NCBI GenBank assembly: GCA_036565345.1
Contig: DATCNH010000081.1
Coordinates: 2,118-66,117, forward strand
Source: Candidatus Limnocylindria bacterium
GTDB lineage: Bacteria; Chloroflexota; Limnocylindria; P2-11E
Direction: 5' to 3'
Length of the DNA: 64,000 nucleotides
Shown: positions 1 through 64,000 of the stretch, piece by piece
How positions within the stretch are numbered: position 1 is the first letter of the stretch
Layout of the letters: every line of letters starts with the position of its first letter
The notes under the pieces: generated by a model
Database searches by the model: none
What the model saw: the letters and a program-made list of their open reading frames with translations, nothing else
What the model was told of the DNA's origin: nothing
Made by a program: the position numbers and the translations under genes

Positions 1-106
1 AGGGTCCCGCTCCCGATGGCGATGCGGACCGCGTCCAGACGGCGCTCGACGGCGGTGTCGCCCCCGGCGCCGAAGAAGAGGATGAGCGCAGTGGTCGTGC
101 CGCTGG
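1..106 (-). CDS. hypothetical protein, N-terminal fragment (continues beyond window)
   Basis: GTG at 104-106 overlaps the TGA of the upstream gene (GTGA). The minus-strand frame reads MTSGTTTALILFFGAGGDTAVERRLDAVRIAIGSGT, which looks like a protein rather than a GC artefact. Only 35 codons are visible. Confidence 0.3.
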
Positions 107-1504
107 TCACGCCCTCGACGATAGGGGGCGCCGGGCGAGGATGCCCTCGACGCGGAGCAGGAGCGCGAACGCGACCAGCGTCAGGATGAGACCGGCGAGC
201 GCGCGCGGCCCCGCGCCGGGTACCGAGCCGAGGACGGCGAGCCACTGCGGATCGGTCCAATCGAAGAGCCGCTCCGGGTGGAAATTCACGTTCACCGGTA
301 CGGTGTCCCAGCGCTGGTCATAGGCCAGCGCGGCGGCATTGAAGAGCACCACCGACCAGGCCGCGCTGGCGGCGAACACCACCTTCGCGCCGGTGCGCGC
401 AAGCAGTCCCTGGCCGATCCCCCAGGCGAGCGCGGCAAAGAGCACCGGGGCCTGATCGTCCAGGAACCGGGGCCCGAAGACCCGGCCGCCCCACCACTCG
501 GTGTAGGTCGCGTACAGCGCGAGCGTGCCGACCCAGACGATTCCGAGCCCCCGGAGCCGGCGCGCGGCCGGCCCCGGGCGTCGCCAGGCGAGCACAAGGG
601 AGAGCAGCGCGAACGCCAGGTACGGCGCGTAGACGAGCAGCCCGCGGCTGGGCGACAGGAGCAGCCCGTACAGGCCGACCGGGAGCGGGGTATCGAATGG
701 CTTGGTCCCATAGCCCTGCTCGAACGGCTGGCCGAACGCGAGCTGGTCGTACGCCAGGAGCGGAAGCAACCCGACCGCGGCCCCACCGAGAGTGACGATG
801 ACGCGGCGTCCGGCGCCGATGCCGAATGCGACGAGCGTGCCGGTCTGGCGGACGACGCCGCCCAGACCGAGGATCAGGCCGGCGGTGAGCTCGCGGCGAA
901 GCGTGACCGGGCCGTCGTGCAGCACGAGCCAGAGGGCCAGCGCGACGAACAGGTGGACGCCGGCGTGCTGCCAGAGGGCCTGCGAGGCCACCGTGCGCAC
1001 GCTCGTGGCGAACGCATACAGAAGGGTGAGGCCGAGCGCCCAGCGGGCGCCCACGAAGCGGCCGAGGACCGACCAGAGGAGCAGCGTCGCGAGCGCCTCG
1101 ACGATCGCCGCCGCGAGATGCCCGAGGTACAGCAGCGCGGTCGCGTCGTCCGGAGCCACCCCCGCGAGGACCGCGGGGATCAGGACCGGCAGCGCGAGGA
1201 TCGCCATGCCGGGGGGAAAGATCGAGCAGACCCGGTCGTTCGGGCCGGGCGGTGGGGGTCCGCCGGCGCTGCGCGGGGCGGTGGGCGGCGCGGTCGCGGT
1301 CGAGGCCCCGCAGGCACGGAAGAAGTACGCCTCGCGATCGATGCGATCCGGACGCGCGTCCGCCGCCGTGCCGGTGAATTCGTCGTACGTGACGTCCCCG
1401 GTGCGAACGAGGGTCCAGGCGAACAGCGTGTTCGGCAGCACGTCGGGCGACCAGATGAGCTGCAGGTTCGCGAATGAGAGCACGACGAGCAGGACACCAC
1501 GCAT
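107..1504 (-). CDS. polytopic integral membrane protein, GT-C-type glycosyltransferase-like (DUF2029/PMT_2-like)
   Basis: About 12 predicted TM helices and aromatic/Pro-rich loops (GYGTKPF, YAPYLAF). ATG at 1502-1504 (MRGVLLVVLSF...) preceded by GGTGGGTG; an alternative ATG lies at 1207. The 673-aa ORF in the track is over-extended through comF in another frame. Confidence 0.55.
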   Translation of the reverse strand: MRGVLLVVLSFANLQLIWSPDVLPNTLFAWTLVRTGDVTYDEFTGTAADARPDRIDREAYFFRACGASTATAPPTAPRSAGGPPPPGPNDRVCSIFPPGMAILALPVLIPAVLAGVAPDDATALLYLGHLAAAIVEALATLLLWSVLGRFVGARWALGLTLLYAFATSVRTVASQALWQHAGVHLFVALALWLVLHDGPVTLRRELTAGLILGLGGVVRQTGTLVAFGIGAGRRVIVTLGGAAVGLLPLLAYDQLAFGQPFEQGYGTKPFDTPLPVGLYGLLLSPSRGLLVYAPYLAFALLSLVLAWRRPGPAARRLRGLGIVWVGTLALYATYTEWWGGRVFGPRFLDDQAPVLFAALAWGIGQGLLARTGAKVVFAASAAWSVVLFNAAALAYDQRWDTVPVNVNFHPERLFDWTDPQWLAVLGSVPGAGPRALAGLILTLVAFALLLRVEGILARRPLSSRA

Positions 1505-1598
1505 CACCCACCGCGCCGGTGGCACCGCCGGCAAGCCGTTCACGTGGCGCACCCTAGCGGGTTGACCGGTGCCTCCCGGCGTCGTTCGGCGCAGGGAC

Positions 1599-2210
1599 CT
1601 ACTCGTCGAGGGCAACGACGTACGCGCGCACCGCCCGGGCACCGCAGGCGCGTGCCGCGGCGGCCGCGTCGCGAAGCGTCGCCCCGGTGGTGGCGACATC
1701 GTCCACCAGCGCCACCCGGCCGCCACGAAGCGCGCCGGCCGTTCCGACGAACGCCGAGCACACATTCGCCGCGCGGCCCTGCCGGTCCAGCCGGACCTGC
1801 GCGGTCCCGCCACGGATCCGGTGGAGCGCGGCGACGAGCGGCACGGCGGTGTGCTGCGCGGCGACCGTCGCGAGGAGCATCGCCTGGTCGTAGCCGCGCT
1901 CCCGTCGCCGCGCGGGATGGAGACGCACCGGAACGAGCGCGTCGAGTTGTGCGCCACGGGCCAGATCGCCGGCGACCGCGGTCGCCACGAGCATCCCGAG
2001 CTCCTCGGTGAGCGCGGGCTGATCGCCGTACTTCGCGCTGTGGATCGCTTCGCGCAGTGGTCCCGCGTACGCCCCGCAGCCGGTGATCTCCAGTCCGCCG
2101 ACGGATCGCCGCAGCGGCTCCAGGCCATTGCGGCAGTCCAGGCAGAGCCAGGACCCGGGCAGGCCGCAGCCCGCGCAGCGCGGCGGAACGAGGAGATCGA
2201 GCGCGCTCAC
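1599..2210 (-). CDS. comF: ComF-family phosphoribosyltransferase (competence protein ComFC-like)
   Basis: N-terminal Cys4 cluster (PPRCAGCG...CLDC) plus a C-terminal PRTase motif (VALVDDVATTGATL). GTG start overlaps the upstream stop (GTGA at 2207-2210). Confidence 0.8.
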   Translation of the reverse strand: MSALDLLVPPRCAGCGLPGSWLCLDCRNGLEPLRRSVGGLEITGCGAYAGPLREAIHSAKYGDQPALTEELGMLVATAVAGDLARGAQLDALVPVRLHPARRRERGYDQAMLLATVAAQHTAVPLVAALHRIRGGTAQVRLDRQGRAANVCSAFVGTAGALRGGRVALVDDVATTGATLRDAAAAARACGARAVRAYVVALDE

Positions 2211-2548
2211 GGATCTTCGAAGACGAGGTCGTCCCCGGCTTGCGTGCCCGTCCGGGCGCAGGTCCCGGCAGCAAGCTCGATAACATCACGTGCGCCCCGG
2301 GCCGCCACCATCGGTACCCACGGACGGATATCTGGAGCGACCTTCAGGACCCGGCCGCCGCCGTCGACGAAGATCGCGTCGATCGCGAAGCGCATGAAGA
2401 ACATCGTGATCGACGAGGTCTTGGTGATCAGCAGCGCCTCCCCGTCGGCGAGCCTGCGGTGCAGGATGAGCCCGATGCCGCGGGAGAGGAAGGTGTCCGC
2501 GGTGCGGCAGTCGGTGGCGACGATCAGCCCCCGGGCACGGTTCCGCAG
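2207..2548 (-). CDS. DUF192-family protein (start codon uncertain, possibly CTG)
   Basis: Frame reads ...RGIGLILHRRLADGEALLITKTSSITMFFMRFAIDAIFVDGGGRVLKV...VIELAAGTCARTGTQAGDDLVFEDP, matching the DUF192 signature (RGLMgR...GMLF...FWM...PLDiiFiD...ElaaG). The homologous region extends 47 codons upstream of the first ATG (2404) up to an in-frame stop at 2579-2581, with no ATG/GTG/TTG. In-frame CTG codons lie at 2546-2548 and 2525-2527. Confidence 0.5.
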   Translation of the reverse strand: MRNRARGLIVATDCRTADTFLSRGIGLILHRRLADGEALLITKTSSITMFFMRFAIDAIFVDGGGRVLKVAPDIRPWVPMVAARGARDVIELAAGTCARTGTQAGDDLVFEDP

Positions 2549-2558
2549 GCGCCGGCCG

Positions 2559-3473
2559 TTAGAACTGACCGCAGCTGCTCATCGCCGAGAGCGCGGCGGG
2601 CGCCAGGATGACGATGAAGAGCGAGGGGAAGATGCAGCCGATCGTCGGGAGCATGATGAGGATCGGAGCCTTCGCTGCCTTCGCCTCCGCGCGCTGCCGG
2701 CGCTCGCCGCGCATCTGCTCCGACTGGATCCGGAGGACCTTCGACATCGAAACGCCGAGCTGATCGGCCTGGATGATCGCGGAGACGAAGTTCGAAAGCT
2801 CCTTCTGCTCGACCCGCTCGGTGATCCCCCGGAGCGCTTCCTGACGCGACTTCCCGACACGCTGCTCCGAGGCGGCCCGCTTGAATTCCTCGGACAGCGC
2901 GCCCTTGAGCTTCTCGGTGACCTTCACCAGCGCCGCGTCGAAGCCCAGACCGGCCTCCACCGAGATGGTGAGTAGGTCGAGCGCGTCCGGAAGGGACTCG
3001 AGGATCTCCGTCGAGCGCTTGCCGGCCTTGTTCCCCAGGTAGAAGTCCGGCGCCATGAATCCGAACACGAGGCCGCCGACCACGCCGCCGAGGGTCTGGA
3101 CCGGATCGCTCGTCATGAGGTTGACCAGAGCCGATACTCCGACCGCGCCCACGATCGCGGAGAACCCCTTCACGCCCAGGAAGAATTCGGTGCTCGTCGA
3201 CTCCATGCCGGCCCGCTTTAGCCGAAGGGTGAGGGCCCGAACCGTATTCGTCGGGTAGAACCGGCCGACGAGCCCCGAGAGCGCGCGGATGATCGGCTTG
3301 ATGGTGCGGTCGCCGATCGGACGGTTGAGCTCGAGCTCCTCGAGACTGCGTGGACGGACGGCGATCTGCTGCAGGCGAGCCTGCACCGGATCGAGCTGGC
3401 GCCCGAGCTGGAGGGAGACGAAGACCATGAGCACACCGGCGCTGGCAAGAACGGCGAAGATGACGGCTTCCAT
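2559..3473 (-). CDS. tadC: Flp pilus assembly platform protein TadC (T2SSF domain)
   Basis: TM-T2SSF-TM architecture with ...ISVEAGLGFDAALVKV... and a C-terminal APILIMLPTIGCIFPSLFIVILAP. ATG start at 3473. Confidence 0.85.
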   Translation of the reverse strand: MEAVIFAVLASAGVLMVFVSLQLGRQLDPVQARLQQIAVRPRSLEELELNRPIGDRTIKPIIRALSGLVGRFYPTNTVRALTLRLKRAGMESTSTEFFLGVKGFSAIVGAVGVSALVNLMTSDPVQTLGGVVGGLVFGFMAPDFYLGNKAGKRSTEILESLPDALDLLTISVEAGLGFDAALVKVTEKLKGALSEEFKRAASEQRVGKSRQEALRGITERVEQKELSNFVSAIIQADQLGVSMSKVLRIQSEQMRGERRQRAEAKAAKAPILIMLPTIGCIFPSLFIVILAPAALSAMSSCGQF

Positions 3474-3487
3474 CTGGATCGGCCTTC

Positions 3488-4462
3488 CTAGACCCTGATG
3501 TCCGTGATCTTGCGGATGGCGAGGAAGCCGATGGTCATCATGACCGCCCCGACGACGATGAGGATCCGGCCGATCGTCTGGGTGAACAGCGGCTCCATGA
3601 ATGCCGGGTTGATCGCGTTGAGCGCGGCGCCGAGGCCGATCGGGAGGAACGCCACCAAGTAGCCGGACACCCGTCCCTGGGCGGTGAGGGTGTTGATCTC
3701 GGCCTTGATCCGGACGCGCTCCCGGATCGTGAAGGCGATCGTGTCGAGGATCTCGGCGAGGTTCCCGCCGACCTGCTGCTGGATGCCGATCGCGGTCACC
3801 ATGAGATCGAGGTCATCGCTCTTGATGCGACGGACCAGGTTGTGCAGCGCCTCCTCCATGCCGAGGCCGAGGTTGACCTCGCGAACGACCCGGCCCATCT
3901 CCTCGCTCATCGGCGCCGCCGCCTCGCGAGACACGAGCTCGATGGACTGCAGAAAGCTCGATCCGGAGCGCAGCGCGTTCGAGAGAAGGCTCGTCGTGTC
4001 GGCCAGCTGCTTGTTGAACGCCTTGAGGCGGCCACTGATCCGGCGACCGACCCAGATGCGCGGCAGGAAGTAGCCGAGCACGAACCCGAAGACCCCGGTG
4101 AGCGGATCCTTGAACACGAAGAGCAGGAGGCCGAGGCCGAGGGAGAGACCGATGCGGATGTAGTAGTACTCCGCCACGCGGAGCTGGAGGCTGGCGCGCG
4201 CAAGATCGCGCTGCACCTTCGTGGCGAATCGCTTGTCCTCGACGTCCGAGGAGAGCGTCGCGAACGGGTCCACTTCCTTCCGGGACCGCTTCCGCTTTCG
4301 GCTGCGACCGTCTGGCTTGTCCTTCGCCTGCTCGGACCCGCCGGCGTAGCGTGCCATGCGCGACTCGACGCTCTGTGAGCCGCCGCGGAACAACGACGAC
4401 GCGCCCCAGAAGAAGAGGAAGATGCCCATGAACAGCCCCGCCGGGATGGCGTACTGGGTCAT
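3488..4462 (-). CDS. tadB: Flp pilus assembly platform protein TadB (T2SSF domain)
   Basis: MTQYAIPAGLFMGIFLFF... start at ATG 4460-4462, which overlaps the cpaF stop (ATGA). T2SSF motifs ...LSNALRSGSSFLQSIELV... and a C-terminal TM. The 430-aa track ORF is over-extended. Confidence 0.85.
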   Translation of the reverse strand: MTQYAIPAGLFMGIFLFFWGASSLFRGGSQSVESRMARYAGGSEQAKDKPDGRSRKRKRSRKEVDPFATLSSDVEDKRFATKVQRDLARASLQLRVAEYYYIRIGLSLGLGLLLFVFKDPLTGVFGFVLGYFLPRIWVGRRISGRLKAFNKQLADTTSLLSNALRSGSSFLQSIELVSREAAAPMSEEMGRVVREVNLGLGMEEALHNLVRRIKSDDLDLMVTAIGIQQQVGGNLAEILDTIAFTIRERVRIKAEINTLTAQGRVSGYLVAFLPIGLGAALNAINPAFMEPLFTQTIGRILIVVGAVMMTIGFLAIRKITDIRV

Positions 4463-5856
4463 CGGAGCCCCTGGCTCATGTCGCCGAAGACCCCCTGTGG
4501 CAGGCGGATGCCGGCGGCCTCGAACTTCTCGGAGAACTTGGGCCGGATGCCGGTCGGCCGAAGCCGGCCGACGACCTTCCCGTCGACGTAGCCGGTCTGC
4601 TCGAAGACGAAGACGTCCTGGAGGATGATCGCGTCGCCCTCCATGCCCTGCACCTCGGTGACATGCGTCACCTTGCGCGACCCATCCTTGAGGCGCGAGA
4701 TCTGCACGATGACATCGAGCGCGCTCGCGATCTGTTCCTTGATCGCCCGCGACGGGAGGTCGACGCCGGCCATGAGGCACATCGTCTCGATACGGGCCAG
4801 CATGTCGCGAGGTGAGTTCGCGTGGCCGGTGGACAGTGAGCCGTCGTGACCGGTGTTCATCGCCTGGAGCATCGAGAGGGCCTCGCCACCACGGATCTCA
4901 CCGACCACGATCCGCTCGGGGCGCATCCGGAGGGCGTTCTTCACCAGATCCATGATCGTGACCGCGCCCTTGCCCTCGATATTCGCGGCGCGCGACTCGA
5001 GCCGGACGACGTGGTCCTGCACGAGCCGCAGTTCCGCAGCGTCCTCGATGGTGATGATCCGCTCATCCTCGGGAATGAATCCGGACATGATGTTCAAGAG
5101 CGTGGTCTTTCCTGAACCGGTGCCCCCGGAGACGAACATGTTGAGTCGGGCTTCGACGCACGCCCGGAGGAACTCCATCATCTCCTCGGTCGCGGTGCCG
5201 AACTTGATGTAGTCCTGGACTTGGATCCGGTACTTGGGGAACTTCCGGATCGTGACCACCGGACCGTTCAGCGCGAGCGGCGGGATGATGATGTTCACCC
5301 GCGAGCCGTCCGGGAGACGCGCATCCTCGTAGGGCTTCGACTCGTCGACCCGGCGGCCGATCGGAGCGATGATCCGTTCGATCACTCGCATGACATGGTC
5401 GTCGCTCTGGAAGGTCACATCGGACAGCTGGAGCTTTCCTTTCCGCTCGATGTAGACCCGGAACGGCCCGTTCACCATGACCTCGGTGATCGAGTCATCG
5501 TTTAGGAGGGGCTGGATCGGCCCGAAGCCAAGGATCTCGTCGACGATCTGGTCGAGCATCCGCTGGCGCTCGACCCGGGTGATGACCACGCCTTCCTCGT
5601 CGAGGTAGCGATTGAACATCTCTTCGATGTTCGAGCGGACCGCCTTCACGTCGGACAGGTCGAGGCGCGGATCGAGATTGTTGATGATCTTCGTCTGCAG
5701 CTGGACCCGTAGGTCGCGGTTGCCGTCCCGGGCCGGGGCGACGCTCTGGGTGAGGGGGCCGTTGTCATGCGGTGGCCGCCCGTCGGCCGAGGGTGGGGCG
5801 GCAAGCTCGGGAGTCCCGACCGGCCGGGCGCCTTCGATGCGCTTCAGAAGTGACAT
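4459..5856 (-). CDS. cpaF: Flp pilus assembly secretion ATPase CpaF/TadA
   Basis: Walker A (GGTGSGKTT), Asp box, Walker B and His box (VGEIRGGEA...NTGHDGSLSTGHAN). ATG at 5854-5856 (MSLLKRIEG...) preceded by AAGGG. Confidence 0.9.
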   Translation of the reverse strand: MSLLKRIEGARPVGTPELAAPPSADGRPPHDNGPLTQSVAPARDGNRDLRVQLQTKIINNLDPRLDLSDVKAVRSNIEEMFNRYLDEEGVVITRVERQRMLDQIVDEILGFGPIQPLLNDDSITEVMVNGPFRVYIERKGKLQLSDVTFQSDDHVMRVIERIIAPIGRRVDESKPYEDARLPDGSRVNIIIPPLALNGPVVTIRKFPKYRIQVQDYIKFGTATEEMMEFLRACVEARLNMFVSGGTGSGKTTLLNIMSGFIPEDERIITIEDAAELRLVQDHVVRLESRAANIEGKGAVTIMDLVKNALRMRPERIVVGEIRGGEALSMLQAMNTGHDGSLSTGHANSPRDMLARIETMCLMAGVDLPSRAIKEQIASALDVIVQISRLKDGSRKVTHVTEVQGMEGDAIILQDVFVFEQTGYVDGKVVGRLRPTGIRPKFSEKFEAAGIRLPQGVFGDMSQGLR

Positions 5857-5994
5857 CTCTACCCTTAACCCAACCTTCCAGCGCACGTTATCCGGTGCGG
5901 GGGCCGCCCGCAGGACCGGTCCCACGACCGTACGGTCTCGCCGGATGGACCGAAAGGGGTCCTTTCGGGCTATTTTTCGGCCGCGAAGGGCCTG

Positions 5995-7254
5995 TTACCG
6001 GGAGAACAGCCGCCGGCCGGCCCGTGCGACCGGTTTTTGTGGCACCGCACCGTCGGCGGCCGGCTCGCCGGTCCCCGAGAGCTTCCCGGCCAGGGTGAAG
6101 ATGTCTTTCGCGACCTGGCTGTCGCGATGGCTGATGACGAACGGCACCCCCCGGTTCACCGCCAGGACAAGCGCGCGGCCGTCGGAGACGATGGTGTGGG
6201 GCATCTTCCGCCCCAGGCTGCCCTCGACGTCCGAAACCTTGATCCCGCCAGAGCTGTCGTTCCGATTGGCGACGAGCTGGACCTTGGTCTCGTCATAGCC
6301 GAGCTTTTCGACGATCTCCATGAAGACCCGAACGTTCTTCAGGCTGGTGATCTCGAGGGTCATAAGGGTCAGGATGACGTCCGCGACATCAAGCATCGTG
6401 AGGACCTGCTCCTCGAAGGACGGCCAGGTGTCGACCACCACGTAGGCGTAGCTCTCGCGAAGCGTCTCGAGGACCTTCTTCATGTTGGCGCCGGTGATGA
6501 GCTCTTTGGCCTCCGGGGTCGGCGGCGCGAGCAGGACCTTGATCCCGGTCGAGTGCGATACGAGAACGCTCTCCATGACCTCGGCGTCCACCTGGTCGAA
6601 CGCTCCGACCAGGTCGGCGATCGTCTTCGCCTTCGGGCTCATGTTCAAGATGACCGCAATATCACCGAACGGGAGGCTTCCATCGACCAGGCAGACCGAC
6701 TGCCCGGTCAGCTGATGCAGCGCGACGGCGAGATTCGTCGAGATCGTAGTGCGGCCGACGCCGCCCTTCGGCGAGAAGAACGTAATGATCTTCCCTCGGA
6801 CCGAACTGCCGGCCGCCGGTGGCGGAGCGGCGACCTGCGGGATCGGCGCCGCCTGCTCGTACCGTGCCCGCTTCACCTTCTCGATCTCGTGGACATGGCG
6901 GATGGCGTTCACCAGCTCATCCGCGGAGAAAGGCTTCACCAAGAACTCGCGCGCGCCGGCGAGCATCGAACGGCGCAGATAGTCCTGCTCGTTCTGGACG
7001 CTCATCATGATGATCGGCGAGCCGGGAACGGTGTTCGCAATGATCTCGGTAGCGGTGATCCCGTCCATCCCGGGCATGTTGATGTCCATCAGGATGACGT
7101 CCGGGCGCAGGCGCTTCGCGAGCTCGACCGCCTGCTGGCCGCCGTCGGCCGACCCTGCGACGACCATGTCCGTCTCAAAGCCGATGAGCTTGGCGAGGTT
7201 CTCGCGCGTCTCGGCGATGTCATCGACGACGAGAATGCGGATCGGATCAGCCAT
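5995..7254 (-). CDS. cpaE: CpaE/TadZ-type ATPase with an N-terminal response-regulator receiver domain
   Basis: N-terminal REC (ILVVDDIAETRENL...DVILMDINMPGMDG) with the acidic pocket intact, followed by a MinD/ParA deviant Walker A (SPKGGVGRTTIS). Confidence 0.85.
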   Translation of the reverse strand: MADPIRILVVDDIAETRENLAKLIGFETDMVVAGSADGGQQAVELAKRLRPDVILMDINMPGMDGITATEIIANTVPGSPIIMMSVQNEQDYLRRSMLAGAREFLVKPFSADELVNAIRHVHEIEKVKRARYEQAAPIPQVAAPPPAAGSSVRGKIITFFSPKGGVGRTTISTNLAVALHQLTGQSVCLVDGSLPFGDIAVILNMSPKAKTIADLVGAFDQVDAEVMESVLVSHSTGIKVLLAPPTPEAKELITGANMKKVLETLRESYAYVVVDTWPSFEEQVLTMLDVADVILTLMTLEITSLKNVRVFMEIVEKLGYDETKVQLVANRNDSSGGIKVSDVEGSLGRKMPHTIVSDGRALVLAVNRGVPFVISHRDSQVAKDIFTLAGKLSGTGEPAADGAVPQKPVARAGRRLFSR

Positions 7255-7263
7255 CGGTCACGC

Positions 7264-7779
7264 TCATGATATGGGGCGGAGCTGGAAGACCAGCGCGATC
7301 AGCGCGCCGAGCCCAAGAGCCACGCCGTAGGGGATCCAAGTCTTCATCAGGGCGTGCATCGTATTGGGGGGATCCCCTGGCGCCGGCCGGCTCAGGCGGC
7401 GTAGGACGATGAAGACGATGGCGATGATGCCGCCGGTGAGCGCACCCCAGACCGCGGCCTGGAGCAGGAACGCGGTCCCCTTGAGGGCGCCCACGGCCAT
7501 GAGGAGCTTTCCGTCCCCGGCCTTCAGGCCACCTGCGGCGTAGAAGGGGTACGAGACCAAGAACCCGACGACGAGCCCGGCCAGATGGTCGAGCAGGCCC
7601 CCAGCGAGCGGACCGCCAGGAAAGCCCGCCGGCCCGGCGAAGCTCTCAGCGAGACCGAACAGGATCCCGACGAGCATCGCCGGATAGGTCGCGACGTTCG
7701 GGATGCGCCGGAACCGCCAATCGGTCCAGATGACCGTCAGGACGAAGCCGACCAGGACCGCATCCTCGGCGATCTCCAG
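7264..7779 (-). CDS. cpaA: prepilin peptidase CpaA/TadV (A24 family), likely non-canonical start
   Basis: The track ORF (7264-7677, MLVGILFGL...) is the conserved core. The same frame continues upstream as ...LEIAEDAVLVGFVLTVIWTDWRFRRIPNVATYPA and contains the family hallmark D-x-R-x-RRIPN plus the first TM helix. There is no ATG/GTG/TTG up to the in-frame stop at 7882-7884. The CTG at 7777-7779 would give MEIAEDAVLVGF... Confidence 0.7.
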   Translation of the reverse strand: MEIAEDAVLVGFVLTVIWTDWRFRRIPNVATYPAMLVGILFGLAESFAGPAGFPGGPLAGGLLDHLAGLVVGFLVSYPFYAAGGLKAGDGKLLMAVGALKGTAFLLQAAVWGALTGGIIAIVFIVLRRLSRPAPGDPPNTMHALMKTWIPYGVALGLGALIALVFQLRPIS

Positions 7780-7868
7780 CGCGTCGATGAGCCACCCCTC
7801 TCCGCTGATGAAAAAGGCGGCGCCCGCCGACTGCGGGCGCCGCCTGGACCGTATCCGGATCGGACCGA

Positions 7869-8027
7869 CTAGGTGAGGTTGTTACCGATGTTGCTGAAGA
7901 TGTTCTGGATCTGCCCGCGAAGGAAGATCATCGCAACGATGACCGCGATCGCGATGACGGCGATGATGAGTGCATATTCGACGAGTCCCTGACCGTCGTC
8001 GTCGCGGAAGAAGCGCTGAATGTCCAT
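7869..8027 (-). CDS. flp: Flp-family type IVb pilin precursor
   Basis: MDIQRFFRDDDGQGLVEYALIIAVIAIAVIVAMIF... carries the Flp motif G/QGLVEYAL followed by a hydrophobic helix. ATG at 8025-8027 is preceded by a perfect AAGGAG. Confidence 0.85.
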   Translation of the reverse strand: MDIQRFFRDDDGQGLVEYALIIAVIAIAVIVAMIFLRGQIQNIFSNIGNNLT

Positions 8028-8100
8028 TGGCTGTCTCCTTTCTTCGGTCCTGCTGGCCCTCACTGTCAGATACGGACGAGCAACCGAACAGTAGGAAAAC
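8028..8100 (-). promoter_or_regulatory. putative flp promoter/5'UTR region
   Basis: 73-nt less GC-rich spacer between the upstream hairpin and the strong flp RBS. No clean -35/-10 pair could be assigned by eye. Confidence 0.25.
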
Positions 8101-8104
8101 GGTA

Positions 8105-8122
8105 CTCCCCCGTTCGGGGGAC
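8105..8122 (-). terminator. GC stem-loop (CCCCC-GAAC-GGGGG) followed by a GTTTTCC tract; putative attenuator/terminator between the fused tadB/C gene and flp
   Basis: 5-bp all-GC stem with a tetraloop directly downstream of the 8158 stop. A U-containing tract follows on the coding (minus) strand. Confidence 0.35.
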
Positions 8123-8157
8123 GACCGGCATCAGGATAGGCCGCGGCGGTCTGCCGT

Positions 8158-9231
8158 CTAGGGGCCGCTGACCGAGAGGAGCGGCGGGCCGAGGAAGACG
8201 ATCAGGAGCGCCGGGAGGACGCAGAAGGTGAGCGGGAAGAGGAGCAGGACCGGCAGGCGGCGGGCGCGCGTCTCGGCCCGCCGACGCTCGCTCTCCCGGA
8301 GCGCGTCGGCCTGCGTGACCAGCAGCTCGGCGAGGGGGGAGCCGAAGCGTGAGGCGGCATCCACGAGCGCGGCGATCCGAGCCTCCTGCGGGCCGGCCGC
8401 GGCGAAGGCGGCGAACGCGAGACGGGGTGGCCGGCCCAGCCGGAGATCGGCGAGCAGCCGACGAGCCTCCGGGAGCCGGGCGACACGCGAGGCCCGCTCC
8501 ACGAGGGCCGCAAGCGCCTGCTCGAAGGTCAGTCCCGCCTCCAGACCCACGACGACCGCATCGACGAGCGACGCGAGCTCCGGCGAGCCCGCCGGCGGAC
8601 GGGTCAACCGCCGCAGCCACAGCGCACCGATGACTTCGAGGGCGATCGCCGCCACGAGCAGCCCACGGCCCCGCCCGGTGAAGATCGCGATGTAGTCCGG
8701 CGAGAGGATCGCGAAGGCGATCGCCCCGAGCGGCGCCAGACCGAGGAGCACCGCCGCCGACATGCGGCTCTGCGCGGTGAGCGCACTCCGCTCGTCGTCA
8801 AGGGCGAGGCGGCCACGCAGCAGTCGTGCGACCCGGCCGAGACTACGTCCGATCGGCCCGCCGGTGCGGGCGAAGGCGACCAGCACCACCGCGAACGGCG
8901 CCACATCCTCCTCGGGAATGACTCCGGAGTAGCTCGCGAGGGCGCGTCCCACCGGGTCTCCGATCGATAGGGTCGCCGCCGCACGCGCCGTCGCGCGTCC
9001 GAGCTCGCGAGGAAGCGCCGCGGCCACCTCGGAAAAGGCCCGCTCCAACGACAGTCCGGCGCCGAGGGCCGCACCGACCGCATCGATGAGGCCGGGGAAC
9101 GCGGCCCGCGCCTGCCGATCGGCCCCGCGCAGACCGGCGAGCCGGCGCCGGATGGCGTGCACCCGCGCGGCCGGCAGCAGGCCGCTCACGACGAGGATGC
9201 CGCCGCCCGCCAGGAGGGCCGCGGTCAGCAC
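8158..9231 (-). CDS. Tad platform protein with two T2SSF domains (fused TadB/TadC-like)
   Basis: N-terminal TM, T2SSF-like block 1 (...GAGLSLERAFSEVAAALPRELG...), central TM pair, T2SSF block 2 (...VVGLEAGLTFEQALAALV...RARRLPVLLLFPLTFCVLPALLIVFLGPP). GTG start at 9231. Confidence 0.7.
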   Translation of the reverse strand: MLTAALLAGGGILVVSGLLPAARVHAIRRRLAGLRGADRQARAAFPGLIDAVGAALGAGLSLERAFSEVAAALPRELGRATARAAATLSIGDPVGRALASYSGVIPEEDVAPFAVVLVAFARTGGPIGRSLGRVARLLRGRLALDDERSALTAQSRMSAAVLLGLAPLGAIAFAILSPDYIAIFTGRGRGLLVAAIALEVIGALWLRRLTRPPAGSPELASLVDAVVVGLEAGLTFEQALAALVERASRVARLPEARRLLADLRLGRPPRLAFAAFAAAGPQEARIAALVDAASRFGSPLAELLVTQADALRESERRRAETRARRLPVLLLFPLTFCVLPALLIVFLGPPLLSVSGP

Positions 9232-10337
9232 GCGATCGGCACGGGGCGCAGGACGTGATCGGCCGCCTCGGGATCCACCTCCACGATCTCGACGATCCGG
9301 CGACGGCCATCGGGGCCGCGCTCCTGGTGGACCACCAGCTCGATGCCCCGATGGATCTGCTCGCGGATCACCGCGATCGGCAGGTCCACGCCTCCCATGA
9401 GGGCCATCGTCTCCAGCCGGAGGAGTGCGTGATACGCGCTGTTCGCGTGCGCGGTGGTCAGCGAGCCGCGATGCCCGGTGTTCATCGCCTGGAGCATGTC
9501 GAGCGCTTCGCCTCCCCGGACCTCGCCCACGATGATCCGGTCAGGCCGCATCCGAAGCGCGTTCCGGAGGAGCGTGCGCACGTCGATCGCACCGGTGCCC
9601 TCCACGCTCGCGGGGCGCGTCTCGAGCGCGACCACGTTCGCCTGCGGCAAACGCAGCTCGGCGGCATCCTCGATGGTGACCACCCGCTCTTCGGGAGCGA
9701 TGCCGTGGGCCAGGGCATTCAGGGTGGTCGTCTTGCCGCTCGAGGTCCCGCCCGAAATGAGGATGCTCCGGCGCGCGGCGACCGCGGCCACGAGGAACGC
9801 GATCGTCTGGGCGGGGGCCGTCCCGGCACGGACGAGATCGTCCGGTCCGAGCGCACGCGGACCGAACCGCCGGATGGTGAGGATGGGTCCGGCGATCGCC
9901 ACAGGCGCGATGACCGCGTGGACCCGCGAGCCATCCGGAAGTCGGGCATCGACCAGCGGGTTCGCCAGGTCGATCCGTCGGCCGAGCGGCGCGACGAGCC
10001 GCTCGATGAGGACCAGGATCTCCTCAGGATCGCGAAACCGGATCGGGACCGGCTCGATCCGTCCGGCGCGCTCCACCCAGACCCCGCGAGTGCCATTCAC
10101 CATGATCTCGGTCACCCGCTCGTCGCGAAGGAGCGGGGCGAGCTCACCCAGTCCGAAAAAACGATCGTGGAGCCACCGCTCGACTGCGGCGAGCTCGACC
10201 GACGACAGGGCGACACGCTCGGCCGCCGCGCTCTCCCGGAGGATGATCCCAAGCTGATCGGCCCGTGGCCGCCCCTGCTCGCTCTCCCGCAACCGCGCCG
10301 CGACCGCGCGCTCGAGGCGGTCGCGCATGGCGGTCAT
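9225..10337 (-). CDS. second CpaF/TadA-family secretion ATPase
   Basis: Walker A GGTSSGKTTTLNAL, Asp box and His box (EVRGGEALDMLQAMNTGHRGSLTTAHANS). ATG at 10335-10337 overlaps the upstream stop (ATGA). Confidence 0.9.
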   Translation of the reverse strand: MTAMRDRLERAVAARLRESEQGRPRADQLGIILRESAAAERVALSSVELAAVERWLHDRFFGLGELAPLLRDERVTEIMVNGTRGVWVERAGRIEPVPIRFRDPEEILVLIERLVAPLGRRIDLANPLVDARLPDGSRVHAVIAPVAIAGPILTIRRFGPRALGPDDLVRAGTAPAQTIAFLVAAVAARRSILISGGTSSGKTTTLNALAHGIAPEERVVTIEDAAELRLPQANVVALETRPASVEGTGAIDVRTLLRNALRMRPDRIIVGEVRGGEALDMLQAMNTGHRGSLTTAHANSAYHALLRLETMALMGGVDLPIAVIREQIHRGIELVVHQERGPDGRRRIVEIVEVDPEAADHVLRPVPIAC

Positions 10338-11293
10338 GACGCGTCGATCGTCAGGAGCTCGGCGAGCTCGTCGTATGCCGCCCCGAGCGCGCCGCCGACC
10401 GGTCCGCGCGCGAGCAGCCCGTCAGCGACGGCCCGCTCATCCCGGGGAAGCACCCGGAACGCGCTCTCGATCGGGCCCTGCGCACCGATCCACCACACCG
10501 TTTCGGGCAGCCCCGCAGCGTCCCGGACCGCGCGCGACGCGGGATCGTCGTAGCCGAGAGCGAGCACGCGGTCGGCGACCAGGGCCGCGGCGCGGGCCAC
10601 CGGATCCGGCGCCGGCGGGGCATCGACGATGGCGATGTCCACCAGGTCGCGGGCGGCCGCCAGCACCGCGGCGGCAAGCTCGAGCGACGGCATCAACGGC
10701 GGACCGCCGATGATCGACAACCGCTTGCCGGCCTCGGTCGCCAGCACGGCCAGATGCTCGGCCCGGAGCTCGTCGGTGAGCGGCGCGACCTCCAGCCATG
10801 AGCGTGAAGCCGCCCCCAGCCACCAGCCGAGCGCGCCGGAGCCGGTCAGGTCGATGGCCAGCACGCTCCGCGACGCCGCGAGACGCCGAGCGAGGTTGGC
10901 CACCAGCAGCGTGCGGCCAACGCCCCCGCGACCGGAGGTCACGACGATCACACGGGTCGCGCCGCGGGCCGAACGCGGCGTGACGGCGGCGATGAGCGGT
11001 CCGAGCACCGCCGGATCGGTCGAGATCGCCGTGGCGACCGCGGCCCCTGACGCCGCCAGCAGGTCGCGCTGCGCCTCGGTCACCACGGCGACGCGCGGCA
11101 ACGTGGCCGGAAGCGACGCCGCGGCCGCCGCCGCGCCGCGGTCCCGAAGATCGACAAGGACGAGGTGTGGAGCGCCATCGCGATCGAGGTCGAGAACGCG
11201 TGCGGCTTCGTCGAGCGCCGATCCGCAGACCGCCGCCGCGATCCGCGGGGTCCGGACCGGCCGCCTGACCGCCCGATCGATCGGGGGCATCAT
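10334..11293 (-). CDS. second CpaE/TadZ-like ParA/MinD-family ATPase with a degenerate N-terminal domain
   Basis: Deviant Walker A VTSGRGGVGRTLLVANLA. Start assigned to ATG 11291-11293, which overlaps the cpaB-like stop (ATGATG); the track ORF starts at a GTG at 11374. Confidence 0.65.
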   Translation of the reverse strand: MMPPIDRAVRRPVRTPRIAAAVCGSALDEAARVLDLDRDGAPHLVLVDLRDRGAAAAAASLPATLPRVAVVTEAQRDLLAASGAAVATAISTDPAVLGPLIAAVTPRSARGATRVIVVTSGRGGVGRTLLVANLARRLAASRSVLAIDLTGSGALGWWLGAASRSWLEVAPLTDELRAEHLAVLATEAGKRLSIIGGPPLMPSLELAAAVLAAARDLVDIAIVDAPPAPDPVARAAALVADRVLALGYDDPASRAVRDAAGLPETVWWIGAQGPIESAFRVLPRDERAVADGLLARGPVGGALGAAYDELAELLTIDAS

Positions 11294-11712
11294 CGGGTCG
11301 AACGGAGCAATGGAACGAGCAAGTGACCGGAGGCCCGCGCCAGCGCGATCGCGGTGGCGTCCTCGGCCACGCACCCGACGACGAGCCCGCGTTCGTCCAT
11401 CGAGACCACGAGCAGGTCGAAGGCGATCGCCGTGGCCGACGCACGGTCACCGGTACGCAGCGCCAGCAGGTCGAGGCGGTCGCCCGGCCGAGCGCCGACG
11501 AGCGATGTCGCCAGCCACGCGGCGGGCAGCATGAGCGCCCAGGTGTCCGGGGTAAGCGTCTCGGCGACCGAGGCGCTGCGGGTCACTCCCGCATCCGTCG
11601 AGACGGGACCGAGCAGCACCGCGGCGGCAAGGACCAGCGCCCCCGCGACCGCCAACGCCGCACGTGGAGGGACGCGGCGGCGGCGGGCCAGGACGCTCAG
11701 CGATGGCAGCAT
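11290..11712 (-). CDS. CpaB/RcpC-like small membrane-anchored pilus assembly protein (tentative)
   Basis: N-terminal TM (AALAVAGALVLAAAVLLG), then ...GARPGDRLDLLALRTGD...LVVGCVAEDATAIALARASGHLLVPLL, resembling the C-terminal part of CpaB proteins. Position in the operon fits. Confidence 0.4.
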   Translation of the reverse strand: MLPSLSVLARRRRVPPRAALAVAGALVLAAAVLLGPVSTDAGVTRSASVAETLTPDTWALMLPAAWLATSLVGARPGDRLDLLALRTGDRASATAIAFDLLVVSMDERGLVVGCVAEDATAIALARASGHLLVPLLRSTR

Positions 11713-12149
11713 GCGGCTCCGATCGCGACGCGCTGGCGGTGACGATCCACCGTCAGAATCACCTCGATGGCCGGACCAGCATCGCGGATCGACAGGTCGG
11801 TCGGTGCTCCGGCACGGTTCTCGGCGGCGATCTCGCGCGCCGCGCCCAGCGCGGCCTCAGCGACGGCCGGATCCGCGACCAAGGCAGTGATCTCCGTGCG
11901 CCGAGCGAGCGAGCGGGGTCGCCCGCTCGCGTCCCGAAGGCCGAGGATGAGGGCCACCTGGGCATCGGCGAGCGCCGCTCCCGCCGCCTCCGCCGCGGCC
12001 TCAGCGGCACGACGGGCGTGCGCGTCCGAGAGGATGCGCTCCTGCGCATCCCGCAGGCCGACGATCGCCGCGGCGGCGATCCCGATGCCGAGGACCGCGA
12101 TCAGGAGCGCCTGCCCACCGTCGTCGGCACGGGCGGTCAAGGGGTCCAC
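11697..12149 (-). CDS. TadE/TadF-like pseudopilin (tentative)
   Basis: N-terminal DDGGQALLIAVLGIGIAAAAIVGL hydrophobic segment and no Flp G/XXXXEY motif. Lies between the cpaB-like gene and tadE. Confidence 0.4.
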   Translation of the reverse strand: MDPLTARADDGGQALLIAVLGIGIAAAAIVGLRDAQERILSDAHARRAAEAAAEAAGAALADAQVALILGLRDASGRPRSLARRTEITALVADPAVAEAALGAAREIAAENRAGAPTDLSIRDAGPAIEVILTVDRHRQRVAIGAACCHR

Positions 12150-12526
12150 TCGATCCGTCGGGCGGCATCGCCGCGGACCACGAGCTGCGGCAGGCCGATG
12201 AGCCCGAGGGGCGCCGCGATCGTGTAACGGAGGCTGACCCGCAGCAGGGCGCCCCGCGGCGCAGGACCGCGCTCCGCGACACCCGGGACCACCGCGATCG
12301 CTACCTTTGCCGGGTCGAGCGGCGCGACGGCGGCGGCGACCGTCGAGCGGATGAGCTCGTCGTCATTCGTGAGCGCGCCGATGCGTGCTCCTTCGGCCGC
12401 ACCCTGCTCCAGGGCGAGGCGCGCGATCCCAAGCTCGGCGATCGCGGTGATCGCGAACGCGAGAATGAGCAGCACCGGGAGAACGAGGGCGAGCTCCACG
12501 AGCGCCTGACCCCGTTGGTCCTTCAT
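12137..12526 (-). CDS. tadE: TadE-like pseudopilin
   Basis: Classic TadE N-terminus MKDQRGQALVELALVLPVLLILAFAITA. ATG 12524-12526 overlaps the hydrolase stop (ATGA). Confidence 0.75.
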   Translation of the reverse strand: MKDQRGQALVELALVLPVLLILAFAITAIAELGIARLALEQGAAEGARIGALTNDDELIRSTVAAAVAPLDPAKVAIAVVPGVAERGPAPRGALLRVSLRYTIAAPLGLIGLPQLVVRGDAARRIEWTP

Positions 12527-13656
12527 GGCCGCGCCAGTCCTGCGTTGCGGGCATTCGCCCACGTACGCACGAAGGGCAGCCGGCGGCGTCGAAGCGCCCA
12601 GCATGCGGCGATCAGGCAGACCGCGGCGAGCCCGAGGGCCCAGGGCATGACGGCGTCGGCGATCCGGCTCGTACGCGCCGCCTGCGCGATCTCGACACCA
12701 CGCATATCCGATGGGGCGGCGCGGCGCGCGACGGTGGTCGTGACCAGGTCGAGGGCGCGAGGATCACTGGTGATCGCACCGTGGCCGTCGAGCCACTCGC
12801 CGGCGCCGCGCGGAAGCAGAACCCGCGCGTCGACCCCGGGAACGGCCGCATCGCGCTCGATGACCGCGACGTCGCTCGCCATGCGCAGGTCCAAGCGCGC
12901 GATACCGGCGGCCGTCGCACCGAGACGAAGCCGCGCGAGGTCCTCGGTCGCCGGACCGGCGATGTCGCGGCCCTGCACGATCGAGGCGATCGCGCGAGCT
13001 TCCGGCCGAGCATCGCCCGCCATTTGTGCGACGACCTGCGCATAGCGGGCGGCGGTGGAGCCGTCGTGCGGAGCGGCGAGCGCGATATAGGTCCGCACGC
13101 CATCGCTCGCCGAGAGGCCGCGGGCGAGGGCGGTGTCGACCACCGCGCCACCCATGGAGTGCGCGATGAGGTGGACGGTGCCGTACCGCGTCGCCAGCTC
13201 GCGCACTTCGGCGGTCAGCGCGTCGGCGTTGTCGGACAGGCGGCCGACGGTGTCGTACGGGTGCTCCGGATCGGCGCCAAAGCGGCGGACCTCGTAACGC
13301 GGGTCGGCTCGCAGGCGGCCGATGAGCGCGTCCCAGGTCCGGTCGGAGCTCGAGGATCCGATGCCCGCGACCAGCAGGACCACCTCGCGACCGCTCCGGC
13401 CTGGAGCGACCTTCGGCGCGAGCTCCGGCAGATCGAGCGGACGAAGGGTCGTTCGGGACGGACGGACCGCCGCGCTGTCGACGTGCGGCGGTCCGTCATC
13501 TCCCGCGGCCGGGAACGCGCCTGCAGCCGGAAGGAGGGCCACGGCCACGCAGATCGCGCGAAGAAGTGTCCCGACCACGCCCCGCACTTCATTCCGGATC
13601 GCCCGCCCGCCATAGAGGACCGTGGGCCGGTACCCGGGTACCCAGAGCAGCCGCAA
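12523..13656 (-). CDS. secreted alpha/beta-hydrolase (lipase/esterase-like) with a C-terminal membrane anchor
   Basis: GxSxG nucleophile elbow (IAHSMGG), downstream acid/His regions and an N-terminal hydrophobic signal (VGTLLRAICVAVALLPAAGA). C-terminal TM AVMPWALGLAAVCLIAACWALRRRR. First gene of the second tad module. Confidence 0.7.
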   Translation of the reverse strand: MRLLWVPGYRPTVLYGGRAIRNEVRGVVGTLLRAICVAVALLPAAGAFPAAGDDGPPHVDSAAVRPSRTTLRPLDLPELAPKVAPGRSGREVVLLVAGIGSSSSDRTWDALIGRLRADPRYEVRRFGADPEHPYDTVGRLSDNADALTAEVRELATRYGTVHLIAHSMGGAVVDTALARGLSASDGVRTYIALAAPHDGSTAARYAQVVAQMAGDARPEARAIASIVQGRDIAGPATEDLARLRLGATAAGIARLDLRMASDVAVIERDAAVPGVDARVLLPRGAGEWLDGHGAITSDPRALDLVTTTVARRAAPSDMRGVEIAQAARTSRIADAVMPWALGLAAVCLIAACWALRRRRLPFVRTWANARNAGLARP

Positions 13657-13727
13657 CCCGGGCGTGGCGCGCTCCCGGTCATCGGGGATCCCGCCCTGCT
13701 TCGAGTGGTAGCGTCATCCGCGTGGGC

Positions 13728-14063
13728 ATGAAGATCTCATTGCTCGATGTACTCGCTCACGATCGAACACCGCTCCGAGCGCCACCCTCATGGATCAACG
13801 CGGAGATCGCCACCGTGAACGATCAGGTGGTGCTCCATGGCGGCGCCGGCAAGCTCGACGGCGCATGGCACCGCCAGGACAGCGACGAGTTCCTGCTGGT
13901 CCTTCGAGGCTCGCTGATCGTCGAATTCGGGCTCGGACCAGTGACCGCCGGGCCGGGGGAGGGAATCCTCATCTCCTCGGGGGAACGGCACCGCGCCACG
14001 GTCCCGGAGGACTGCCTGCTCTTATCGGTCGAAGGGATCGGGATGACGCGCGTCGAAGACTGA
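13728..14063 (+). CDS. cupin-domain protein
   Basis: MKISLLDVL... with cupin motifs (VLHGGAG...EFLLVLRGSLIVEF...PGEGILISSGERHRA). The track ORF is over-extended at the 5' end. Confidence 0.65.
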   Translation: MKISLLDVLAHDRTPLRAPPSWINAEIATVNDQVVLHGGAGKLDGAWHRQDSDEFLLVLRGSLIVEFGLGPVTAGPGEGILISSGERHRATVPEDCLLLSVEGIGMTRVED

Positions 14064-14107
14064 TGGCAATGCTAGGGTGCGCCCACGAGGTGGTTGGAGG
14101 GAATCCG

Positions 14108-15676
14108 ATGTCGCGGCGACTGCAGCTCACGAGCCTGCTCTTGGTCTTCACGATGGTCCTGGCGGCATGCGCGCCAAGCGCCGGGCCTGCACCATCGGGC
14201 GCGTCGGGCCAGCCCAAGAAGGGCGGCACCCTGATCCTCGCACGCGCCGGAGAGGTGACCAACCTTGACCCGCACAAGGTTCCGGCCTTCACATCCGCCC
14301 GGGTCTTCGAGCTTGTGTACAGCTATCTCATGCGGCTCGACGAGAACCTCGCCGTCCAGCCGGACCTCGCCGAGTCGATGCCCACGACCTCGGCCGACGG
14401 CAAAAAGGTCACGGTGAAGCTCCGCAAGGGGGTCAAGTTCCACAACGGCGATCCGCTCACCAGCGCGGACGTGAAGTACACGTTTGACCGCATCATGGAC
14501 CCGAAGACCGCGGCAGTCGCGCGTTCGTTCTTCGGCGACGTGAGCGCGGTCACCGCACCGGACGAGTCGACGGTCGTGTTCGATCTCAAGACGCCCAACG
14601 CGGCGCTCATCGCCTACATGGCGCACCCGAACACCGGCATCGTGTCGAAGAAGATCGGGGAGGCCAATGCCGACCTGTCGAAGAAGGAGACGGCGATCGG
14701 CAGCGGTCCGTTCAAGCTCGTCGAATGGGTCCCGGACAACTACATGCGCTTCGAGGCGAACAAGGACTACTACGTCGCGGGGCAGCCCTACCTCGACGGC
14801 GTGCGCATCAACGTCGTCCCGGACGAGACGGCACTGGCGGCCGCGCTTCGCACCAAGGCCGCCGATATGGCGATCGTCACCGACGCGAAGGTCGCGCGCA
14901 CGCTCAAGGGCGAGTCGGGCGTCACCCTGTCCGCGAAGCCGAGCCTCAGCTACAACCTGCTGTTCGTGAACACCACGCGCAAGCCGTTCGACAACCTCAA
15001 GGTGCGTCAGGCGATCGCCTACGCGATCGACCGCAAGGCGATCATCGATGCCGTCGCGTTCGGCGAAGGTGAGGCCACCGGGCCGATCGCACCGGCCCTG
15101 GCGAACTACGCGCTCCCCACGTCGCAGTACCCCCTGTACACCCGCGACGTGGCCAAGGCGAAGCAGCTGCTGCAGGAAGCCAACGTCGGCCCGATCACGT
15201 TCACGATGCTCACGCAGACGACCGAGCCGTCGTACGCGAAGGACATCGCGCAGCTCGTGCAGGCGCAGCTCGCGGAGATCGGCGTGACGATGAAGATCGA
15301 GACGCTCGAGTTCACCCAGTGGGTCGCGCGCTGGCTTAAGGCGGACTTCGACATGGCCCCCGGATTGAACGGCGGGGGCCCCGACCCGGACTTCTACCTG
15401 TTCCGGTACTTCACCGACGACGGGAATCTGAATTTTGTGACCGGCTACAAGAACCCGGCGTCGAGCGACTCGATCAAGGCGGCACGGGCGACGACCGACG
15501 TCGCCAAGCGCAAGGAGCTCTACACGACCGCTCAGAAGGAGCTCGTGAACGGTGTCCCGTTCATCTGGCTCTACGTGGGACGCGACTACAACGCGACACT
15601 GCCCACGACGAAGGGATTCATCCACCTGCCCACTGGATCGATCGTCTACCTGCGCCAGACCTGGCTGGACAAGTAA
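14108..15676 (+). CDS. ABC transporter substrate-binding lipoprotein, family 5 (DppA/OppA-like)
   Basis: ATG 14108 preceded by GGAGGG. Lipobox LVFTMVLAAC. SBP_bac_5-type sequence throughout (PDNYMRFEANKDYY..., FTQWVAR). Confidence 0.85.
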   Translation: MSRRLQLTSLLLVFTMVLAACAPSAGPAPSGASGQPKKGGTLILARAGEVTNLDPHKVPAFTSARVFELVYSYLMRLDENLAVQPDLAESMPTTSADGKKVTVKLRKGVKFHNGDPLTSADVKYTFDRIMDPKTAAVARSFFGDVSAVTAPDESTVVFDLKTPNAALIAYMAHPNTGIVSKKIGEANADLSKKETAIGSGPFKLVEWVPDNYMRFEANKDYYVAGQPYLDGVRINVVPDETALAAALRTKAADMAIVTDAKVARTLKGESGVTLSAKPSLSYNLLFVNTTRKPFDNLKVRQAIAYAIDRKAIIDAVAFGEGEATGPIAPALANYALPTSQYPLYTRDVAKAKQLLQEANVGPITFTMLTQTTEPSYAKDIAQLVQAQLAEIGVTMKIETLEFTQWVARWLKADFDMAPGLNGGGPDPDFYLFRYFTDDGNLNFVTGYKNPASSDSIKAARATTDVAKRKELYTTAQKELVNGVPFIWLYVGRDYNATLPTTKGFIHLPTGSIVYLRQTWLDK

Positions 15677-15681
15677 GGGAG

Positions 15682-15710
15682 GGCGGCGGGAAGGCCATCT
15701 TCCCGCCGCC
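15682..15710 (+). terminator. perfect 12-bp stem-loop (GGCGGCGGGAAG-GCCAT-CTTCCCGCCGCC) between the SBP and permease genes
   Basis: Seen directly, 6 nt after the TAA of the SBP gene. Typical intra-operon attenuator or mRNA-stabiliser position in ABC importer operons. Confidence 0.5.
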
Positions 15711-15719
15711 GTTCGCTCG

Positions 15720-16673
15720 GTGATCCGCTACCTCGGCATCCGGATCCTCAGCGCGATCCCGACCATGCTCGGCGTCTCCTTGCTCACGTTCCTCTTCATC
15801 CGGCTCATCCCCGGCGACGCCATCGCGGCGCGGCTCGGGACCTCCACCGCGCTAACGCCGGACCAGCTCGCGAGCCTCCGGGCCTACTTCGGTCTGGATC
15901 GGCCGCTGCCGCTGCAGTACTGGGATTGGATGAGCTCGCTCCTCCGGGGCGACGCCGGCTACTCGATCCGCACCGGGAGGCCGGTGCTCGTCGAGATCGC
16001 CGAACGCCTGCCGGCCACGCTCGAGCTGGCGGCGGCGGCGGCGGCCATCGCCGTGGCGGTCGGCATCCCGCTCGGGCTCGTTTCCGCGATGCGGCCGCGC
16101 ACCCGCCTCGATGTCATCGCGCGCGTCGGTGGGCTCATCGGCCTCTCGCTGCCGAGCTTCTGGCTCGGGACCCTCATCATCGTGCTGTTCTCGCTGTACC
16201 TCCGCTGGCTCCCGAATACCGGAGGCTACGTCGACTTCTTCCGCGACCCGGCCGCGAACCTGCGGCTCCTCATCTTCCCGGCGATCACCCTCGGGCTCGG
16301 CCTCGCGGCGGCAACGATGCGCATGACGCGCTCGGCGATGATCGACGTGCTCGGCGCGGACTACGTCCGCACCGCGACCGCGAAGGGCCTCCGGCGCTCC
16401 ACCGTCATCCGTCGCCACGCGCTGAAGAACGGGCTCATCATCGTCGTCACGCTCCTCGGGGTTCAGGTCGGACAGCTCCTCGGCGGCGCGGTCGTGGTCG
16501 AAGAGATCTTCTCGATCCCCGGGATCGGGCGGATGCTCCTCACCGCGATCGTGCAGCGGGATTACGCCCTGGTCCAGGGCGCCGTGCTCGTGATCGCGAT
16601 CCTGTTCGTGTTCGTGAACATCATCGTCGACCTTCTCTACGGCTACCTCGATCCGCGGATTCGCCTTGCGTAG
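15720..16673 (+). CDS. ABC transporter permease (DppB/OppB-like)
   Basis: GTG 15720 gives MIRYLGIRILSAIPTMLGVSLLTFLF... with the BPD_transp_1 signature. The track ORF is over-extended into the SBP gene. Confidence 0.8.
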   Translation: MIRYLGIRILSAIPTMLGVSLLTFLFIRLIPGDAIAARLGTSTALTPDQLASLRAYFGLDRPLPLQYWDWMSSLLRGDAGYSIRTGRPVLVEIAERLPATLELAAAAAAIAVAVGIPLGLVSAMRPRTRLDVIARVGGLIGLSLPSFWLGTLIIVLFSLYLRWLPNTGGYVDFFRDPAANLRLLIFPAITLGLGLAAATMRMTRSAMIDVLGADYVRTATAKGLRRSTVIRRHALKNGLIIVVTLLGVQVGQLLGGAVVVEEIFSIPGIGRMLLTAIVQRDYALVQGAVLVIAILFVFVNIIVDLLYGYLDPRIRLA

Positions 16674-17520
16674 GCCGGCCGGCCGATCGGTCGGGCTCAT
16701 CGGGATCGCCGCCGCGATCACGCGCGAGCCGGTCGCGCTCGTGGGCCTGGCGCTGGTCCTCCTGTATGCCGGCGTCGCGCTCACCGTCGGGATCCTTCCG
16801 CTGCGCGACCCGCTCCTCCTGTCCACGCACCGGCTCGAGCCGCCGTCGGCCGGATTCCCGCTCGGCACCGACGCGCTCGGGCGCGACCTGCTGAGCCGGG
16901 TCCTCTTCGGCGCCCGCCTCTCGATGCAGGTCGCCGTGTTCTCCGTCACGGCGGCGACCGTCGTCGGCGGGATCTGCGGCCTCGTGGCCGGCTATCTCGG
17001 CGGCGCGGTGGATCTCGTGATCGGCCGGGCGATGGATGTGCTCTTCTCGTTCCCGGCGATCCTGCTCGCGCTCGGCATCGTGGCCGCGCTCGGTCCAGAC
17101 CCGAGCAACGTGATCGTCGCCATCGCGGTGGTGTACACCCCGATCTTCGCGCGCGTCGTCCGCGGCCCGGTGCTCGCGCTGAAGGCGCGCGAGTTCGTGG
17201 AGGCCGCGCGCGCGGTGGGTGCGACGCGGACGCGCATTGTGCTACGCCACATCGTGCCGAACCTGCTGCCGACGCTCGTCGTCCAGGTCAGCCTGGCGCT
17301 CTCGTGGGCGGTGCTGACGGAGGGCGCCCTGTCGTTCCTCGGCCTCTCCGCGCAGCCGCCCGCGCCGTCCTGGGGCGTGATGCTCAGCGAGGGCCGGCAG
17401 TACCTGGAGTTCGCCACGCATCTCGCCATCTTTCCCGGCCTTGCGATCATGGTCGCCGTGCTTGGCTTCAATCTCCTCGGCGACGGGCTGCGCGACGCGC
17501 TTGATCCGCAGCACCGATGA
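16666..17520 (+). CDS. ABC transporter permease (DppC/OppC-like)
   Basis: N-terminal OppC_N-like region plus the BPD_transp_1 EAA-type motif. TTG start at 16666 overlaps the upstream stop; the exact start is uncertain. Confidence 0.8.
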   Translation: MRRPAGRSVGLIGIAAAITREPVALVGLALVLLYAGVALTVGILPLRDPLLLSTHRLEPPSAGFPLGTDALGRDLLSRVLFGARLSMQVAVFSVTAATVVGGICGLVAGYLGGAVDLVIGRAMDVLFSFPAILLALGIVAALGPDPSNVIVAIAVVYTPIFARVVRGPVLALKAREFVEAARAVGATRTRIVLRHIVPNLLPTLVVQVSLALSWAVLTEGALSFLGLSAQPPAPSWGVMLSEGRQYLEFATHLAIFPGLAIMVAVLGFNLLGDGLRDALDPQHR

Positions 17521-17984
17521 GGATCTCCCGCGCCGGCCCGGAGCACCTCGGGGCGATCCGCGAGCTCCTCGTCGCCTCCCCCCTCCTCCGGCGCTACGGG
17601 ACGACGAAGCGGGGCGCACGCGCGAGCCTGGAGGAGGCGCTCGGCGCAGGGGACACCCTCGTCGTCGCGCTGGAAGGGATCGAGGTGCTGGGTGTCGCCT
17701 GGGTCATTGCGACCCGAGCGCTGGATCGGTCGGCGTACCTTCGGCTGCTGCTCGTGTCCGAGGGCAGCCGCTCGCAGGGCATCGGCGGACGGCTCGTGGC
17801 CGACGTCGAGCGCAGAGCGCGTGCCGCGGGCTGCCGCCACCTCCTCCTCCTTGTCACAACGACCAACCGGCGCGCTCGGGCCTTCTATGTCCGGCATGGC
17901 TACCGACACTTCGCCGACCTCCCGGCGTTCGTTCGTCCCGGGATATCGGAGTCGCTCTACCAGAAGCGCCTGTCCGGGCGCTGA
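17517..17984 (+). CDS. GNAT family N-acetyltransferase
   Basis: Acetyl-CoA binding motif (SRSQGIGGRLVADVERRARAAG). ATG overlaps the dppC-like stop (ATGA). Confidence 0.7.
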   Translation: MRISRAGPEHLGAIRELLVASPLLRRYGTTKRGARASLEEALGAGDTLVVALEGIEVLGVAWVIATRALDRSAYLRLLLVSEGSRSQGIGGRLVADVERRARAAGCRHLLLLVTTTNRRARAFYVRHGYRHFADLPAFVRPGISESLYQKRLSGR

Positions 17985-18040
17985 GTCGCGGACCGCGCCC
18001 GGAGCGACCGCGCCGGGCCGCCACTCGGCGGGTCTCGGCG

Positions 18041-18775
18041 TCAGTGCCGGCTGCGGGCGACCTCCGCCGCGCTGTCGCGTGCGGCGAGCTCCACGGTGTC
18101 GTCGAGCGGCGCGAGGGCGACCTCGCCGTACCGCCGCGCGAGCGCCCAGCCGGTGAGCCGGTCGGCGAGCCAGGGGTTCTTCGGCAGCGCCGAGCCGTGG
18201 CAATAGCAGCCGATGAGCCGCCCCTGCACCGCGCCCTCGGTCTTGTCCTCGCCGTTGTTCCCGTGTCCGACGATGACCTGCGCGAGCGGCAACACGGCGG
18301 GCCCCAGGTAGGTCCGGCCGCTGTGATTCTCGAAGCCGATGAGCGTGTCGGCGCCTGCCCGTGCGAGCAGGTTCCCGACGAACCGCTCCTTCCCCGCCCG
18401 GGTCGTCACGTCGAGCACGCCGAGGCCGGCGATCGCCGGACCATCCTCGGGCACGTATTCGCGGCCGAGGAGCTGGTATCCGCCGCAGACCGAGAACACC
18501 GCGGCGCCGCCGGCGATCGACCGGCGGAGCGCCTCGCCGTTCGGCCCGGCGAGATCGGCGCCGACGAGGTCCTGTCCCTGATCCTGACCGCCGCCGAAGA
18601 ACCAGAGATCGGCCCAGTCGGGGTCGAACGTGTCGCCGAGAGTGTGGGAGCGCACGAGCGGCTCGATCCCCCGCCAGCGGGCGCGCTGCGCGAGGGCGAG
18701 GACGTTCCCCCGGTCGCCGTAGATCGACATGAGGTCGGGATACAGGTGGCCGATGCGCAGCTCCATGAGCCTCAA
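18041..18775 (-). CDS. gatD: lipid II isoglutaminyl synthase glutaminase subunit GatD (CobB/CobQ-type GATase)
   Basis: MRLMELRIGHLYPDLMSIYGDRGN... with the catalytic Cys context FSVCGGYQLLG and a C-terminal His. Directly downstream of murT. Confidence 0.8.
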   Translation of the reverse strand: MRLMELRIGHLYPDLMSIYGDRGNVLALAQRARWRGIEPLVRSHTLGDTFDPDWADLWFFGGGQDQGQDLVGADLAGPNGEALRRSIAGGAAVFSVCGGYQLLGREYVPEDGPAIAGLGVLDVTTRAGKERFVGNLLARAGADTLIGFENHSGRTYLGPAVLPLAQVIVGHGNNGEDKTEGAVQGRLIGCYCHGSALPKNPWLADRLTGWALARRYGEVALAPLDDTVELAARDSAAEVARSRH

Positions 18776-20202
18776 TCCTCCCAGAACTGCTTCACGTGGC
18801 CGAGCCGCGCGAGCGCGTCACGGAGCGCGAGCATGGCGGTGTAGGTCGTGAGCACGACGATCTCCTCGCCGATCGGCGCCTCGGCGATCGCGCGACGGAT
18901 GGCCACGGCCCAGCCGTCCACGACCACGATGAGCTCGGACGGAACGCCGGCGTACTTCAGCCGCAGCGCCATGTCGCGCGCCCGCAGGCCGGTGACGACG
19001 GCGTGCGTGATCCGCGGCGCCAGCGCTTCAAAGTCGGCGTCCCAGATCCAGGAAACGTCGCGGGAGTCGGCATCGCGGTCATTCAGGGCGGCAAGGATCC
19101 GCGGCCGCCGCCCGGTCTCGAGCAGCGCGCCGATCGCGGCGTTGAAGCCGGCGGGGTTCTTGACCAGCACGAGCCGCAGCGAGCGGCCGTCGGCGGCGAT
19201 CGCCTCGAGCCGTCCGAACGCCGGCCGGTAGCCGGCCAGGGCCCGCGTGGCCGTCGGCAGGGGGATATCCAGCGCACGCGCGGTCGCGAGCGCCGCGAGG
19301 GCGTTGTAGGCGTTGTACGCGCCGGGCACCGGGATGGCGATCGGATCCAGAACCGCCCCGACGGTCCCTGCGATCCGAAGCTCGGACCCCGCCGGACCGA
19401 GGAGCACCCGAGCGGCCGCGAGATCCCGCGGCGGGCGCGCCAGGCCGCAGCGCGTACACGACCAGTCGCCGACATGCGCGAGCACGATCCGGGTGTACGC
19501 CAGCGGCCCGTGACAGCGCGGGCAGCGGGTCGCGTCGCTGATCCCCTGGCTCGCCCGGTCCTCCGACGCCGTCGCGCCGAGCGCGCCGATCGCCGGGTCG
19601 TCGACCCCGAAGTAGAGAACCGGACCGCGGTGCGCGTTCCCGAGGTAGGCGACGATCGGATCGTCGGCGTTCAGCACGAGGGTGGTCGCGTCGGGCAACG
19701 GGCCGATCGCGGCGGCAAGTCGGCGGGCGAGCGCGTCGATCTCGAAATGGCGGTCCAGCTGGTCGCGGAACAGGTTGGTGACCACCAGGATCCGCGGATG
19801 CAGGCGCGCGAGGATCCGCGGAACCGAGGCCTCGTCCAGCTCGTAGATGCCCACGTTCGCGCGGGGCTCGCCGCTCCAGGTCGCATCGGCAAGGAGCGCG
19901 GCGGCGAGGCCTCGATCGAGGTTGGAGCCCGAGCGATTGTGGACCGGGGCCCAGCCGGCGGCCCGAACGATGTCCGACAGCATCCGGGTGGTCGTCGTCT
20001 TCCCGTTCGTCCCGGTGACCGCCACCGTGCCATGCGACAGGGCCCCGGAGACGCTGGCGACGGTGTTCGGATCGACCGCGAGGGCAACGAGACCCGGAAG
20101 CGAGGTGGCCCCCCGACCGAGGAGCTGGAGGGCGGATCGGGTCGCCTTGCCGGCGACGATCGCGGCGGTCGTCCTGAGCTGTCTCGTGCCGGTCCGGTCC
20201 AT
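18772..20202 (-). CDS. murT: lipid II isoglutaminyl synthase ligase subunit MurT (Mur ligase family + DUF1727)
   Basis: Mur ligase P-loop VAVTGTNGKTTTTRML and an internal Cys4 motif (CPRCHGPLAYTRIVLAHVGDWSCTRCG) typical of MurT. ATG at 20200-20202. Confidence 0.85.
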   Translation of the reverse strand: MDRTGTRQLRTTAAIVAGKATRSALQLLGRGATSLPGLVALAVDPNTVASVSGALSHGTVAVTGTNGKTTTTRMLSDIVRAAGWAPVHNRSGSNLDRGLAAALLADATWSGEPRANVGIYELDEASVPRILARLHPRILVVTNLFRDQLDRHFEIDALARRLAAAIGPLPDATTLVLNADDPIVAYLGNAHRGPVLYFGVDDPAIGALGATASEDRASQGISDATRCPRCHGPLAYTRIVLAHVGDWSCTRCGLARPPRDLAAARVLLGPAGSELRIAGTVGAVLDPIAIPVPGAYNAYNALAALATARALDIPLPTATRALAGYRPAFGRLEAIAADGRSLRLVLVKNPAGFNAAIGALLETGRRPRILAALNDRDADSRDVSWIWDADFEALAPRITHAVVTGLRARDMALRLKYAGVPSELIVVVDGWAVAIRRAIAEAPIGEEIVVLTTYTAMLALRDALARLGHVKQFWED

Positions 20203-20212
20203 GCCGCGCAGG

Positions 20213-20830
20213 CTAAACGGCGGCGGGCTGGACCTCTCGCACGAGGAGCTCAAGCTCGTCCACGGCGCGGCCGAGCCGCAGCGCCAGCGCCTTGGCGGTG
20301 TCGCCATTCGTGCTCGCCGCCTGCAAGCTGCCCTGCGAATCGAGGTGGGCCAGCAGGCCGACCGCCCGGCGCAGACGGGCGATCGTGAGCGAGGCAGGAA
20401 GCGTCCGGCGCAGCGCACCGACCCGATCCTCCAGTCGCTCGAGGCGACGGCGAAGCTCATCCTCCAGGTCCTCGACGGACATGCTGTCCAGGCGGCTCAC
20501 CTCGGATGCGAGGGCCGAGAGGTCGCGTTGGACGACCTGCGCGGCCTTCTCGAGCGAGTACCCCTTCTCCAGGGCCTGGCGGATCCGGATCACCTTCTCC
20601 ATGGCGAACACGTCGTAGTCATGGTCGTCGGAGGTCGAGGGCTTCACGAGGCCCTTCTTGGTCCAATAGATCAGCTGGCGGGGGGTCACGTTGCAGACCC
20701 GGGCAGCCTCGGCCGCGGACAGGCGCAGCCGCTGGATCACCTCGCCATCGTTCGCGATGAGCACCTGGGCCAGGGCGTCACGCCCCTCGAGCTCCGCCAC
20801 GATCCTCCCCTTTTCCCCACGAGCGCGCAT
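20213..20830 (-). CDS. MerR-family transcriptional regulator
   Basis: HTH (AAEAARVCNVTPRQLIYWTKKGLV) followed by a long coiled-coil region. Confidence 0.7.
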   Translation of the reverse strand: MRARGEKGRIVAELEGRDALAQVLIANDGEVIQRLRLSAAEAARVCNVTPRQLIYWTKKGLVKPSTSDDHDYDVFAMEKVIRIRQALEKGYSLEKAAQVVQRDLSALASEVSRLDSMSVEDLEDELRRRLERLEDRVGALRRTLPASLTIARLRRAVGLLAHLDSQGSLQAASTNGDTAKALALRLGRAVDELELLVREVQPAAV

Positions 20831-20936
20831 CCGCCCGACCGCCGTCGCGGGGGGCGACGATTGTGTCCGCGCCTGCCCAGCATGTCAAGAACAAAGACAG
20901 GTGGCCCATCCTGGACCACGAGACAGGGCTTGACTG

Positions 20937-21212
20937 CTAGCCGGGTCGCCTCTTGGAGGCCCCCTGGGGCGGCCCCAGCGCCTGGCGATAGGCCACCTTC
21001 ACCGTCGCGCGGTACAGCCGGATCGCGGACCCGTCCAGGTCGGCCCACAGCCGATCGACCTCGACCGCGACCGGGCGCTCGACCTCGGCGGCCACGCTCT
21101 TCACCGCGGCCTTCACCGCGGCCTCCCACCCGGAGCGCGCCGAGCCGTGGGCTTCAATGATCCGCACGACCGGAGTGAGGCTCTTCCGCGGACGCCGCGG
21201 CGTGGTCGGCAC
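20937..21212 (-). CDS. dodecin-family protein (flavin-binding, DUF1458)
   Basis: ...VVRIIEAHGSARSGWEAAVKAAVKSVAAEV...VEVDRLWADLDGSAIRLYRATVKVAYR matches the dodecin fold. The start is either GTG 21212 (1-nt overlap with the regulator stop) or GTG 21167. Confidence 0.55.
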   Translation of the reverse strand: MPTTPRRPRKSLTPVVRIIEAHGSARSGWEAAVKAAVKSVAAEVERPVAVEVDRLWADLDGSAIRLYRATVKVAYRQALGPPQGASKRRPG

Positions 21213-22606
21213 TAACGGGCCTTGGGCGGGTAGCCCTCGAGGGCGTACTCCTTGATCTTGGCGTACAGCAGGCGCCGGTAGATGCCGAGCATCTCCGCGG
21301 CCTTCGAGCGATTGCCGCCCGCGTCACGGAGGGCCTTCATGATGAGATCCTTCTCGAACTGGGCGACCGACTTCTTGAAGAAGGAGCTATCGCCCTTCAT
21401 CTCTCCCGCATCGTCGTCCTCGCCCTCACCGGCCTCGTGCTCGCCGAACGGCAGCTCGCGGCTGGTGATGATCTGGCCGCGCGACAGGACAACGGCGCGC
21501 TCGACGACGTTCTCGAGCTCGCGGACGTTGCCCGGCCAGTTGTATTCGATGAGGCGGCGGAGCGCCTCCTCGCTGATCGCCGCCGGCTGTGCGGTGGCGC
21601 TGTACCGGTGCTTCGCGAGGAAGTGCTCGACGAGCGACGGAATGTCCTCCTTGCGCTCGCGGAGCGGCGGCATGTGGATGTTGATGACGTTGAGCCGGTA
21701 GTAGAGGTCGTCGCGGAACTTGTTCTGCTCGACCAGCTTTTGCAGGTCCTTGTTCGTGGCGCACACGATGCGAATATCGACCTTGATCGACAGGTTCGAT
21801 CCGATCCGCTCGATCTTCCGCTCCTGCAGGACGCGCAGGAGCTTCGTTTGGGTCGGGACGCTCATCTCGCCGATCTCGTCGAGGAAGATCGTTCCCTTGT
21901 CGGCCATCTCGAAACGACCGCGCCGCTGGGCCATCGCTCCGGTGAACGAGCCCTTTTCGTGGCCAAAGAGCTCCGCTTCGAGCAGCGTCTCCGGGAGTGC
22001 GGCGCAGGACACCTTCACCAGCGGGCCGGAGCGGCGGTTGGAGTTGAAATGCAGCGCCTCCGCCACGAGCTCCTTTCCGGTGCCGCTCTCGCCGGTGATG
22101 AGGACCGTGGCATCGGCCTTCGCCACTTTCCCGACGGTCTTGTAGACCTCCTGCATCGCCGGGGAGTTCCCGACGATCCGCTCGGTCTGCACGAGCGAGC
22201 TGATCTCGTCGCGGAGGACCTCGACCTCCTGGGTGAGGTCCTGGTAGTCGAGGACCCGCTTCACGCTGTGCGAGATCTTCTCCAGCTCGAACGGCTTGGT
22301 GATGTAGTCGAACGCCCCAAGCTCCATCGCCCGGATCGCGGCGTTCGAGCTCCCGAAGGCGGTCATGATCAGGACCGCGGTCTTGGGGTTGGAGCCCTTG
22401 AGGCGCGAGAGCGCCTCGATGCCGTCGAGCTCCGGCATCCGGACATCCATGATCACCAGGTCGGGGCTCGATTCCTTGACCTTCTCGACGACCTCGACCC
22501 CGGTGGACGCTTCCTGCACGGCGAAGCCCTCATCGACGAGCAGCTGCTTCAGGAGCGAACGGATCGAGGCATCGTCATCGGCGACGAGGATCGTCTTCTG
22601 CGCCAT
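21212..22606 (-). CDS. sigma-54-dependent response regulator (NtrC family: REC + AAA+ bEBP + Fis-type HTH)
   Basis: REC (ILVADDDASIRSLL...LVIMDVRMPELDG), Walker A GESGTGKE, GAFTGA-type loop (EKGSFTGA), Walker B/arginine finger, and a C-terminal HTH (NRSKAAEMLGIYRRLLYAKIKEY). ATG at 22604-22606; the track ORF is over-extended. Confidence 0.9.
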   Translation of the reverse strand: MAQKTILVADDDASIRSLLKQLLVDEGFAVQEASTGVEVVEKVKESSPDLVIMDVRMPELDGIEALSRLKGSNPKTAVLIMTAFGSSNAAIRAMELGAFDYITKPFELEKISHSVKRVLDYQDLTQEVEVLRDEISSLVQTERIVGNSPAMQEVYKTVGKVAKADATVLITGESGTGKELVAEALHFNSNRRSGPLVKVSCAALPETLLEAELFGHEKGSFTGAMAQRRGRFEMADKGTIFLDEIGEMSVPTQTKLLRVLQERKIERIGSNLSIKVDIRIVCATNKDLQKLVEQNKFRDDLYYRLNVINIHMPPLRERKEDIPSLVEHFLAKHRYSATAQPAAISEEALRRLIEYNWPGNVRELENVVERAVVLSRGQIITSRELPFGEHEAGEGEDDDAGEMKGDSSFFKKSVAQFEKDLIMKALRDAGGNRSKAAEMLGIYRRLLYAKIKEYALEGYPPKAR

Positions 22607-22754
22607 CGTTCTGTACGGTTCCTTCCCACGAGATGGGCGGAGGCCTCGTTTGGCGCCCGCCGGCTCCCCAGAACGCAAGATTGTGTGTCGCCTAGCGTAC
22701 ATGTCAAGTCGCCGCTCGGCAGGCGCCCGGTCCGGAGACCTGACCGCGAACCGG

Positions 22755-24476
22755 TCAGGCCACGTCGTAGATCGCGCGGACGCGGGTGGCCGCGAGCGCG
22801 GTCGCCAGGGTGAGCGCGCCAGCCACGGCGATGAGGATCTCCGGCCCAATCGCGTCGGCGAGGAGCCCGGAGACCAGGATGATCGGGAGCCAGCTGAGGT
22901 TGGAGAGGGCGATCCGCGCGCCGAACACGCGGGCCCTCATCGCGGGCGGCGTCGCCTCCTGAAAGATCGTCACCGTCGGGACGTAGAAGATGACGTTCGT
23001 CAGCCCGAGCAGCGCGAAGAGCCCGAGGGCGATGGGGAACGCCGGCGCGAGGGCGATGAGCACGATCACCGCACCGGTGGCGGCGAAGCCGCCGACCAGC
23101 AGCCGGCCCTTGCGCACTCCGCCGAGATAGCGCGGGAGCACCGCGCTGCCGAAGACCGCGCCGAAGGCGATCGCCGCCTCGGCCGCGCCGTACTCGATCG
23201 CCCCGAGGTGCGGGTCGTTGTCCGCGAACCGGCGGACCACCAGGACCGGGCTGAGGCCGTTGATGACCGGATTCGAGACCTGGGCCGCGAGCGAGAACAC
23301 CGTGTTGGACCAGAGGACCGCGGACCGGCGAAGAAAGCGCAGCCCCTCCCGGGCATCGCTCACGACGCGCCCCAGCGTGACGCGGCGGGAGATCTCGGTC
23401 ACGCTCACCCGCGCGAGCAGCACGGCCGACAGCGCGAACGTCGCAGCGTCGATGTAGAACGCGCCTTCGCCGACCGTCGCGACCAGCAGGCCGCCAGCCA
23501 GCGCCCCGCCGATCTCGATCGCCCGGTCCGATGCGTACACGAGGGAGTTCCCGGCCGCGAGCCGGTCGGGGGTGAGGAGCGCCGGGACGAGCGCGATCCG
23601 GGCCGGGTTGAACACCGCCCCGCAGATGCCGGCAAGGAGGACGACCGCGAACGGCAGGACGAGCGGCGCGCCGGCGAGCAGCAGGACCGGGATCGTCGCG
23701 ATGAGGACGGCACGGACGATGTCACACCAGAGCATCGCGCGGCGGTGGCCCACCGCGTCGGCGATCGCGCCGCCGAAGAACCCGAAGACCGCGTTGGGGA
23801 TCGTCGCGATGACGACCGCCAGCGCGGTGAGGAACGCCGACTGCGTGGCCCGGTAGGTGACGAAGGTGAGCGCGACGAGGGTGATCGGATCGCCGAACCG
23901 GCTGATCACCTGCGCGAGCCAGAAGAACGCGAAATTCGGAGAGCGAAGCTCGAGGACCGGCGCGGAGCCGTCGGCCTCGGGCTGGACGAGGATGAACGGG
24001 ATGAGGAAGCCGCCGACCGCGATGAGGAAGTCGCCGACGCTGTACACGCCGCGGACAACGCCCACGGGGATGATGTCGGCAAGGAACCGCAGTTGGGTCT
24101 CGGGGCCAAGGACGACGTGGAGCGCGTCGGTCGGCAGCGCCGCGCCGACCCCCCGGGTCACATCCACGTCGTACGGCATCCCGGTGTTCACCAGTGCCAC
24201 GAGCACGTTGAGCGCGGTCCCCACCGCGATGAGCGCGGCACCGGGGACCCGCCAGTTGGCGAGCGCCACGAGCGCGACGCCGGCCAGTCCGGCGAGATAG
24301 ACCGCGAGCGGTGCGACCGGGACCACCGCCCCCACGATCCGCAGGCCCGCCGCGACCGCCAGCACCGGCCAGAGCCGCAGGCTGAGGAATGCGAGGCGCC
24401 GCCAGTCTCCGCCGAACGCGATGCCCGCCGCGAGCCCTGCGACTACTCCACTAACCAGCATGCGCGTCGCGGGCAA
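22755..24476 (-). CDS. MFS transporter (12-TM, roughly 22755-23954) fused in frame to an N-terminal ~170-aa DUF5317-like polytopic module
   Basis: The C-terminal two-thirds starts ...LRSPNFAFFWLAQVISRFGDPITLVALTF, the typical MFS_3 N-terminus. The N-terminal ~170 aa (GDWRRLAFLSLRLWPVLAV...LVNTGMPYDV...FLADIIPVGV...SVGDFLIAVGGFLIPF) resemble stand-alone small membrane proteins. No stop separates them; an internal start is possible. Confidence 0.6.
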   Translation of the reverse strand: MPATRMLVSGVVAGLAAGIAFGGDWRRLAFLSLRLWPVLAVAAGLRIVGAVVPVAPLAVYLAGLAGVALVALANWRVPGAALIAVGTALNVLVALVNTGMPYDVDVTRGVGAALPTDALHVVLGPETQLRFLADIIPVGVVRGVYSVGDFLIAVGGFLIPFILVQPEADGSAPVLELRSPNFAFFWLAQVISRFGDPITLVALTFVTYRATQSAFLTALAVVIATIPNAVFGFFGGAIADAVGHRRAMLWCDIVRAVLIATIPVLLLAGAPLVLPFAVVLLAGICGAVFNPARIALVPALLTPDRLAAGNSLVYASDRAIEIGGALAGGLLVATVGEGAFYIDAATFALSAVLLARVSVTEISRRVTLGRVVSDAREGLRFLRRSAVLWSNTVFSLAAQVSNPVINGLSPVLVVRRFADNDPHLGAIEYGAAEAAIAFGAVFGSAVLPRYLGGVRKGRLLVGGFAATGAVIVLIALAPAFPIALGLFALLGLTNVIFYVPTVTIFQEATPPAMRARVFGARIALSNLSWLPIILVSGLLADAIGPEILIAVAGALTLATALAATRVRAIYDVA

Positions 24477-25815
24477 GGGGCTCGCGCGCCAGCCGGCGCC
24501 GCAGCTCCGCCAGGGTCTCGTAGTTGATTGGCGGCAGGTCGCTCACCTCGAACGCACCGGGGCCGGCCTTCTCCAGGAGCGCCACGATCGCCCGGACGAT
24601 CCGCGGATCGAACTGGGTGCCCTTGTACTTTTCCAGCTGCTCGAGCGCGCGGTCGTGGCCGATCGCCTTGCGGTAGATGCGATCCGAGGTCATCGCCTCA
24701 TAGGCGTCGGCGACGATGATGATTCGCGCGCCGATCGGGATCTCCTCGCCCTTCAGGCCCTCCGGATAGCCGGAGCCGTCGAAGTTCTCGTGATGGCTCA
24801 GCACCAGCGGGACGAGCGGGCGGAGCGCGGCCGAGGGCTCCAGGATCGACGCACCGTAGATCGGATGGCGGCGCATCAGCTCCTGCTCGTCCTGATCGAG
24901 CCGCATCGGCTTCATCAGGATCTTGTCCTCGACCCCGATCTTCCCAATGTCGTGCAGCAGGCCGGCGAGCTCGATCTGCTCGATCTGCTTTTCCGGCATC
25001 CCCATGTCACGGGCGATCGCGCCGGCGATCCGCGACACCCGGTCGGCATGACCACGGGTGAATCCATCTTTGGCATCGATGGCCTGGGAGAGCGCGCTGA
25101 CCGTGCCGAAGAACAGCTCCCGGGTCTCGGCGTATTTGCTGAAGGAGTACCGGGCAAGATAGAGCGGCACCATGAACAGGCCGGCGGCCCACAGGCCCAC
25201 CTTGACTGCGATTTCCGCCATCAGCCAACCGAGGGGCACGAGCGCGATCAGTCCCACAAAAACGTTTCCGACGCTCAACGCCCAAGTCCGACTCATCGGT
25301 GTTCCAGTCCGCTGGCTGGCGACCACAACGCCCAGGAATAGGTTGACCGTGCTGAAGGCAGCGCCCGCGAGGGCGATCTGGGCAACAGTTCCCAGTGGAT
25401 CGCCGGGGCGCACCGCAGCGTCGGTGACTCGCACCGCGGCCCATGCGGCGAATCCAGAAAGCAGATAGTCAAACCGGTTGTACAGCGTGCCGTGAAAAGG
25501 AAGCTCCCGCCTGACGTCTCGCAGCTCGATCGTTCCAATGAGAGCGATCCAGCAAACCGCGAACGGATTCGGTAGCCCGCTGTCGAAGACCGCCGCAATG
25601 AGCGGCGCGGTCGTCGTATGCGCGACCACATTGCCTGGAAGACGAACCGGGAGTGCAGCCAGTGTGAGCGTGATCACGATCCAAAAGAAGAGCCGGCCAA
25701 GATCGAGTCCCTCTGGAAGTGGAATCGATACCCTGAGTAGGACTGCGAATCCGGCGAGGATGACGCCGTACACGAGCAGTCGAATGTTCGCGGGTACCCG
25801 AAGCAGATTGAGCAC
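24451..25815 (-). CDS. membrane-anchored HD-GYP domain protein (putative c-di-GMP phosphodiesterase)
   Basis: N-terminal ~7 TM helices. HD motif (LAGLLHDIGKIGV) and GYP motif (HHENFDGSGYPEG). Its 3' end overlaps the next ORF by 26 nt. Confidence 0.85.
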   Translation of the reverse strand: MLNLLRVPANIRLLVYGVILAGFAVLLRVSIPLPEGLDLGRLFFWIVITLTLAALPVRLPGNVVAHTTTAPLIAAVFDSGLPNPFAVCWIALIGTIELRDVRRELPFHGTLYNRFDYLLSGFAAWAAVRVTDAAVRPGDPLGTVAQIALAGAAFSTVNLFLGVVVASQRTGTPMSRTWALSVGNVFVGLIALVPLGWLMAEIAVKVGLWAAGLFMVPLYLARYSFSKYAETRELFFGTVSALSQAIDAKDGFTRGHADRVSRIAGAIARDMGMPEKQIEQIELAGLLHDIGKIGVEDKILMKPMRLDQDEQELMRRHPIYGASILEPSAALRPLVPLVLSHHENFDGSGYPEGLKGEEIPIGARIIIVADAYEAMTSDRIYRKAIGHDRALEQLEKYKGTQFDPRIVRAIVALLEKAGPGAFEVSDLPPINYETLAELRRRLAREPLARDAHAG

Positions 25816-25943
25816 GCGGGCAGGATAAGCGAGCGGCTGCTTAAACCAGGTGGCTGGGGCGATCCACTGGGAAATCCAGAATGAAAAGAGAGCCCGATGA
25901 GGGCTCTCTTCACGCGTTCTATTGATAGTCAGGAAAGTCTGGC

Positions 25944-26021
25944 TTAGAAGCCTGAGATTCCGGCGCCGCCGCCGAGGACGAGGGCAGCAAGGGCCGCGAC
26001 CGCTGCAATGATCCTACGCAT
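25944..26021 (-). CDS. candidate small ORF (25 aa, hydrophobic): MRRIIAAVAALAALVLGGGAGISGF
   Basis: ATG at 26019-26021 with a strong SD (GGGAGG) 11 nt upstream. Lies in an unusually AT-richer intergenic region. No homology could be assessed. Confidence 0.25.
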   Translation of the reverse strand: MRRIIAAVAALAALVLGGGAGISGF

Positions 26022-26192
26022 AATTGATATTCCTCCCTTCGGCAGAGCTACACCCGGTACTTCGGCACTCCCGGGCCGGCTCTTAAGGGGGTGATTAGAC
26101 CAGATACCGGATAGAAACACCCATCATTTGGACTAGATCAGGCGCCGCAGACGGCTACCGGCGGAGAAAACGCCGGAATCCGGCCTAATCCG

Positions 26193-26522
26193 TCAGATCC
26201 GTTCGTAACGGGCGACGTCGAGGACGAAGACGGTGGCTCCACCATACGAAACTTCGACCGGATAGGGCATGTAGAACTCGCCCGGCTCCATCACCGGGGG
26301 CATCGGGCTGATGTACTGATTCCGGGCATGGCAGGTCTCCCGGATGATGCCGAGGACGTCCTCGACCTGGGCTTCCTCCACCCCGACCAGGATCGAGCCG
26401 GTGCTCTGCTTCAGGAACCCGCCGGTCGATTGCAGGCGTGTCACGCGATATTCCTTGTCGGTGAGCGCGTTCACCAGCGCTCCCGCGTCCTCGGGATGGA
26501 CGAGCGCGACGACCAGCTTCAT
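26193..26522 (-). CDS. darA: PII-like c-di-AMP receptor DarA/PstA (DUF970)
   Basis: [62 protein letters not shown]... (109 aa). ATG overlaps the tmk stop (ATGA). The 417-aa track ORF is a frame artefact. Confidence 0.8.
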   Translation of the reverse strand: MKLVVALVHPEDAGALVNALTDKEYRVTRLQSTGGFLKQSTGSILVGVEEAQVEDVLGIIRETCHARNQYISPMPPVMEPGEFYMPYPVEVSYGGATVFVLDVARYERI

Positions 26523-27163
26523 GGCGTCCGCAGTGTACCGAGGAGCGGCTCGACCTCGCGACGGATATCGGTCGCGACGGCCGCCCGGTCGCGATCGCCG
26601 GCGACCACGACGATCCGGCCCGGCTCGGCGGCGGCGAGCCGGAGATAGCCGTCGCGGACCCGCTGGTGGAAGGCCTGCTCGTCCGCTTCGAACCGATCCC
26701 AGCCACGGCCGGTGCCCCGGGCCAAGCCGCGGGCCGCGGCGACCTCGATCGGGACGTCCAGGAGGAAGGTGCGGTCGGGGCGGACCGCACCGACCGCGAA
26801 CCGCGTGATCGCATCGAGCCCGGCCCGATCGGCCCCGTGTCCCGCGCCCTGGTAGGCAAGGGTCGAATCGAAGAAGCGGTCCACGACCACGATCGTCCCG
26901 GTCGCCAGCGCCGGACCGATGACATCGCGAACCAGCTGCGCCCGCGCCGCGCTGAAGAGGAGCGCCTGGGTGTTCTCGGCGAGTGGGATCTCCTGGGCGT
27001 GGAGGAGGATCTCGCGCACGCGTTCCCCCACCAGGGTGCTCCCGGGGTCCTGGAGCACGACGACCGTCTCGCCACGGGCGGTAAGCCACTCGGCCAGCGC
27101 GCGGGCTTGCGCGGACTTTCCCGACGCCTCGCCGCCCTCGAACGAAATGAGCAGGCCGCTCAG
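26519..27163 (-). CDS. tmk: thymidylate kinase Tmk, apparently initiated at CTG
   Basis: In frame: (L)[26 protein letters not shown]...[10 protein letters not shown]...[12 protein letters not shown] (P-loop, DRx motif, lid). The first ATG/GTG/TTG (GTG 27058) lies after the P-loop, and the frame stays open at least 60 codons upstream without a canonical start. The CTG at 27161-27163 overlaps the ycf45-like TGA as CTGA. Confidence 0.75.
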
Positions 27164-28674
27164 CGGTATATCTGCACCCGCCGGAAGGGCTCGTGTCCGG
27201 TGCTGCGCGACGACAGGTTCGCACGCTCGATGAGCTCGTGCTGGAGCTTGCGGATGTATGCGCCCTGCGGCTGAAGCTCCACGTCGCTCCGGCCTTCGAC
27301 GATCGCTTCGATCGCCTCGCGCGTCTCGTCGAGGGCATCTTCCTCGGGCCCGCGCCGCAGCTCGAACACGCTCGTGAGCGCGCTCGCGATCTGGGACGAC
27401 GAATTGCTGCGTGCCACGTAGATCGGGACGCCGTTCGACTCGGCATTCCGCAGGCGCGGAGTCTTCCGGCGGTAGTAGTTCTTGAGCGTGATCACCACAT
27501 CGGCCTCCTCGGGCTCGCGAACGATGGCGACCGGCAGGCCGAGGCCGCGGGCGGCGTCCTCGAGCCGGCTCCAGGAGAGCCCGAAGGGATAGACCTTCAC
27601 CATCTCGCGTGCCGCCGACGAGGGAGCACGTGGCGTGCTGCGGCGCTCGAGCGCTTCAGCCGGCTGGCGGGTCGGCTTGGTGGCGCTCACCCGGACATCG
27701 CCCTCCGGATCGCGCTCCCGCTGCTCGGGCGAGACCGGCAGGCCAAGGAGGATGGCGTCCACCGTCGCGGCGACGTCGAGATACAGCGCGACCTTCTGGT
27801 ACGCCTGGATCTCGACGAGCACCTGGAAGGTCGGCGGGCCCTTACGCTCCAGGACCGACTTCTGGGTGCCGCGCCGGCGGGCCTCCTCGTCGCCGAGGGT
27901 GACCGTCTGGATCCCGCCGACCAGGTCGGCGAGGGTCGGGTTCAGCATGAGGTTCTCGAGCGTGTTCCCGTGTGCGGTGGCGACCAGCTGAACGCCTCGC
28001 TCGGCGATGGTGCGGGCGGCCTGGGCCTCCTGCTCGGTACCGATCTCATCGATGACGACCACCTCGGGCATGTGGTTCTCGACCGCCTCGATCATCACCG
28101 CGTGCTGCAGCGCCGGTGTCGCGACCTGCATCCGGCGCGCCCGCCCGATCCCGGGGTGCGGGATATCCCCGTCGCCGGCGATCTCGTTGGACGTGTCGAC
28201 GATGACCACACGCTTCTTCAGGTCATCCGCCAGGACGCGCGCGACCTCGCGGAGCAGCGTGGTCTTGCCGACGCCGGGACGCCCAAGGAGCAGGATGCTC
28301 CGTTCGGACTCCACGACATCGCGGATGATCTCCATCGTCCCGTACACCGCCCGGCCGACCCGCAGGGTCAGCCCCACGACCTTGCCGGCGCGATTCCGGA
28401 GGGCGCTGATGCGGTGGAGCGTTCGCTCGATGCCCGCACGGTTATCCCCGCCGAACTGCCCGATCCGGGAGATGACGTACGCGAGGTCCTCGGCCGTCAC
28501 CTCACGGTGTGACAGCATTTCCTCGCGTCCGGAGAACCGGGCCTCAGGGATGCGCCCGATGTCCATGACGATCTCGAGCAGGCCCTCCAGCCCGTCGAGG
28601 CCGCGGATGCGCTGGCCCACATCGGGCGGTAGCGCATCGAGGATGACGTCCAGATCGTCCCGTTCCGTCTTCAT
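27160..28674 (-). CDS. R3H-domain AAA+ ATPase (Ycf45/SpoIIIAA-like)
   Basis: Walker [17 protein letters not shown], Walker [10 protein letters not shown], and a C-terminal R3H-like nucleic-acid-binding region. ATG at 28674 preceded by GGTGGTGAG. Confidence 0.75.
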
Positions 28675-29663
28675 CTCACCACCGCCGGCGCGAGCGCCGG
28701 CTCTTCGATGCGGACCGCGAGCTCCCTGACGAAAAGCATAGCCGTCGCCACCTCGCGGAACCCCTCGCCCACGAGCGCACGGGCGACGTGCTCTTCGTAG
28801 GAACGGACCGACGATGTGACCGGCCGGCCGGAGTCGAGCTCGCGCGACGCACCGCGGACCAGCTCGCGGGCCAGCTCGGTGTCGCCGCCGGCGGTCCGGA
28901 TCTTCACCACATGGGGATGGCGATCGAGCCCCCGGAAGCTCGCGGCAAAGCCTCGGATCCGCTGGCCGCCGTCCTCGCCGGCGATCATCGCGGTGGCCCG
29001 CCGCATCGTGATGGGGTTCCCGCTCACCAGATGCGGCGGATCGAACGCGCCGGACCGGCGGCCGACATCGAAGTCCTCGACCGTCAGCTGCTCGGCCCGC
29101 TGGACCGCGTGCGGCGTCGTCGCGACGTAGAAGCGGAAAAGGTCATGGGCGTCGACCCGTCGCGCGGGATGGCCCGGGAGCCGGCCTGACGGCGCGGCCA
29201 GCGGTGCCCGGGGTGCGGCGTACCAGGTCTCCCGGGTATAGGAATAGAAGCCGGCCTGGAAGAACGTCTCCCGCGGGCGTGTCTCGTCGGAGACCGCCCC
29301 AAATACCCGCAGCATCCCGCGCTGCGCGGCGGCGGCGGCGATGTGCGCGAGGAGCCGGAACGAACCCTCGGACCCGGACGGGTCGGGCAGTGCGGCGAGC
29401 GCCAGCACGACCCACTCCGGGCGTCGCCCGGCATAGACGAGGGACACGCTGCACAGCCGGCCGCGGTATTCCTCGAGGTACACCCGCAGGCGGGTCCGCA
29501 TGCCGAGCGTTCCGGGGAGGAGGGTGAGCCAGCCGGCGAACGCACCGGCGGCAAGCGCACGGGGCAGCACCGAGCCGACGATCGCCTCAGGGACCGCCGT
29601 CGTGTCCGCGAGGAACTTCGCGACCCGGGGCAGGTCCGTCGGCATGGCCGCACGCGCGGTCAT
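28671..29663 (-). CDS. hypothetical protein (possible GNAT-fold, two-domain)
   Basis: ATG 29661-29663 overlaps the pdxT stop (ATGA) and the gene's own stop overlaps the next start (ATGA). No firm family assignment could be made from the sequence alone. Confidence 0.45.
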
Positions 29664-30235
29664 CCGCCGGCCCCGAGCGCGAGGAAATAGGCGTGGAAGC
29701 GATCGTCGCGGGTGAGCTCGGGATGGAACGATGTCGCGAGCAGCCGGTCCTGGCGGACGGCGACGATGGCCCCGCCCGGCAGGGTCGAGAGGACCTCGAC
29801 GCCATCGCCGACGCGAGCGATGAGCGGGGAGCGAATGAAGACCGCATGGAATGGCGCGGCACCCAGACGAGGAACGTCGAGGTCGGCCTCGAACGATTCG
29901 CGCTGGCGACCGAAGGCATTGCGCCTGACAGTGAGATCCATCGCCCCAAGGATCGGATGCGGATGCCCCGGGACATCCCGCGCCAGGAAGATCGCGCCCG
30001 CGCAGGTGCCCCACACCGCCATCCCCGCTGCGATCCGCTCACGGAGCTTGGGGATGAACCCGTAGCGCTCCGCCAGCTTCCCGATCGTCGTGCTCTCGCC
30101 CCCCGGGATGATCAGCGCATCGATGGCGTCGAGCTGCTCCGGCCAGCGCACGTCGATCGCTGACGCACTCAGCCGGCCAAGGGTCTCAAGATGCTCGCGA
30201 AAATCGCCCTGGAGCCCAAGGACCCCTGCGCGCAT
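29660..30235 (-). CDS. pdxT: pyridoxal 5'-phosphate synthase glutaminase subunit PdxT
   Basis: MRAGVLGLQGDFREHLE...GTCAGAIFL...SFHPELT (class I GATase triad). Alternative ATG at 30244. Confidence 0.85.
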   Translation of the reverse strand: MRAGVLGLQGDFREHLETLGRLSASAIDVRWPEQLDAIDALIIPGGESTTIGKLAERYGFIPKLRERIAAGMAVWGTCAGAIFLARDVPGHPHPILGAMDLTVRRNAFGRQRESFEADLDVPRLGAAPFHAVFIRSPLIARVGDGVEVLSTLPGGAIVAVRQDRLLATSFHPELTRDDRFHAYFLALGAGG

Positions 30236-30249
30236 CTTCGTCATTGAAC

Positions 30250-30324
30250 GGTGACTGACCACTTACTGCGTCCGTGCGAAGCACGGCGAAGCAAACGAGT
30301 CAGTCACCCTTGGTGACTGACTCG

Positions 30325-30326
<2 letters not shown>
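30250..30326 (-). repeat. structured pdxS-pdxT intergenic element: three copies of GGTGACTGAC, two forming a perfect 15-bp inverted repeat, plus a small CGTGC-GAA-GCACG hairpin
   Basis: Seen directly: AACGAGTCAGTCACC-CTT-GGTGACTGACTCGTT (30294-30326) abuts the pdxS stop, and a third GGTGACTGACC lies at 30250-30260 next to the pdxT start. Confidence 0.4.
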
Positions 30327-31233
<907 letters not shown>

Positions 31234-31261
31234 GGTAACGCCTGACCCCTAAAATCGGTAC

Positions 31262-31798
31262 ATGGGCGTGGTAGACGCGAACGTCCTCGTGCTCAATCTC
31301 GATTACCAGCCGCTGAACGTGTGCAACGTCCGCCGGGCGGTGGTCCTGCTTGATAAGCAGAAGGCCGTGGTCATCGAGCAGAACGGCCACATCGTGACGA
31401 GTGAGCGGGCCAAGATCCCCTCACCCTCGGTCATCCGGCTCGCGTATCACATCAAGCGGCCGCGCCCGGTGGTGAAGATGACGCGCAAAGAGGTCCTGCT
31501 GCGTGATGACCACACCTGCCAGTACTGCGGGAAGCGGGGGCACGACCTCACCCTGGACCATGTGATCCCCCGTCACCGCGGCGGCCTGCACACCTGGGAG
31601 AACGTCGTGGCGGCCTGCAAGGGTTGCAACCACCGCAAGGGCGGCCGCACGGTCAAGGAGTCCTCGATGGCCCTCGCCCGCCAGCCGGTCCGGCCCCCGT
31701 CCACCCCGAGCTACCTCTTCTCCTCGTACATCCGGTCCGGGGAGCGCCAGTGGTTCAAGTTCCTCGGGGTCGAGGACGCGTCCGCCGCGGCCTCCTGA
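31262..31798 (+). CDS. HNH endonuclease family protein
   Basis: CxxC...H-N-H core: DHTCQYCGKRGHDLTLDHVIPRHRGGLHTWENVVAACKGCNHRKG. Confidence 0.8.
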   Translation: MGVVDANVLVLNLDYQPLNVCNVRRAVVLLDKQKAVVIEQNGHIVTSERAKIPSPSVIRLAYHIKRPRPVVKMTRKEVLLRDDHTCQYCGKRGHDLTLDHVIPRHRGGLHTWENVVAACKGCNHRKGGRTVKESSMALARQPVRPPSTPSYLFSSYIRSGERQWFKFLGVEDASAAAS

Positions 31799-31835
31799 CC
31801 GGCCTGGCATCCGAGTTGCCCGTTACGGCCGTTCG

Positions 31836-33020
31836 ATGAAGCTGTTGTTCACCAAACGCGGATACGCGCCGATCGGCGGCTCGGAGAGTCTCGCCTACCA
31901 GTTCGCGACCCGGCTGGCCGCCCGGGGCCATGACGTGCGCGTGGTCTGCGCCTGGCCCTCGGAAAAGGAGGAGGCGCGCTATCGCGGCGCATCGTTCTCA
32001 CCCGTCGTCCATGACGACCACCGCGTCTTCGTCGACCGCGGCGTCGAGGTCGTCCAGGTCCGCCCTCGCGGCGGCATCCTCGGCAAAGCGGCTGACGCGA
32101 CGACGCTCCTCGACCTCATGCGAGGTGACCTGCTCGAGCGCTACGCCGAAGACCGCGAGCTCATCCACAACGTCGGCCGCGAGTACCTCGACAGCTCGGT
32201 CGAGGTTGCCGAGGAGCTCTCGCTCCCCCTCGTGCTCACGCCCCTCGCGCATCCCGGGCAATTCCATGGCGGAGACGCGCCGTCGGACTTCGCGCGCTAT
32301 CGTCGGGCGAGCGCGATCACGACGATGACCGACTGGGAGCGCGACTGGTACATCGGCCAAGGGATCGACGCCGCGCGTGTGTTCACCACGGGGATGGGCC
32401 CGAACGCGTCCGGTGACGGCGACGGCTTGCGGTTCCGGGCGGCGCAGCACATCCCCGCGCATGCGCCGATCATCCTGTTCATCGGTCGGAAGGAGCGGTA
32501 CAAGGGCTTCATCCAGCTCCTCGACGCCACCGAGCCGGTCTGGCGCTCTTACCCGGATGCGCGGTTCGTGTTCATCGGCGTTCCCGGCTTTTACTCGACG
32601 TTCTTCGACGACTTCGCCCGCTACCACGACGAGCGGATCATCCACCTCGAGAACGCGAGCGCGGCGACGAAGGCCGACGCGCTCGAGGCCTGCCGGCTCT
32701 TCGCGATGCCGTCCCTGCACGAGACCTTTGGCCTCGGGTACCTGGAGGCCTGGCTGCATGGCAAGCCGGTGATCGGGGGAGACATTCCCGCCCTCCGCGA
32801 CGTCATCGACGACGGTGTAGACGGGCTCTGTGTCCGTCAGCGCGCCGACGCGGTGGCCTCGGCGATCCTCCGGCTGCTCGCCGATCCGGCCGAAGCGGCC
32901 GCGATGGGCCGTCGGGGACAGGAGAAGGTGCATCGCCGCTGGGATTGGGTCGCGGTGATCGACCGAGTCGAGGCGAGCTATGCCCGGGCCGCCGCCGAGG
33001 TGACCACGACCGCCGCCTAG
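31836..33020 (+). CDS. GT4-family glycosyltransferase
   Basis: GT-B fold; C-terminal EX7E-like region (FAMPSLHETFGLGYLEAWLHGKPVIG). Confidence 0.8.
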   Translation: MKLLFTKRGYAPIGGSESLAYQFATRLAARGHDVRVVCAWPSEKEEARYRGASFSPVVHDDHRVFVDRGVEVVQVRPRGGILGKAADATTLLDLMRGDLLERYAEDRELIHNVGREYLDSSVEVAEELSLPLVLTPLAHPGQFHGGDAPSDFARYRRASAITTMTDWERDWYIGQGIDAARVFTTGMGPNASGDGDGLRFRAAQHIPAHAPIILFIGRKERYKGFIQLLDATEPVWRSYPDARFVFIGVPGFYSTFFDDFARYHDERIIHLENASAATKADALEACRLFAMPSLHETFGLGYLEAWLHGKPVIGGDIPALRDVIDDGVDGLCVRQRADAVASAILRLLADPAEAAAMGRRGQEKVHRRWDWVAVIDRVEASYARAAAEVTTTAA

Positions 33021-33046
33021 GCATCTCGCCCGAGTAGCCTCCGGCG

Positions 33047-34153
33047 ATGCGGATCGTCATCGCCAAGAAGCTCCTGTCCACCGTCGGCGGTTCCGAGGCC
33101 CAGGCCCGTGCGCTCGGTTCGGCCCTGCGCGCGCGCGGGCATGAGGTCACGCTGCTCGGGATCCGCCCGGTCTGGCGGCGGCCAGGGATCCCGGATGCGG
33201 TCTACGCCGCACCACCCGGCGACGTCGAGGTCTTCGAGCAGGGACTTCGCTACGTCTTCGTCGCGAGCCGCGCGGCCGCGGCGGAGGCACTCCTCCCGAT
33301 CTCGCTCGCGCCGGCCGACCGACTCGCCCGCGCCTTCGCCGGCGCCCAGGTCGTGCACGCTCTGGCCCGAGAGTGGTCCGGACCGGCCGAGCGCGCCGCC
33401 CGATCCGTCGGCGCGGCATTCGTCGAGACGCCGCTCGCGCACCCCGGACAGCGGTTCTCTGGCGACGGGCGATCCGACCTCCGCCGCTATGCGCGCGACG
33501 ACGCCGTCCTTGCGCTTACTGAGTGGGAGGCCACTTTTTATCGGGAACGCGGCGCACGCAACGTGTACGTGACCGGGGTCGGTCCGATCCTCGGTGCGCC
33601 GCTGCCGGAGCTCGCGGCCGATCGCCAGACGATCCTCTTCGTCGGACGCAAGGAGCGCTACAAGGGCTACGACGCGATGCGGGCAGCCGCGCCGCTCGTC
33701 TGGTCGACGCATCCGGATGCGCGCTTCCACCTGATCGGACAGCGACGCTTCCTCGGACCCAGACCGCTTGGCGATCCGCGCTGGACCGAGCCGGGAATCG
33801 TGAGCGAAGCGGAAAAGGCGGAGGCGTACGTGCGATCGACGATCTTCTGCATGCCCTCCAGCCATGAAACTTTCGGTCACACCTATCTGGAAGCCTGGTC
33901 CGCCGGACGGCCGGTGATCGCCGGAGACATCGCGCCGCTGCGCGAGGTCGTGCGCGACGGGATCGACGGGCTCCATGCGGCGAACGAGCCGCAGGCGGTC
34001 GCCGCCGCGATCCGCGCGCTGCTCGACGATCCCACCGCCGCAGCACGCATGGGCGAATCGGGTCGCGCCCGGGTCGCCGAGCGATGGACCTGGGATCGGA
34101 TCGCCGAGCGGACCGAGGCGGCGTACGCGAGCGCGAGGACGTTCCTACACTGA
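33047..34153 (+). CDS. GT4-family glycosyltransferase (tandem paralogue of the preceding gene)
   Basis: Collinear similarity to 31836-33020 (TPLAHPGQ.F.GDG...FVGRKERYKG...MPS.HETFG..YLEAW..G.PVI.GDI..LR.V..DG.DGL). Confidence 0.8.
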   Translation: MRIVIAKKLLSTVGGSEAQARALGSALRARGHEVTLLGIRPVWRRPGIPDAVYAAPPGDVEVFEQGLRYVFVASRAAAAEALLPISLAPADRLARAFAGAQVVHALAREWSGPAERAARSVGAAFVETPLAHPGQRFSGDGRSDLRRYARDDAVLALTEWEATFYRERGARNVYVTGVGPILGAPLPELAADRQTILFVGRKERYKGYDAMRAAAPLVWSTHPDARFHLIGQRRFLGPRPLGDPRWTEPGIVSEAEKAEAYVRSTIFCMPSSHETFGHTYLEAWSAGRPVIAGDIAPLREVVRDGIDGLHAANEPQAVAAAIRALLDDPTAAARMGESGRARVAERWTWDRIAERTEAAYASARTFLH

Positions 34154-34157
34154 CCCG

Positions 34158-35189
34158 ATGCGTGCGGTGATCGGACAACGGCGGCTCCTCGACCGGCTTG
34201 GTGCGCAAGCCGCGCGAGGCGAGGTCGCGCACGCCTATGGGCTCTTTGGTCCGCGGGGTATCGGCAAGCACACGGTCGCGCTTCGCCTCGCTCAGAGCCT
34301 CAACTGCCTCGAGGATGACCGGCCTGCGGGCGGATGCGGCCGCTGCCGATCCTGTCTGAACATCGAGCACGGGGTGCATCCCGATGTCCGCCTGATCAAG
34401 CGGGAGAAGGACAAGGACGGCAAGGATCGGAAGGACATCGTCATCGAGCAGATCCGTGAGATGCAGACCGACCTCGCGCTGCGACCCCTCGAGGGACGGA
34501 CCCGCGTCGTGCTCATCGACGACGCTGCCGAGCTCAACCTCTATGCCCAGGATGCGCTCCTCAAGACGCTGGAGGAGCCGCCGCGGCACGCGCTGCTGCT
34601 CCTGCTCACCCAGACCCCCGCGGCGCTCAGCGAGACCATCCGCTCGCGGCTGCAGCTGCTCCCGTTTCGGCTGGTCGCCCACGCGGAGCTCGCGGCTGCC
34701 CTTCGCGAGCGTTTCGGTGCGGGAGCCGAGCGGTTCGCGGCACCGGCGAACGGCCGCCCGGGCCTGGGGATCGAGCTTGCGACCGACGAGCGGGGCATTC
34801 GCACGTCCCGGGCGGCGCTCGAAGCGGAGCTCTACAAGCTCATCGGCAGCGGTCTCACCGATCGCTTCGCCTGGGCCGCCGATCTCGCTGATGACACTGA
34901 CAACCGGCGGCGCGCCGAGAACATCGACCGGCACTTTGCGCACTGGTCCGAGCTGCTGCGTGACGCGGCGGTCGCGTCGCGCGGCCTCGCCGATCGACCG
35001 CTCCGGCCGGACCGGGCCACCGAGACCGGCCGGCTGGCCACGGCGGTGACGCCGCGCGAGCTCGTCGACGCGGTGCTGCTCATCGAGCGGCTCCGGCGGG
35101 ACCTGTTCTGGAACGCGAACGCCCGAGCGATGCTCGAGCTCTTTGCGCTGAAGCTCCCCTACCTCGCGGGCGTCGGAGCGCGGGCATGA
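34158..35189 (+). CDS. holB: DNA polymerase III delta' subunit HolB
   Basis: AAA+ clamp-loader motifs (AHAYGLFGPRGIGKHT, zinc module CGRCRSCLNIEHGVHPD, SRC-like RSRLQLLPF). ATG 34158 overlaps the GT4 stop. Confidence 0.8.
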   Translation: MRAVIGQRRLLDRLGAQAARGEVAHAYGLFGPRGIGKHTVALRLAQSLNCLEDDRPAGGCGRCRSCLNIEHGVHPDVRLIKREKDKDGKDRKDIVIEQIREMQTDLALRPLEGRTRVVLIDDAAELNLYAQDALLKTLEEPPRHALLLLLTQTPAALSETIRSRLQLLPFRLVAHAELAAALRERFGAGAERFAAPANGRPGLGIELATDERGIRTSRAALEAELYKLIGSGLTDRFAWAADLADDTDNRRRAENIDRHFAHWSELLRDAAVASRGLADRPLRPDRATETGRLATAVTPRELVDAVLLIERLRRDLFWNANARAMLELFALKLPYLAGVGARA

Positions 35190-36220
35190 GCAAGACCGTC
35201 GTCGGCGCGCGGTTCACGACCGCCGGTCGGATGTATTTCTTCGAGCCCGGATCGGTCACCGAGTACCGCGTCGGCGACTGGGTCATCGTCCAGACCGAAC
35301 TTGGCCAAGACGCCGCCCGGGTCCAGATCCTTCCCACCAATTCGCCGATGGTCCAGGTCGATCCTCCGCTCGGTCACGTCCTGCGAAAGGCGAGCGCGAC
35401 CGACAAGTTCGAGATGGCCAAGCACAAGCGCCGCGAAGCGGACTCCACGCTCGAGGCGAAGTCGGTGGCGCAGCGGCACCGCCTTCCGCTGAAGGTGCTC
35501 GGCGCGGACTGGCAGTTCGACGGCGCAAGCCTGGTGATCTTCTACTCGAGCGAGCAGCCGAATCTCGACCTCGGCGGGTTCAGCGAGGACCTCGCAGCTC
35601 ATTTCGGCACGCGCATCGAGCTACGCCGACTCGGTGCGCGCGACGAGACCAAGGTGATGACCGGCGTGGGCACCTGCGGTCAGGAGCTCTGCTGCTCGAG
35701 CTGGCTCGACAAGTTCTCGAACATCTCGATCCGGATGGCCAAGGAGCAGGATCTCCCGCTCAACATGAGCAAGCTCACCGGGGTCTGTGGACGGCTGAAG
35801 TGCTGCCTCATCTACGAGCTCGAGACCTATCAGGAAGTGAAGGGAAAGCTCCCGAAGCTCGGCGAGACCTTCCACATCCCATCGTGCGTCGGCGGATCGT
35901 GCGGCTCCGGTGGCTGCGCACAGGTACAGGGTGCATCGATGACGAAGGAGGCGATCGTCGTCGGCCTACTCGACGGCGGCCGGGCATCGTTCACCGCGGA
36001 GGAGCTCGGAGTCACGTTCGATCCGGTGCCCGCGCATACCCGCGGGGTCGGCACCTACGGATCGGATGAGGTTCCCCGCCTCGAGCGCCCGACCCCGCTC
36101 CCCAGCCCGGACATGCCGGGGACGGGACCGCGGCGCCGGCGGCGGCGCGGTGGGCGGCGGCGCGGACCGGGACCGGCCGGCCGCTCGGATCAGGGCGGGG
36201 CGTCAGCGCCGACCGACTAA
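35186..36220 (+). CDS. ricT: PSP1 C-terminal domain protein (RicT/YaaT-like)
   Basis: PSP1 signature with conserved Cys (GTCGQELCCSSWL...CGRLKCCLIYE). Gene order holB-ricT as in Firmicutes. Confidence 0.8.
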   Translation: MSKTVVGARFTTAGRMYFFEPGSVTEYRVGDWVIVQTELGQDAARVQILPTNSPMVQVDPPLGHVLRKASATDKFEMAKHKRREADSTLEAKSVAQRHRLPLKVLGADWQFDGASLVIFYSSEQPNLDLGGFSEDLAAHFGTRIELRRLGARDETKVMTGVGTCGQELCCSSWLDKFSNISIRMAKEQDLPLNMSKLTGVCGRLKCCLIYELETYQEVKGKLPKLGETFHIPSCVGGSCGSGGCAQVQGASMTKEAIVVGLLDGGRASFTAEELGVTFDPVPAHTRGVGTYGSDEVPRLERPTPLPSPDMPGTGPRRRRRRGGRRRGPGPAGRSDQGGASAPTD

Positions 36221-36246
36221 GGTCGGCGTGGACCGCGTGTGGCGGA

Positions 36247-37227
36247 TCAGCGCACGCGACGCACCACGAAATCGGCGATCGCGGAGAGCGCATCCCGTTC
36301 CGGTCGGTCCGGAAGCTGCTCCAGCGCCGCGCAGGCCGCGCGGTGGAAAGCCAGCGCGCGGTCTCGCGCCCGCTCGACACCTCCGGAAGCGCGGATCGTC
36401 CGCAGCAGGTCGCGGACTTCCGGCTCGGCCTTCCCCACGGCGACGATGCGTGCGGCCAGGTCGGCGTCGTTCCCGCTGGCTTCGACGGCGTAGATCATCG
36501 GCAGCGTCGGGGTGCCCTCGGCGAGATCCTGACCGACCGACTTGCCGAATTCGACCTCATCGCCCGCGACATCGAGGACATCGTCGGTGATCTGGAACGC
36601 CAACCCGAGATTGGTGCCGTAGGCCCCCAGGGCCGCGACATGCGCGGGATCGGCGCCGGCGAGGAGCGCGGCGCCCTGGCAGCAGGCCGCGTACAACGAC
36701 GCGGTCTTGAGCTCGATCCGTTCGAAGTACGCGGCCTCGGTCGGTAGCGAACGGGTCGCCGTCACCTCGGTGAGCTCGCCGTCGCAGAGCGCGAACACGG
36801 TCTGCGCGACGATGGCGATGACCGCCGGATCGGGGAGCACCGCCGCCAGCGCGTAGGCCTTGGCGAACAGGTAGTCGCCGACGATGATCGCCACATCGTC
36901 GCTCCAGGTGACATTGACGGTCGCGATGTTCCGCCGCAGCTCGGCCCGGTCGACGATGTCGTCATGGACCAGCGAGGCGGTATGCACCAGCTCGAGCGAC
37001 TGCGCGAGATTGATGACGATCTCGCGGTCGTGCGCGGTGCCGAATCGCGCCGCGAGGAACACGAGCGTCGGCCGGAGGAGCTTGCCCGGAGATCCGAAGA
37101 GGTGCTGCACCGCGGCGGCAAAGGTCGGATGACCGCCGCGGCCGACGTCGAGCAGCCGCCGCTGCAGCTCTTCGAGCTCGCGTTCGACGGGGGCGTAGAA
37201 CGACTGGTCCGCAGGTGGCGCATGCAC
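36247..37227 (-). CDS. trans-polyprenyl diphosphate synthase (IspA/IdsA family)
   Basis: FARM (LVHDDIVD) and SARM (FQITDDVLD) motifs. The most plausible start is GTG 37225-37227 (MHAPPADQSFYAPVERELEEL...), which lies at the 3' boundary of the upstream group II intron. No canonical start exists further downstream before the conserved GK..RP helix. Confidence 0.7.
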   Translation of the reverse strand: MHAPPADQSFYAPVERELEELQRRLLDVGRGGHPTFAAAVQHLFGSPGKLLRPTLVFLAARFGTAHDREIVINLAQSLELVHTASLVHDDIVDRAELRRNIATVNVTWSDDVAIIVGDYLFAKAYALAAVLPDPAVIAIVAQTVFALCDGELTEVTATRSLPTEAAYFERIELKTASLYAACCQGAALLAGADPAHVAALGAYGTNLGLAFQITDDVLDVAGDEVEFGKSVGQDLAEGTPTLPMIYAVEASGNDADLAARIVAVGKAEPEVRDLLRTIRASGGVERARDRALAFHRAACAALEQLPDRPERDALSAIADFVVRRVR

Positions 37228-39187
37228 TGGTAGGTCAGTGGCGCGGTATCGCACGAAGGCGACCCGTTTCCACTGACCCCCTTTCAAACCGGACGTGCGG
37301 TGTTCCCGCATCCGGCTTAGCGATGGCCTTCTCGTGCAGCACTGACGGCTTCGGGTAGCGAACCGTCCCACGCAACCGGTGCAGGCCTTGGCCCCAAAAC
37401 CACTCCTGGGTCCACTGGGCAGCGCGACCGGCTCGGAGGTTGCGCCCGGCTCGCCGCACGAGGAAGCGGCGTAGCCGAGTACTCACGTAGCGGTCGATGT
37501 CCAGGAACTTGCGAGCGGCGTTGCCGCTGCGGAAGTACTCGCCCCAGCCGCGGAGCACCGGGTTGAGTCGCTCGATCAGGACGCGGACGTCCTTCACCCC
37601 GCTGGCCCGTGGATCGGTGAGCTCATGCACCCGTCGGCGGACTCGTCGCATGCTTCGCGGCGAGGGCCAGCGCTGCAGGTAGTAGCGGCGATAGCCGCGT
37701 ACAAGAAGCTTTCCCGAGACGCGCTTGCGCAGGTAGTGACCGAGGAACTCGAACCCTGCTTGCCCGTGGCTCAGTTGGAGGGTCCGCGTCTTCTCCGGGT
37801 GGAGCTGCAGTCGCAGCCGGTCGAGGATGACCCGCACCCTCCGCTCGGCCTCAGCCAGCGCTTCGGGTGATCGGGTGAGCACCACGAAGTCGTCGGCGTA
37901 TCGGACGAGTGTTCCAAGCTGCGCGCAGCGCCGCTCCCAGACCAGATCGAGCCGGTGCAGGTAGATGTTGGCCAGCAACGGGGAGATCACCCCGCCCTGG
38001 GGAACGCCCGCGACGGTCTCGCGGAGCTGTCCGTTCACCAGCACCCCTGCACCCAGCCACCGGCGAATGAGCTTGAGCACCTTGCGGTCGCTGATCCGCG
38101 TTGCCACCAGCACCATCAGGCACTCGTGGTCGAGCGAGCCGAAGAAGTCGGCCAGATCGGCGTCGAGGACGTACTCGGCACCGTCATTCGCCGCTTCGCG
38201 GATCGCTTCGAGCGCGTGGACGGCGGAGCGCTTGGGCCGGTAGCCGTACGAGGACCGACAGAAGTCGGCCTCGAAGATCGGCTCGAGCACCAGCTTGGCC
38301 GCCATCTGCGCGATGCGATCTTTGACCGTGGGGATGCCCAGGGGGCGCATGCCACCGGCCGGTTTGGGGATCTGCCGCCTCAGTACGGGAGACGGTCGGT
38401 ACCTGCCAGAGCGGAGCTCATCCGCCAACTCCTCCAGGAGCCGCGCGATGCCGTACCCCTCCGCCACCGCAAGCGTCACGCTATCGACGCCCGCAGCACC
38501 GTGATTGCGCCGGACGCGCTGCCATGCCTCCTGCAGGATGTCAGGCCTGCAGATGCGGTCGAAGAGGGCATGGAAACGACGACCCGGTTGTCGCTTCGCT
38601 GCGACGAAGAGCGCGCGCTGGAGGCGACGGACGTTGTCGCTGGGAGCGATCCCCGCGGGGTGGTTGGGTCCGGAGGACCGGACCATGCCCGCGCCCGTAC
38701 CGTTCGCGCGCGCGTGACCAAAGTGAGGGCCCTTCCCTCCGGACAGGTTCTGTTGCCTGCCCATCGTCGGTACTACGACCCCCTCGGACTCCCGCTGCGC
38801 ACCGCTCGACTTCGCCATCGGCTTATACGTGCGGTCCTGCCCTGACCAAGGCGGCGCAGACGGGTCTCTCCTGTTCCGCATCGAACCTTGTGCGCGTGCC
38901 GTTCCCTCTACCCCGGGGAGACCCACGGCGCCGTTTCCGGACGGGTGCGCCGCGGACGTGGCCTTCGCCGTGACGTGCGCGGCTCGGCTCTCCCATTGTT
39001 TCTTTGACGAGGCGGCAGGATTCACTTCATGTTGCGGCCCGCGCGCTTGCTCCCTCCAAAGAGGCTCTTGACGCCCCGCTCGGACGACAGACCTCTCGGT
39101 CTGCGTCTGGGGCCTGCTACCAGGCGTTCCGGTACTTACCTGCGCGGGACCTCCACCCGCTGGCTCGATGCAGCTTCCAGGACGCAC
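37222..39187 (-). mobile_element. complete group II intron (~1.97 kb) with internal RT/maturase ORF
   Basis: 5' end GTGCG (revcomp of 39183-39187). Domain V recognisable at about 37285-37319 (AAGCCGGAUGCGGGAACACCGCACGUCCGGUUU, with AGC triad and GAAC loop). A domain VI-like stem GGGGUCAGUGG...CCACUGACC-UA-CC with a bulged A follows. The intron-encoded protein ORF sits in domain IV. Boundaries are +/- about 5 nt. Confidence 0.8.
37235..38686 (-). CDS. group II intron-encoded reverse transcriptase/maturase (no endonuclease domain visible)
   Basis: N-terminal RRLQRALFVAAKRQPGRRFHALFDRICRPDIL..WQRVRRNHGAAGVD, RT blocks 1-7 with YADDFVV, and a maturase X domain. No Cys/His HNH module. Start taken at ATG 38684-38686; the track ORF is extended through domains I-III. 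Confidence 0.85.
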   Translation of the reverse strand: MVRSSGPNHPAGIAPSDNVRRLQRALFVAAKRQPGRRFHALFDRICRPDILQEAWQRVRRNHGAAGVDSVTLAVAEGYGIARLLEELADELRSGRYRPSPVLRRQIPKPAGGMRPLGIPTVKDRIAQMAAKLVLEPIFEADFCRSSYGYRPKRSAVHALEAIREAANDGAEYVLDADLADFFGSLDHECLMVLVATRISDRKVLKLIRRWLGAGVLVNGQLRETVAGVPQGGVISPLLANIYLHRLDLVWERRCAQLGTLVRYADDFVVLTRSPEALAEAERRVRVILDRLRLQLHPEKTRTLQLSHGQAGFEFLGHYLRKRVSGKLLVRGYRRYYLQRWPSPRSMRRVRRRVHELTDPRASGVKDVRVLIERLNPVLRGWGEYFRSGNAARKFLDIDRYVSTRLRRFLVRRAGRNLRAGRAAQWTQEWFWGQGLHRLRGTVRYPKPSVLHEKAIAKPDAGTPHVRFERGSVETGRLRAIPRH

Positions 39188-39215
39188 CACGCGTTTCAGT
39201 CTAGGAGCGCGGCGG

Positions 39216-41582
39216 TCACGGTCTCCTCGTCGGTTTTGGCACCGGCGTGGGTGCGGGTGGTGGCGTGACCGGGATGGCCCCCGGACTTCCTGACGGAACC
39301 GGCGTCACGCTCGGGCGGACCGGGGCGTAGCCGCAAAGGTTCCAATTGAACCGCCCGTAGTTGTGGAGCCCCGCGGCGGCCTCGCGACCCCAGCGGTCGA
39401 TGTCCTTCTGCCAATCGGGGAATGGCGTGGTGAGCCGGTAGCCGCAGGAGGTGTAGATCGCGCGGTCGTCCGTCGTCGGCTCGGTGCCCTGGACGAACTG
39501 CTCGGTCCAGCGGAAATTGGACGGGCAGTACGGGCCCGGCAGCCTGCCCGATCCGTTGCCGCCGGTGAGCGCCGGATTGACGCACACGACCCGATCGACG
39601 ATACCGGCGGGCCGCTTGAAGTCGTCCGGGGGCAGCCCACCGACGACCGTCTTCATGTAGTCGCGCCACAGGATGCCGGGACCGAGGGCCGACGAGATCC
39701 CGTACATCACCTCGTTGTTCGAGTTCCCCATCCAGACCGCGGTCAGCCGCTGCGGGGTGTAGCCGATCGCAAGCACGTCCTGGAGGTTGTCGGTCGTCCC
39801 GGTCTTCAGCGCCGCCGGGCGCCCGATGCTGGTGAACGGACCGAAGACGAAGGAGCCGCGCACCGGGTCGGTGTTGTCCTTCAGGATGTTCGTCATCACG
39901 TAGGCGTAGCGCTCGTCGAGTACCTGCTTGGTCTCGGGCTTCGAGTAGTCCTTCACGACCTTGCCGTCGCGGTCGACGATCTTCAGGATCATCGTCGGCT
40001 CGATCCGTCGGCCTCCGTTGGCGACGACCTGGTACGCGCTCGCCATCTCGATCAGCCGCATCTCGCCGGCGCCGATGCCGAAGGAGATCCCGAGCTGGGA
40101 TCGGTCCCAGTCACGCTGGATGCCGAGCTGATGGATCGTGTCGATGATCCCGTCGACGCCCACGATCCGGGCGACGTTCAGCGCCGGCAGGTTGAGCGAC
40201 TCGCGGAGCGACTGGCGGATCGTCGTCGGCCCATGCTGCTCCTTCGTCGCGTCTCGCGGCTTGTATTGCGTACCGTCGCCACTCGGCATGGTGAACTCGA
40301 TGTCGTTCAACACGGTCGCGGCGGTCATGTTCGCCTTCAGCATGCCGGCGAGGTAGGTGAACAGCTTGAACGTCGATCCCGGCTGGCGAAGCCCGATCCC
40401 CGCCACGTCGTAGTCGCCCTGGACCTGCGGCGATCGGTCGTAGTAGTCCTTGCTGCCGACGTAGGCGAGGACCTCCCCGGTCGTCGGATCCATGGTGATG
40501 AGCGCGGCGTTGTTCACGTTCGAGCTCTTCAGGTTGTTGACGTGATCCCGCACCTCTTTCTCGGCCAGCTGCTGCATGTTCCAGTCGAGGCTGGTGTAGA
40601 TGCGGTAGCCGCCACGATAGGCGGCCTTCTCGCCGAGGACATTGATGATCTGCTCGCGCACCCGGAAGGTGAAGTGCGGCGCGTAGAGCGATGTGCTGGC
40701 CGGTGTGACCTTGATCGGCTCGTTCTTCGCCGCAGCCGCTTGGGCATCGGTGATGTAGCCCTGGTCGACCATCGCGTCCAGCACCAGGACGCGCCGGGCG
40801 GCGGCGGCGGCCGGGTTCTGGATCGGGTCGTACTCCGAGGGCGCCTGGGGAAGACCGGCCAGGAGCGCCATCTGCCCGAGGGTCAGCTGGCGAAGGTCGC
40901 CGACCCCGAAGTACGTCTTCGCGGCGGCCTTCAGGCCGTACGCCTGGTTCCCGTAGAAGATCTGATTGAAGTACATCTCGATGATCTGCTGCTTGGTGAA
41001 CGTGCGCGTTGCCTCGATGGCGAGCATCGCCTCCTTGATCTTCCGAGTCAGGGTGGGCTCGTCACCGAGCAGCCGGGTCTTGATCAGCTGCTGGGTGATC
41101 GTCGATCCGCCCTGGGCGATCCCGCCCTTGGCGAGGTTCGCCTGCAGGGCGCGGGCGATGCCTCCGACGTCGATGCCGGGATTCGTCCAGAAGGAGTGAT
41201 CCTCGATCGCGACCGTGGCGTCCTGCATGAGCTGGGGAACGTCCGCCAGCGCGATGAGCTCGCGCCGCTCGTCCTCCAGGGTGTACAGCAGGTGCTCGCC
41301 CGACCGGTCATAGATGAACGTCGACAGCGGGACGGGGACGGTGGCGAGGTCGTGGGCCGCCGGAAGATCCGCTGCGAAGTAGCCGAGGAAGGCCGCCGCA
41401 GAGCTGCCGGCGAAGATGCCGAAGGTGATGAGGACCGCGGTGAGGATGCCGGCGACCGTCCCGAGCTTGGACGCGGGGGCGTACCGCCGGGACAGCCGTC
41501 CGCCCTTCCGGTGGGGAAAGCGGTAGCTGCGGTAGGCATGGCCGAGGCGAACGCTGCGGTGGGAGGTCGCCATGGTGTTCAC
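39216..41582 (-). CDS. ponA: class A penicillin-binding protein (PBP1A-type transglycosylase/transpeptidase)
   Basis: GT51 motifs (EDHSFWTNPGID, GGSTITQQLIK), SxxK (STFK), SxN, KTG(T), and a Pro-rich C-terminal tail. Confidence 0.9.
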   Translation of the reverse strand: MNTMATSHRSVRLGHAYRSYRFPHRKGGRLSRRYAPASKLGTVAGILTAVLITFGIFAGSSAAAFLGYFAADLPAAHDLATVPVPLSTFIYDRSGEHLLYTLEDERRELIALADVPQLMQDATVAIEDHSFWTNPGIDVGGIARALQANLAKGGIAQGGSTITQQLIKTRLLGDEPTLTRKIKEAMLAIEATRTFTKQQIIEMYFNQIFYGNQAYGLKAAAKTYFGVGDLRQLTLGQMALLAGLPQAPSEYDPIQNPAAAAARRVLVLDAMVDQGYITDAQAAAAKNEPIKVTPASTSLYAPHFTFRVREQIINVLGEKAAYRGGYRIYTSLDWNMQQLAEKEVRDHVNNLKSSNVNNAALITMDPTTGEVLAYVGSKDYYDRSPQVQGDYDVAGIGLRQPGSTFKLFTYLAGMLKANMTAATVLNDIEFTMPSGDGTQYKPRDATKEQHGPTTIRQSLRESLNLPALNVARIVGVDGIIDTIHQLGIQRDWDRSQLGISFGIGAGEMRLIEMASAYQVVANGGRRIEPTMILKIVDRDGKVVKDYSKPETKQVLDERYAYVMTNILKDNTDPVRGSFVFGPFTSIGRPAALKTGTTDNLQDVLAIGYTPQRLTAVWMGNSNNEVMYGISSALGPGILWRDYMKTVVGGLPPDDFKRPAGIVDRVVCVNPALTGGNGSGRLPGPYCPSNFRWTEQFVQGTEPTTDDRAIYTSCGYRLTTPFPDWQKDIDRWGREAAAGLHNYGRFNWNLCGYAPVRPSVTPVPSGSPGAIPVTPPPAPTPVPKPTRRP

Positions 41583-41612
41583 CGTACCGTTTGCACGCGA
41601 TGTGCCACTAGC

Positions 41613-42086
41613 TCAAGCGGACGGCGAGCTCCCGCGCAGCCGAGCGATGACCTTCTTCCACGGCGTCGGCGGCCTCTGGACCGCGGCGGCGCGGAGGCGG
41701 CGCTGTGCCTCGCGGGCGTCCCCCTCCCAGGACTCGACGATCTCCCGGTCGGCGTCCTTGAGCGACCCGGCGGGCCCGCGACGCTCCATGGCCGATTCGG
41801 CCGCGGGCAGGCGCGCGTACAGATCGGCGGTGAACGCGGCGGCCTGCGGGATCTCCCGCCCAAGCGTCTCGGCGTGGAGCGCGTACTGGCCGTTCTCCAG
41901 CACGAAGGCCTGCTTGGTCTGGTCGAACATCGCGGTGAGCTCGAGATCCGCCGCGAGCTCGCGGTCCACCGCCGCGACGGCGCGCTCGAGCTCGGCCTGG
42001 ACCGCCGCCGGGCGACGGGGGGTGCGGGTCAGCCGGTAGCCGGCGGCCGCCAGCACGAGCAGGACGATCGCCGCGATCGGGGCCAT
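41613..42086 (-). CDS. hypothetical membrane-anchored protein upstream of ponA
   Basis: N-terminal TM (MAPIAAIVLLVLAAAGY) followed by a charged helical region; no family recognised. An alternative start lies at 42119. Confidence 0.4.
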   Translation of the reverse strand: MAPIAAIVLLVLAAAGYRLTRTPRRPAAVQAELERAVAAVDRELAADLELTAMFDQTKQAFVLENGQYALHAETLGREIPQAAAFTADLYARLPAAESAMERRGPAGSLKDADREIVESWEGDAREAQRRLRAAAVQRPPTPWKKVIARLRGSSPSA

Positions 42087-42189
42087 CGGCCCATCGTACC
42101 GAGCCACCGCGACCGGCATTCGCCCTCCCCGCCAACCCGAGCATGCACCGTATGCGGCATTTGTATGCCTGATATGTATACTAGCTCAC

Positions 42190-43395
42190 GTGCCGCGGCC
42201 GTTCGTGAAGACCGCCCTGCCCGCCCCGCATTTCCCGCTCGGCGGCCCGGTCCCGGCGGCCGACCTCGTCGGCCGCGAGGCCTACATCCGGCGGGCCGTC
42301 ACGCGCCTGGGCGATGGCGATCACCTCCTCATCGCCGGCCCACGGCGGATCGGGAAGACGTCGGTGCTGCTTGAGGTCCTCCGCCGGCTGCGTCGGAAGG
42401 GCGCGCTCACCGCCTACGTCGACTGCCTCGGATCGACCGATCTCCGGAGCCTCGGCGAGCGGCTCGTGGACGCGCTCCTCGAGAATGTTTCCGGCGTCGA
42501 GCGCTCGTTCGAGCAGGCGAAGGCGATCGCCGCCGGGATGCGACCCACGGTGAAGGTCCGCTACGAGCATCTCGAGCTCGTCCTCGAGCTGGCCCGCGAG
42601 AAGAACGCGCAACGGTTCTTCGAGGGGGCGCTCGATCTGCCAGCGGCGCTCGCGGCGAAGAGCGGAAAGCGCGTCGTCGTCGCGTTCGACGAGTTCCAGG
42701 CCGCCGGACAGCTCGGCCCGCGGGTATTCGATGTGATGCGGACGCGCTTCCAGGCGCAGCGCGGGGTGGCCTACGCGTTCCTCGGATCGGAGGAGGGCAT
42801 CCTGGAGCAGCTCTTCGGGGAGAAAGGCAACGCGTTCTACCGGTTCGCGCTCCCCCAGGATCTCACCGACGCCGGGGGCCACCGCTTCGGGATCGATCCG
42901 GACGATTGGCTGACCTACATCCGCGACAAATTCGCGCAGCGGAAGATCGCCATCGCCGACGCCGAGATCGACCGGCTGCTCGACGCGACCGGTGGGCATC
43001 CCCAGGACACGATGCAGCTTTGTGGAGCGCTGTACTACCTCATGCGCGACGCCGGCCTACGCACCGTCACCGGCGATGCGATCTCGGTCGCCACGGAACA
43101 GACCCTGCGCGAGCTCGAGCGGCCGTTCGCGCTGCACTGGGCCGATCTCGCGAAGGGCAAATACCTGCAACAGATCGCGAAGCGGGTCGCCCACCGGGCG
43201 GTCCTATACGCGAGCGAGAAGGATGGGGTCGAGGTCCCCCGGACCGAGGTCCTGCGCGCGCTCGAGGCGCTCCAGGCACGCGGCCTGGTGGCGCGGCTCG
43301 GCCGCGGGCGCTACGAGTTCGTGGAGCCACTCTTCGGCGAGTTCGTCCGCCGGCTGGACGAGCGCGGCACGGCGGCTACTGTTCTTCGCGGATGA
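42190..43395 (+). CDS. AAA-family ATPase (archaeal-ATPase/DUF234-like)
   Basis: Walker A LIAGPRRIGKTSVLLEV, Walker B VVVAFDEFQ, and a C-terminal wHTH-like region. Confidence 0.7.
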   Translation: MPRPFVKTALPAPHFPLGGPVPAADLVGREAYIRRAVTRLGDGDHLLIAGPRRIGKTSVLLEVLRRLRRKGALTAYVDCLGSTDLRSLGERLVDALLENVSGVERSFEQAKAIAAGMRPTVKVRYEHLELVLELAREKNAQRFFEGALDLPAALAAKSGKRVVVAFDEFQAAGQLGPRVFDVMRTRFQAQRGVAYAFLGSEEGILEQLFGEKGNAFYRFALPQDLTDAGGHRFGIDPDDWLTYIRDKFAQRKIAIADAEIDRLLDATGGHPQDTMQLCGALYYLMRDAGLRTVTGDAISVATEQTLRELERPFALHWADLAKGKYLQQIAKRVAHRAVLYASEKDGVEVPRTEVLRALEALQARGLVARLGRGRYEFVEPLFGEFVRRLDERGTAATVLRG

Positions 43396-43592
43396 GCATT
43401 CCGAGCGACGACCTCCGGCCGGGCACCCGCGTGCGCTACAGCCCCGCGCACTCGGACGAGTGGCGCGAGGGCGTGCTCGTCCACGCATCACCCAACGGCG
43501 AGGAATGGCTGGTGAAAAGCCGCTTCGGGGATTTCTGGATGAGCCTCGCGCGGTTGTTCCCCGCCGACCCGGGTGAGGTCAGCGCGCACTAG
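43392..43592 (+). CDS. small protein (66 aa) translationally coupled to the AAA ATPase
   Basis: ATG overlaps the ATPase stop (ATGA). Sequence: MSIPSDDLRPGTRVRYSPAHSDEWREGVLVHASPNGEEWLVKSRFGDFWMSLARLFPADPGEVSAH. Confidence 0.4.
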   Translation: MSIPSDDLRPGTRVRYSPAHSDEWREGVLVHASPNGEEWLVKSRFGDFWMSLARLFPADPGEVSAH

Positions 43593-43595
43593 GGC

Positions 43596-43640
43596 CGTGG
43601 ACCGGCGCGGGAAGCGATGATCGCCGCTCCCGCACCGGTC
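43596..43640. terminator. imperfect GC-rich inverted repeat between convergent genes (putative bidirectional terminator)
   Basis: GCGGGAAGCG...CGCTCCCGC between the stop at 43592 (+) and the stop at 43651 (-). Confidence 0.3.
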
Positions 43641-43650
43641 CCCGAACTCG

Positions 43651-43920
43651 CTAGACGGTGACGCCGCGGCGGCCGCCCATCCGACGCCAGATCAGGAGCG
43701 CGATGATTGCGCCGATGATCGAGCCGATGATCCCTGCGGCGTTCAGCTCAAGCGAGCCGCCGAAGAGGAGCGCCGCCAGGGTCCCGCCGATGAACGAACC
43801 GATGACCCCAAGGACCATCGTGCCCACCCAGCCCATCGAGTCCGGGCCGGGAACGAGCGCGCGCGCGATAAAGCCCGCGATGAGCCCCATGATTAGGAAG
43901 AGAATCAGACCCACGGTCAT
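43651..43920 (-). CDS. GlsB/YeaQ/YmgE-family transglycosylase-associated stress membrane protein
   Basis: Gly-zipper TM repeats (GLILFLIMGLIAGFIA...GTMVLGVIGSFIGG...GIIGSIIGAIIALLIW). Confidence 0.7.
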   Translation of the reverse strand: MTVGLILFLIMGLIAGFIARALVPGPDSMGWVGTMVLGVIGSFIGGTLAALLFGGSLELNAAGIIGSIIGAIIALLIWRRMGGRRGVTV

Positions 43921-44044
43921 ACCTCCGCTGCACCGTCGCGGTGCGCCAGCCGAACCGGTTGCAGGAGTCATGCCGAACTGCCGAGCCGCTGTTCGCCACG
44001 CCAGGGCCCGAGCGCGGAATCCACGTCGCGGGTTCGTCTCGCCG

Positions 44045-44485
44045 CTACGGACCGTACGGGCGCGCGATGCGCATGAAGCGGCCGGCCTCTACCGGCTCCC
44101 AGCCGAACTTCACGTAGAGGCCGTGGGCGTCACGCGTCGCGAGGGCGAACCCGCGCTGCACCTGGAGGTCGGGATGCTCGACGACCGTCCCGATGAGCCA
44201 GGTCGCCAGGCCGCGGCCGCGGTACGCCGGCAGCACGAACACGTCGCAGAGCCAGGCGAACGTGGCGAAGTCGCTCACCACGCGGCCGAATCCAATCTGC
44301 GTCCCGCCCCGGCAGGCCTCGCCTTCGAACAAGCCGAAGTTCAGGGACGCCGCGATCGAGCGCGCCACCAGCTCGCGCGGCACGCCGTTGGCCCAGTACG
44401 ACTCATCGTGCAGATAGCGCCAGATCAGGTCGATGTCGAGATGCGCCGGGTCGGTCGAGATAGTGAATCCGTCGCGTTCCCACAT
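44045..44485 (-). CDS. GNAT family N-acetyltransferase
   Basis: MWERDGFTIS...CDVFVLPAYRGRGLATWLI (motif A). The track ORF is over-extended upstream. Confidence 0.6.
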   Translation of the reverse strand: MWERDGFTISTDPAHLDIDLIWRYLHDESYWANGVPRELVARSIAASLNFGLFEGEACRGGTQIGFGRVVSDFATFAWLCDVFVLPAYRGRGLATWLIGTVVEHPDLQVQRGFALATRDAHGLYVKFGWEPVEAGRFMRIARPYGP

Positions 44486-44496
44486 TGCGTCGCTAC

Positions 44497-44889
44497 TCAG
44501 CCGTCGAGGTCGTAGTCCAGGATGAACGCGTGGTCCTCCAGGATCTGGAAGCGTCCCCGGATCGCGCGTAGCTCGCCGGTGCCCGAGCCTGGCACGATGG
44601 TCCAGGAACCGGCCTGCTCGCTGCCGTTGGCGGTCGCGGCATGCATCAGGAGGAACGTGCCCCGTCGCTGCTCGAGGGTGCAGTCGATCAGCTCGAGTCC
44701 GACGTAGGCGGCCGGACCGTCGCCGTCGACCTTGAGCATGATGCTCTCCACCACTCCGGAGCCGGCCATCTCTCCGGTGAATGTCTTGACAAGACGGGTA
44801 TGGCTCATCGCGCCGCCGTCCCATGCCGCGGGCGTCGCCACCTGCGTGTCGACCGTGAAGACGCCGTGCGCGTGTCGGGCCAGCTCCAT
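44497..44889 (-). CDS. DUF3224-domain protein
   Basis: ...FTGEMAGSGVVESIM...GLELIDCTLEQRRGTFLLMHAAT...GSWTIVPGSGTGELRAIRGRF... pattern. Confidence 0.55.
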   Translation of the reverse strand: MELARHAHGVFTVDTQVATPAAWDGGAMSHTRLVKTFTGEMAGSGVVESIMLKVDGDGPAAYVGLELIDCTLEQRRGTFLLMHAATANGSEQAGSWTIVPGSGTGELRAIRGRFQILEDHAFILDYDLDG

Positions 44890-44993
44890 GCCAGAACTGT
44901 AGGTCCGAACCCGGGTCGATGCCCGACCATCGGTCGCACATCAGGTCGCCGCCTCGCACGTTGGTATCGTGTCGTGCAGCAGGGAGGGACAGG

Positions 44994-45443
44994 GTGGCAG
45001 CTGCGTTCGTCGTGCGGTCGGTGGATCAGGCCGACCGCAAGCAATGGGAGCAGCTCTGGGAGGGGTACAACGCGTTCTATGAGCGCGTGGTCTCCCCGGA
45101 GACGACGAAGGTGACCTGGTCCCGATTCTTCGACGACCGCGAGCCGGTGCACGCGCTGGTCGCGGAGCAGGACGGGGCGCTCGTGGGCCTGGTGCACTAT
45201 CTCTTCCACCGCAGTACGTCGATGATCGAGCTCACCTGCTATCTGCAGGACCTGTTCGCGGCCGGCAGCGCCCGCCGTCGCGGGGTGGGTCGCGCGCTCA
45301 TTGAGGCGGTCTACGAACGGGCACGCGCTGCGGGCGCACCCCGGGTGTACTGGCAGACGCATGAGACCAACCAGACCGCGATGCGGCTGTATGACCAGGT
45401 CGCGGAGCGCTCTGGATTTCTGGTCTATCGCCGTGCGGTCTGA
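44994..45443 (+). CDS. GNAT family N-acetyltransferase
   Basis: GTG 44994 preceded by GGGAGGG. Motif A RRRGVGRALIEAVYERARAAG. Confidence 0.7.
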   Translation: MAAAFVVRSVDQADRKQWEQLWEGYNAFYERVVSPETTKVTWSRFFDDREPVHALVAEQDGALVGLVHYLFHRSTSMIELTCYLQDLFAAGSARRRGVGRALIEAVYERARAAGAPRVYWQTHETNQTAMRLYDQVAERSGFLVYRRAV

Positions 45444-45464
45444 TCGATCGCGGATCTGGACGAG

Positions 45465-45536
45465 TACCCCCGCGCGGACTCGAACCGCGGCTTCAGGCTT
45501 CGGAGGCCTGCACTCTATCCACTGAGCTACGGGGGC
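45465..45536 (-). tRNA. tRNA-Arg (anticodon CCG)
   Basis: Cloverleaf by eye: acceptor GCCCCCG/CGGGGGU, D-arm GCTC-AGTGGATA-GAGT, anticodon stem CAGGC/GCCTG with loop CU-CCG-AA, T-arm CGCGG-TTCGAGT-CCGCG, discriminator A. CCA is not encoded. Confidence 0.8.
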
Positions 45537-45587
45537 AGGAGGCGGGACGCGGATGCGGCGGGACAGCCTTGATTCTACCCTTGCGGT

Positions 45588-46331
45588 GTGACCCAAACAT
45601 CGGCGGAGCGCGACAAAGAGCTCTCGCTCATGCAGCACCTGGGCGAGCTGCGTGGCCGCCTCATGGTCGCGTCGTTCGCGGTCCTGGTGACGACCGCCTT
45701 CTCCTTCGTCTTCGCCACCCAGATCATCGAGATCCTGAAGGCGCCGTCGGGTGTCCAGCGCCTCGTCGCGCTCAGCCCGACCGAGAACTTCACCACCTAC
45801 ATGCGGGTGTCCCTGTTCAGCGGGCTTGCGCTCGCGATGCCGGTGCTGCTCTACGAGGTGTACGCCTACATCGATCCGGCACTGCGGCCGCATGAGCGCC
45901 GCTTCCTGCTCACCCTTGGCCCGTTCGCCCTGATCCTGTTCGTCGGGGGGATGGCGTTCTGCTACTTCGTGCTGCTCCCCAGCTCGATCAAGTTCCTCAT
46001 CAACTTCGGCAGCGCCGTGATCGAGAACCAGCTCCGCGCCTCGGAATACATCTCGTTCGTCACGACCTTCATCCTCGCGATGGGCCTGGTGTTCGAGATC
46101 CCGATCATCATCCTGGGGCTCACGAAGGTCGGGGTCCTGAAGCGTTCGTGGCTGGCGAAGCAGCGCCGGTATGTGTTCCTGCTCGTATTCGTCGTCGGCG
46201 CGATCATCACGCCAACGCCGGACCCGTTCAATCAGACGATCGTGGCCGTCCCGATGTATCTCCTCTTCGAGCTCGGTCTGCTGCTCGCGCGGCTTGGCGG
46301 CGGTCCCAAAGCGCCTCGGCCCGGCGCTTGA
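45588..46331 (+). CDS. tatC: twin-arginine translocase subunit TatC
   Basis: HL.ELR motif (MQHLGELRGRL), 6 TM helices and conserved P/E residues. GTG 45588 or ATG 45630 as start. Confidence 0.85.
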   Translation: MTQTSAERDKELSLMQHLGELRGRLMVASFAVLVTTAFSFVFATQIIEILKAPSGVQRLVALSPTENFTTYMRVSLFSGLALAMPVLLYEVYAYIDPALRPHERRFLLTLGPFALILFVGGMAFCYFVLLPSSIKFLINFGSAVIENQLRASEYISFVTTFILAMGLVFEIPIIILGLTKVGVLKRSWLAKQRRYVFLLVFVVGAIITPTPDPFNQTIVAVPMYLLFELGLLLARLGGGPKAPRPGA

Positions 46332-47679
46332 TCTCGGCCTCCGCGCCCATCGCCGTCGGCTCGTAGTAGCGGCGGCCGCCGAGCGGATCGGGGAGAAACG
46401 TCTCCTCGGGCGCGACATGGTCGGCCGCATCGTGCGCGTAGCGGTACCCCTTCCCATATCCGAGCCCGTGCATCAGGCCGGTGACCGCGTTGCGCAGGTG
46501 CAGCGGTACCGGGTCGGCGCGCGTGTCCTCGAGGTCGGCCATGACCCGGGCCTTCGCCGCCTTCACCGAGTCGGACTTCGGCGCGGTCGCCAGATACAGC
46601 GTGGCTTCCGCGAGCGGGTAGTAGCCCTCGGGCATCCCGATGAGGTGCACCGCCTGCTGGGCGGCCGACGCGAGCACGAGTGCCTGCGGATCGGCGAGGC
46701 CGACATCTTCCGCCGCGAGAATGACCAGGCGGCGTGCGATGAAGAGGGGATCCTCCCCCGCGTCGATCATCCGGAGGAGCCAGTAGAGCGACGCGTCCGG
46801 GTCGGAGCCGCGCACGCTCTTGATGAAGGCCGAGATCGTGTCGTAGTGCGCGTCGCCGGCGCGGTCATAGCTGAGCGATCGACGCTGCAGCGCTTCCTTC
46901 ACCGCGGCGAGGTCCACCTGCCTGGTGCCATCGGCGGCAGGCGTGGCCGCATCCGCGGCGAGCTCGAGCGCATTCAGCGCGACTCGCGCATCGCCGTTCG
47001 ACACGACGACGAGCGCGTCCAGGGCGTCTCGGTCGACCGACACCGCACCGCCCAATCCGCGCTCGGACGCGAGCGCCCGCTCCACGATCGCGCGGACCTC
47101 CGGCTCGCCGAGCGGCTGAAGCACGAAGACCCGCGTCCGCGAGAGCAGCGCGGAGATCACCTCGAACGACGGGTTCTCGGTCGTGGCTCCGATGAGGGTC
47201 ACGTCGCCGGCCTCGACATACGGGAGCACGGCGTCCTGCTGGGCCTTGTTGAAGCGGTGGATCTCGTCGATGAATACGACCGTCCGCTCGCCGGACACGC
47301 CGCGGGCGGCCTTGGCCTCCAGGATGACGCGGCGGAGGTCCGCGACGCCGGACGAGACCGCCGACAGGGCGACGAAGCGGGCCTTCGCACGGCGCGCGGC
47401 GATCGCGGCGAGGGTCGTCTTCCCGGTGCCCGGCGGACCCCAGAGGATCATCGACGGCACCTGACCGGCGTCGATGGCCTTCCGCAGGACCCGGCCGGCG
47501 CCGACGAGCTGCTCCTGACCGACGTACTCGTCGAGGTCGTGCGGCCGCATCCGCGCCGCGAGCGGCTGACCGGCGACCACCGCTGGGTCCTCGCTTCCGT
47601 CGCCGTCGGCACCGGTCAGGTCCGCAAAGAGCGGTGTCGTGTCCGGGCGCGCGGCCGGTCGCCGCGAGCGGTGGGGCAT
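46228..47679 (-). CDS. rarA: replication-associated recombination protein RarA/MgsA (AAA+)
   Basis: Walker A LWGPPGTGKTTLA, Walker B VVFIDEIHRFNK, sensor motifs, and a MgsA_C region. ATG at 47677-47679. Confidence 0.85.
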   Translation of the reverse strand: MPHRSRRPAARPDTTPLFADLTGADGDGSEDPAVVAGQPLAARMRPHDLDEYVGQEQLVGAGRVLRKAIDAGQVPSMILWGPPGTGKTTLAAIAARRAKARFVALSAVSSGVADLRRVILEAKAARGVSGERTVVFIDEIHRFNKAQQDAVLPYVEAGDVTLIGATTENPSFEVISALLSRTRVFVLQPLGEPEVRAIVERALASERGLGGAVSVDRDALDALVVVSNGDARVALNALELAADAATPAADGTRQVDLAAVKEALQRRSLSYDRAGDAHYDTISAFIKSVRGSDPDASLYWLLRMIDAGEDPLFIARRLVILAAEDVGLADPQALVLASAAQQAVHLIGMPEGYYPLAEATLYLATAPKSDSVKAAKARVMADLEDTRADPVPLHLRNAVTGLMHGLGYGKGYRYAHDAADHVAPEETFLPDPLGGRRYYEPTAMGAEAEIKRRAEALWDRRQAARAADRARRGDTSGRPRSSD

Positions 47680-47695
47680 GGCCGGAGTATCTGCC

Positions 47696-47736
47696 TTGAC
47701 AGGGACCGGTCGCGCGTCAGAATCATATAAAGATTC
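47696..47736 (+). promoter_or_regulatory. putative arsR promoter (TTGACA-17nt-CAGAAT) overlapped by the inverted repeat GAATC-N7-GATTC (candidate ArsR/SmtB operator)
   Basis: Perfect -35 hexamer at 47696-47701, a 17-nt spacer and a -10-like hexamer. The inverted repeat at 47720-47736 overlaps the -10. Lies in the AT-richer divergent region between rarA and arsR. Confidence 0.4.
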
Positions 47737-47782
47737 ATTTGCGGATCGCGGTACGGAGAATCCGGAGCAGGAGGCACGCCTG

Positions 47783-48085
47783 GTGACGCATGCGAGCATG
47801 GCCGATCTCCGGGCCTACTACCGGGCGCTCGGGGATGAGACCCGCCTGCGCATCGTCCAGATCCTCGCGACCGAGGGAGAGTGCTCACTGACCGATCTCG
47901 TCCTGCGGCTCCGGATCTCGCAGCCGCTGGTGTCGTGGCACATGCGCCGGCTGCGACGCGCGGGGATCATCACGACCGTCCGCAAGGGCCGCGAGGTCCG
48001 CTGCTCGTTCGATCGGGAGCGCTTCGGCCAGCTCCACGAGCGCGGCTATCGCATCCTTGTGAATCCGGCGACGAGCGAGCGATGA
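47783..48085 (+). CDS. ArsR/SmtB-family transcriptional regulator
   Basis: wHTH (ETRLRIVQILATEGECSLTDLVLRLRISQPLVSWHMRRLRRAGII). GTG 47783 with GGAGCAGGAGG 9 nt upstream; an alternative ATG lies at 47798. Confidence 0.75.
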   Translation: MTHASMADLRAYYRALGDETRLRIVQILATEGECSLTDLVLRLRISQPLVSWHMRRLRRAGIITTVRKGREVRCSFDRERFGQLHERGYRILVNPATSER

Positions 48086-48696
48086 GTCATGGCGTCCTGC
48101 CCAAGGAGATCGCCGCCGGGACTCGGCTCGGCCTCGCGCCGCTCGCACGCCGCCTGCACGCCCTTGGCGTCACCGCGAACGGAGTCACGATCGTCGGCCT
48201 CGCGTTCACCGTCGCCGGCTCGATCCTCCTCGCCTCGGAGCGACCGATCGCCGCGCTCGTCGTCCTGCTCGTCGGGACGCTGGCCGACACGCTCGATGGC
48301 CAGCTCGCGCGTGTCGCCGGGGGCGGGACGACGTTCGGCGCATTCCTTGACTCCACCCTCGACCGGGTATCCGACGCGGTGCTCGCAGCGGCGATCGCCT
48401 GGCTGGGCGCGGTCCGAGGCGACCAGCTCCTCTTCTGGGCGGCGATCATCGCCCTCATCAGCTCGTTCCTGGTGAGCTATGTCCGCGCCAAGGCTGAGTC
48501 GATGGGATTGAAGGCGGATGTCGGTCTCGCACCGCGCGAGGCTCGCCTGACGATCCTCCTCGTCGGCATCGGGGTCTGGGGCGTCTTCGATCTGTTCGGC
48601 GTGTTCGGCCTGGCGGTGATCATCGTCGCACTCCTGTCCACGGTGACCTGGCTCCAGCGCGTCGCCCATGTCGCGGCGCTGCTCAAAGCGAGATGA
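48082..48696 (+). CDS. CDP-alcohol phosphatidyltransferase (phosphatidylinositol-phosphate synthase-like)
   Basis: CDP-OH_P_transf motif DTLDGQLAR...G..LDS..DR..D within a 5-6 TM protein. ATG overlaps the arsR stop (ATGA). Confidence 0.8.
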
Positions 48697-48770
48697 CGGC
48701 GGCCCGCGCGGCCGCAACTGCCCAAAAGGGCCAACGCGGCCAAGGCGGCCCGAAAAGGACGGTATCCGGT

Positions 48771-49970
48771 ATGGCAACGACCACGAAGGCCACGAAAACG
48801 GGAGCGCGCCGGACGCCGCTGCGATCCTCCGCACGAACGGCACCGGTCGCGCGCAGTCGGTCAACCAAGCGCACCCGGCCGATCCGAGTGGCGATCATCG
48901 GCGTGGGCAACTGCGCGAGCTCCCTCGTGCAGGGGGTCCATTACTACCGCAACGCCAAACCGCAGGACTCGGTTCCGGGGCTCATGCATGTCGAGCTCGG
49001 GGGCTATCACGTGCGGGACATCAAGTTCGTGGCGGCGATCGACGTCGACCGGAACAAGGTGGGCAAGGATCTCGCTGATGCGATCTACGCCGCGCCGAAC
49101 AACACCTACCGCTTCGCCGACGTCCCGAAGACCGGCGTGAAGGTCTCGCGCGGGATGACCCACGACGGGATCGGCAAGTACCTGTCCTCGGTCGTGAAAA
49201 AGGCCGACGGCCCCACCGACGACATCGTGCAGATCCTCCGGGACCGTAAGGTCGACGTCGTCGTGTCCTATCTTCCGGTCGGAAGCGAGGAGGCCACGAA
49301 GTGGTACGTCGAGCAGATCCTCGATGCCGGTTGCGCGTTCATCAACTGCGTTCCCGTGTTCATCGGACGCGAGCCGTACTGGCAGAAGCGGTTCGCCGCG
49401 AAGCGGCTGCCGATCATCGGCGATGACATCAAGTCGCAGGTCGGCGCGACCATCACCCACCGGGTGCTGACCCGACTGTTCATGGACCGGGGGGTCCGGC
49501 TCGATCGGACGTACCAGCTGAACTTCGGCGGGAACACCGACTTCTTGAACATGCTCGAGCGGGAGCGCCTCGAGTCCAAGAAGATCAGCAAGACGAACGC
49601 GGTCACGAGCATGCTCGACTACGAGATCGCGCCGGAGAACGTGCACGTCGGGCCATCGGACTACGTACCCTGGCTGCTCGACCGCAAGTGGTGCTACATC
49701 CGGATGGAGGGCACGACCTTCGGCGACGTGCCGCTCAACGCGGAGGTGAAGCTCGAGGTCTGGGATTCCCCGAACAGCGCCGGGGTGGTCATCGACGCGA
49801 TCCGCTGCTCCAAGCTGGCGCTGGACCGCGGCCTCGGCGGCACGGTCGTGGCGCCGGCCGCGTATTTCATGAAGTCGCCGCCACGGCAGATCCCGGATGA
49901 CCAGGCGCGGGAGCTGCTGGACGCGTACATCGCCGGCACGAGCTCAGACACGCTCACCGGTACTCCGTAA
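48771..49970 (+). CDS. ino1: myo-inositol-1-phosphate synthase (Ino1, bacterial/archaeal type)
   Basis: NAD-binding [16 protein letters not shown] plus the conserved core ([32 protein letters not shown]). Confidence 0.85.
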
Positions 49971-49973
49971 CCG

Positions 49974-50879
49974 ATGCTCGGGAATATCGTCCACGGCCTC
50001 GGGTACTGGGGTTGGCGGATCACCGCGGCGGCCGCTCAGCGGCTGCCCTCCCGCCCGCTCTACGCCGTGGCGGTGCTCGGAGGCGAGCTCACCTACCTCG
50101 GATGGGCCGCCAAGCGCCGGATCGCCAAGCACAACTTCGCGATCGTGCTGGGCCGCCCGTTGGACGACCGCGAGGTCGCACGTGTCGCGCGGCGATCGTT
50201 CCGCAATTTCGCGAAGTACCTCGTCGAGATCATGCGGTTCCCCCGCCTCAGCGTGAGCGACTTCGAGCGGCTCGTGCGGATCGAAGGCTGGGAGCACCTC
50301 CGCGCGGCGATGGCGCACGAGAAGGGCCTGATCTTCGTCTCGATCCATTTCGGGAACTTCGAGCTCGGCGGCGCGCGCATCGCGGACGAGATCCCGCTCA
50401 ACGTGATCGCCGACGAGCTCGACAACGCCAGGCTGATGGACCTGCTGGTCGGCAACCGAGCGCACAAGAACATCACCCTCCTGTCGCCTGAAGGCGCGGC
50501 GAAGAAGGTCCTCCGGGCCCTTCGCCGGAACGAGATGGTGGGGTTGCTGATGGATCTCGGGCCGCGCGCGCACGAATTCGACAACGTCGAGGCGAGCTTC
50601 TTCGGCCGGCGGACGGTGTTCCCGGCGGTCGCCGCGAGCCTCGCCCGGGTGTCCGGCGCGCCGATCGTCGTGAGCGCCTGCGTGCGGGAGCGCAACAACA
50701 CCTTCACCGGCATCGCCCTCCCGCCGATCTTCGTCAAGCGGACGCAGCAGGCGGCGGCGGACATCGAGCTCGCGACGGGCCAGATCGCCGCAGGTCTGGA
50801 GAGCTTCGTCCGCCGCTGGCCGGACCAGTGGTACATCTTCCGGCCGATGTGGCCCCTGCCCGTGGCGGCGACGCCGTAG
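49974..50879 (+). CDS. LpxL/HtrB-family lipid acyltransferase (PatA-like)
   Basis: Lip_A_acyltrans family features (N-terminal hydrophobic anchor, HFGNFELGG block). Confidence 0.75.
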   Translation: MLGNIVHGLGYWGWRITAAAAQRLPSRPLYAVAVLGGELTYLGWAAKRRIAKHNFAIVLGRPLDDREVARVARRSFRNFAKYLVEIMRFPRLSVSDFERLVRIEGWEHLRAAMAHEKGLIFVSIHFGNFELGGARIADEIPLNVIADELDNARLMDLLVGNRAHKNITLLSPEGAAKKVLRALRRNEMVGLLMDLGPRAHEFDNVEASFFGRRTVFPAVAASLARVSGAPIVVSACVRERNNTFTGIALPPIFVKRTQQAAADIELATGQIAAGLESFVRRWPDQWYIFRPMWPLPVAATP

Positions 50880-51724
50880 CGGCGACGGCGGGGCTCGTCG
50901 CGTTCGCGTCCGAGCGCATCGCGCCGGCGCTCCCGGCCTGGTCGCACGGTCCGGTGGCCGTGCTGGGCGGCGAGATCGCCTACCGGGCGGCACCGGGCGC
51001 CCGGGAGGCCGTGCGCCGGAACCTCGGCGTCGTCTGTCCCGATCGGCGGGATCGCGAAACGCTCGTCCGCAGGACGTTCGTCGCCCAGGTGCGCCACTAC
51101 CTCGAGATCTTCCGGCTGGCCCGCCTCCGTCCGGATCAGCTTGCGCGCGAGGTCACGGTGACCGGGTGGGACGGGTTCGTCGCTGCGCATGCCCGAGGGA
51201 ATGGGGTGATCATCGCGAGCGCGCATCTTGGGCCGGTGTCGGTGTGTGGCCAGATCTTCGCCGCCGCAGGCTACCCGGTGACCCTGCCGATCGAGCGGGA
51301 ATCCGGGGCGCTCGCCCGAGCGGTGAATCGAGCGCGCAGGGCGATGGGCATCCGTTTCGTCGAGACCGAGTCGGCCCTCGGAGTCCATCGCGTGCTCCGC
51401 CGCGGCGAGATCCTCGCGATGCTCGCCGACCGCGCCGTGACCGGCGTCGGCGTCCGCCTCCCGTTCTTCGGCCGGGAGGCGCTCCTGCCTTCGGCTCACG
51501 TCGCGCTCGCCCTGCGCACGGGCGCCGCGCTCGTCCCGGCATTCGCTCGGCGCGATGGGCCTCGGCTGTTGGCCCAGATCCTTCCCGAGCTCGAGCTCCG
51601 ACGGAGCGGCGACCGGGATGCTGACGTACGCGCCGGCGTCGCGGCGTTCGCCAGGCTCCTGGAGGATCACGTCCGGCAGGCGCCCGAGCAGTGGTCGGTC
51701 TTCGAGCCGTTCTGGGAGCGGTGA
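50828..51724 (+). CDS. second LpxL/HtrB-family lipid acyltransferase (paralogue)
   Basis: Collinear with the preceding gene (SAHLGPVSVCG...). Start is GTG 50828 or 50849, overlapping the upstream gene's end. Confidence 0.7.
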   Translation: MVHLPADVAPARGGDAVAATAGLVAFASERIAPALPAWSHGPVAVLGGEIAYRAAPGAREAVRRNLGVVCPDRRDRETLVRRTFVAQVRHYLEIFRLARLRPDQLAREVTVTGWDGFVAAHARGNGVIIASAHLGPVSVCGQIFAAAGYPVTLPIERESGALARAVNRARRAMGIRFVETESALGVHRVLRRGEILAMLADRAVTGVGVRLPFFGREALLPSAHVALALRTGAALVPAFARRDGPRLLAQILPELELRRSGDRDADVRAGVAAFARLLEDHVRQAPEQWSVFEPFWER

Positions 51725-51730
51725 CCTACG

Positions 51731-52504
51731 GTGTCGGGAGTGAGTAGGACGACGTCCGATCCGGGCCGCGGTAGGGCCGATCTCCAGCTGCACTCCGACC
51801 TCGGAGACGGCCTCGCCTCACCGGCCGAGATCCTCGACACCGCGGAGCGGGTCGGCCTCGACGTCATCGCCCTCACCGACCACGACGACATCCGCGGCGC
51901 GTTCCAGCTCCGCGACGTCGCGGCGCGCCGGAAGAGCCCGGTCGAGATCGTCACCGGGATCGAGGTCACCACCCGGTCCGGGCACCTGCTGGCCCTCTTC
52001 GTGGAGACCGACATCCCGATGTTCCGTCCGCTCGCCGAGACCGTGCTGGCGATCCACCGCGCCGGCGGACTGGCGGTCGTTCCGCATCCGCTCTCCTATC
52101 TCACCTTCTCGGTCGGCGAGCGGGCGCTGCGCCAGCTCGCGTCGCTCGGCGATCCGGGCACGTTCATCGACGGCATCGAGCTCCGGAATCCCTCATACGC
52201 CGGACGCGTCCGTGACGGCCGCGCAGCCCGCCTGAACCGGCACGTGCTGCGGGTCGCCGAGACCGGATCGAGCGACGCCCATCACGGCCACCTCGTGGGC
52301 ACCGCGTGGACCGCGTACCCGGGACGGGACGCCGCCGCGCTGCGAGCCGCGATCACCGCACGGACGACGACCGCGCACGGCCGCGACTGGACGCTACGCG
52401 AACATCTCGACGGCGTCGCGACCCAGCAGTGGCGCTCGATGGTCCGCGATCCATACAAGCGCGCGCGGAGGCGGATCGGGCCGAAGCGCGCGAGGCGTCC
52501 ATGA
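51731..52504 (+). CDS. PHP-domain metal-dependent phosphoesterase
   Basis: Full PHP motif set: LHSDLGDG, DVIALTDHDDI, GIEV, AIHRAGGLAVVPHP, GIELRNP, GSSDAHH. Its stop overlaps the pimA-like start (ATGA). Confidence 0.75.
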   Translation: MSGVSRTTSDPGRGRADLQLHSDLGDGLASPAEILDTAERVGLDVIALTDHDDIRGAFQLRDVAARRKSPVEIVTGIEVTTRSGHLLALFVETDIPMFRPLAETVLAIHRAGGLAVVPHPLSYLTFSVGERALRQLASLGDPGTFIDGIELRNPSYAGRVRDGRAARLNRHVLRVAETGSSDAHHGHLVGTAWTAYPGRDAAALRAAITARTTTAHGRDWTLREHLDGVATQQWRSMVRDPYKRARRRIGPKRARRP

Positions 52505-53616
52505 AGATCGGCATCGTCAGCCCCTACGCCTATCCGCGCCCGGGGGGCGCGAACGCGCACATCCGCGAGACCTACGAGCGCCTTCGCGAGCTCGGCCACG
52601 ATGTCCGGATCGTCACCGCGCCATGGGGCGACGACCCGCCGGCGCAGGACGTCATCCAGATCGGGCAGGCGATCGCGGTCCCCTACAACGGCAGCGTCGG
52701 CCGGATCACGCTATCGGCACGTTTGGAGTTCCTGGTCACGAAGATCCTCGACCGCGAGCGGTTCGACATCATCCACCACCACGAGCCGCTGGTGCCGCTT
52801 CTCTCGGCACAGATCCTCGACCGCGCGACCTGCCCGCAGGTCGCGACGTTCCACGCGTTTGGCGGGTTCTCGTTCAGCTATTGGCTCGGCCGGCCGATCG
52901 GACGGCGCTACATGGGCAAGCTCGACGGACGGATCGCCGTCTCGAGCGCGGCCCGCCACTTCATCTCCCGCTACTTTCCGGGGGACTATCGGATCATCCC
53001 GAACGGGGTGGACGTCGACTTCTTCGCGAATGCCCGGCCGTTCCCGGAGTACCGCGACGGGAAGACGAACATCCTCTTCGTTGGTCGACTCGAGCCGCGC
53101 AAGGGCGCGATGCATCTCCTCCGCGCCTACGCCCAGCTGAAGCCGCGATGCCCGCAGACGCGGCTCATCATCGCCGGCCGGGGGCCCGAGCTCGGGGAGC
53201 TCCGGCGCTTCGTGCACCGGACCGGCCTCGCGGACGTGCTCTTCGCCGGCCGGGTCGACGATATCGACAAGGCCCGCTTCTATAAGACCGCCGACGTGTT
53301 CTCCGCGCCGAGTACGGGCCAGGAATCGTTCGGCATCGTCCTGCTGGAAGCAATGGCCGCCGGGACCCCGGTGGTCGCCAGCGACATCCATGGCTATAAA
53401 AAGGTCGTCCAGCGCAACGTCAGCGGCATCCTCGTCGAGCCCAAGGACCCCGCGGCGATCGCTGCGGCGATCGAGCGCCTGATCGCCGAGCCGGAGCTGC
53501 GGGCGCGGCTCGGCAGCGCCGCCGCGGCGCGCGCCCACGAATTCGACTGGAAGCACGTGACCGAGCAGCTCGTGTCGTTCTACGAGGAGGTCATCGATGC
53601 GCGCGCCCGCGCTTGA
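52501..53616 (+). CDS. pimA: GT4 glycosyltransferase, PimA-like (phosphatidylinositol mannosyltransferase-type)
   Basis: MKIGIVSPYAYPRPGGANAHI... N-terminus typical of PimA/MshA-type GT4, and a C-terminal E-x7-E region (FSAPSTGQESFGIVLLEAMAAGTPVVASDI). Confidence 0.75.
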   Translation: MKIGIVSPYAYPRPGGANAHIRETYERLRELGHDVRIVTAPWGDDPPAQDVIQIGQAIAVPYNGSVGRITLSARLEFLVTKILDRERFDIIHHHEPLVPLLSAQILDRATCPQVATFHAFGGFSFSYWLGRPIGRRYMGKLDGRIAVSSAARHFISRYFPGDYRIIPNGVDVDFFANARPFPEYRDGKTNILFVGRLEPRKGAMHLLRAYAQLKPRCPQTRLIIAGRGPELGELRRFVHRTGLADVLFAGRVDDIDKARFYKTADVFSAPSTGQESFGIVLLEAMAAGTPVVASDIHGYKKVVQRNVSGILVEPKDPAAIAAAIERLIAEPELRARLGSAAAARAHEFDWKHVTEQLVSFYEEVIDARARA

Positions 53617-54796
53617 CGGCATCCGGGTGCTCGAGCTCGGGAACTTCATGGCCGGCCCGTACGCCGGAACCCTCCTCGCCGATATGGGCGCCGACGTCGT
53701 CAAGGTCGAACCGCCCGACGGCGGGGACCACAGCCGGGCGCTTGGACCATTCCCCGCGCCGGGCGCCGATGGCGCGGGGTTCCTGCGCCTGAACCGGAAC
53801 AAGCGCGGGATCGCCCTCGACCTCAAGGCTCCGGGGGGAGCCGCGGCGTTCCGTGCGCTCGCGAAGGGGGCGGACGTCATCATCGAGAACTTCCGGGCGG
53901 GAACGATGGACGGCCTCGGGCTCGGCTACGCGAGCCTCGCCGCGGACCACCCTGGCCTGATCTACCTCGCGATCACCGGCTTTGGCCGGACCGGCCCGTA
54001 CCGCGACCGGGCCGGCCTCGACCTCATCCTCCAGGCCGAGAGCGGCCTCATGAGCGTGACCGGCGAGCCGGATGGTCGGCCGGTGAAGATCGGGGTCCCC
54101 GCGGTCGACCTCGCCTCCGCGCTCTACGGCGCGTACGCGGTGCTCTCCGCGCTCATCGCCCGCGGGAACGACGGTCAGGGACAGCTCATCGATCTCTCGC
54201 TCATCGAGAGCGGGGTCTCGCTCGCGATCTGGGAGTCGGGGGTATATCTCACGACCGGCGAGATCCCGGCGCGGCTTGGCTCGGCCCACCGGGTCATCGC
54301 GCCGTACCAGGCGTTCCGGACCGAGGACGGCCACGTGGTCCTCGGGGCGACGACCCCGGCGGCATGGCAGGCGCTCCGCGGGCTCGTCGGGACGGATCGG
54401 CTGCCGGACGACGACCCGCGCTGGCGAGATCCGACCAGCCGGCACCGACACGCGGCCGAGCTTGCCGCCATCATCGAGGGTGTGACGACGACGCGGACGA
54501 CGGAGGCCTGGATCGCCGATCTCGAGGCGGCGCGGATCCCCTGCGGCCGGCTGAACGACTACGCGCAGGTCTTCGCCGATCCGCACCTCCAGGCGCGCGG
54601 GCTCTTCGTCGACCTCCCGCATCCCACCCTCGGGTCGGTGCGCGCGATCGGCTCGCCGGTCCATCTGAGCGGCACCCCGCCGATCATGCGTAGCGCGGCG
54701 CCCGGCTTGGGCGAGCACACCCGCGCGGTGCTCGCCGAGGCGGGCCTCGCCACCGAGACGATCGACACCCTGTTCGCCAGCGGAGCGGCCCGGTGA
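53597..54796 (+). CDS. CoA transferase family III (CaiB/BaiF)
   Basis: IRVLELGNFMAGPYAGTLLADMGADV..., the catalytic Asp context, and GAMD-like regions. RBS GAGGAGG. Confidence 0.85.
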   Translation: MRAPALDGIRVLELGNFMAGPYAGTLLADMGADVVKVEPPDGGDHSRALGPFPAPGADGAGFLRLNRNKRGIALDLKAPGGAAAFRALAKGADVIIENFRAGTMDGLGLGYASLAADHPGLIYLAITGFGRTGPYRDRAGLDLILQAESGLMSVTGEPDGRPVKIGVPAVDLASALYGAYAVLSALIARGNDGQGQLIDLSLIESGVSLAIWESGVYLTTGEIPARLGSAHRVIAPYQAFRTEDGHVVLGATTPAAWQALRGLVGTDRLPDDDPRWRDPTSRHRHAAELAAIIEGVTTTRTTEAWIADLEAARIPCGRLNDYAQVFADPHLQARGLFVDLPHPTLGSVRAIGSPVHLSGTPPIMRSAAPGLGEHTRAVLAEAGLATETIDTLFASGAAR

Positions 54797-55581
54797 CCCC
54801 GGGACCCGAGATCGTCCGCGAGCAGCGGGGCGAGGTCGCCTGGGTGACGTTCGACCGCCCGGAGGCCCGCAACGCCTTCACCTACGACATGTACACCCGC
54901 CTCACCGCGCTCTGCCTGGAGCTCGCGGCCGATGCTGCGACCCGCGTCGTGGTGTTCCAGGGCCGGGGAGACGAGGCATTCGTATCGGGGAGCGACATCC
55001 GGCGGGTGGGCGAGATCCGGACCCGCGACGACGCGATCTCCTACGAGCAGCACATCGAACGCGCGATCGGCGGCGTGGAGCGCATCCCGAAGCCGACGAT
55101 CGCGCTCATCCGCGGCGTCGCGACCGGCGGTGGTGCGGCGATCGCGCTCGCCTGCGACCTGCGGGTCGCCGCGGAGAACGCACGGTTCGGCGTTCCGATC
55201 GCCCGCACGATCGGGAACACGATGTCGCTCCGGAATCTCGCCCGGATGATCGAGGTGGTGGGTCCCGCGCTCACGAAGGACCTGCTCTTCACCGCGCGCC
55301 TGGCGACCGCCGACGAGGCCCGGCGCGCAGGCGCGTTCAGCGAGGTCGTGCCGCTCGCGTCGATCGAGGCACGGGTGGCCGCGCTCGCGGCGCAGATCGC
55401 GGGGAACGCCCCGCTCACCGTTCGTGCGACGAAGCTCGGCGTCCTGCGGATCATCGAAGCCGCGCGGGAGCGGATCGGCGCCGGAGAGGACATCGTCGAG
55501 CTCGCGTACACCTCCGCGGACTTCCAGGAGGGCGTGGCCGCGTTCCTGGAGAAGCGCCGGCCGGAGTGGACCGGCCGCTAG
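54793..55581 (+). CDS. enoyl-CoA hydratase/isomerase (crotonase fold)
   Basis: Oxyanion-hole motifs (VFQGRGDEAFVSGSDI, ALIRGVATGGGAAIALACDLR). Confidence 0.85.
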   Translation: MTPGPEIVREQRGEVAWVTFDRPEARNAFTYDMYTRLTALCLELAADAATRVVVFQGRGDEAFVSGSDIRRVGEIRTRDDAISYEQHIERAIGGVERIPKPTIALIRGVATGGGAAIALACDLRVAAENARFGVPIARTIGNTMSLRNLARMIEVVGPALTKDLLFTARLATADEARRAGAFSEVVPLASIEARVAALAAQIAGNAPLTVRATKLGVLRIIEAARERIGAGEDIVELAYTSADFQEGVAAFLEKRRPEWTGR

Positions 55582-55621
55582 GATCCAGGCGGACCGGGCG
55601 CCGGACGCGAGGACCGGACCG

Positions 55622-57080
<1,459 letters not shown>

Positions 57081-57091
<11 letters not shown>

Positions 57092-57797
57092 GGTAGGCGC
57101 TCCGCACCTTCGGGTCGCTCGCGATCTCCGCCGCCGTCCCGGCCATCGCGATCCGGCCGTTCTCGAGCACCGCGGCGGTCGCCGCGACCTCGAGCGCGAG
57201 GTTGACGTTCTGCTCGACGATCAGCACCGTAACGCCCCCGGCGACGATCTCGCGAATGACCCGGAACACCTCGTCGACCAGAAGCGGCGCGAGCCCGAGC
57301 GACGGCTCGTCGAGCATCAGGACCGCCGGCTTCCCCATGAGGCCCCGGCCGATCGCGGCCATCTGCTGCTCGCCGCCGGAGAGCGTCCCGGCTAGCTGCG
57401 AGCGCCGCTCGGCGAGCCGCGGGAAGAGCGCATAGATCTCGGCAAGGGTCTTCGCCCGTTGTGGCCGGCTGCGGGTGCTGTAGGCGCCGAGGAGCAGGTT
57501 GTCCTCGACGGTCATATTCGGCCAGAGGTGCCGCCCCTCGGGGACCTGGATCACACCGAGCTCGACGATGCGGTGCGGCGACCGGCCGTCGATCCGCTCG
57601 CCGGCGAACCGGACCTCTCCCTCGAGCGCGGGCAGGATGCCGGACACGACCCGCAGCGTGGTGGTCTTCCCCGCCCCGTTGCTCCCCAGAAGCGTCGCGA
57701 CCGAGCCGCTCGCCACCGAGAAGGTCACGTCCCAGAGCGCCTGGACGTCACCGTAGGCCGCGGCGAGCGAGCGCACCTCGAGGAGCGGCTCGGTCAC
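57081..57797 (-). CDS. livF: branched-chain amino acid ABC transporter ATP-binding protein LivF
   Basis: Walker A GSNGAGKTT, signature LSGGEQQ, Walker B LMLDEPS. Confidence 0.85.
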
Positions 57798-58534
57798 GCG
57801 ACGGCTCGATCGCCGAGATAGGCCTTGATGACCGCCGGATCCTTCGCGATCTCGGACGGCGTCCCGAGCGCGATCCGCTTCCCCAGATCCATGACCATGA
57901 TCCGGTCGGAGAGCGACATGATCGCCTTCATCACGTGCTCGACCATGACGATCGTCACCCCGCCGTCGCGGATCTTCCGGATGAGATCGATCATCCGGGC
58001 GCTCTCGGTCGGGTTCAGGCCCGCGGCCACCTCGTCGAGGAGGAGCACCTCCGGCGCGGTGGCGAGCGCTCGCGCGACCTCCAGCCGTTTCCGCCGGGCA
58101 AGCGTGAGAGACCGCCCGAGCGTGGTCCGGTGCGGCGCGAGCTCGGTGACCTCGAGGATCCGCTCGACTTCGGCATCCGCGGCGGCACCCCGGAGGCGAT
58201 GGCGGCCATAGAGCAGCCCGACGGTGACGTTCTGGGCGACGGTCATCTCCGGGAAGGGCCGAACGATCTGATGCGTCGTCACCACGCCGCGGGCGCAGAC
58301 CGTATGCGCCGGGAGCCCGGCGATCTCCTGGCGCGCGAGGGTGATCGATCCGCCGCTCGGCTTGTAGATGCCGGACATGAGCCGGAACAGTGTCGTCTTG
58401 CCCGCACCGTTCGGCCCGATCAGCCCGAAGATCTCACCCTCGCGGATCTCGAAGTCGACCGCGTTCACCGCGACCAGGCCACCGAACCGTTTGGTCACCG
58501 CGGTCCCGACGAGGAGCGGTGCGCCAACGGTCAC
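57794..58534 (-). CDS. livG: branched-chain amino acid ABC transporter ATP-binding protein LivG
   Basis: Walker A GPNGAGKTT, signature-like region, Walker B LLLDEVAAGLN. Stop overlaps the livF start. Confidence 0.85.
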   Translation of the reverse strand: MTVGAPLLVGTAVTKRFGGLVAVNAVDFEIREGEIFGLIGPNGAGKTTLFRLMSGIYKPSGGSITLARQEIAGLPAHTVCARGVVTTHQIVRPFPEMTVAQNVTVGLLYGRHRLRGAAADAEVERILEVTELAPHRTTLGRSLTLARRKRLEVARALATAPEVLLLDEVAAGLNPTESARMIDLIRKIRDGGVTIVMVEHVMKAIMSLSDRIMVMDLGKRIALGTPSEIAKDPAVIKAYLGDRAVA

Positions 58535-59529
58535 GAGAGATCTTCCCGCGGGCGGACGAGCGAGCGCGCCATCCGGCCACCCCGCCCGATCACGCCGGCC
58601 ACTCCCAGAGGCTCGAACATGACGATGACCACGAGCAACACCCCGTAGATGAGGGCTGGCAGATACGGGTTGCGTACCAGCGAGCTGATCTGGTCCTGGA
58701 CCGTCGAGTAGAGGATCGCCCCGAACACCGGACCCCAGACCGTCCCCAGGCCGCCGACGACCGGGATGAGCACGATCGCGATCGACTTGTCGAAGCCGAA
58801 CATCGTCGCCGGATCGAGGAACTGCTGGCGCGCGGCGTAGAGCGTGCCCGCGGTCGCGCAGAAGAACGCCGAGATGGCGAGGGCGATCACCTGCAGCCGC
58901 GCGGTCGGCACCCCGGCGGTCTCCGCGGCGTCGGCGTCCATGTTGATCGCGAAGAGCCCGATCCCGAAGCGGCCGGCACGGATGTACATCGTCGTGAGCA
59001 TGACGACGACGAACACGACGACGGTGGCGTAGTGCACGATGACCGGGTCGTACAACGGCAGTGAGATCCCGGTGACCCCCTTGGTGAAGGTCACGCCGAA
59101 GATGTCGTCGAAGTTCACGAAGAACAACCGGGTGGCCTCACCGACGCCGATCGTCGCGATCGCAAAGTAGGGCCCGCGCAGGCGGAGCGTCGGCATGCCG
59201 ACGAGCACGGCATACCCGGCGGCGACGAGACCGGCGACCGGCAGCGTCAGGAGCGGATCCACCCCGGTCTGTGACCAGAGGATCCCGGTGACATACGCCC
59301 CGATCCCGAGGAAGGCCGCGTGGCCAAAGGAGATCTGGCCGGCGTAGCCACCGATGATGTTCCAGGCGGAGGCGAGGATCGCGTACCAGAGGAGATTGAA
59401 GGCGATCCGCTGCAGATTGAAGGACCGCTCGTCGAGCACCGGGATGAGCGCGATCCCGGCGGCGACGACCAGCACCAGCAGGACCTGGAGCCCGAGAATG
59501 GCGCGCCGGGAGAGCCCGAACCGGCCCAT
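58531..59529 (-). CDS. livM: branched-chain amino acid ABC permease LivM
   Basis: BPD_transp_2 polytopic protein with 4-nt overlaps to its neighbours. Confidence 0.8.
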   Translation of the reverse strand: MGRFGLSRRAILGLQVLLVLVVAAGIALIPVLDERSFNLQRIAFNLLWYAILASAWNIIGGYAGQISFGHAAFLGIGAYVTGILWSQTGVDPLLTLPVAGLVAAGYAVLVGMPTLRLRGPYFAIATIGVGEATRLFFVNFDDIFGVTFTKGVTGISLPLYDPVIVHYATVVVFVVVMLTTMYIRAGRFGIGLFAINMDADAAETAGVPTARLQVIALAISAFFCATAGTLYAARQQFLDPATMFGFDKSIAIVLIPVVGGLGTVWGPVFGAILYSTVQDQISSLVRNPYLPALIYGVLLVVIVMFEPLGVAGVIGRGGRMARSLVRPREDLS

Positions 59530-60407
59530 CAGGCGAGTCGCCGGCGGCGGATGAGCGAGGCCAGGCCGCCGGGCAGCACCACCAGGACCAGCACGAGGAG
59601 CACGAACGACACCAGATTCTCCAGCTGCGGCTTGGAGAGCGTCACCGTGAGGCTCTCCGCGAGCGCCAGGAAGAATGCCGCGAATGCCACACCGGGGACC
59701 GATTCCAGGCCACCGAGGACGATGATCGTGAAGCTCTTCAGCTGGAGGATCCCGAATGGATTCGACGGATCGAACGGGAACACCAGGGTCAGGAGCGCGC
59801 CGGCGACGCCGGCGAGCGCGGTCCCAAGGCCGAAGGCGATCATCGCCACCCTCCGGACATCGATCCCGGCGAGGCGGCAGGCGTCGCGGTCCTGGGCGAG
59901 GGCGCGGATCGCGCGACCGAGGAACGTGCGGCGAAGGAAGAGCTCGAGCGCAAAGAGGATGACGACACCGGCGATGAACACGAAGAGCCTGGTGTAGGCG
60001 ATCGTCACGTCACCGAGGCGGATGACCTCCTGGACGTAGACCGGCCGCACCGCGCGGACATCACCCCCGAGGAACAGGCTCGCGCCGGCCTGCATGACCA
60101 GCAGGATGCCGAACAGCAGGAGCAGCGAGATGACCGGCTTCTGGCCGGCGACCCGCCGGACGAACGCGAGCTCGAGCACCGCCCCGAGCACGAAGAACAC
60201 CGGCGCGACGATCACCGCGCCGAGGAGCGGATCGAGGCCGAACGTCTCCCAGAGGAAGAACGTCGTGAACGAGCCGAGCATCATCGCGCCGGCATTCGCC
60301 AGGTTGATGATCTTCATCACGCCGTAGATGAGCGCCAGCCCGTAGGACATGGTCGCGTACAGGCCCGCGACCAGAAGGGCGCTGATGAGCGCCTCGAGGA
60401 CACGCAT
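59529..60407 (-). CDS. livH: branched-chain amino acid ABC permease LivH
   Basis: BPD_transp_2 polytopic protein. Confidence 0.8.
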   Translation of the reverse strand: MRVLEALISALLVAGLYATMSYGLALIYGVMKIINLANAGAMMLGSFTTFFLWETFGLDPLLGAVIVAPVFFVLGAVLELAFVRRVAGQKPVISLLLLFGILLVMQAGASLFLGGDVRAVRPVYVQEVIRLGDVTIAYTRLFVFIAGVVILFALELFLRRTFLGRAIRALAQDRDACRLAGIDVRRVAMIAFGLGTALAGVAGALLTLVFPFDPSNPFGILQLKSFTIIVLGGLESVPGVAFAAFFLALAESLTVTLSKPQLENLVSFVLLVLVLVVLPGGLASLIRRRRLA

Positions 60408-60453
60408 CAGCGAGGCGCACGCGGGCGCGGCTCACGGCGAAACCGCGGCGGCG

Positions 60454-60478
60454 GCCCGCCGGGGCGATCCGCCCCGGC
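60454..60478 (-). terminator. 11-bp GC stem-loop (CCGCCGGGGCG-ATC-CGCCCCGGCGG) between the SBP and permease genes
   Basis: Seen directly, about 25 nt after the SBP stop (60502). Same architecture as the dpp operon hairpin. Confidence 0.45.
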
Positions 60479-60501
60479 GGCGCCACGTCGCGTTGGCTCG
60501 G

Positions 60502-61758
60502 CTATTTCTGCGGGTATGGGACCGTCGGTGTGCCGGTCGCCTGGTCCTTTGGCCAGATGAGGATGTGCGACCCACTCGGCGCGTTCTGGGTCATGACGTA
60601 CGCGTTGTCGGCCTGCCCGCTCTTCCCGAACTTGATCGTTCCGCCGGGGAAGATGGAGTTGTCCCAGGTCGTGTTGAAGAGCACGTCGCGGATTTTCGTC
60701 TTGTCGACGGTCTGGACCTTCTGGACCGCGGCGAGCAGGATGCGGGCGCACTCCCACCCTGACGCGGCGTACCACTCGGGCGAATCGCCGGTCGACTTCC
60801 AGGTCTCGAGCCACTTCTTGACGTTGTCGCCAGGCTGGAGGCTGTCGAACCAGGTCGCGGCGATGATGTAGTCGCTCGAATCCTTGAGCGCCGTGCGCGC
60901 GGCCTTCTCCGGCCCGCGGGGGCCATAGGTGAGGTACTTGTGATACAGCCCGAGCTGCTTGTATTGCGTCTGCATCGTGATGTAGTCGTTCACGCGCGCA
61001 TCGACCATGAACGCGTCGGCCGCGGCATCCTTCACCTTGTTCAGCAGCGACGTGTAGTCCTTGCCGTTCAGGTCGAAAGCCTCGCTCAAGACGATCTTGA
61101 ACCGGTCGGGGCTCGCCGTCTCACCGGCCTTCAGACCGGCGGTGAACTCCTTCCCGTGCGAGGTGTTCTCGTAGGCCACCGCGATCTTCAACGGCTTCGG
61201 CAGCTTGCCGGCGTCCTGCTGGGTCTTGATGAAGTCGAGCTGGGTGGCCGCGAGCTTCTCGATCGAAGCCAGGACCCCGACGGCCCAGGTGTTGTCGGCG
61301 TAGATGGACGATGAGGCGCCGCCGCCACCGATGTACGGCATCTTGTAGCGGTTGGTGACCTTCACTTCCTGAGTGACCGTGGTCGTGTTGTAGCCACCGA
61401 GGAGCAGATCGACGTTGTCCTGGGTGATGAGCTTCTCGTAGAGCTGGCCACTCGTCGCGGCATCGCTCTTGTTGTCTTCGATCTTGAGGTCGATCTTTAC
61501 CTTCTTCGATCCGACGGCGAGACCGCCGGCATCGTTCACCTGCTTGATGTACAGCTCGTACGCGTCCTTCATGAACTTACCGGGCGTCGAGTCGGCGCCG
61601 GTAAGCGGCAGCGCCGCGCCAAGATGGATCGTGTCTGGAACGTTCGCCGCCGGGGCACCGCTCGCGCCGGCGCCGCCACCGGTCCCCGCCCCGCCGCAGG
61701 CTCCGAGGACGATGATCGCCGCGAGGGCGATCGCCACACTGATCGGGATCCGCCGCAT
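60502..61758 (-). CDS. livK: ABC substrate-binding lipoprotein, LivK/BraC (Peripla_BP_6) family
   Basis: ATG 61756-61758 with AGGAGG upstream. Lipobox IVLGAC. K/T-rich mature domain with visibly lower GC than its neighbours. The track ORF is over-extended. Confidence 0.85.
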   Translation of the reverse strand: MRRIPISVAIALAAIIVLGACGGAGTGGGAGASGAPAANVPDTIHLGAALPLTGADSTPGKFMKDAYELYIKQVNDAGGLAVGSKKVKIDLKIEDNKSDAATSGQLYEKLITQDNVDLLLGGYNTTTVTQEVKVTNRYKMPYIGGGGASSSIYADNTWAVGVLASIEKLAATQLDFIKTQQDAGKLPKPLKIAVAYENTSHGKEFTAGLKAGETASPDRFKIVLSEAFDLNGKDYTSLLNKVKDAAADAFMVDARVNDYITMQTQYKQLGLYHKYLTYGPRGPEKAARTALKDSSDYIIAATWFDSLQPGDNVKKWLETWKSTGDSPEWYAASGWECARILLAAVQKVQTVDKTKIRDVLFNTTWDNSIFPGGTIKFGKSGQADNAYVMTQNAPSGSHILIWPKDQATGTPTVPYPQK

Positions 61759-61870
61759 GCCATCCTCCTGGTCCCGCCTTAGGTCGATGCGGGTCGGCGC
61801 CATTATGCCCGCGAGCGGGCGGCGCTCGTGTATGGGCCGGGGGTACCAAGGTACCGTCGCCTCGGTGGAC

Positions 61871-62866
61871 CTAGGGGCAGGCGCCCCACTGACGCGCCGC
61901 GCCGGTGCCGATCCGCCATACCGCCGCGTTCGTTCCGTCGGACCCGACGATCCAGATCGTTCCACGTTGCGCGAAGACCGCCCTGAGCGTGCAGGACGTC
62001 GCCAGGTCGATCATCTCCTGGACGTCCCCGTCGAGCCGGATGACCGTCCCGCGATCGCCGACGACCCAGGTCGCCGTCCCGACGAGCGCGGCCGCGCGCA
62101 GGGTGATGCCGGCGGGGCCGGGCCGGGGTCGCCAGCCGTCGCGATACCGCAGGATCGTGCCGCCGTCGCCCACGGCGACGACGTCGTCCACCGCCCGGCC
62201 GGCGATCGCGCGGAGCGTCCGGTCCGTGCCGGTATCGATCGCTCGCCAACCGGCGTCCTCCAAGCGATAGGCGACCCCACGCGCACCGACGACCCAGGCC
62301 GACGCCGGTCCGAACGCCGCGACGCCCTCGAAATCCTCCTCCAGTCCCGCGGCGTGCGGGAACCAGCCGGCGGCGGTCCGGCGCACGACCGTCCCGCGCG
62401 ACCCGGCGGCGAGTGCGCCGTCCGGCAGCAGCGAAATGGCGCGCAGGTCATCGAGCCCCACCGCGTCGGTGCGGACCTGGCGGGCCGCGTCATCGATCGT
62501 GACCACGCCGCCCGCCCCGCCCACGGCGATGAGCTCGCTCCCCTGGCAGACCGCGGCGCGCAGCGAGCGCAGCGTCGGGTCGATGAGCTGCCAGGCGTCG
62601 CCGTCGAACCGGCCGATCCCGCCACCGTCGGAGACGACATACACGCCGTCACCGGCGACGCAGCCGGCGGAAAGGGGCTGGCGGAACACTAGGGGACCGG
62701 TATCCGGGGGATCGGTCGGGACCGGCGTCGGCGAGGCGGAGCGGGAGGGCACCGGGGACGGTGCCGGCGATGACCTGAGCCGGGCCGCGCCACCGCCGGC
62801 CAGGATGGCAAGGACGACGAGTACGACCGCGGCAGCCGTCGCGAGCGCCGTGGCCCGCGACATCAC
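61871..62866 (-). CDS. secreted beta-propeller repeat protein (BNR/Ycf48-like)
   Basis: N-terminal signal/TM plus a Pro-rich linker, then about six repeats of a G..G.V.R..DG.W-type blade motif. Confidence 0.5.
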   Translation of the reverse strand: MMSRATALATAAAVVLVVLAILAGGGAARLRSSPAPSPVPSRSASPTPVPTDPPDTGPLVFRQPLSAGCVAGDGVYVVSDGGGIGRFDGDAWQLIDPTLRSLRAAVCQGSELIAVGGAGGVVTIDDAARQVRTDAVGLDDLRAISLLPDGALAAGSRGTVVRRTAAGWFPHAAGLEEDFEGVAAFGPASAWVVGARGVAYRLEDAGWRAIDTGTDRTLRAIAGRAVDDVVAVGDGGTILRYRDGWRPRPGPAGITLRAAALVGTATWVVGDRGTVIRLDGDVQEMIDLATSCTLRAVFAQRGTIWIVGSDGTNAAVWRIGTGAARQWGACP

Positions 62867-63792
62867 ATCGCTTCGAGCCGGCGGATGCGCTCCTCGATCG
62901 GGGGGTGCGTGTCGAAGAGCTTGTCGAATCGGATCGGGCGGTCCTTCAGCGGGTTCGTGAAGTAGAGCGAGGCGGTGGCCTTATTGGCCACCTCGAGCGG
63001 CTCGCGATCGGCGCCGATCTTCCGGAGCGCGTTCGCGAGCCCCTGCGGATAGCGGGTGAGGAGCGCTCCGGACGCATCGGCGAGGTACTCGCGCTGTCGC
63101 GAGACCGCCATCTGAACCAGGCCCGCGATGACCGGCGTGAGGACCGCGAGGGCCAGGCCGACGATCAGGATGAGGCCACCGGCATTGCCCCGATCGCGGT
63201 CGTCGCGACCCCGGCCGCCGCCCCAGAACATCGACCGGAGCAGCCAGTCCGACAGGAGCGCGATCGTCCCGACCATGACCGTCACCAGAAGCATCACCCG
63301 GATGTCCCGGTTCCCGACGTGCGACAGCTCATGCGCGATGACGCCTTCGAGCTCCTGACGGTCGAGCTTGTCGAGGAGACCGGTCGTCACCGCGACCGAT
63401 GCATGCTTGGGATCGCGTCCCGTCGCGAAGGCGTTCGGCGCCGAATCGTCGATGAGGTAGAGCGCCGGCGTTGGGATGCCGAGGCCGATCCCGAGCGTCT
63501 CGACGATGTTCCGCAGCTCGAGCTGCTCGTCCGGTCCGACCGGTCGGGCGCGACTCTGCGCCAGTACGATCTTGTCCCCCGCGAAGTACGAGACGAAGGC
63601 CGAGCCGCCGGAGAAGGCGAGCGCGACCGGCAACATCGCAACGCCGCCCTGCGGCAGGAACAGCTGGCCAAAGAGGTACGCGAGGGCCCCGACGACGAGC
63701 GCGAAGCCGACGATGAGCAGCACGGTGCGTGTGCGGTTCTGGGCCTGCGCCTCGTAGATGCTGAGCCGGGGCACGAGCGGGGAGCCGGTCAC
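62863..63792 (-). CDS. htpX: zinc metalloprotease HtpX (M48 family)
   Basis: HEXXH (VIAHELSHVGNRD), a downstream Glu (QREYLAD), 4 TM helices, and a C-terminal HPPIEERIRRL. Confidence 0.85.
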   Translation of the reverse strand: MTGSPLVPRLSIYEAQAQNRTRTVLLIVGFALVVGALAYLFGQLFLPQGGVAMLPVALAFSGGSAFVSYFAGDKIVLAQSRARPVGPDEQLELRNIVETLGIGLGIPTPALYLIDDSAPNAFATGRDPKHASVAVTTGLLDKLDRQELEGVIAHELSHVGNRDIRVMLLVTVMVGTIALLSDWLLRSMFWGGGRGRDDRDRGNAGGLILIVGLALAVLTPVIAGLVQMAVSRQREYLADASGALLTRYPQGLANALRKIGADREPLEVANKATASLYFTNPLKDRPIRFDKLFDTHPPIEERIRRLEAM

Positions 63793-63795
63793 GGT

Positions 63796-64000
63796 CAGCT
63801 GAACTTCACCTGTGGGAGCTCACGCTCGGTCGGGTCGGTGAGCTCGAAATACTGCTCGGGACCGAATCCGAACATGCCACCCAGGACGCTCGTTGGGAAG
63901 GTTTGGAGCGCCGTGTTGTAGTCGCGCACGTTGCCGTTGTAGAAGCGCCGCGCAAACGCGATCTTGTCCTCGGTCGCGGTGAGATTCTCGGACAGATCCT
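63796..64000 (-). CDS. lemA: LemA family protein (C-terminal part; 5' end outside window)
   Basis: ...DLSENLTATEDKIAFARRFYNGNVRDYNTALQTFPTSVLGGMFGFGPEQYFELTDPTERELPQVKFS*. Conserved lemA-htpX pairing. Confidence 0.7.

Follow-up and report, generated by a model that had tools for sequence, protein, structure and literature searches.

The window (the whole 64,000-nucleotide stretch that was analysed), from a soil Chloroflexota bacterium of the class Limnocylindria, carries two neighbouring Tad/Flp pilus operons, all genes on the minus strand and each operon with its own motor. Our preferred reading, to which we assign a probability of about one half, is that they constitute a bipartite Tad (type IVc) pilus system, made up of two separate operons that are now mutually dependent. 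Operon A (8027→2559) encodes Flp, a terminator, TadV, a TadZ with a receiver domain (REC-TadZ), CpaF1, TadB and TadC, and is followed by a DUF192 gene and a ComF-family gene. Operon B (13656→8158) encodes an α/β-hydrolase, TadE, a pilin-like protein without Glu5, a short RcpC/CpaB, a TadZ-like ParA, a minimal CpaF2 and a TadB–TadC fusion. The region thus holds two complete motor/platform/TadZ sets against one flp and one tadV; operon A has flp and tadV and no minor pilin or cpaB, and operon B has tadE, the pilin-like gene and rcpC and no flp or tadV. The features are as follows.

12523..13656, minus strand: α/β-hydrolase (PGAP1/lipase-like), gene 1 of operon B; Pfam PF07819/PF12697.
12137..12526, minus strand: TadE minor pilin, 129 aa, leader G/QALVEL; PF07811, E 1.5e-7.
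11697..12149, minus strand: pilin-like protein in the TadF/TadG slot, leader-like G/QALL without Glu5.
11290..11712, minus strand: short CpaB/RcpC-like protein; PF16976 RcpC, via orthologs.
10334..11293, minus strand: TadZ-like ParA/MinD protein with a degenerate receiver-like N-domain; weak AAA_31/CbiA/ParA matches.
9225..10337, minus strand: CpaF2/TadA2, minimal secretion ATPase, 370 aa; PF00437/T2SSE, Pfam E 1e-58.
8158..9231, minus strand: fused platform protein TadB–TadC with two T2SSF domains; PF00482 in two stretches.
8089..8121, minus strand: flp upstream element, a GC hairpin (8106-8121) and then the motif GTAC-N4-TTCCTA; from the sequence.
7869..8027, minus strand: flp major pilin, 52 aa, cleavage site G/QGLVEY; PF04964.
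7815..7845, minus strand: predicted intrinsic terminator directly 3' of flp, 13-bp stem with 12 G·C pairs, then TTTTT.
7264..7788, minus strand: TadV/CpaA prepilin peptidase, 174 aa, ATC start, ribosome-binding site GGAGAGGGG; PF01478.
5995..7254, minus strand: CpaE1, TadZ with a canonical phospho-receiver domain; PF00072 (E 5e-30) and AAA_31.
4459..5856, minus strand: CpaF1/TadA1, full-length Tad ATPase, 465 aa; PF00437/T2SSE, Pfam E 1e-66.
3488..4462, minus strand: TadB, one T2SSF domain (Pfam).
2559..3473, minus strand: TadC, one T2SSF domain (Pfam).
2207..2550, minus strand: DUF192 protein; PF02643.
1599..2210, minus strand: ComF/GntX-family phosphoribosyltransferase; TIGR00201 (E 6e-19) and GntX (E 1.4e-20), both matches under the curated cut-offs.

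The first-pass annotation of this DNA had described a single co-directional block. In relatives, however, the spacer between the two halves varies from 110 bp to 7.5 kb and holds unrelated genes, some of them on the opposite strand; A and B are therefore two separate transcription units. Within operon B, overlapping start and stop codons are kept. The same annotation had counted one flp and one cpaA, which agrees with our searches: no second flp-like ORF was found by regular expression and phmmer in all six frames of the window, and no second tadV was present within it, the A24 peptidase count being one. Its report of a missing CpaC/RcpA secretin was also upheld, with none among the Pfam matches of genes on identical contigs covering ~1-21 kb and 25-64 kb of the window; in the ~4 kb between ~21 and 25 kb, the one long ORF scanned was an NtrC-type regulator. 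The phylum Chloroflexota is generally held to be monoderm.

Distant relatives carry one operon in the order flp–tadV–tadE–tadG–cpaB–RECtadZ–cpaF–tadB–tadC–DUF192–comF, with one motor and all parts together, whereas the window has two operons and two motors. Operon A is orthologous to these single-operon loci (metagenome loci L164, L102 and others): REC-TadZ, TadB and TadC are common to both, their CpaF is 54-67% identical to CpaF1 of the window, and in several of them tadC is followed by DUF192 and/or ComF. The relatives' internal order tadE–tadG–cpaB–tadZ–tadA–tadB–tadC recurs in operon B. The relatives differ in a CpaB with SAF and RcpC domains, a long TadG (310 aa) and often several flp copies and an adjacent histidine kinase/LuxR-type regulator pair. 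Since cpaA ends 9 nt before cpaE1 in the window, the tadE–tadG–cpaB block is missing from operon A; as operon B in turn has no flp–tadV, the losses are reciprocal. It is therefore most likely that the two operons cooperate on one Flp filament, as do tad-1 and tad-2 of M. luteus, where surface Flp and transformation depend on both clusters as well as on the single flp and the single tadV (Angelov et al. 2015, PMC4322843). That two assemblies act on one pilin had been proposed at first pass; the reciprocal gaps and the M. luteus precedent make this more plausible, but not the accompanying suggestion of extension versus retraction, considered below.

The flp gene has an AAGGAG ribosome-binding site at 8035-8040, and the G/XXXXEY motif is found in 51/52 Flp orthologs (identity 83-100%). 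This site and the upstream hairpin (6 bp) had been taken as signs of high expression. Both are present, but the hairpin does not hold as an expression marker: it reaches ΔG ≤ -5 in 24/49 unique sequences and is strong only within the window's own subclade. Compared across loci, the hairpin is not conserved and the adjoining motif is, occurring in 56/61 loci at 60-92 nt before the flp ATG regardless of the upstream gene. The strongest predicted expression signal is the terminator after flp, not the upstream hairpin; its fold gave z = -3.9, with 0/200 shuffles as good, and a comparable signal was seen in 13/56 relatives only.

An ATG-initiated ORF of 137 aa was rejected as cpaA in favour of the conserved ATC start at 7788, which gives 174 aa and both catalytic Asp residues, the first lying in the conserved N-terminal 37 aa. 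Among 32 scorable loci the start was ATC in 18, ATA in 12 and ATG in 2 (ATC/ATA 30/32); L007 and L014 have the ATG, and other relatives have in-frame stops just upstream. At the 3' end, wherever Limnocylindria loci extend far enough downstream, tadC is followed by the DUF192 gene, as it also is in several distant relatives; the true start of this gene is uncertain, since the window offers no ATG, GTG or TTG for the conserved N-terminal extension. The comF gene overlaps it by 4 nt, and its linkage to tadC is kept in Limnocylindria and distant relatives.

Both secretion ATPases annotated at first pass matched the solved C. crescentus CpaF. CpaF1 aligns to residues 82-488 (E 5e-131) and its orthologs across the class have 83-95% identity, whereas the alignment of CpaF2 is limited to residues 112-441. 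Both look catalytically competent, with Walker A (GGTSSGKTT in CpaF2) intact in 59/60 CpaF2 and 42/42 CpaF1 sequences. They are 48% identical and not sisters in a tree of 159 sequences; a recent duplication, raised at first pass as a question for phylogeny, is not what this tree indicates; the two are old paralogs. One motor might extend the filament and the other retract it, in the manner of PilB and PilT: CpaF2 lacks NTD0, as the two alignments indicate, and this domain contributes to retraction in Caulobacter, where its loss reduces retraction (PMC11300603). We consider such a split highly improbable. Extension and retraction ATPases normally work on a common platform, whereas CpaF1 and CpaF2 each come with a separate platform and a separate TadZ; nor is CpaF2 like PilT, scoring 56 bits for that family at a cut-off of 319. 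Tad systems also work with one bifunctional ATPase, the single CpaF of Caulobacter driving both extension and retraction (PMC6920026, PMC11300603), and in M. luteus surface Flp is no longer assembled when any one gene of tad-1 or tad-2, tadA among them, is knocked out, a defect not confined to retraction (PMC4322843).

The two TadZ proteins proved to be, as first described, one with an intact receiver and one in which it is degenerate. In CpaE1, the receiver residues D11, D12, D57, S85 and K107 are invariant in 18 orthologs. The AF2 model of the TadZ-like ParA (pLDDT 90.2) predicts a receiver-like N-domain of four strands only; Foldseek returned ParA/MinD chains, with E. rectale TadZ (3fkq) as the sole two-domain PDB match, and hhalign against CpaE1 aligned the ATPase domain alone. 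Its P-loop reads RGGVGRT, and RGGxGR[TS] is found in almost all of 58 sequences. This pairing of an intact receiver with a degenerate one and a conserved altered P-loop would suit two motors that drive one and the same Flp pilus, either as alternatives or redundantly, under two regulatory states, with one motor switched by REC-TadZ phosphorylation and the other constitutive or differently localised via the degenerate protein. So would the apparent competence of both ATPases and the loss of either operon alone in single lineages (L082, L045). We nevertheless judge this unlikely: it leaves unexplained the restriction of minor pilins and CpaB to motor B and of flp and tadV to motor A, and redundant copies should often be lost, yet the pair is kept almost everywhere.

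Of the two or three TadE-like pseudopilins counted at first pass, one is a bona fide TadE, with G/XXXXE[FL] in 45/46 orthologs and dN/dS of 0.09-0.13. Its neighbour (11697-12149) is pilin-shaped in the AF2 model (pLDDT 90.9), with a long N-terminal helix and a small α/β head, but the model had no significant PDB match by Foldseek, 39 orthologs gave no Pfam match, and Glu at +5 was found in 0/44 orthologs; in L164, a relative with one operon, this position is taken by a TadG-like protein instead. The cpaB-like gene was recognised correctly. Its product has an N-terminal TM segment and one RcpC domain and no SAF domain; PF16976 matched 35/39 orthologs (best E 9e-9), the window copy itself being below the detection threshold. 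Separate tadB and tadC besides a fused platform gene were likewise recovered. The N-half of the fusion is TadB-like and the C-half TadC-like (hhalign 95.8% and 98.1%); it has >400 homologs, the named ones all from Limnocylindria or Chloroflexota, and dN/dS of 0.13-0.16.

The α/β-hydrolase, first gene of the block, was missing from the first-pass annotation. It has a nucleophile elbow (HSMGG), a 4-nt overlap with tadE and, read from sequence, a signal-like N-terminus and a C-terminal membrane anchor; relatives have it at the same position with 32-73% identity. As the conserved, translationally coupled first gene of B, it lends some support to the idea of independent machines sharing only TadV, in which A would make Flp pili alone and B would build a short pseudopilus from TadE that serves, together with the hydrolase, in the cell wall or in secretion. 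The complete motor of operon B, the unrelated genes that part A from B in relatives and the presence of A without B in L082 are also consistent with this rather unlikely reading. The hydrolase, however, has its own signal-like N-terminus and anchor and so would need no dedicated secretion machine. Operon A would, moreover, be without every minor pilin and the CpaB that single-operon relatives encode, there would be no explanation for A and B lying so close together in about 70 species, and the M. luteus cluster without flp is needed for the Flp pilus (PMC4322843).

The pair of operons is kept in about 70 Limnocylindria MAG loci. Operon A lies downstream in 64/73 loci anchored on tadBC, 8 of the remaining 9 having <1.6 kb of contig after tadBC, and operon B is present in 6/6 Limnocylindria-type loci anchored on cpaE1 with upstream sequence. 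The operon-B genes tested are under purifying selection, every one giving dN/dS within 0.08-0.31 (the hydrolase could not be paired). The operon-B proteins evolve faster, parA2 orthologs mostly having 45-55% identity against 83-89% for cpaF1, and appear enriched in amino acids with GC-rich codons, as whole-gene GC is 71-76% with GC3 unchanged. L082, on a 1.18-Mb contig, has lost operon B and has operon A intact; L045, on one contig, has kept tadBC and lost flp through tadC. Unless the two cases reflect decay of the system or faulty assembly, either operon may thus be able to survive without the other. The faster evolution, the apparent amino-acid enrichment and the loss in L082 could be read as signs that operon B is what is left, decaying and without function, of a tad cluster that was once duplicated or acquired, but this is extremely improbable and already largely refuted by ORFs intact in about 60 species, the dN/dS values, a conserved catalytic motif, an altered P-loop that is itself conserved and the retained overlapping codons.

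For the bipartite system we infer the following division of labour and regulation. Operon A would supply Flp, TadV and a phospho-regulated motor (REC-TadZ, full-length CpaF1, TadB, TadC). Operon B would supply the accessory parts (TadE, the Glu5-less pilin-like protein, short CpaB/RcpC and the membrane-anchored hydrolase) and a second, streamlined motor formed by the TadZ-like protein with altered P-loop, core-only CpaF2 and fused TadB–TadC. TadV from operon A would cleave Flp and also TadE from operon B; the operon-B machine would then assemble a minor-pilin priming or cell-wall-spanning complex, onto which the operon-A machine would polymerise Flp. Two features, the terminator that follows flp and the weak ATC codon at which tadV starts, would give a high pilin-to-machinery ratio. 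A possible role of the filament in DNA uptake is suggested by the conserved ComF gene at the 3' end, but members of that family are also found in bacteria with no known competence.

The canonical diderm Tad/Cpa systems (A. actinomycetemcomitans tad, C. crescentus cpa) have in common with the window an Flp with G/XXXXEY, TadZ/CpaE, TadA/CpaF, a TadV without methyltransferase domain, TadB/TadC, TadE and CpaB/RcpC; the window differs in having no secretin (RcpA/CpaC), no recognisable TadD or TadG, and two motors. The PilB/PilT pairs of type IVa pili likewise put two paralogous secretion ATPases to one pilin, but PilT has PilT-specific sequence and no platform or positioning protein of its own, whereas both ATPases of the window are of the CpaF family with their own platform and TadZ. 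The closer likeness is to the competence Flp pilus of M. luteus, a Gram-positive: both systems are without secretin and have two TadA/platform sets, one with a fused TadB/C, a single flp, a single tadV and minor pilins in the cluster without flp. In M. luteus, the clusters lie 1.2 Mb apart, tadV is unlinked and TadZ is absent, whereas those of the window are adjacent, each with a TadZ, one of which has a true receiver domain. The fused TadB/C cluster carries flp in M. luteus, and minor pilins, CpaB/RcpC and the hydrolase in the window. The host of the window is a Chloroflexota bacterium. The two-cluster, one-pilin arrangement has an experimental precedent in M. luteus, of which the window would represent a class-wide variant.

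Gene assignment by Pfam and NCBIfam scans placed the Tad genes of the window in two groups, operon B (13656 to 8158) and operon A (8027 to 2559), every gene of which lies on the minus strand. The gene inventory of a first-pass annotation of this DNA proved correct in content and position; missing from it was the conserved α/β-hydrolase that opens operon B. Neighbouring operon-B genes share overlaps of 4-16 nt. Contigs from soil and permafrost metagenome MAGs of Candidatus Limnocylindria match the window (e.g. GCA_036732345.1).

Genes of operon B, operon A and the two genes that follow tadC
12523-13656, minus strand, operon B gene 1, α/β-hydrolase (Pfam/NCBIfam)
12137-12526, minus strand, operon B gene 2, TadE (PF07811)
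11697-12149, minus strand, operon B gene 3, 150-aa pilin-like protein (no family match)
11290-11712, minus strand, operon B gene 4, 140-aa short CpaB/RcpC (no family match of its own; orthologs match PF16976)
10334-11293, minus strand, operon B gene 5, ParA-like (TadZ-like) protein (Pfam/NCBIfam)
9225-10337, minus strand, operon B gene 6, CpaF2 (TadA/CpaF family)
8158-9231, minus strand, operon B gene 7, platform protein with two T2SSF domains, tadBC (Pfam/NCBIfam)
7869-8027, minus strand, operon A gene 1, Flp (PF04964)
ATC start at 7788, minus strand, operon A gene 2, A24 peptidase TadV/CpaA (PF01478)
5995-7254, minus strand, operon A gene 3, REC-ParA protein CpaE1 (CpaE/TadZ; PF00072 and AAA_31)
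4459-5856, minus strand, operon A gene 4, CpaF1 (TadA/CpaF family)
3488-4462, minus strand, operon A gene 5, TadB (one T2SSF domain)
2559-3473, minus strand, operon A gene 6, TadC (one T2SSF domain)
2207-2550, minus strand, DUF192 gene after tadC (Pfam/NCBIfam)
1599-2210, minus strand, ComF/GntX-family gene after DUF192 (family scan)

The secretin RcpA/CpaC is needed only in diderms. Neither a secretin nor any further type IV pilus gene was found among the called genes, which cover about 60 of the 64 kb (identical contigs, about 1-21 kb and 25-64 kb), and the one long ORF scanned in the remaining ~4 kb encodes an NtrC-type regulator. Within ±10 kb of the loci in L007 and L008, two relatives, no secretin was seen either. 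This absence agrees with a monoderm envelope, as had been proposed, and does not disqualify the locus as a Tad system.

Several other genes of the window were recorded. A σ54-dependent NtrC-type response regulator (21212-22849, minus strand) has a position that relatives conserve, some genes upstream of operon B (gene order regulator-dodecin-MerR-MurT-GatD-hydrolase), with no cognate kinase nearby. Between MurT/GatD and operon B, the window carries a peptide ABC transporter (SBP_bac_5 and two permeases), an acetyltransferase and a cupin (13790-18200); these genes are absent there in L007 and L008 and are thus a lineage-specific insertion. A group II intron-type reverse transcriptase (RVT_1 and GIIM; about 37300-38830, minus strand) lies between polyprenyl synthase and class A PBP genes. 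On the plus strand, at about 48080-53620, genes for a CDP-alcohol phosphatidyltransferase, inositol-1-phosphate synthase, two Lip_A_acyltrans proteins, a PHP protein and a GT4 glycosyltransferase form a cluster similar to the phosphatidylinositol-mannoside pathway of actinobacteria, a notable feature given the Chloroflexota envelope.

The pilin and its peptidase are each encoded once in the 64 kb. A six-frame regex and phmmer scan of the entire window returned no second Flp-like ORF, upholding the earlier claim of a single flp, and tblastn likewise found one flp per related locus. Flp matches PF04964 (E 6e-8) with the cleavage site G/QGLVEY, and 51 of 52 orthologs keep the processing motif G/XXXXEY. 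The peptidase gene begins at a non-canonical ATC (7786-7788, minus strand), 8 nt past GGAGAGGGG, and not at the ATG at 7677; the 37 additional residues are conserved and hold the first catalytic Asp, which automatic gene calls lose by shortening TadV to 137 aa. With the ATC start, TadV is a 174-aa A24-type peptidase (PF01478) that has no methyltransferase domain and contains TDWR…IPN and GDGK, with both catalytic Asp residues present. Relatives start tadV with ATC (18), ATA (12) or ATG (2, plus L007), and some have in-frame stop codons a short way upstream of the start.

Two elements flank flp. Downstream, an intrinsic terminator (7815-7845, minus strand; 13-bp stem with 12 G·C pairs, followed by TTTTT) separates it from tadV and is likely an attenuator controlling how much pilin is made relative to machinery; only 13 of 56 relatives showed a comparable hairpin and T-run. 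Upstream, the motif G[GT]AC-N4-TTCC[TC]A (8089-8105) sits 60-92 nt ahead of the flp ATG in 56 of 61 loci, independent of the upstream gene, and in many loci (among L007-L082) it reads as a direct repeat, TCCTAGTA…TCCTAGTT. The motif may bind a regulator or act as a promoter of an unusual type. Its reading as a σ54 promoter was rejected because most loci lack the GG and GC dinucleotides of that consensus and its spacing falls short by one base. Nor was a σ70-like site found, and the motif fits neither consensus. The hairpin that the first-pass annotation took as a marker of flp expression (8106-8121) adjoins the motif on its 5' side and is strong only in the window's subclade. It was also rejected as a terminator of operon B, since the sequence element stays with flp behind other upstream genes and half of the relatives have a weak hairpin or none. 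Another hairpin, of 8 bp, lies at 5950-5968 in the 138-nt gap between cpaE1 and cpaF1, with no T-run on the coding (minus) strand.

A locus search anchored on the fused-platform alignment returned 73 loci, almost all titled as Limnocylindria/Chloroflexota MAGs, with five labelled as other taxa. Synteny analysis by tblastn recovered both operons in the same order in 64 of the 73; in eight of the nine exceptions less than 1.6 kb of contig was left past tadBC, and in the ninth (L011) 4.9 kb beyond tadBC held no flp or cpaA match. Between tadBC and flp there are 110 bp to 7.5 kb (median 624 bp), and the genes in this spacer are unrelated to the pilus (DUF72, RDD, MFS transporter, ABC ATPase, RIO-like kinase), some on the opposite strand. 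This variable spacer, together with flp as the first gene of operon A in all loci, the flp-linked motif and the terminator, identifies the operons as two adjacent transcription units rather than the single co-directional block described earlier. In a second search, of metagenome contigs with the operon-A REC-TadZ as anchor, operon B was present in all six Limnocylindria-type loci with upstream sequence.

The two ATPases are not recent duplicates. CpaF1 and CpaF2 are 48% identical and are not sisters in a neighbour-joining tree of 159 CpaF cores, where the last node common to the two takes in 151 sequences and CpaF1 comes only 126th in closeness to CpaF2. The phylogeny suggested by the first-pass annotation as a check thus rejects a recent cpaF duplication. 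Against the solved C. crescentus CpaF, CpaF1 aligned over residues 82-488 (E 5e-131) and CpaF2 over residues 112-441 only (E 5e-86); Walker A is intact in 42 of 42 CpaF1 and 59 of 60 CpaF2 sequences. A search of 1.8 billion cluster representatives returned many CpaF2 relatives at 50-63% identity, and the nearest is a Solirubrobacterales CpaF at whose locus tadB and tadC are separate.

TadB and TadC are also separate in operon A, with one T2SSF domain each. In the fused platform of operon B, hhalign identified a TadB-like N-terminal half and a TadC-like C-terminal half. Two-domain platforms in archaea represent the ancestral state according to Denise et al. (PMC6668835), and the order of the fused platform is the reverse of theirs. 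As it instead follows the order of adjacent tadB and tadC genes, the fusion is secondary.

Six operon-B genes gave dN/dS values of 0.08-0.31 in three species pairs (no pair was available for the hydrolase), with intact ORFs and conserved motifs. We therefore reject the operon and its fused tadBC as pseudogenes, an objection anticipated for tadBC in the first-pass annotation, and consider it barely credible that operon B is a decaying remnant. Overall GC is 65% in operon A and 73% in operon B; GC3 is equal in both (0.82-0.93), so that the gap reflects amino-acid composition rather than foreign origin, and horizontal acquisition of the lower-GC operon A was rejected. Whole-gene GC is 71-76% and dS 0.63-1.25 for the operon-B genes (8158-13656), compared with 64-66% and 0.48-0.76 for the operon-A motor genes cpaE1, cpaF1, tadB and tadC (2559-8027). 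Operon A appears to be under stronger protein-level and synonymous constraint than operon B.

The accessory genes lie in operon B. Where two or three TadE-like pseudopilins had been expected, the PF07811 match is the sole bona fide TadE gene. The adjacent gene encodes a protein with a pilin-shaped AF2 model and no family match, for which no significant PDB fold match was obtained and whose orthologs never carry Glu at +5. The short CpaB/RcpC is supported by PF16976 matches in 35 of 39 orthologs. The ParA-like protein has a TadZ-like two-domain AF2 model (pLDDT 90), in which the N-terminal domain is predicted to form a four-strand receiver-like fold, and E. rectale TadZ (3fkq) was its only two-domain PDB match. 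In hhalign its ATPase domain alone aligned with CpaE1, so the receiver-like fold comes from the model. Its P-loop reads RGGxGR[TS] in nearly all orthologs, compared with KGGVGRT in CpaE1, whose receiver domain (PF00072, with AAA_31) retains all active-site residues. The earlier description of one TadZ with an intact receiver and one degenerate copy agrees with this.

More distant relatives (35-57% identity) carry a single operon. One locus (L164) encodes, in order, a histidine kinase, a LuxR-type regulator, two Flp, TadV, TadE, a TadG-like protein, CpaB (SAF and RcpC), REC-TadZ, CpaF, TadB and TadC; another (L102) encodes three Flp, CpaB, REC-TadZ, CpaF, TadB, TadC, DUF192 and ComF. Because the CpaF proteins of these relatives are 54-67% identical to CpaF1, operon A is the ortholog of their single operon. 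Just 9 nt separate the end of cpaA from cpaE1 in the window, and the tadE-tadG-cpaB block is thus gone from operon A. Operon B keeps the single-operon order (tadE-X-cpaB-tadZ-tadA-tadB-tadC) with flp and tadV missing, so that only A and B together hold the gene set of the single-operon relatives. The ancestral state is still visible in these relatives, and the evolutionary route can be traced.

From this reciprocal gene content and the co-conservation of the operons, we suggest that both would be needed for one Flp filament, and their cooperation on that filament is the most likely reading (probability about 0.5). Operon B would prime with minor pilins and CpaB, and operon A would polymerise Flp under phospho-control. 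Set beside this, it is doubtful that A and B are independent machines with TadV alone in common, and unlikely that they are alternative motors serving two regulatory states. Two loci, one contig each, cut against strict interdependence. In L082 (JBBPIQ010000001.1, a 1.18 Mb contig, 1-10450) operon A is intact, and kinase, subtilase and unknown genes have taken the place of operon B, of which only cpaF2 fragments and the C-terminal half of tadBC remain. In L045 (JACDAF010000024.1, 1-4300) tadBC is intact, flp through tadC are deleted and a truncated tadV is left.

The first-pass annotation had proposed two assemblies acting on one pilin, for example in extension and retraction. The shared pilin is favoured by the gene content and co-conservation, and has a precedent in M. 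luteus; the extension/retraction split is highly improbable. The NTD0 region, which has been implicated in retraction, is indeed missing from CpaF2, but neither ATPase shares its platform or its TadZ with the other, which weakens such a split, and CpaF2 is not PilT-like (56 bits against the TIGR01420 pilT_fam cut-off of 319). Moreover, one bifunctional ATPase suffices in Tad systems (PMC6920026, PMC11300603).

DUF192 and ComF/GntX genes follow tadC in the window and throughout Limnocylindria. Among distant relatives, both follow tadC in L102, L110 and L146, and ComF alone does so in L120, L123, L128, L133, L137 and L144; of the roughly 16 distant loci whose sequence continues downstream, at least 12 show some form of this linkage. 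The gene neighbourhood suggests that this Tad clade is tied to DNA uptake, a hint that Tad pili linked to ComF may serve as organelles of DNA uptake in a soil lineage that is abundant and uncultured. DUF192 has a conserved N-terminal extension of ~50 codons (2405-2550, minus strand), in which the window has no ATG, GTG or TTG; either the start is non-canonical (possibly CTG) or the gene call is truncated.

Building on cooperation at one filament, a fuller scheme is possible and offered tentatively. Reciprocal loss would have produced an obligate two-motor machine, in which a streamlined motor (core-only CpaF2, fused TadB-TadC and a TadZ with the RGGxGR P-loop) builds a TadE/pilin-like priming complex through the cell wall, aided by the dedicated α/β-hydrolase; the phospho-regulated motor would then polymerise Flp, and the apparatus would be a competence (DNA-uptake) pilus. 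This offers a testable model of priming by one motor and polymerising by the other, and would be a clear case of two paralogous operons bound to each other by reciprocal loss.

The usual description of a Tad pilus is of a machine with one locus and one ATPase. To our knowledge M. luteus is the one studied exception, and the need for both of its clusters has never been explained. Full-text searches on Limnocylindria pili and on Chloroflexi Tad found no such system described, and the two-operon arrangement appears to be undescribed so far; its ~70 loci are natural replicates of a two-motor Tad system. The window carries the Tad/Flp (type IVc) hallmarks Flp, TadV, CpaF, TadB/TadC, TadZ and TadE, with the 150-aa pilin-like protein as a candidate for the second minor pilin, TadF. 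In a PilB/PilT pair the second ATPase is a PilT-family protein working on the same platform as the first, neither of which holds for CpaF2. M. luteus has two tad clusters, in one of which tadB/C is fused; flp and tadV are each present once, tadV being unlinked, and knock-outs in either cluster abolish surface Flp and transformation (Angelov et al., PMC4322843). These authors proposed that the TadE/TadF products of the cluster without flp either are indispensable minor components or form a structure at the base or across the wall (PMC4322843). Both systems have two TadA and platform sets, one with fused TadB/C. In Limnocylindria, however, the fused platform goes with the minor pilins, each cluster has a TadZ and the clusters are adjacent. 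The division of parts, pilin and peptidase against minor pilins and CpaB, is also cleaner than in M. luteus. The Limnocylindria arrangement is the same kind of system as that of M. luteus with its parts distributed differently, rather than a new kind of machine.

Follow-up and report, generated by a model that had tools for sequence, protein, structure and literature searches.

Where does translation of a gene begin when the conserved amino-terminal part of its protein is encoded upstream of the first ATG, GTG or TTG codon of the reading frame? This question is raised by a prepilin peptidase gene on the minus strand of a 64,000-nucleotide stretch of DNA (hereafter the window) from Candidatus Limnocylindria, a soil representative of the phylum Chloroflexota with a GC content of 69%. 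An earlier note on this DNA had described the frame as open between a stop codon and ATG 7677 without any canonical start, and had placed the first transmembrane helix (TM1) and the DxRxRRIPN signature within that interval; reading of the sequence confirmed each of these points together with their coordinates. A frame scan found no ATG, GTG or TTG in the 68 codons between TAA 7884-7882 and ATG 7677, and this start-free open frame encodes TM1 and the first catalytic Asp (in TDWRFRRIPN), the peptide 5′ of ATG 7677 reading ...LIDALEIAEDAVLVGFVLTVIWTDWRFRRIPNVATYPAM (also given as ...IDALEIAEDAVLVGFVLTVIWTDWRFRRIPNVATYPA-M). Canonical-type codons make up 4.9% of the coding codons in the window, and on this basis a run of 37 coding codons devoid of them (P = 0.15) is not rare by chance; the unusual point is that the gene begins with the canonical-free stretch. 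The features of the locus, and those of a second gene discussed below, are collected in Table 1.

Table 1. Features of the flp-cpaA region and of the DUF192 gene, numbered from the first nucleotide of the window.
Feature	Position	Strand	Basis and details
flp pilin gene, 52 codons	7869..8027	(-)	ATG 8027; SD AAGGAGA 8040-8034; Pfam Flp_Fap 33.7 bits; processing motif G12/QGLVEY
In-frame stop TAA	7884-7882	(-)	sequence reading
Upstream ATC, NCBI start of the 198-aa HEY8656467.1; judged incorrect	7858..7860	(-)	P0393 equals the window frame from here
Intrinsic-terminator-like hairpin and T5	7811..7845	(-)	terminator scan; stem 7845-7815, 13 pairs, 12 of them G-C; between flp and cpaA
Shine-Dalgarno-like GGAGAGGGG(UGG)	7792..7803	(-)	sequence; GGAGAGGGG itself at 7803-7795
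Proposed near-cognate start ATC	7786..7788	(-)	comparison of 50 Limnocylindria species genomes
cpaA/tadV-type prepilin peptidase CDS, as proposed	7264..7788	(-)	ATC 7788-7786 to TGA 7266-7264, 174 codons plus stop; frame translation, PF01478, AlphaFold, fold match
CTG, rival or secondary start candidate, codon +3	7777..7779	(-)	sequence
GAT, Asp23 in TDWRFRRIPN, first catalytic Asp of A24/GxGD proteases	7720..7722	(-)	5′ of ATG 7677; invariant in alignments
First canonical ATG (Met38), internal codon; start of the 137-aa public calls	7675..7677	(-)	ORF list, translation
GAC, Asp92 in GLKAGDGKL, GxGD-type second catalytic Asp	7513..7515	(-)	invariant in alignments
DUF192 gene	2207-2578 (also given 2207-2548)	(-)	domain extends 5′ of the first canonical codon

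Concerning the protein itself, the gene is an intact, full-length A24 prepilin peptidase of the TadV/CpaA type, an identity already assigned in the earlier note and borne out here by Pfam, by the invariant aspartates and by the fold. When translated from ATC 7788, the protein scores 52.6 bits against Peptidase_A24 (PF01478, cut-off 26.5 bits) over profile positions 2-104 of 104, while the protein started at ATG 7677 reaches only 27.2 bits over positions 44-104. Asp23 (TDWR) and Asp92 (AGDGK), which, in keeping with the family and with the Pfam and fold matches, we take to be the catalytic residues, are invariant across alignments of 26 and 52 homologues, and Met38 is likewise invariant among the aligned homologues. 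An AlphaFold model built with 52 sequences attained a mean pLDDT of 88.4 and a pTM of 0.82, its first helix spanning residues 3-26 at a pLDDT of 90-96. A fold search of the PDB returned the preflagellin peptidase FlaK (3s0x) as the sole convincing match (Foldseek probability 1.00, TM-score 0.70/0.66; next ≤0.27), whereas a sequence-only PDB search with the family profile produced only spurious pentatricopeptide matches on 'PNVVTY'; among NCBIfam models, none matches the peptidase of the window. The likeness to FlaK lies in the fold and in the placing of one catalytic Asp in helix 1 and the other in a GxGD-type motif, while FlaK differs in being archaeal, in its identity of only 17%, in its substrate and in an extra soluble insertion. 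The invariance of both aspartates, the model and the FlaK match thus argue that the gene is intact and, in conjunction with the Pfam scores and the position of helix 1, that a full-length A24 protease needs the part encoded 5′ of ATG 7677; initiation at that ATG would leave the product without helix 1 and without one of the catalytic aspartates.

The gene resembles those for TadV of Aggregatibacter and CpaA of Caulobacter, the MEROPS A24 peptidases of Tad/Flp (type IVc) pili, in encoding a short, peptidase-only protein of approximately 170 residues (here 174 aa with a single A24 domain), in the two invariant aspartates, one proximal to TM1 and one in the GxGD-like AGDGK, and in its location directly after a flp gene with a G/XXXXEY site in a tad locus with CpaE-like, CpaF, TadB and TadC genes. 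It differs from them in its origin in an uncultured chloroflexotal lineage, in the conserved AUC/AUA start documented below as against a canonical one, and in the lack of an NCBIfam match. The product is predicted to have six helices and to act as a GxGD aspartyl protease of the membrane, processing the Flp pilin whose gene immediately precedes its own. On its 3′ side, cpaA is followed by a response-regulator/CpaE-like gene (ATG 7254), cpaF, tadB, tadC, the DUF192 gene and a comF-like gene, the T2SSE and T2SSF genes lying 3′ of the window's cpaA; a second tad module occupies about 8.1-13.7 kb of the window, and the gene order of the tad locus is common to the relatives.

It could be argued that this is a decaying or truncated copy whose sole product is the 137-aa protein from ATG 7677, that codon being the first canonical start and the one chosen by most pipelines, with the corresponding call present in four public collections. 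Such a product would be devoid of TM1 and of the invariant Asp23, even though the 37 codons upstream of ATG 7677 display 82-89% protein identity in close relatives and are conserved through the 50 species compared in this study; Met38 is an invariant internal residue in the homologue alignment that the earlier note had proposed as a check, and neither of the two tad modules at the locus showed a further peptidase gene. Decay is for these reasons scarcely credible. The probability that an assembly or sequencing error conceals a canonical start is close to negligible: GTG 7795-7793 does lie 7 nt 5′ of ATC 7788 in another frame, but ATC-GAC, again lacking a canonical start, is found in independently assembled genomes of many different studies, and the identical 137-aa product is present on nine contigs from four sources. 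The opinion of the earlier note that this was no one-off truncation, and the exclusion of a sequencing error, are upheld by the sharing of the arrangement among more than 30 independent genome assemblies from related species. As an open reading frame in its own right (49 aa), the out-of-frame GTG 7795 was rejected, since it is located inside the Shine-Dalgarno (SD) sequence and is replaced by GTA or GCA in relatives.

The region 5′ of the gene narrows the choice considerably. An 80-nt spacer containing the terminator and the SD separates flp from the proposed cpaA start, and the six closest relatives preserve the terminator stem, either unchanged or through compensating substitutions. Because the terminator precedes it, the cpaA start is confined to the approximately 25 nt between the T-run and TM1. 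No spacer structure other than the terminator stem received covariation support from these six relatives, and a helix that sequesters the SD by pairing of the 5′ flank of the terminator with GGAGAGGGGUGGCU, suggested by a single-sequence fold (z = -2.3), was dropped for want of covariation in the same set.

The NCBI start, ATC 7860-7858, is situated 8 nt past the flp stop and yields the 198-aa HEY8656467.1 (P0393); the frame is open from there, and this NCBI protein, which is identical to the window frame, begins at that codon. That it is the correct start is nevertheless very improbable. The additional 24 codons of the 198-aa form are the terminator hairpin and its T-run, ATC 7860 is not preceded by an SD, and the Pfam domain, like the modelled helix, starts from ATC 7788 farther downstream. 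The in-frame peptides upstream of ATC 7788 are unrelated among the six close relatives, the closest of which (L001, 86% identity) has stops at codons -2 and -22, and L054 and L056 offer no start-like codon in 32 upstream codons. We therefore consider the NCBI extension, which is not conserved in any close relative, to be wrong. It may also be remarked that, with this call, an automated pipeline had already accepted a non-canonical start for cpaA.

In order to locate the start more precisely, the orthologous locus was taken from 50 species-representative genomes of Limnocylindria and the codon aligned with the ATC of the window was tabulated. ATC occupies this position in 19 loci, ATA in 12 and ATG in one, so that the near-cognate ATC or ATA (collectively ATH) is present in 31 of the 50 species, or in 10 of 15 clusters at approximately 75% identity. 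Twelve loci possess an ATG, GTG or TTG instead, two to four codons upstream, three have a CTG 2 nt past the flp stop and one an ACG 1 nt past it, while the aligned codon is unclear in the remaining two. In-frame stops are often found 2-8 codons 5′ of the ATH codon, for example at -2 in L001, at -4 in L004 and at -5 across most of the ATA clade, whose TAA shares nucleotides with the SD (TAAGGGG). Downstream, 17 of the 31 ATH loci offer no canonical codon before +10 to +37, a position within TM1 or past it; the first such codon corresponds to ATG 7677 in six loci. The six closest relatives all carry CATCGACG unaltered.

All 31 ATH loci carry an SD-like 5-mer 6-9 nt 5′ of the ATH codon (gaps of 6, 7, 8 and 9 nt in 1, 14, 12 and 4 loci, respectively), the same distribution as that of the flp ATG/GTG starts of these genomes (1, 31, 11 and 4), although the measure chooses the motif nearest to 7 nt and both distributions are narrowed by it. 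In the window, the gap from GGAGAGGGG to ATC 7788 is 6 nt. ATA accounts for 12 of the 31 codons at the start column (39%) as compared to 16 of 469 Ile codons inside cpaA (3.4%; Fisher p = 5e-9, phylogeny not corrected for), and no internal ATA codon was found in the bodies of the 12 genes that start with ATA. Homologues P0011, P0013, P0014, P0017-P0019 and P0038 have an ATG or GTG at the ATC column, and some database homologues begin with Met or Val at the residue in question (MDALRL, MDTLRL, VETLRL). Conservation of Ile, Met, Leu or Val at this column is also to be expected of an ordinary internal codon; what carries the argument is the presence of upstream stops together with the SD spacing.

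In view of the upstream stops, an SD spacing like that of flp and the conservation of ATH, we favour the ATC, and comparison of these sequences would suggest that translation of the cpaA of the window probably starts at ATC 7788-7786. The principal competing interpretation is initiation at CTG 7779-7777, giving the 171-aa product MEIAEDAVLVGF..., with the ATC serving as a leader Ile codon or with both codons in use. CTG is a near-cognate codon about as strong as AUC in Escherichia coli (bioRxiv 10.1101/063800), TM1 and Asp23 are retained in the CTG 7779 product, gene callers begin P0002 and L002 at this column, and all six closest relatives show CTG or TTG there, TTG being seldom used for Leu in DNA of such GC content. 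Set against this, the CTG lies 15 nt from the SD as opposed to the 6-9 nt of flp and the ATH codon, and outside the closest clade its column holds GTA, CTT, CTA, GTC or GGA in many species, none of which can start translation. Moreover, the ATC-GAC of L001 immediately follows the in-frame TAG at -2 and is thus the beginning of the open frame, and the ATG/GTG starts of homologues are located at the ATC column rather than at that of CTG 7779. Initiation at the CTG is consequently unlikely, though it retains some weight for the closest sub-clade: each of these six has an NTG at +2/+3 (CTG in L001 and the window, TTG in L002 and L052, GTG plus CTG in L054 and L056), so that +2/+3 or dual initiation there is conceivable. 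The two starts differ in the amino-terminal peptide to be expected, namely MDALEIAED.../MDALEIAEDAVLVGF from ATC 7788 and MEIAEDAV from CTG 7779. The earlier note had thus been right to regard the start as non-canonical, while its description of CTG 7779 as a typical CpaA start gives way to the ATC it had listed as an alternative, the column being ATC, ATA or ATG in 32 of 50 species.

With ATC 7788 as the favoured start, the distribution of the codon suggests that AUC/AUA initiation is an old and conserved feature of cpaA across the class Limnocylindria, from which some lineages appear to have switched, to AUG at the same codon, to GUG or UUG two codons upstream, or to CUG or ACG 1-2 nt past the flp stop. 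The neighbouring genes in the same 50 loci start in the ordinary manner: cpaF with ATG in 42 and GTG in one, flp with ATG in 38 and GTG in nine, and the RR-CpaE gene with ATG, GTG or TTG. Within the window, approximately 45 coding-like ORFs were considered, of which only cpaA and the DUF192 gene have a domain 5′ of the first canonical start; in eight further ORFs with long start-free 5′ stretches, a Pfam screen placed all domains downstream of a canonical start. There is indeed, as had been claimed, a second case in the window, the minus-strand DUF192 gene, but the wider suggestion of systematic non-canonical initiation does not hold for the genome, with two of about 45 ORFs affected and flp, RR-CpaE and cpaF canonical in nearly all of the 50 loci. 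As far as the sequences indicate, such initiation is systematic for cpaA across the class and not genome-wide. A search of the literature did not find the proposed ATC position or its class-wide conservation described, and the cpaA of the window adds a new, conserved case to the known but infrequent near-cognate AUH starts.

Previous work provides an indication of how such a start may function. In E. coli, AUC, AUA, AUU and CUG initiate at 1-2% of the level of AUG, with Met identified at the N-terminus of a product started at AUC (bioRxiv 10.1101/063800), while in one reported case AUA reached 7.5% and AUU or AUC 5% of the AUG level (PMC5499595). At infC, IF3 regulates its own synthesis through the AUU or AUC start codon, and ppGpp and nutrient limitation affect non-AUG starts more strongly than AUG (PMC5499595). 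We propose that the terminator hairpin would end most flp transcripts and that AUC 7788, positioned just past the hairpin at a normal SD spacing, would be read by fMet-tRNA as a near-cognate codon, as in E. coli, to give a 174-residue protein beginning MDALEIAED.... By the same analogy, the yield from the AUC may be a few per cent of the AUG level and sensitive to IF3 and ppGpp. The flp terminator and the AUC start together would then result in a low protease-to-pilin ratio from a single operon.

The closest parallel is infC, which encodes IF3, along with other conserved non-AUG starts: in each instance a near-cognate AUH codon lies behind a normal SD, at an orthologous position and over a large clade, and the expected consequence common to both would be low, IF3-sensitive initiation (PMC5499595). 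The parallel is limited by the different gene and function, by the absence of an obvious autoregulatory loop for cpaA, by the use of AUC/AUA in cpaA versus mainly AUU in infC, and by those cpaA lineages that employ CUG or ACG coupled to the upstream stop instead. The latter recall a second known arrangement, termination-reinitiation coupling at ATGA and TGATG junctions (PMC6728339, PMC12548453). In the sub-clade of L021, L026, L041 and L042, the cpaA start lies 1-2 nt past the flp stop without an SD, in a stop-N-ACG or stop-NN-CTG geometry which is also seen for DUF192 after tadC. Here the restart codon is CTG or ACG, whereas known junctions use ATG, GTG or TTG, and a 2025 review of coupling does not mention near-cognate or other non-AUG restart codons; the cpaA of the window, for its part, differs from coupled genes in its 80-nt spacer, its terminator and its SD.

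The public annotation of the gene is wrong in three forms, and the probable ATC start would account for calls that either cut the gene short or extend it too far. The 137-aa form, named 'prepilin peptidase CpaA' in the NCBI, JGI, ENA and Logan collections, and a 159-aa form that starts at a GTG inside TM1 are without the catalytic Asp or TM1, while forms of 194-204 aa read through the terminator, those of 194-203 aa from other pipelines starting inside or before the hairpin. In surveys of Tad pili in Chloroflexota based on such calls, the peptidase would come out as defective or anomalous. The orthologues may also serve as a test set for gene finders, comprising 31 ATH, 3 CTG and 1 ACG starts (plus 1 probable ACG) and 14 canonical ones.

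The DUF192 gene that follows tadC is a more surprising lead than cpaA. In the window its first canonical codon, ATG 2404, falls in the middle of the domain and is the start of a 65-aa public call (P0150), while NCBI starts the gene at CTG 2548-2546 to give 113 aa (P0398). Across 80 metagenome loci, a conserved N-terminal strand, [LIV][RT]N[RT]T[RK]GT..., is encoded 13-25 nt past the tadC stop without an SD, its variation falling mostly at third codon positions. The largest clade has an ACG 1 nt past a TAG, unchanged in 33 of 33 unique sequences, in contrast to the free variation of other Thr codons. At the tadC-DUF192 junction of L108 and L115, a CTG and the TGA share two nucleotides as CTGA. 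Two clades lack a near-cognate codon altogether, and in one of these a single TAG separates tadC from DUF192 in the same frame, an arrangement which would imply start-codon-independent restart or stop-codon recoding. No natural TadC-DUF192 fusion was found among the best 150 of 5258 representatives. The junctions occur in frames 0, +1 and -1, and since all three exist a single recoding mechanism is unlikely. It is conceivable, if rather doubtful, that Limnocylindria tad operons routinely translate low-copy accessory genes (cpaA, and DUF192 after tadC) without canonical starts by three routes: SD-driven AUC/AUA, CUG/ACG restart 1-2 nt past a stop, and, in two DUF192 clades, no recognisable start.

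For cpaA, these data provide a natural case in which AUC or AUA appears to have been kept as the start of one gene over a whole class while its neighbours keep AUG. This lends support to the notion that near-cognate starts may be selected settings of expression and not noise of annotation. In the tad operon of Limnocylindria, the effect would be to keep the level of a membrane protease far beneath that of the pilin, its highly abundant substrate.

The locus contains two tad modules that include two CpaF-type ATPases and separate T2SSF platform genes, but only one flp (pilin) gene and one peptidase gene (cpaA) were seen. The features considered here are listed in the table below, where loci designated L are orthologues retrieved from related genomes or metagenome contigs.

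Positions of features in the window and in orthologous loci
Feature	Sequence	Position	Strand	Remark
DUF192 gene	window	2207-2578	minus	immediately follows tadC; compared with loci L054 and L057-L138
Stretches within the two tad modules	window	4459-5925 and 9225-10337	minus	
Out-of-frame ORF, 49 codons	window	7646-7795	minus	GTG within the SD; overlaps cpaA 5' end
Predicted flp-stop/SD-region pairing	window	7750-7870	minus	
cpaA 5' junction with flp	L021, L026, L042	~3000		one Limnocylindria sub-clade
cpaA 5' junction with flp	L041	~1733		same sub-clade
Repeated flp end	L021	~2930-3000		
cpaA start region	L031	~3001		
cpaA start region	L028	~3001		
DUF192 remnant and second copy	L052	15228-15848		3' of tadC; also in L053
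tadC/DUF192 insertion	L122	~960-1020		
tadC/DUF192 insertion	L127	~1440-1500		

The 49-codon ORF at the cpaA 5' end is probably meaningless because its opening GTG is not conserved, being GTA or GCA in relatives. A single-sequence fold of the same region places the terminator hairpin inside a pairing between the stretch right after the flp stop and the Shine-Dalgarno (SD) region (GGAGAGGGGUGGCU), with a z-score of only -2.3 and no covariation in six relatives; if formed, this predicted pairing could mask the cpaA SD. A variant of the window peptidase was found in the JGI protein P0396 (204 aa, encoded on a 2322-nt contig), which is identical from VLVGFVLTVIW onwards. Its N-terminus is instead an unrelated stretch of 40 residues that begins at an ATG and adds a hydrophobic segment; either the contig is chimeric, or the 5' end has genuinely been replaced, providing a canonical start.

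In the window DUF192 gene, the first canonical start (ATG, GTG or TTG) occurs only at mid-domain, and the start assigned by NCBI is CTG 2548; the called start in L138 is ATC. Comparison of 80 related contigs placed the onset of the conserved N-terminal strand 13-25 nt past the tadC stop, with no SD before it, and two clades among them possess no start-like codon at all, a single TAG separating tadC from in-frame DUF192 in one of the two. In one clade an ACG located 1 nt past the TAG is invariant (33/33 unique sequences). Two loci have a CTGA overlap at the junction.

Other arrangements of this junction were also observed. L052 and L053 contain a frame-disrupted DUF192 remnant, beyond which lies another DUF192 copy that is intact, more divergent and equipped with a start of its own. 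In L122 and L127, an insertion of ~60 nt (caatctccgggctc.gcccaggagacacgctcagagcaggtggtg.ctag), partially repeated in L127, separates tadC from DUF192 and supplies an in-frame GTG GTG upstream of the conserved T-I-R-G-P N-terminus.

As regards cpaA in related loci (codons numbered from the column aligned with the window's ATC), L031 has TGA-GGAGGG immediately 5' of the start region and no canonical, ATH (ATA, ATC or ATT) or CTG codon ahead of +37, its sole start-like codon being ACG at +2. L028 carries TTC in place of the TTG start of its clade, with an ATC one codon before. At the L021 junction, the last flp codons (aat gac ctc acg tag) are present again ~45 nt past the real flp stop, this second copy immediately preceding the cpaA CTG, which suggests a small duplication.

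In the sub-clade formed by L021, L026, L041 and L042, the spacer, terminator and SD before cpaA are all absent. The first conserved codon, CTG in three loci and ACG in one, lies 1-2 nt past the flp stop, and the next canonical codon is found at +15 to +17, within the first transmembrane helix. Judged from this arrangement, translation of cpaA in these four loci appears to restart at a near-cognate codon, coupled to termination of flp.

Follow-up and report, generated by a model that had tools for sequence, protein, structure and literature searches.

The Tad pili of single-membrane bacteria are regarded as minimal machines. Dedicated wall-lytic enzymes are known from envelope-spanning machines in the form of the VirB1, FlgJ and EtgA-type lytic transglycosylases. 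For type IV filaments of single-membrane bacteria no wall-lytic accessory enzyme has been described, and their passage through thick walls is an acknowledged open question (PMC6916266); it has also been reported that Tad pili are functionally customised via genes adjoining tadE (PMC12075869). Here, the analysed stretch of 64,000 nucleotides from a Candidatus Limnocylindria bacterium (“the window”) contains a Tad operon that opens with a gene for a lipase-like alpha/beta-hydrolase. In our reading of the sequences, a catalytically intact, predicted membrane-tethered hydrolase is the fixed, translationally coupled first gene of the Tad operon across an entire class, one made up of abundant uncultured soil and freshwater Chloroflexota, whose single-membrane envelope is assumed from general knowledge of the phylum. 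A literature search found neither a hydrolase or lipase in tad loci nor pili in Limnocylindria. The likeness to the VirB1, FlgJ and EtgA-type enzymes lies in the proposed logic of an enzyme, encoded in the operon, that makes a local opening in the envelope for its machine; unlike them, the window hydrolase lacks a lysozyme-like domain (Pfam gave no SLT match in it) and its chemistry would be ester hydrolysis.

The tad operon of the window

The hydrolase opens a string of tightly overlapping minus-strand genes in the order hydrolase, tadE, pseudopilin-like ORF, RcpC/CpaB-like ORF, tadZ, tadA, fused tadB/C and flp, closed by a hairpin:

13579..13728, no strand: intergenic region of ~150 nt between the hydrolase start and a divergent cupin gene (ORF layout, cupin Pfam match)
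12523..13578, minus strand: hydrolase CDS, probable GTG start, 351 aa (homolog lengths, alignment from V27)
12523..12526, minus strand: ATGA stop/start overlap of hydrolase and tadE (read from sequence)
12137..12526, minus strand: tadE-like minor pilin, MKDQRG/QALVEL... (PF07811, E 1e-7; alignment A3)
11697..12149, minus strand: 150-aa ORF with a pseudopilin-like N-terminus, GGQALLIAVLG... (sequence reading; position conserved)
11290..11712, minus strand: 140-aa membrane-anchored RcpC/CpaB-like protein (RcpC matches of orthologs sub-threshold; gene in all loci)
10334..11374, minus strand: TadZ/CpaE-like ParA-family ATPase without a receiver domain (domain searches)
9225..10337, minus strand: TadA/CpaF-type secretion ATPase (T2SSE, E 1e-58; TIGR03819, 317 bits)
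8158..9231, minus strand: platform protein with two T2SSF domains, a fused TadB/TadC (domain search)
7869..8063, minus strand: Flp pilin gene (PF04964; G/QGLVEY motif)
7815..7845, minus strand: strong terminator-like hairpin directly after flp (13-bp stem with 12 GC pairs, T-run)

The hydrolase stop codon (TGA, 12525..12523) runs into the tadE start codon (ATG, 12526..12524), and given this 4-nt overlap the hydrolase does not appear to be a transcription unit apart from tadE; from the same overlap we infer that the two are co-transcribed. The sequence-only reading had named the hydrolase as the first gene of the module, ATGA-coupled to and co-translated with tadE, and this was upheld by direct reading of 12523-12526. 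Upstream, the intergenic region is presumed to hold the promoter of the operon; a sigma-70 promoter scan returned 0 sites, which is uninformative at 70-73% G+C. Downstream, the 150-aa ORF had no match in Pfam or NCBIfam, and is tentatively regarded, from its N-terminus, as a putative second minor pilin. Orthologs of the 140-aa ORF scored 27.1 bits for RcpC against a cut-off of 28.8. A 94-nt gap separates the fused tadB/C from flp, and the scanned tad-cluster genes showed no secretin domain.

The coordinates of the hydrolase itself required one correction. Its maximal ORF in the ORF list (12523..13656, minus strand) encodes 377 aa from a TTG codon, and 13656 had been taken as the end of the gene. 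The true start is most likely the GTG at 13578, probably 78 nt further downstream, because the closest homologs (16 full-length proteins of 351-355 aa) begin at the position of V27; the 26 residues from TTG 13656 are thus probably untranslated, and the GTG at 13587 is a possible alternative start. Residue numbers below follow the 377-aa ORF.

Fold, anchor and nearest relatives of the hydrolase

The following elements were located in the hydrolase:

13504..13578, minus strand: signal-peptide-like N-terminus, residues 27-51, predicted (hydropathy, AxA-like c-region)
13156..13158, minus strand: catalytic nucleophile Ser167 in IAHSMGG (codon read; invariant in alignments A1 and A2)
12871..12873, minus strand: probable catalytic acid Asp262 (codon read; after strand 253-259 of the model)
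12781..12783, minus strand: catalytic His292 in a G-H-G motif (codon read; invariant; after strand 276-280 of the model)
12592..12654, minus strand: C-terminal transmembrane helix, residues 335-355 (hydropathy; model)
12526..12591, minus strand: basic tail, predicted cytoplasmic, RRRRLPFVRTW...ARP (positive-inside rule)

The AlphaFold model has a core pLDDT of >90 and the canonical strand order, and in it the hallmarks of the alpha/beta-hydrolase superfamily are predicted where they belong (nucleophile elbow after strand 5, acid after strand 7, His after strand 8), with Ser167 immediately after strand 158-166 and a helical cap at residues ~197-250. The triad Ser167-Asp262-His292 shows little or no variation among sequences with identities as low as 27%; Ser167 and His292 are invariant, conservation of Asp262 is ≥90% in the hydrolase alignments, and Asp269 (12850-12852) is invariant there too. 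Only two segments are hydrophobic on the Kyte-Doolittle scale, residues 24-53 and 331-356, the second of which is followed by RRRR and belongs to one continuous modelled helix (residues 321-358). The N-terminus is Sec-like, having a positive n-region, a 15-residue h-region and small residues ahead of a conserved GDDGP motif that comes directly after it; the corresponding [AGSV][DE][DE]G motif is kept in 133 of 160 family members. Across the 160 full-length members the nucleophile motif was found in 158, the N-terminal hydrophobic segment in 157 and the C-terminal one in 151, a recurrence that argues against a chance architecture. The 22-residue C-terminal tail is variable, and its cytoplasmic location would follow from the positive-inside rule and from a natural fusion to a cytoplasmic TadE leader (P0132, below). 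These results bear out the earlier assignment of a lipase-like alpha/beta-hydrolase with an IAHSMGG elbow (complete triad, model, Foldseek and profile searches), as well as that of an N-terminal signal combined with a C-terminal membrane helix and positive tail (hydropathy, RRRR, 157/160 and 151/160 members). We regard the description of the protein as a serine hydrolase of alpha/beta-hydrolase fold with signal, triad and C-terminal anchor, and that of its place in the operon, as very probably correct.

Two other forms of attachment were rejected. A lipoprotein identity was dismissed on the lack of a lipobox and on a single signal Cys without conservation. A sortase or exosortase sorting signal was dismissed likewise, since reading of ARTSRIADAVMPWALGL and of alignments A1 and A2 revealed no LPXTG, PEP, PGF or GlyGly motif before the C-terminal helix. 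The class III signal test found no G/xxxxE prepilin motif at the hydrolase N-terminus, in which it differs from TadE and Flp of the window. The suggestion that the enzyme is pilus-borne or located at the pilus tip was therefore not sustained, as a pilin-type N-terminus is absent, and a C-terminal helix of its own, followed by a basic cytoplasmic tail, should hold the protein in the cytoplasmic membrane.

Family-level comparisons placed the hydrolase among known enzymes. Pfam PGAP1 (PF07819) matched at 26.6 bits against a cut-off of 24.3, with only profile positions 82-134 of 233 aligned, and Abhydrolase_6, Palm_thioest, DUF676 and LCAT matched below threshold; PGAP1 matches at E ≤ 0.01 were obtained in 16 of 24 family members, and the most divergent members had no Pfam family match at all. 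The group may in practice be treated as a family of its own. Foldseek returned the Streptomyces lipase MAS1 (5H6B/5H6G) as the best match, at a target-normalised TM-score of 0.61. Searched singly against PDB sequences, the hydrolase found nothing significant (E 0.63), whereas the family profile recovered Burkholderia, Pseudomonas, Bacillus and Streptomyces lipases (E 2.3e-7 to 1e-3), the best being a Burkholderia lipase (E 2.3e-7) with both the HSxGG and PHxGS motifs in the aligned span. By profile and model comparison, the nearest characterised relatives are the family I bacterial lipases together with the PGAP1/DUF676 group. With the family I true lipases (Burkholderia cepacia/glumae lipase, P. 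aeruginosa LipA, B. subtilis LipA, Streptomyces MAS1) the hydrolase shares the alpha/beta fold, the HSxGG elbow, PHxGS after the next strand and the Ser-Asp-His order, but only ~100 residues align by sequence and structural alignments give 15-22% identity. Likeness to the PGAP1/DUF676/Palm_thioest/Lipase_2 group is weak and lies around the nucleophile elbow. Against viral structures Foldseek yielded only generic alpha/beta-hydrolase matches, with LysB, the envelope esterase of mycobacteriophages, weak at ranks 36 and 46.

Kinship with secreted lipases raises the possibility that the hydrolase is cargo, the module acting like type II secretion or a Kil-type contact-killing Tad machine that exports, exposes or delivers a lipase. 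Lipases of families I.1/I.2 are classical substrates of type II secretion, and the module has pseudopilin-like genes; the Acidimicrobiales sister family described below adds a weak Pfam similarity to Tle3, a T6SS lipase effector. Tad-like systems can mediate contact-dependent killing, with effectors unnamed (PMC8460266, PMC12075869). However, family I lipases are soluble and secreted, whereas the window hydrolase is anchored C-terminally and encoded inside a Tad operon; the conserved anchor argues against a soluble secreted enzyme, and a protein with this helix and basic tail would be expected to stay in the membrane of the producer. An immunity-like gene was not evident beside the hydrolase at the examined loci, and flp at the end of the gene string suggests an ordinary pilus. 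We consider delivery as cargo improbable.

Conservation and lineage distribution of the hydrolase-tadE pair

The pair was sampled twice independently, starting from the hydrolase and from TadE, giving ~45 loci with hydrolase identities from 83% to <30%. From the hydrolase side, TadE lay directly downstream in all 11 loci that had downstream sequence, including the most divergent (P0196 and P0207); from the TadE side (TadE identity ≥55%, upstream sequence ≥226 nt), the hydrolase lay directly upstream in 33 of 33. An [AG]TGA overlap was present at 31 of 34 scored junctions, and at 8 of 10 loci of an earlier set. No insertion between hydrolase and TadE was seen across the ~45 sampled loci, and in one locus (L004) the hydrolase is kept with the tadE module though flp and the second module are missing. 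Judged from the sampled loci, pairing with tadE defines the whole family. Conservation in tad loci of related genomes had been proposed as a check, and the hydrolase was kept in all orthologous loci open to examination. None of the three grounds on which the sequence-only reading could have failed applies: the gene is present in orthologous loci, its transcription unit appears shared with tadE, and the triad is complete.

Such constancy bears on whether the hydrolase is an unrelated passenger, a cell-bound nutritional lipase or esterase using the tad promoter. Its likeness to lipases and its absence from Tad loci outside the clade would suit a passenger, but the family was never found outside the tad position (~45 loci, 83% to <30% identity) and the 4-nt overlap with tadE is conserved; a mere passenger therefore seems scarcely likely to us.

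One ortholog (P0132) is an in-frame hydrolase-TM-TadE fusion, the sole clean natural fusion. A second apparent fusion (L055) was not counted because of an apparent frameshift, its TM region being replaced by Arg-rich out-of-frame text. Prepilin cleavage of P0132 would remove the hydrolase, which lies on the N-terminal side of the cleavage site; this, beside the missing prepilin signal and the enzyme's own anchor, led us to reject a tip-localised or pilin-borne enzyme. The genetic link to minor pilin genes recalls modular minor pilins and TadE-F-G tip complexes, but the hydrolase has no prepilin-type N-terminus and, because its module is N-terminal of TadE where fused, would be unable to ride on a processed pilin.

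The hydrolase could instead act on the pilins as an enzyme or assembly factor, removing acyl groups or extracting TadE or Flp from the membrane, which would explain stoichiometric coupling to TadE. Translational coupling and the occasional TadE fusion fit this, as does a predicted catalytic domain tethered beside the membrane, the site of prepilins; in addition, an N-terminal linear motif (ADDGP...RPxxTxxR) suggests a docking peptide because it is conserved yet predicted to be disordered. Flp and TadE pilins are not known to be acylated, however. Tad systems elsewhere need no such factor (PMC6916266), and action on the pilins is, in our estimate, rather unlikely.

The distribution is narrow. 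The hydrolase was absent upstream in 42 of 42 loci with TadE identity ≤49%; ten upstream neighbours at distant TadE loci comprised pseudopilins, prepilin peptidases, a TPR protein, regulators and others unassigned, and TadE/TadG proteins with PKD, PASTA or vWA modules occur at other loci. Around distant alpha/beta-hydrolases of other phyla (32 genome loci, L011-L042), TadA, TadE and TadBC were all absent nearby. Within this sampling, the family is confined to Limnocylindria-type Chloroflexota. In the manner of core Tad genes the hydrolase is encoded within the tad cluster (4-nt tadE overlap, ~45 loci); judged by the distant TadE loci, it is not conserved across Tad systems of different lineages. 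Shared ancestry could account for part of the synteny within one class. Because the hydrolase always comes first in the Tad operon of one Chloroflexota class, we consider it a probable lineage-specific aid to the pilus machine, and we describe it as a new lineage-specific accessory gene of the Tad system with an inferred function.

Envelope links and candidate functions

Three observations connect the hydrolase with the cell wall. Wherever the sequence of a locus reaches far enough upstream, it contains the peptidoglycan-amidation genes MurT/GatD; GatD is directly adjacent in most loci, separated by a ~1-1.5-kb insert in five, and 4.4 kb away in the window. One ortholog (P0130) has a lysozyme-like SLT_3 domain (E 4e-12) at the same genomic position, and no further SLT_3 fusion was found among all loci and proteins collected. 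Finally, the nearest sister clade consists of Acidimicrobiales proteins annotated as “peptidoglycan DD-metalloendopeptidase family protein”, in which an M23 peptidoglycan endopeptidase is fused to a hydrolase-like domain (E 1e-17 to 1e-13 against the hydrolase family profile). These are exported, from a host taken as single-membrane, and carry the M23 domain N-terminally but lack a C-terminal TM anchor of the hydrolase type; their locus is a housekeeping one (xerC-sigma-[M23/lipase]-rpsB-tsf) without tad genes.

The constant MurT/GatD neighbourhood and the sister-family locus would also suit a general wall or envelope housekeeping esterase that works with MurT/GatD and is bundled with the Tad operon only transcriptionally. 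Because GatD-hydrolase adjacency is also highly conserved, such a role in general wall metabolism might apply. Nevertheless, non-coding sequence lies between GatD and the hydrolase, in contrast to the 4-nt overlap of hydrolase and TadE, and at least three insertions (the window; the L007-9/L065/L069 group; L044) have come between GatD and the hydrolase but none between the hydrolase and TadE. MurT/GatD are, moreover, common without the hydrolase gene, and the P0132 fusion is to TadE. We judge a housekeeping role unlikely.

We prefer an accessory role in envelope remodelling, where the hydrolase would be a lineage-specific accessory enzyme of the Limnocylindria Tad machine. It would be synthesised in step with the filament-priming minor pilin, and its catalytic domain would project from the outer side of the cytoplasmic membrane on a short helical stalk, no more than a few nanometres away. 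There it would cleave an envelope component close to the membrane that is ester-linked (acyl or acetyl). Such cleavage may allow the machine or nascent pilus to be assembled through the wall in a bacterium without a secretin gene among the tad-cluster genes scanned, the clearing of an ester-linked wall or lipid component letting the pilus pass. We hold this role to be possible and put it forward tentatively from the genomic evidence. More doubtful is the stronger claim that an esterase tethered beside the Tad platform, and produced along with the priming minor pilin, would be a dedicated envelope opener, the first for a type IV filament machine of a single-membrane bacterium; if true, it would offer a concrete candidate answer to the question of how such filaments traverse a thick wall.

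Several observations weigh against an envelope role. The closest characterised relatives are lipases rather than enzymes known to act on walls; an SLT_3 fusion occurs just once, and the M23 fusion belongs to a sister family, not to the hydrolase family itself; and the hydrolase is absent from more distant TadE loci. Other monoderm Tad systems function without such an enzyme (PMC6916266). The proposal of the sequence-only reading that the enzyme remodels the cell wall has only indirect support (P0130 SLT_3, M23 sister fusions, MurT/GatD neighbours).

Should the hydrolase serve the machine, Tad systems would gain a new class of accessory part, and envelope passage a candidate that can be tested. 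Otherwise it still belongs to an uncharacterised, lipase-like family of cell-bound enzymes whose genomic signature is well defined; this signature is useful for annotation because most members are labelled “hypothetical protein”.

The hydrolase gene and its gene string

The lipase-like ORF is present in the window at 12523..13656 (minus strand), with 377 aa counted from a TTG start (the frame used here for residue numbers), and its stop codon TGA (12525..12523) overlaps the ATG of tadE (12526..12524). Because the 16 closest full-length homologs (351 to 355 aa) have their first residue at the position of V27, translation probably starts at GTG 13578 rather than TTG 13656; the sequence-only reading of a lipase-like ORF overlapping tadE by ATGA was borne out, with its start codon corrected. 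Codons of the catalytic residues, read from the sequence, are:

13158..13156, minus strand, Ser167 (in IAHSMGG)
12873..12871, minus strand, Asp262
12783..12781, minus strand, His292

In alignments of hydrolase sequences down to 27% identity, S167, H292 and D269 are invariant and D262 is at least 90% conserved. The gene heads a minus-strand string of overlapping genes (the first module):

13578..12523, minus strand, hydrolase
12526..12137, minus strand, tadE (PF07811, E 1e-7)
12149..11697, minus strand, 150-aa ORF with a pseudopilin-like N-terminus
11712..11290, minus strand, 140-aa RcpC/CpaB-like ORF (orthologs 27.1 bits, cut-off 28.8)
11374..10334, minus strand, ParA-type TadZ
10337..9225, minus strand, TadA ATPase
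9231..8158, minus strand, platform protein with two T2SSF domains
8063..7869, minus strand, flp
7845..7815, minus strand, strong terminator-like hairpin (13-bp stem) right after flp

A second, classical Tad module follows on the same strand (2559-8063), listed with flp, a prepilin peptidase, a CpaE that carries a response-regulator receiver domain, CpaF, and TadB and TadC as separate genes, which gives the locus two ATPases and two sets of platform proteins. The tad-cluster genes that were scanned yielded no secretin domain. Downstream of TadC, a large ORF (107-2128, minus strand) has no Pfam match, and the last ∼400 residues of its product look like a membrane protein with several spans. On the 5′ side of the hydrolase, a gap of ∼150 nt leads to a divergent cupin gene and, beyond it on the plus strand, a family-5 solute-binding protein, two ABC permeases and a GNAT acetyltransferase (13729-17984 for the whole set), followed by GatD and MurT (18041..20460, minus strand).

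Fold, termini and relatives of the hydrolase

Hydropathy analysis identified only two hydrophobic segments (residues 24-53 and 331-356), the second followed by RRRR. The N-terminus is Sec-like and not prepilin-like, on which ground a pilin was rejected, and no lipobox or sortase-type motif was found in the sequence. The Pfam match to PGAP1 was marginal (26.6 bits; cut-off 24.3), with Abhydrolase_6, Palm_thioest, DUF676 and LCAT below threshold. In an AlphaFold model built with 28 homologs (mean pLDDT 79.8; core >90; residues 41-81 of low confidence), the strand order is canonical, with S167 after strand 158-166, D262 after 253-259 and H292 after 276-280; a helical cap spans ∼197-250, and a long C-terminal helix (321-358) includes the transmembrane segment. 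The best Foldseek match in the PDB was Streptomyces lipase MAS1 (5H6B/5H6G; target-normalized TM-score 0.61), followed by many generic alpha/beta-hydrolases. Searching PDB sequences with the single hydrolase sequence returned no significant match; the family profile retrieved true lipases of Burkholderia (E 2.3e-7), Pseudomonas, Bacillus and Streptomyces over a span covering the HSxGG and PHxGS motifs. Given the Foldseek and profile matches, the name "lipase-like" is justified at the level of predicted fold and motif. Class tests likewise placed the protein among the alpha/beta-hydrolases, and its motifs and profile similarity suggest a distant relative of the family I lipases; a core Tad component and a lytic transglycosylase were both rejected, and a fold search of viral structures turned up nothing that specifically resembled the envelope esterase LysB.

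Directly behind the signal lies a short linear motif, [AGSV][DE][DE]G followed by RPxxTxxR, which is predicted to be disordered and is conserved in 133 of 160 members. In the window it falls within residues 52-80 (13417-13503, minus strand; pLDDT 35-40). Alignments A1 and A2 of family members, where it takes the form [AS]-[DE]-D-G-P ... R-P-x-x-T-x-x-R, show it kept even at ∼30% identity, and some subclades have a C-x(6-9)-C-T-I-L-R-P version in its place.

Pairing with TadE and the MurT/GatD neighborhood

Exhaustive searching of 1.84 billion representatives with the family profile gave ∼80 hydrolase clusters at E ≤1e-30, with a tail of full-length members to about 1e-20 and a different architecture thereafter. 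All homologs come from metagenomes or MAGs, and most named ones are labeled Chloroflexota or Ca. Limnocylindria. TadE was directly next in 11/11 loci with downstream sequence, with the same gene order thereafter; among these are P0196 and P0207, the members that diverge most (family-profile E 2.5e-29 and 1.8e-22; ∼30% identical). Sampling from the TadE side, independent of the hydrolase, was by a metagenome scan with a TadE alignment, which returned 80 loci. TadE was at least 55% identical in 37 of these, and all 33 with at least 226 nt upstream have the hydrolase directly upstream; at ≤49% identity it was found upstream in 0/42, and ten distant TadE loci have a TadE/TadG pseudopilin, prepilin peptidase, TPR protein, regulator or unassigned gene there. 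No tad genes were found near distant alpha/beta-hydrolases of other phyla in 32 genome loci. An unrelated passenger gene could share such a restriction to one clade; alongside the constant pairing within that clade, we consider it improbable.

The junction itself is an [AG]TGA overlap in 31 of 34 scored cases. In homolog P0132 (L044:745-2090, MAG GCA_016875665.1; a genuine fusion or an assembly error), hydrolase, transmembrane helix, basic tail and TadE are fused in frame with the prepilin cleavage site G/QALVEF kept at the junction, where cleavage would still part hydrolase from TadE; the fusion also fixes the topology, with a cytoplasmic hydrolase tail. Such close coupling to TadE would also suit an enzyme or assembly factor whose targets are the pilins, a reading that we consider doubtful. 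Other irregular genes include a second apparent fusion that looks like a frameshift (L055), a hydrolase in two ORFs, apparently by frameshift (L009:6176-7221), and a hydrolase of which only a C-terminal piece remains, attached to an unrelated N-terminal segment (L082:578-1270); the latter two may be occasional pseudogenes or assembly errors.

GatD lies upstream in every locus with enough upstream sequence, so that this neighborhood is conserved too, as would be expected if the enzyme were a housekeeping esterase of the wall or envelope in general, linked to MurT/GatD. GatD and hydrolase are kept apart by a noncoding gap that has repeatedly taken insertions (4.4 kb in the window; an opposite-strand gene of ∼1-1.5 kb in L007-9, L065 and L069; in L044, a DSBA gene upstream), and interruption of the hydrolase-TadE junction was never seen in the loci compared. 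Together with L004, where the hydrolase module occurs without flp and the second module, and the P0132 fusion, this pattern indicates from gene arrangement that the hydrolase is transcribed and translated as part of the Tad unit; the housekeeping reading is accordingly unlikely, if the least so of the alternatives.

Compared with L005, L001 and L048, the cupin-to-GNAT insertion occurs in the window only, and it looks recent since the GatD gene of close relatives stops 60-120 nt short of the hydrolase (e.g., L005, with hydrolase 75% and GatD 92% identical to the window). L005 (DATLEG010000243.1) and P0028 are labeled "Candidatus Saccharimonadales bacterium" yet have a Limnocylindria-type locus (MurT 89% and GatD 92% identical to the window), and the label of those MAGs is probably wrong.

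Envelope clues and proposed role

Ortholog P0130 (L043:1305-2660), in the same position between GatD and TadE and with a 4-nt overlap with TadE, carries, between signal motif and hydrolase domain, an inserted SLT_3 domain of the lysozyme-like type (E 4e-12); no further SLT_3 fusion was found among the sequences compared. In the nearest sister family (E 1e-17 to 1e-13 to the hydrolase profile), an M23 peptidoglycan endopeptidase is fused to a lipase-like domain. This fusion is widespread in Acidimicrobiales (851 matches at E ≤1e-10), at the conserved housekeeping stretch xerC-sigma-[gene]-PQQ-rpsB-tsf-pyrH-frr (PQQ, a beta-propeller gene), for example:

L128:8001-9674, M23-lipase-like fusion gene, Acidimicrobiales
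L129:8001-9764, M23-lipase-like fusion gene, Acidimicrobiales

By sequence comparison, the SLT_3 ortholog, the M23 sister family and the MurT/GatD neighborhood suggest a connection with the cell envelope. With its C-terminal anchor and short stalk, the enzyme is predicted to hold its active site near the membrane, a position that speaks against external substrates and against work at a pilus tip. A role as cargo or effector, in a Tad module of the secretion-like or killing type, appears as improbable as that of a passenger gene.

Tentatively, we favor a lineage-specific accessory enzyme of the Tad machine that would act beside the platform and strip an ester-linked component from the envelope, allowing the machine or pilus to be built through the wall. 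Of the earlier proposals for the hydrolase, wall remodeling retains indirect support and tip localization is disfavored. We are highly confident of the descriptive findings, namely fold, triad, topology, membership in the operon and restriction to the clade. The literature searched yielded no paper on such a hydrolase in a tad locus, and the locus is a new clade-restricted variant of the Tad gene cluster with a conserved lipase-like accessory enzyme, whose function we infer. Wall crossing by filaments has been left open (PMC6916266), and what the finding chiefly offers is a testable lead on passage through the envelope of single-membrane bacteria. TadE/F/G minor pilins have been proposed as customizable tip complexes (PMC12075869); unlike these, the hydrolase is not a pilin. 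More distant tad loci (L117:2799-3974, L097:2928-3974 and L103:1993-3255) have modular minor pilins beside TadE, namely TadE+PASTA (a peptidoglycan-binding type domain), TadE+PKD and TadG+vWA.

Follow-up and report, generated by a model that had tools for sequence, protein, structure and literature searches.

The gene for thymidylate kinase (tmk) in the 64,000-nucleotide stretch of Candidatus Limnocylindria DNA analyzed here (the window) is probably translated by the initiator tRNA from a CUG codon at 27163-27161 on the minus strand, mostly via termination-reinitiation at the UGA stop codon that overlaps it. We base this proposal on comparison of the window with related loci and on the properties of the encoded protein.

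The tmk coding sequence (26519..27163, minus strand; 214 codons plus a TGA) was identified by its matches to Pfam Thymidylate_kin (PF02223) and to thymidylate kinases in the PDB. The protein started at the CTG scored 146.9 bits against a Pfam cut-off of 27, with residues 8-198 covering profile positions 1-183 of 185, and PDB thymidylate kinases matched it at E=5e-42 in alignments beginning at residue 2. Residues 1-5 of the solved structures aligned with residues 2-6 of the query, placing their starts within 0-4 residues of the CTG position, so that initiation at the CTG would yield a natural N-terminus, as the earlier note on this DNA had expected of an alignment of homologues. The DR(Y/F) motif after strand beta-3 is present and is invariant in relatives. 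The P-loop, GxxxxGK[ST] directly after strand beta-1, is likewise present within codons 6-17, provided that translation starts upstream of 27136. A Tmk lacking the P-loop has no nucleotide-binding site, as is established for P-loop kinases.

All canonical start codons of the tmk frame lie 3' of the P-loop (GGEASGKS, codons 10-17; 27113..27136, minus strand). The first of them, GTG at 27056..27058 (minus strand), is codon 36, lies 18 codons 3' of the P-loop, and is the choice of gene callers, giving a 179-aa product. No ATG, GTG, or TTG occurs in the tmk frame between the upstream in-frame stop codon and this GTG, and the 164 open codons 5' of the CTG bring the leader before GTG 27058 to 199 codons. 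These observations bear out the earlier claims that tmk lacks a canonical start ahead of its P-loop and that its frame extends far upstream free of ATG, GTG, or TTG.

At the junction on the minus strand, the upstream gene reads ...cag ata tac cgC TGA, and the tmk frame from the CTG reads CTG AGC GGC CTG CTC ATT TCG TTC GAG GGC GGC GAG GCG TCG GGA AAG TCC. The proposed initiation codon (codon 1; 27161..27163, minus strand) and the TGA of the upstream gene (27160..27162, minus strand) have a T and a G in common, forming the CTGA overlap (cgCTGAgc) that the earlier note had described. Other near-cognate codons are in the tmk frame of the window, namely ATA at codon -2 (27169), CTG at codon 4 (27154), and ATT at codon 6 (27148). 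Codon 1 is singled out among these solely by comparison with relatives, so that the earlier view of this CTG as the only plausible initiator holds once relatives are compared but not for the window alone.

The tmk gene belongs to a co-directional block (26519-31233, minus strand) of pdxS, pdxT, a hypothetical gene, the R3H/AAA ATPase gene, tmk, and darA, in which every junction downstream of pdxT is a four-base overlap. On the minus strand, pdxT (29660..30262; SNO glutamine amidotransferase by Pfam) is followed in this overlap chain by the hypothetical gene (28671..29663; relatives call the same 330-aa product), which has ATGA overlaps on both sides. The ycf45-like gene upstream of tmk (27160..28674, minus strand) combines AAA ATPase (Spore_III_AA-like), PTPase-like, and R3H domains by Pfam and ends in ...RRVQIYR*, a C-terminus conserved in relatives. 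Downstream, a darA-like cyclic-di-AMP receptor gene (26193..26522, minus strand; Pfam CdAMP_rec) overlaps the tmk stop codon by ATGA. The ATGA overlaps that had been pointed out at pdxT/hyp, hyp/ycf45-like gene, and tmk/darA are thus all present, and the CTGA at tmk is the same arrangement as these ATGA junctions. All close relatives fetched keep the order hyp-R3H ATPase-tmk-darA and have an HD-domain gene after darA. A consensus scan found no promoter-like site within the tmk operon, and a terminator-like hairpin lies 3' of darA.

The window contains 12 four-base overlaps (six ATGA, four GTGA, one TTGA, and one CTGA), which makes coupled junctions the usual arrangement in this genome. The suggestion that CUG initiation is routine in this organism fared less well, as tmk has the sole CTG start among the approximately 58 genes and 12 four-base overlaps of the window. 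We found no initiator tRNA within the window, where the only tRNA is a tRNA-Arg(CCG). Elsewhere, the window holds a group II intron (Rfam group-II-D1D4-4 at 39027-39162, 81 bits) between a polyprenyl synthetase gene and the gene at 39216..41582; a 651-codon open reading frame (37235..39190, minus strand) is probably the intron-encoded protein.

Conservation and evolution of the tmk junction

Related loci came from a genome scan, a metagenome scan, and look-ups of exact proteins; the 12 look-ups supplied most of the DNA evidence. The closest proteins to those of the window, which has a GC content of 65-73%, bear names from Candidatus Limnocylindria/Limnocylindrales (Chloroflexota), and the scan of metagenome contigs yielded only two close relatives (L061 and L068). 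A ccg CTG AGC GGN junction, again with no canonical start before the P-loop, was found in the window and in seven further independent lineages. The loci with this junction were drawn from NCBI, ENA, JGI, and Logan assemblies of different samples: L061 (JRHI01000221.1, NCBI GCA_000763215.1), L146 (NCBI GCA_036741455.1, 99% identical to the window), L147/L148 (NCBI GCA_054928615.1 and GCA_054928595.1), L142-L145 (four ENA samples), L141 and L153 (both JGI), and L152 (Logan). Because the same base is present in independent assemblies from these four data sources, a sequencing error turning ATG, GTG, or TTG into CTG is excluded. On the base-calling error raised earlier, the C stands in eight lineages that are independent of one another and were assembled from different samples with different assemblers.

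Other relatives have a canonical start codon at or next to this position. Three nested close relatives (L149, L150, and L151) have ccg TTG A.. exactly in place of the CTG, and tcg GTG AGC stands there in Limnocylindria that are more distant (L062-L066; 61-64% protein identity). In L067, L069, L122, and L002, a GTGA overlap lies one codon further upstream, and L001 and L003 have a separate, non-overlapping GTG shortly past the upstream stop codon. At 20 of 20 related loci compared, a CTG, TTG, or GTG was found in register with the stop-start overlap (CTGA, TTGA, or GTGA) kept. The presence of TTG or GTG at the same position in relatives means that the CTG is the orthologue of a genuine start codon.

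The segment between the CTG and the first canonical start also behaves as coding sequence. Among carriers of the CTG, 10 of the 16 codons from 2 to 17 differ, all synonymously apart from one I/L change, and across relatives the P-loop amino acids are invariant while their codons vary synonymously. This almost exclusively synonymous variation indicates that the P-loop segment is translated and under purifying selection as protein. Together with the TTG or GTG at the exact position in relatives and the eight CTG lineages, this selection on the P-loop codons supports the earlier proposal of the CTG as the tmk initiator.

A neighbor-joining tree of the tmk coding sequence, from which codon 1 was omitted, separated a CTG/TTG in-group from a GTG out-group. 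The CTG occurs on both main branches of the in-group, at pairwise nucleotide identities of 77-88%, and TTG appears at two nested positions, one next to the window lineage and the other next to L142. On these sequences, a CTG ancestor followed by two C-to-T changes would be the most parsimonious history.

Only the first base of the CTG is free to vary, and the T and G are fixed by the overlapping TGA; conservation of these two bases is therefore uninformative about start function. [quoted passage not shown] A persisting C is what codon bias together with weak selection on start-codon identity would give, and the persistence of this base across the compared loci would thus show tolerance of the CTG rather than selection for it.

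In two CTG lineages, a Leu codon near the start has become TTG, at codon 5 in L152 and at codon 4 in L153, although only 2% of the Leu codons in this genome are TTG. These changes may have arisen by chance or as compensation that places a canonical start slightly inside the gene, at the fourth or fifth codon.

Reading of the CUG

In the mechanism that we favor, ribosomes would finish the R3H-ATPase gene at the UGA (27162-27160), stay on the mRNA, step one base back, and restart at the CUG (27163-27161), which the initiator tRNA would presumably decode. The overlap geometry, along with the lack of a conserved Shine-Dalgarno sequence, suggests that ribosomes would be delivered by re-initiation rather than by de novo binding. 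Initiation at CUG in E. coli is approximately 1-2% of that at AUG (10.1101/063800), and a low yield from the CUG may be acceptable for Tmk, a low-abundance enzyme. The C was probably fixed because small amounts of Tmk would suffice and because coupled re-initiation would tolerate a weak start codon.

Overlapping gene pairs in E. coli and Haloferax are translated by termination-reinitiation coupling with a variable contribution of the Shine-Dalgarno sequence (PMC6728339; review PMC12548453). The tmk junction resembles the ATGA and GTGA coupled pairs described in these organisms (Huber et al. 2019, PMC6728339; PMC12548453) in that the genes are on the same strand, overlap by four bases as part of a chain, often lack a Shine-Dalgarno sequence, and keep this geometry in relatives. 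Unlike the tested pairs, in which the overlapping start is AUG or GUG, that of tmk is CUG. Three points count against the favored mechanism. Re-initiation at a CUGA junction lacks documented precedent, as M. tuberculosis, with 515 NUGA overlaps, has a few UUG starts and no CUG start among them (10.1101/2022.06.01.494293); the C of the CTG is also favored by the neutral Arg codon usage of the upstream gene (CGC, 43%); and the window has the other near-cognate codons given above (ATA, CTG, and ATT).

The main rival to re-initiation, to which we give a small but appreciable chance, is that free 30S subunits initiate de novo at this CUG, in a lineage with initiation machinery that is poor at rejecting near-cognate codons; translation of the upstream gene would then be irrelevant. 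A second gene in the window, cpaA, speaks for this reading, since its apparent start is an AUC that follows a strong, conserved Shine-Dalgarno sequence and is not overlapped by an upstream gene (see below), implying that near-cognate starts work here without coupling. Two features of the tmk junction argue against it: the 4-base overlap geometry is strictly kept in all relatives, and the sequence upstream of tmk contains no conserved Shine-Dalgarno-like element. Immediately before the start, lineages vary among cgg cgg gtg cag, cgc gtg cag, and cgg gtc cag. A Shine-Dalgarno-driven start for tmk was accordingly rejected, as relatives do not conserve the GGCGGGTG that the window has 12-19 nt upstream. 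No unusual RNA structure was found at the tmk junction, with a predicted fold no better than those of shuffled sequences (z=0.76). A terminator scan flagged a small hairpin, TGAGCGGCCTGCTCA followed by TTTCGTT (27148-27162, minus strand), which starts at the TGA/CTG junction; it has three GC pairs, is of a kind expected at chance level, and is not conserved in relatives.

Initiation at another or at several of the near-cognate codons (ATA 27169, CTG 27154, and ATT 27148), yielding a slightly longer or shorter Tmk, is improbable. All three are in frame in the window, and a start at the ATT would retain the entire Pfam domain, but these codons vary among relatives: codon -2 is ATA, ATC, or CTA; codon 4 is CTG, CTC, CTA, or TTG; and codon 6 is ATT, CTT, CTC, or CTG. 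L147/L148 contain none of the alternative near-cognate codons, leaving the CTG at codon 1 as the sole near-cognate codon from -30 to +8. Neither ATT 27148 nor ATA 27169 was retained as a candidate start, since neither is conserved and both are absent in L147.

We consider it very unlikely that Tmk is made as a fusion to the R3H ATPase, whether by a programmed -1 frameshift or by elongation resumed past the stop codon without initiator tRNA. The 164 open codons of the tmk frame upstream in the window speak for a fusion, but a long open frame is expected at 69% GC and that of L061 extends just 28 codons upstream. Furthermore, no X XXY YYZ slippery heptamer is present in the window overlap or conserved among relatives, which have their own TTG or GTG at the exact position, some of them as a non-overlapping GTG (L001 and L003). 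An artifact or gene decay, by sequencing error, pseudogene formation, or a shortened Tmk from GTG 27058, finds some backing in the short products given by gene callers and public annotation (P0002, 179 aa; P0027, “dTMP kinase,” 177 aa), yet it is scarcely credible and already refuted as far as sequence comparison reaches, considering the same base in assemblies from four data sources, the strong purifying selection on the P-loop codons, and the missing nucleotide-binding site of the shortened protein.

Termination-reinitiation at the CUGA therefore remains our preferred reading of the tmk junction, and near-cognate starts of other conserved genes offer points of comparison. In Deinococcus-Thermus, an ATC start of dnaA and a conserved CTG start of rpsL have been proven by proteomics (Baudet et al. 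2010, PMC2830850), and a plasmid RepA in E. coli uses a CTG start (PMC2830850). As in the Deinococcus-Thermus cases, a near-cognate codon in tmk would replace the canonical start of a conserved, important gene, is kept across relatives, and leads callers to mis-set the start; likewise, the two codons are found together in one lineage, CTG in tmk and ATC in cpaA. The Deinococcus-Thermus starts rest on N-terminal peptides, whereas those described here are predicted from sequence comparison. In addition, the lineage here is of a different phylum (Chloroflexota, class Limnocylindria), and the Deinococcus-Thermus starts are not described as four-base stop-start overlaps, which the tmk case is. Conserved CTG and ATC starts are thus already known in other bacteria and are found here in another phylum and in other genes, with the CUGA stop-start overlap being the less usual part of the tmk case. 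The starts of E. coli infC and pcnB (AUU) are similar in that a near-cognate codon holds a low-abundance protein low, and infC is also closely preceded by another gene (PMC3592434). Unlike tmk, for which no such logic is evident, these two genes belong to the known IF3 feedback loop. Our literature search found no paper linking Limnocylindria with start codons.

A second, probable non-canonical start in cpaA

We screened all of the approximately 58 genes of the window for open, uncovered leaders with coding-like GC3. Only tmk and cpaA, the Flp-pilus prepilin peptidase gene, were flagged; in the other genes with uncovered leaders, no Pfam domain reaches 5' of the first canonical start. The cpaA open frame (Peptidase_A24; 7264..7881, minus strand) has its first canonical start at ATG 7677, which is preceded by both the catalytic-Asp motif TDWRFRRIPN and the first membrane helix. 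Relatives at 63-68% identity begin with MDALRL... exactly at the position of an ATC codon (7786..7788, minus strand), which is the putative start of cpaA, and a Shine-Dalgarno sequence, GGAGAGGGG (7795..7803, minus strand), lies six bases before it. In L154/L155 and L156/L157, GGAGAGGGG, six variable bases, and ATC GAC GCN CTG are kept, and L156/L157 have an in-frame TAG two codons upstream of the ATC. The corresponding region of JRHI01000221.1 reads GGAGGGGG-cacgc-ATC GAC GCC TTG. From this conservation, cpaA probably starts at AUC, driven by the strong Shine-Dalgarno sequence.

Upstream of cpaA is a Flp pilin gene of 52 aa (7869..8027, minus strand). A terminator-like GC-rich hairpin with a T-run (7811..7844, minus strand) lies between the two genes and recurs in relatives (L154-L158). 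It resembles a partial terminator, by which the ratio of pilin to peptidase would be set.

With tmk and cpaA, 2 of approximately 58 genes in the window have probable near-cognate starts, and two cases in 64 kb suggest a lineage-level tolerance of such starts. E. coli has a few near-cognate-start genes per genome, and both CTG and ATC figure among the possible starts in NCBI translation table 11. A broader, speculative possibility, which we hold only tentatively, is that start-codon selection is lax throughout Limnocylindria, owing perhaps to changes in IF3, the initiator tRNA, or the 16S P-site, so that near-cognate codons would head around 1% or more of genes, essential ones included, and CUGA would be a working re-initiation junction. 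To our knowledge, CUGA has been documented as such a junction in no bacterium.

Annotation and start-codon stringency in Limnocylindria

Of the 25 Tmk clusters closest to the window protein (77-99% identity), 19 have calls of 177-197 aa that start past the P-loop, 3 have calls of 210-211 aa that begin at an internal Leu codon, and only 3 have calls of 214 aa from the CTG position. In NCBI GCA_036741455.1, P0002 is the same short 179-aa call from the GTG at codon 36. These calls suggest that the missing canonical start of tmk is a property of the clade and not of one assembly. Calls for cpaA are 159-171 aa and miss the first membrane helix. Pipelines that accept only ATG, GTG, and TTG systematically mis-annotate tmk and cpaA in Limnocylindria, so that protein families and metabolic reconstructions are skewed for this uncultured class, which is widespread in soil and freshwater.

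The CUGA kept over approximately 20% nucleotide divergence, with TTG nested within it twice, amounts to a natural experiment that asks how little the identity of the start codon matters once an overlapping stop codon delivers the ribosome. The tmk CUGA can thus serve as a natural gauge of how stringent start-codon choice is when ribosomes re-initiate.
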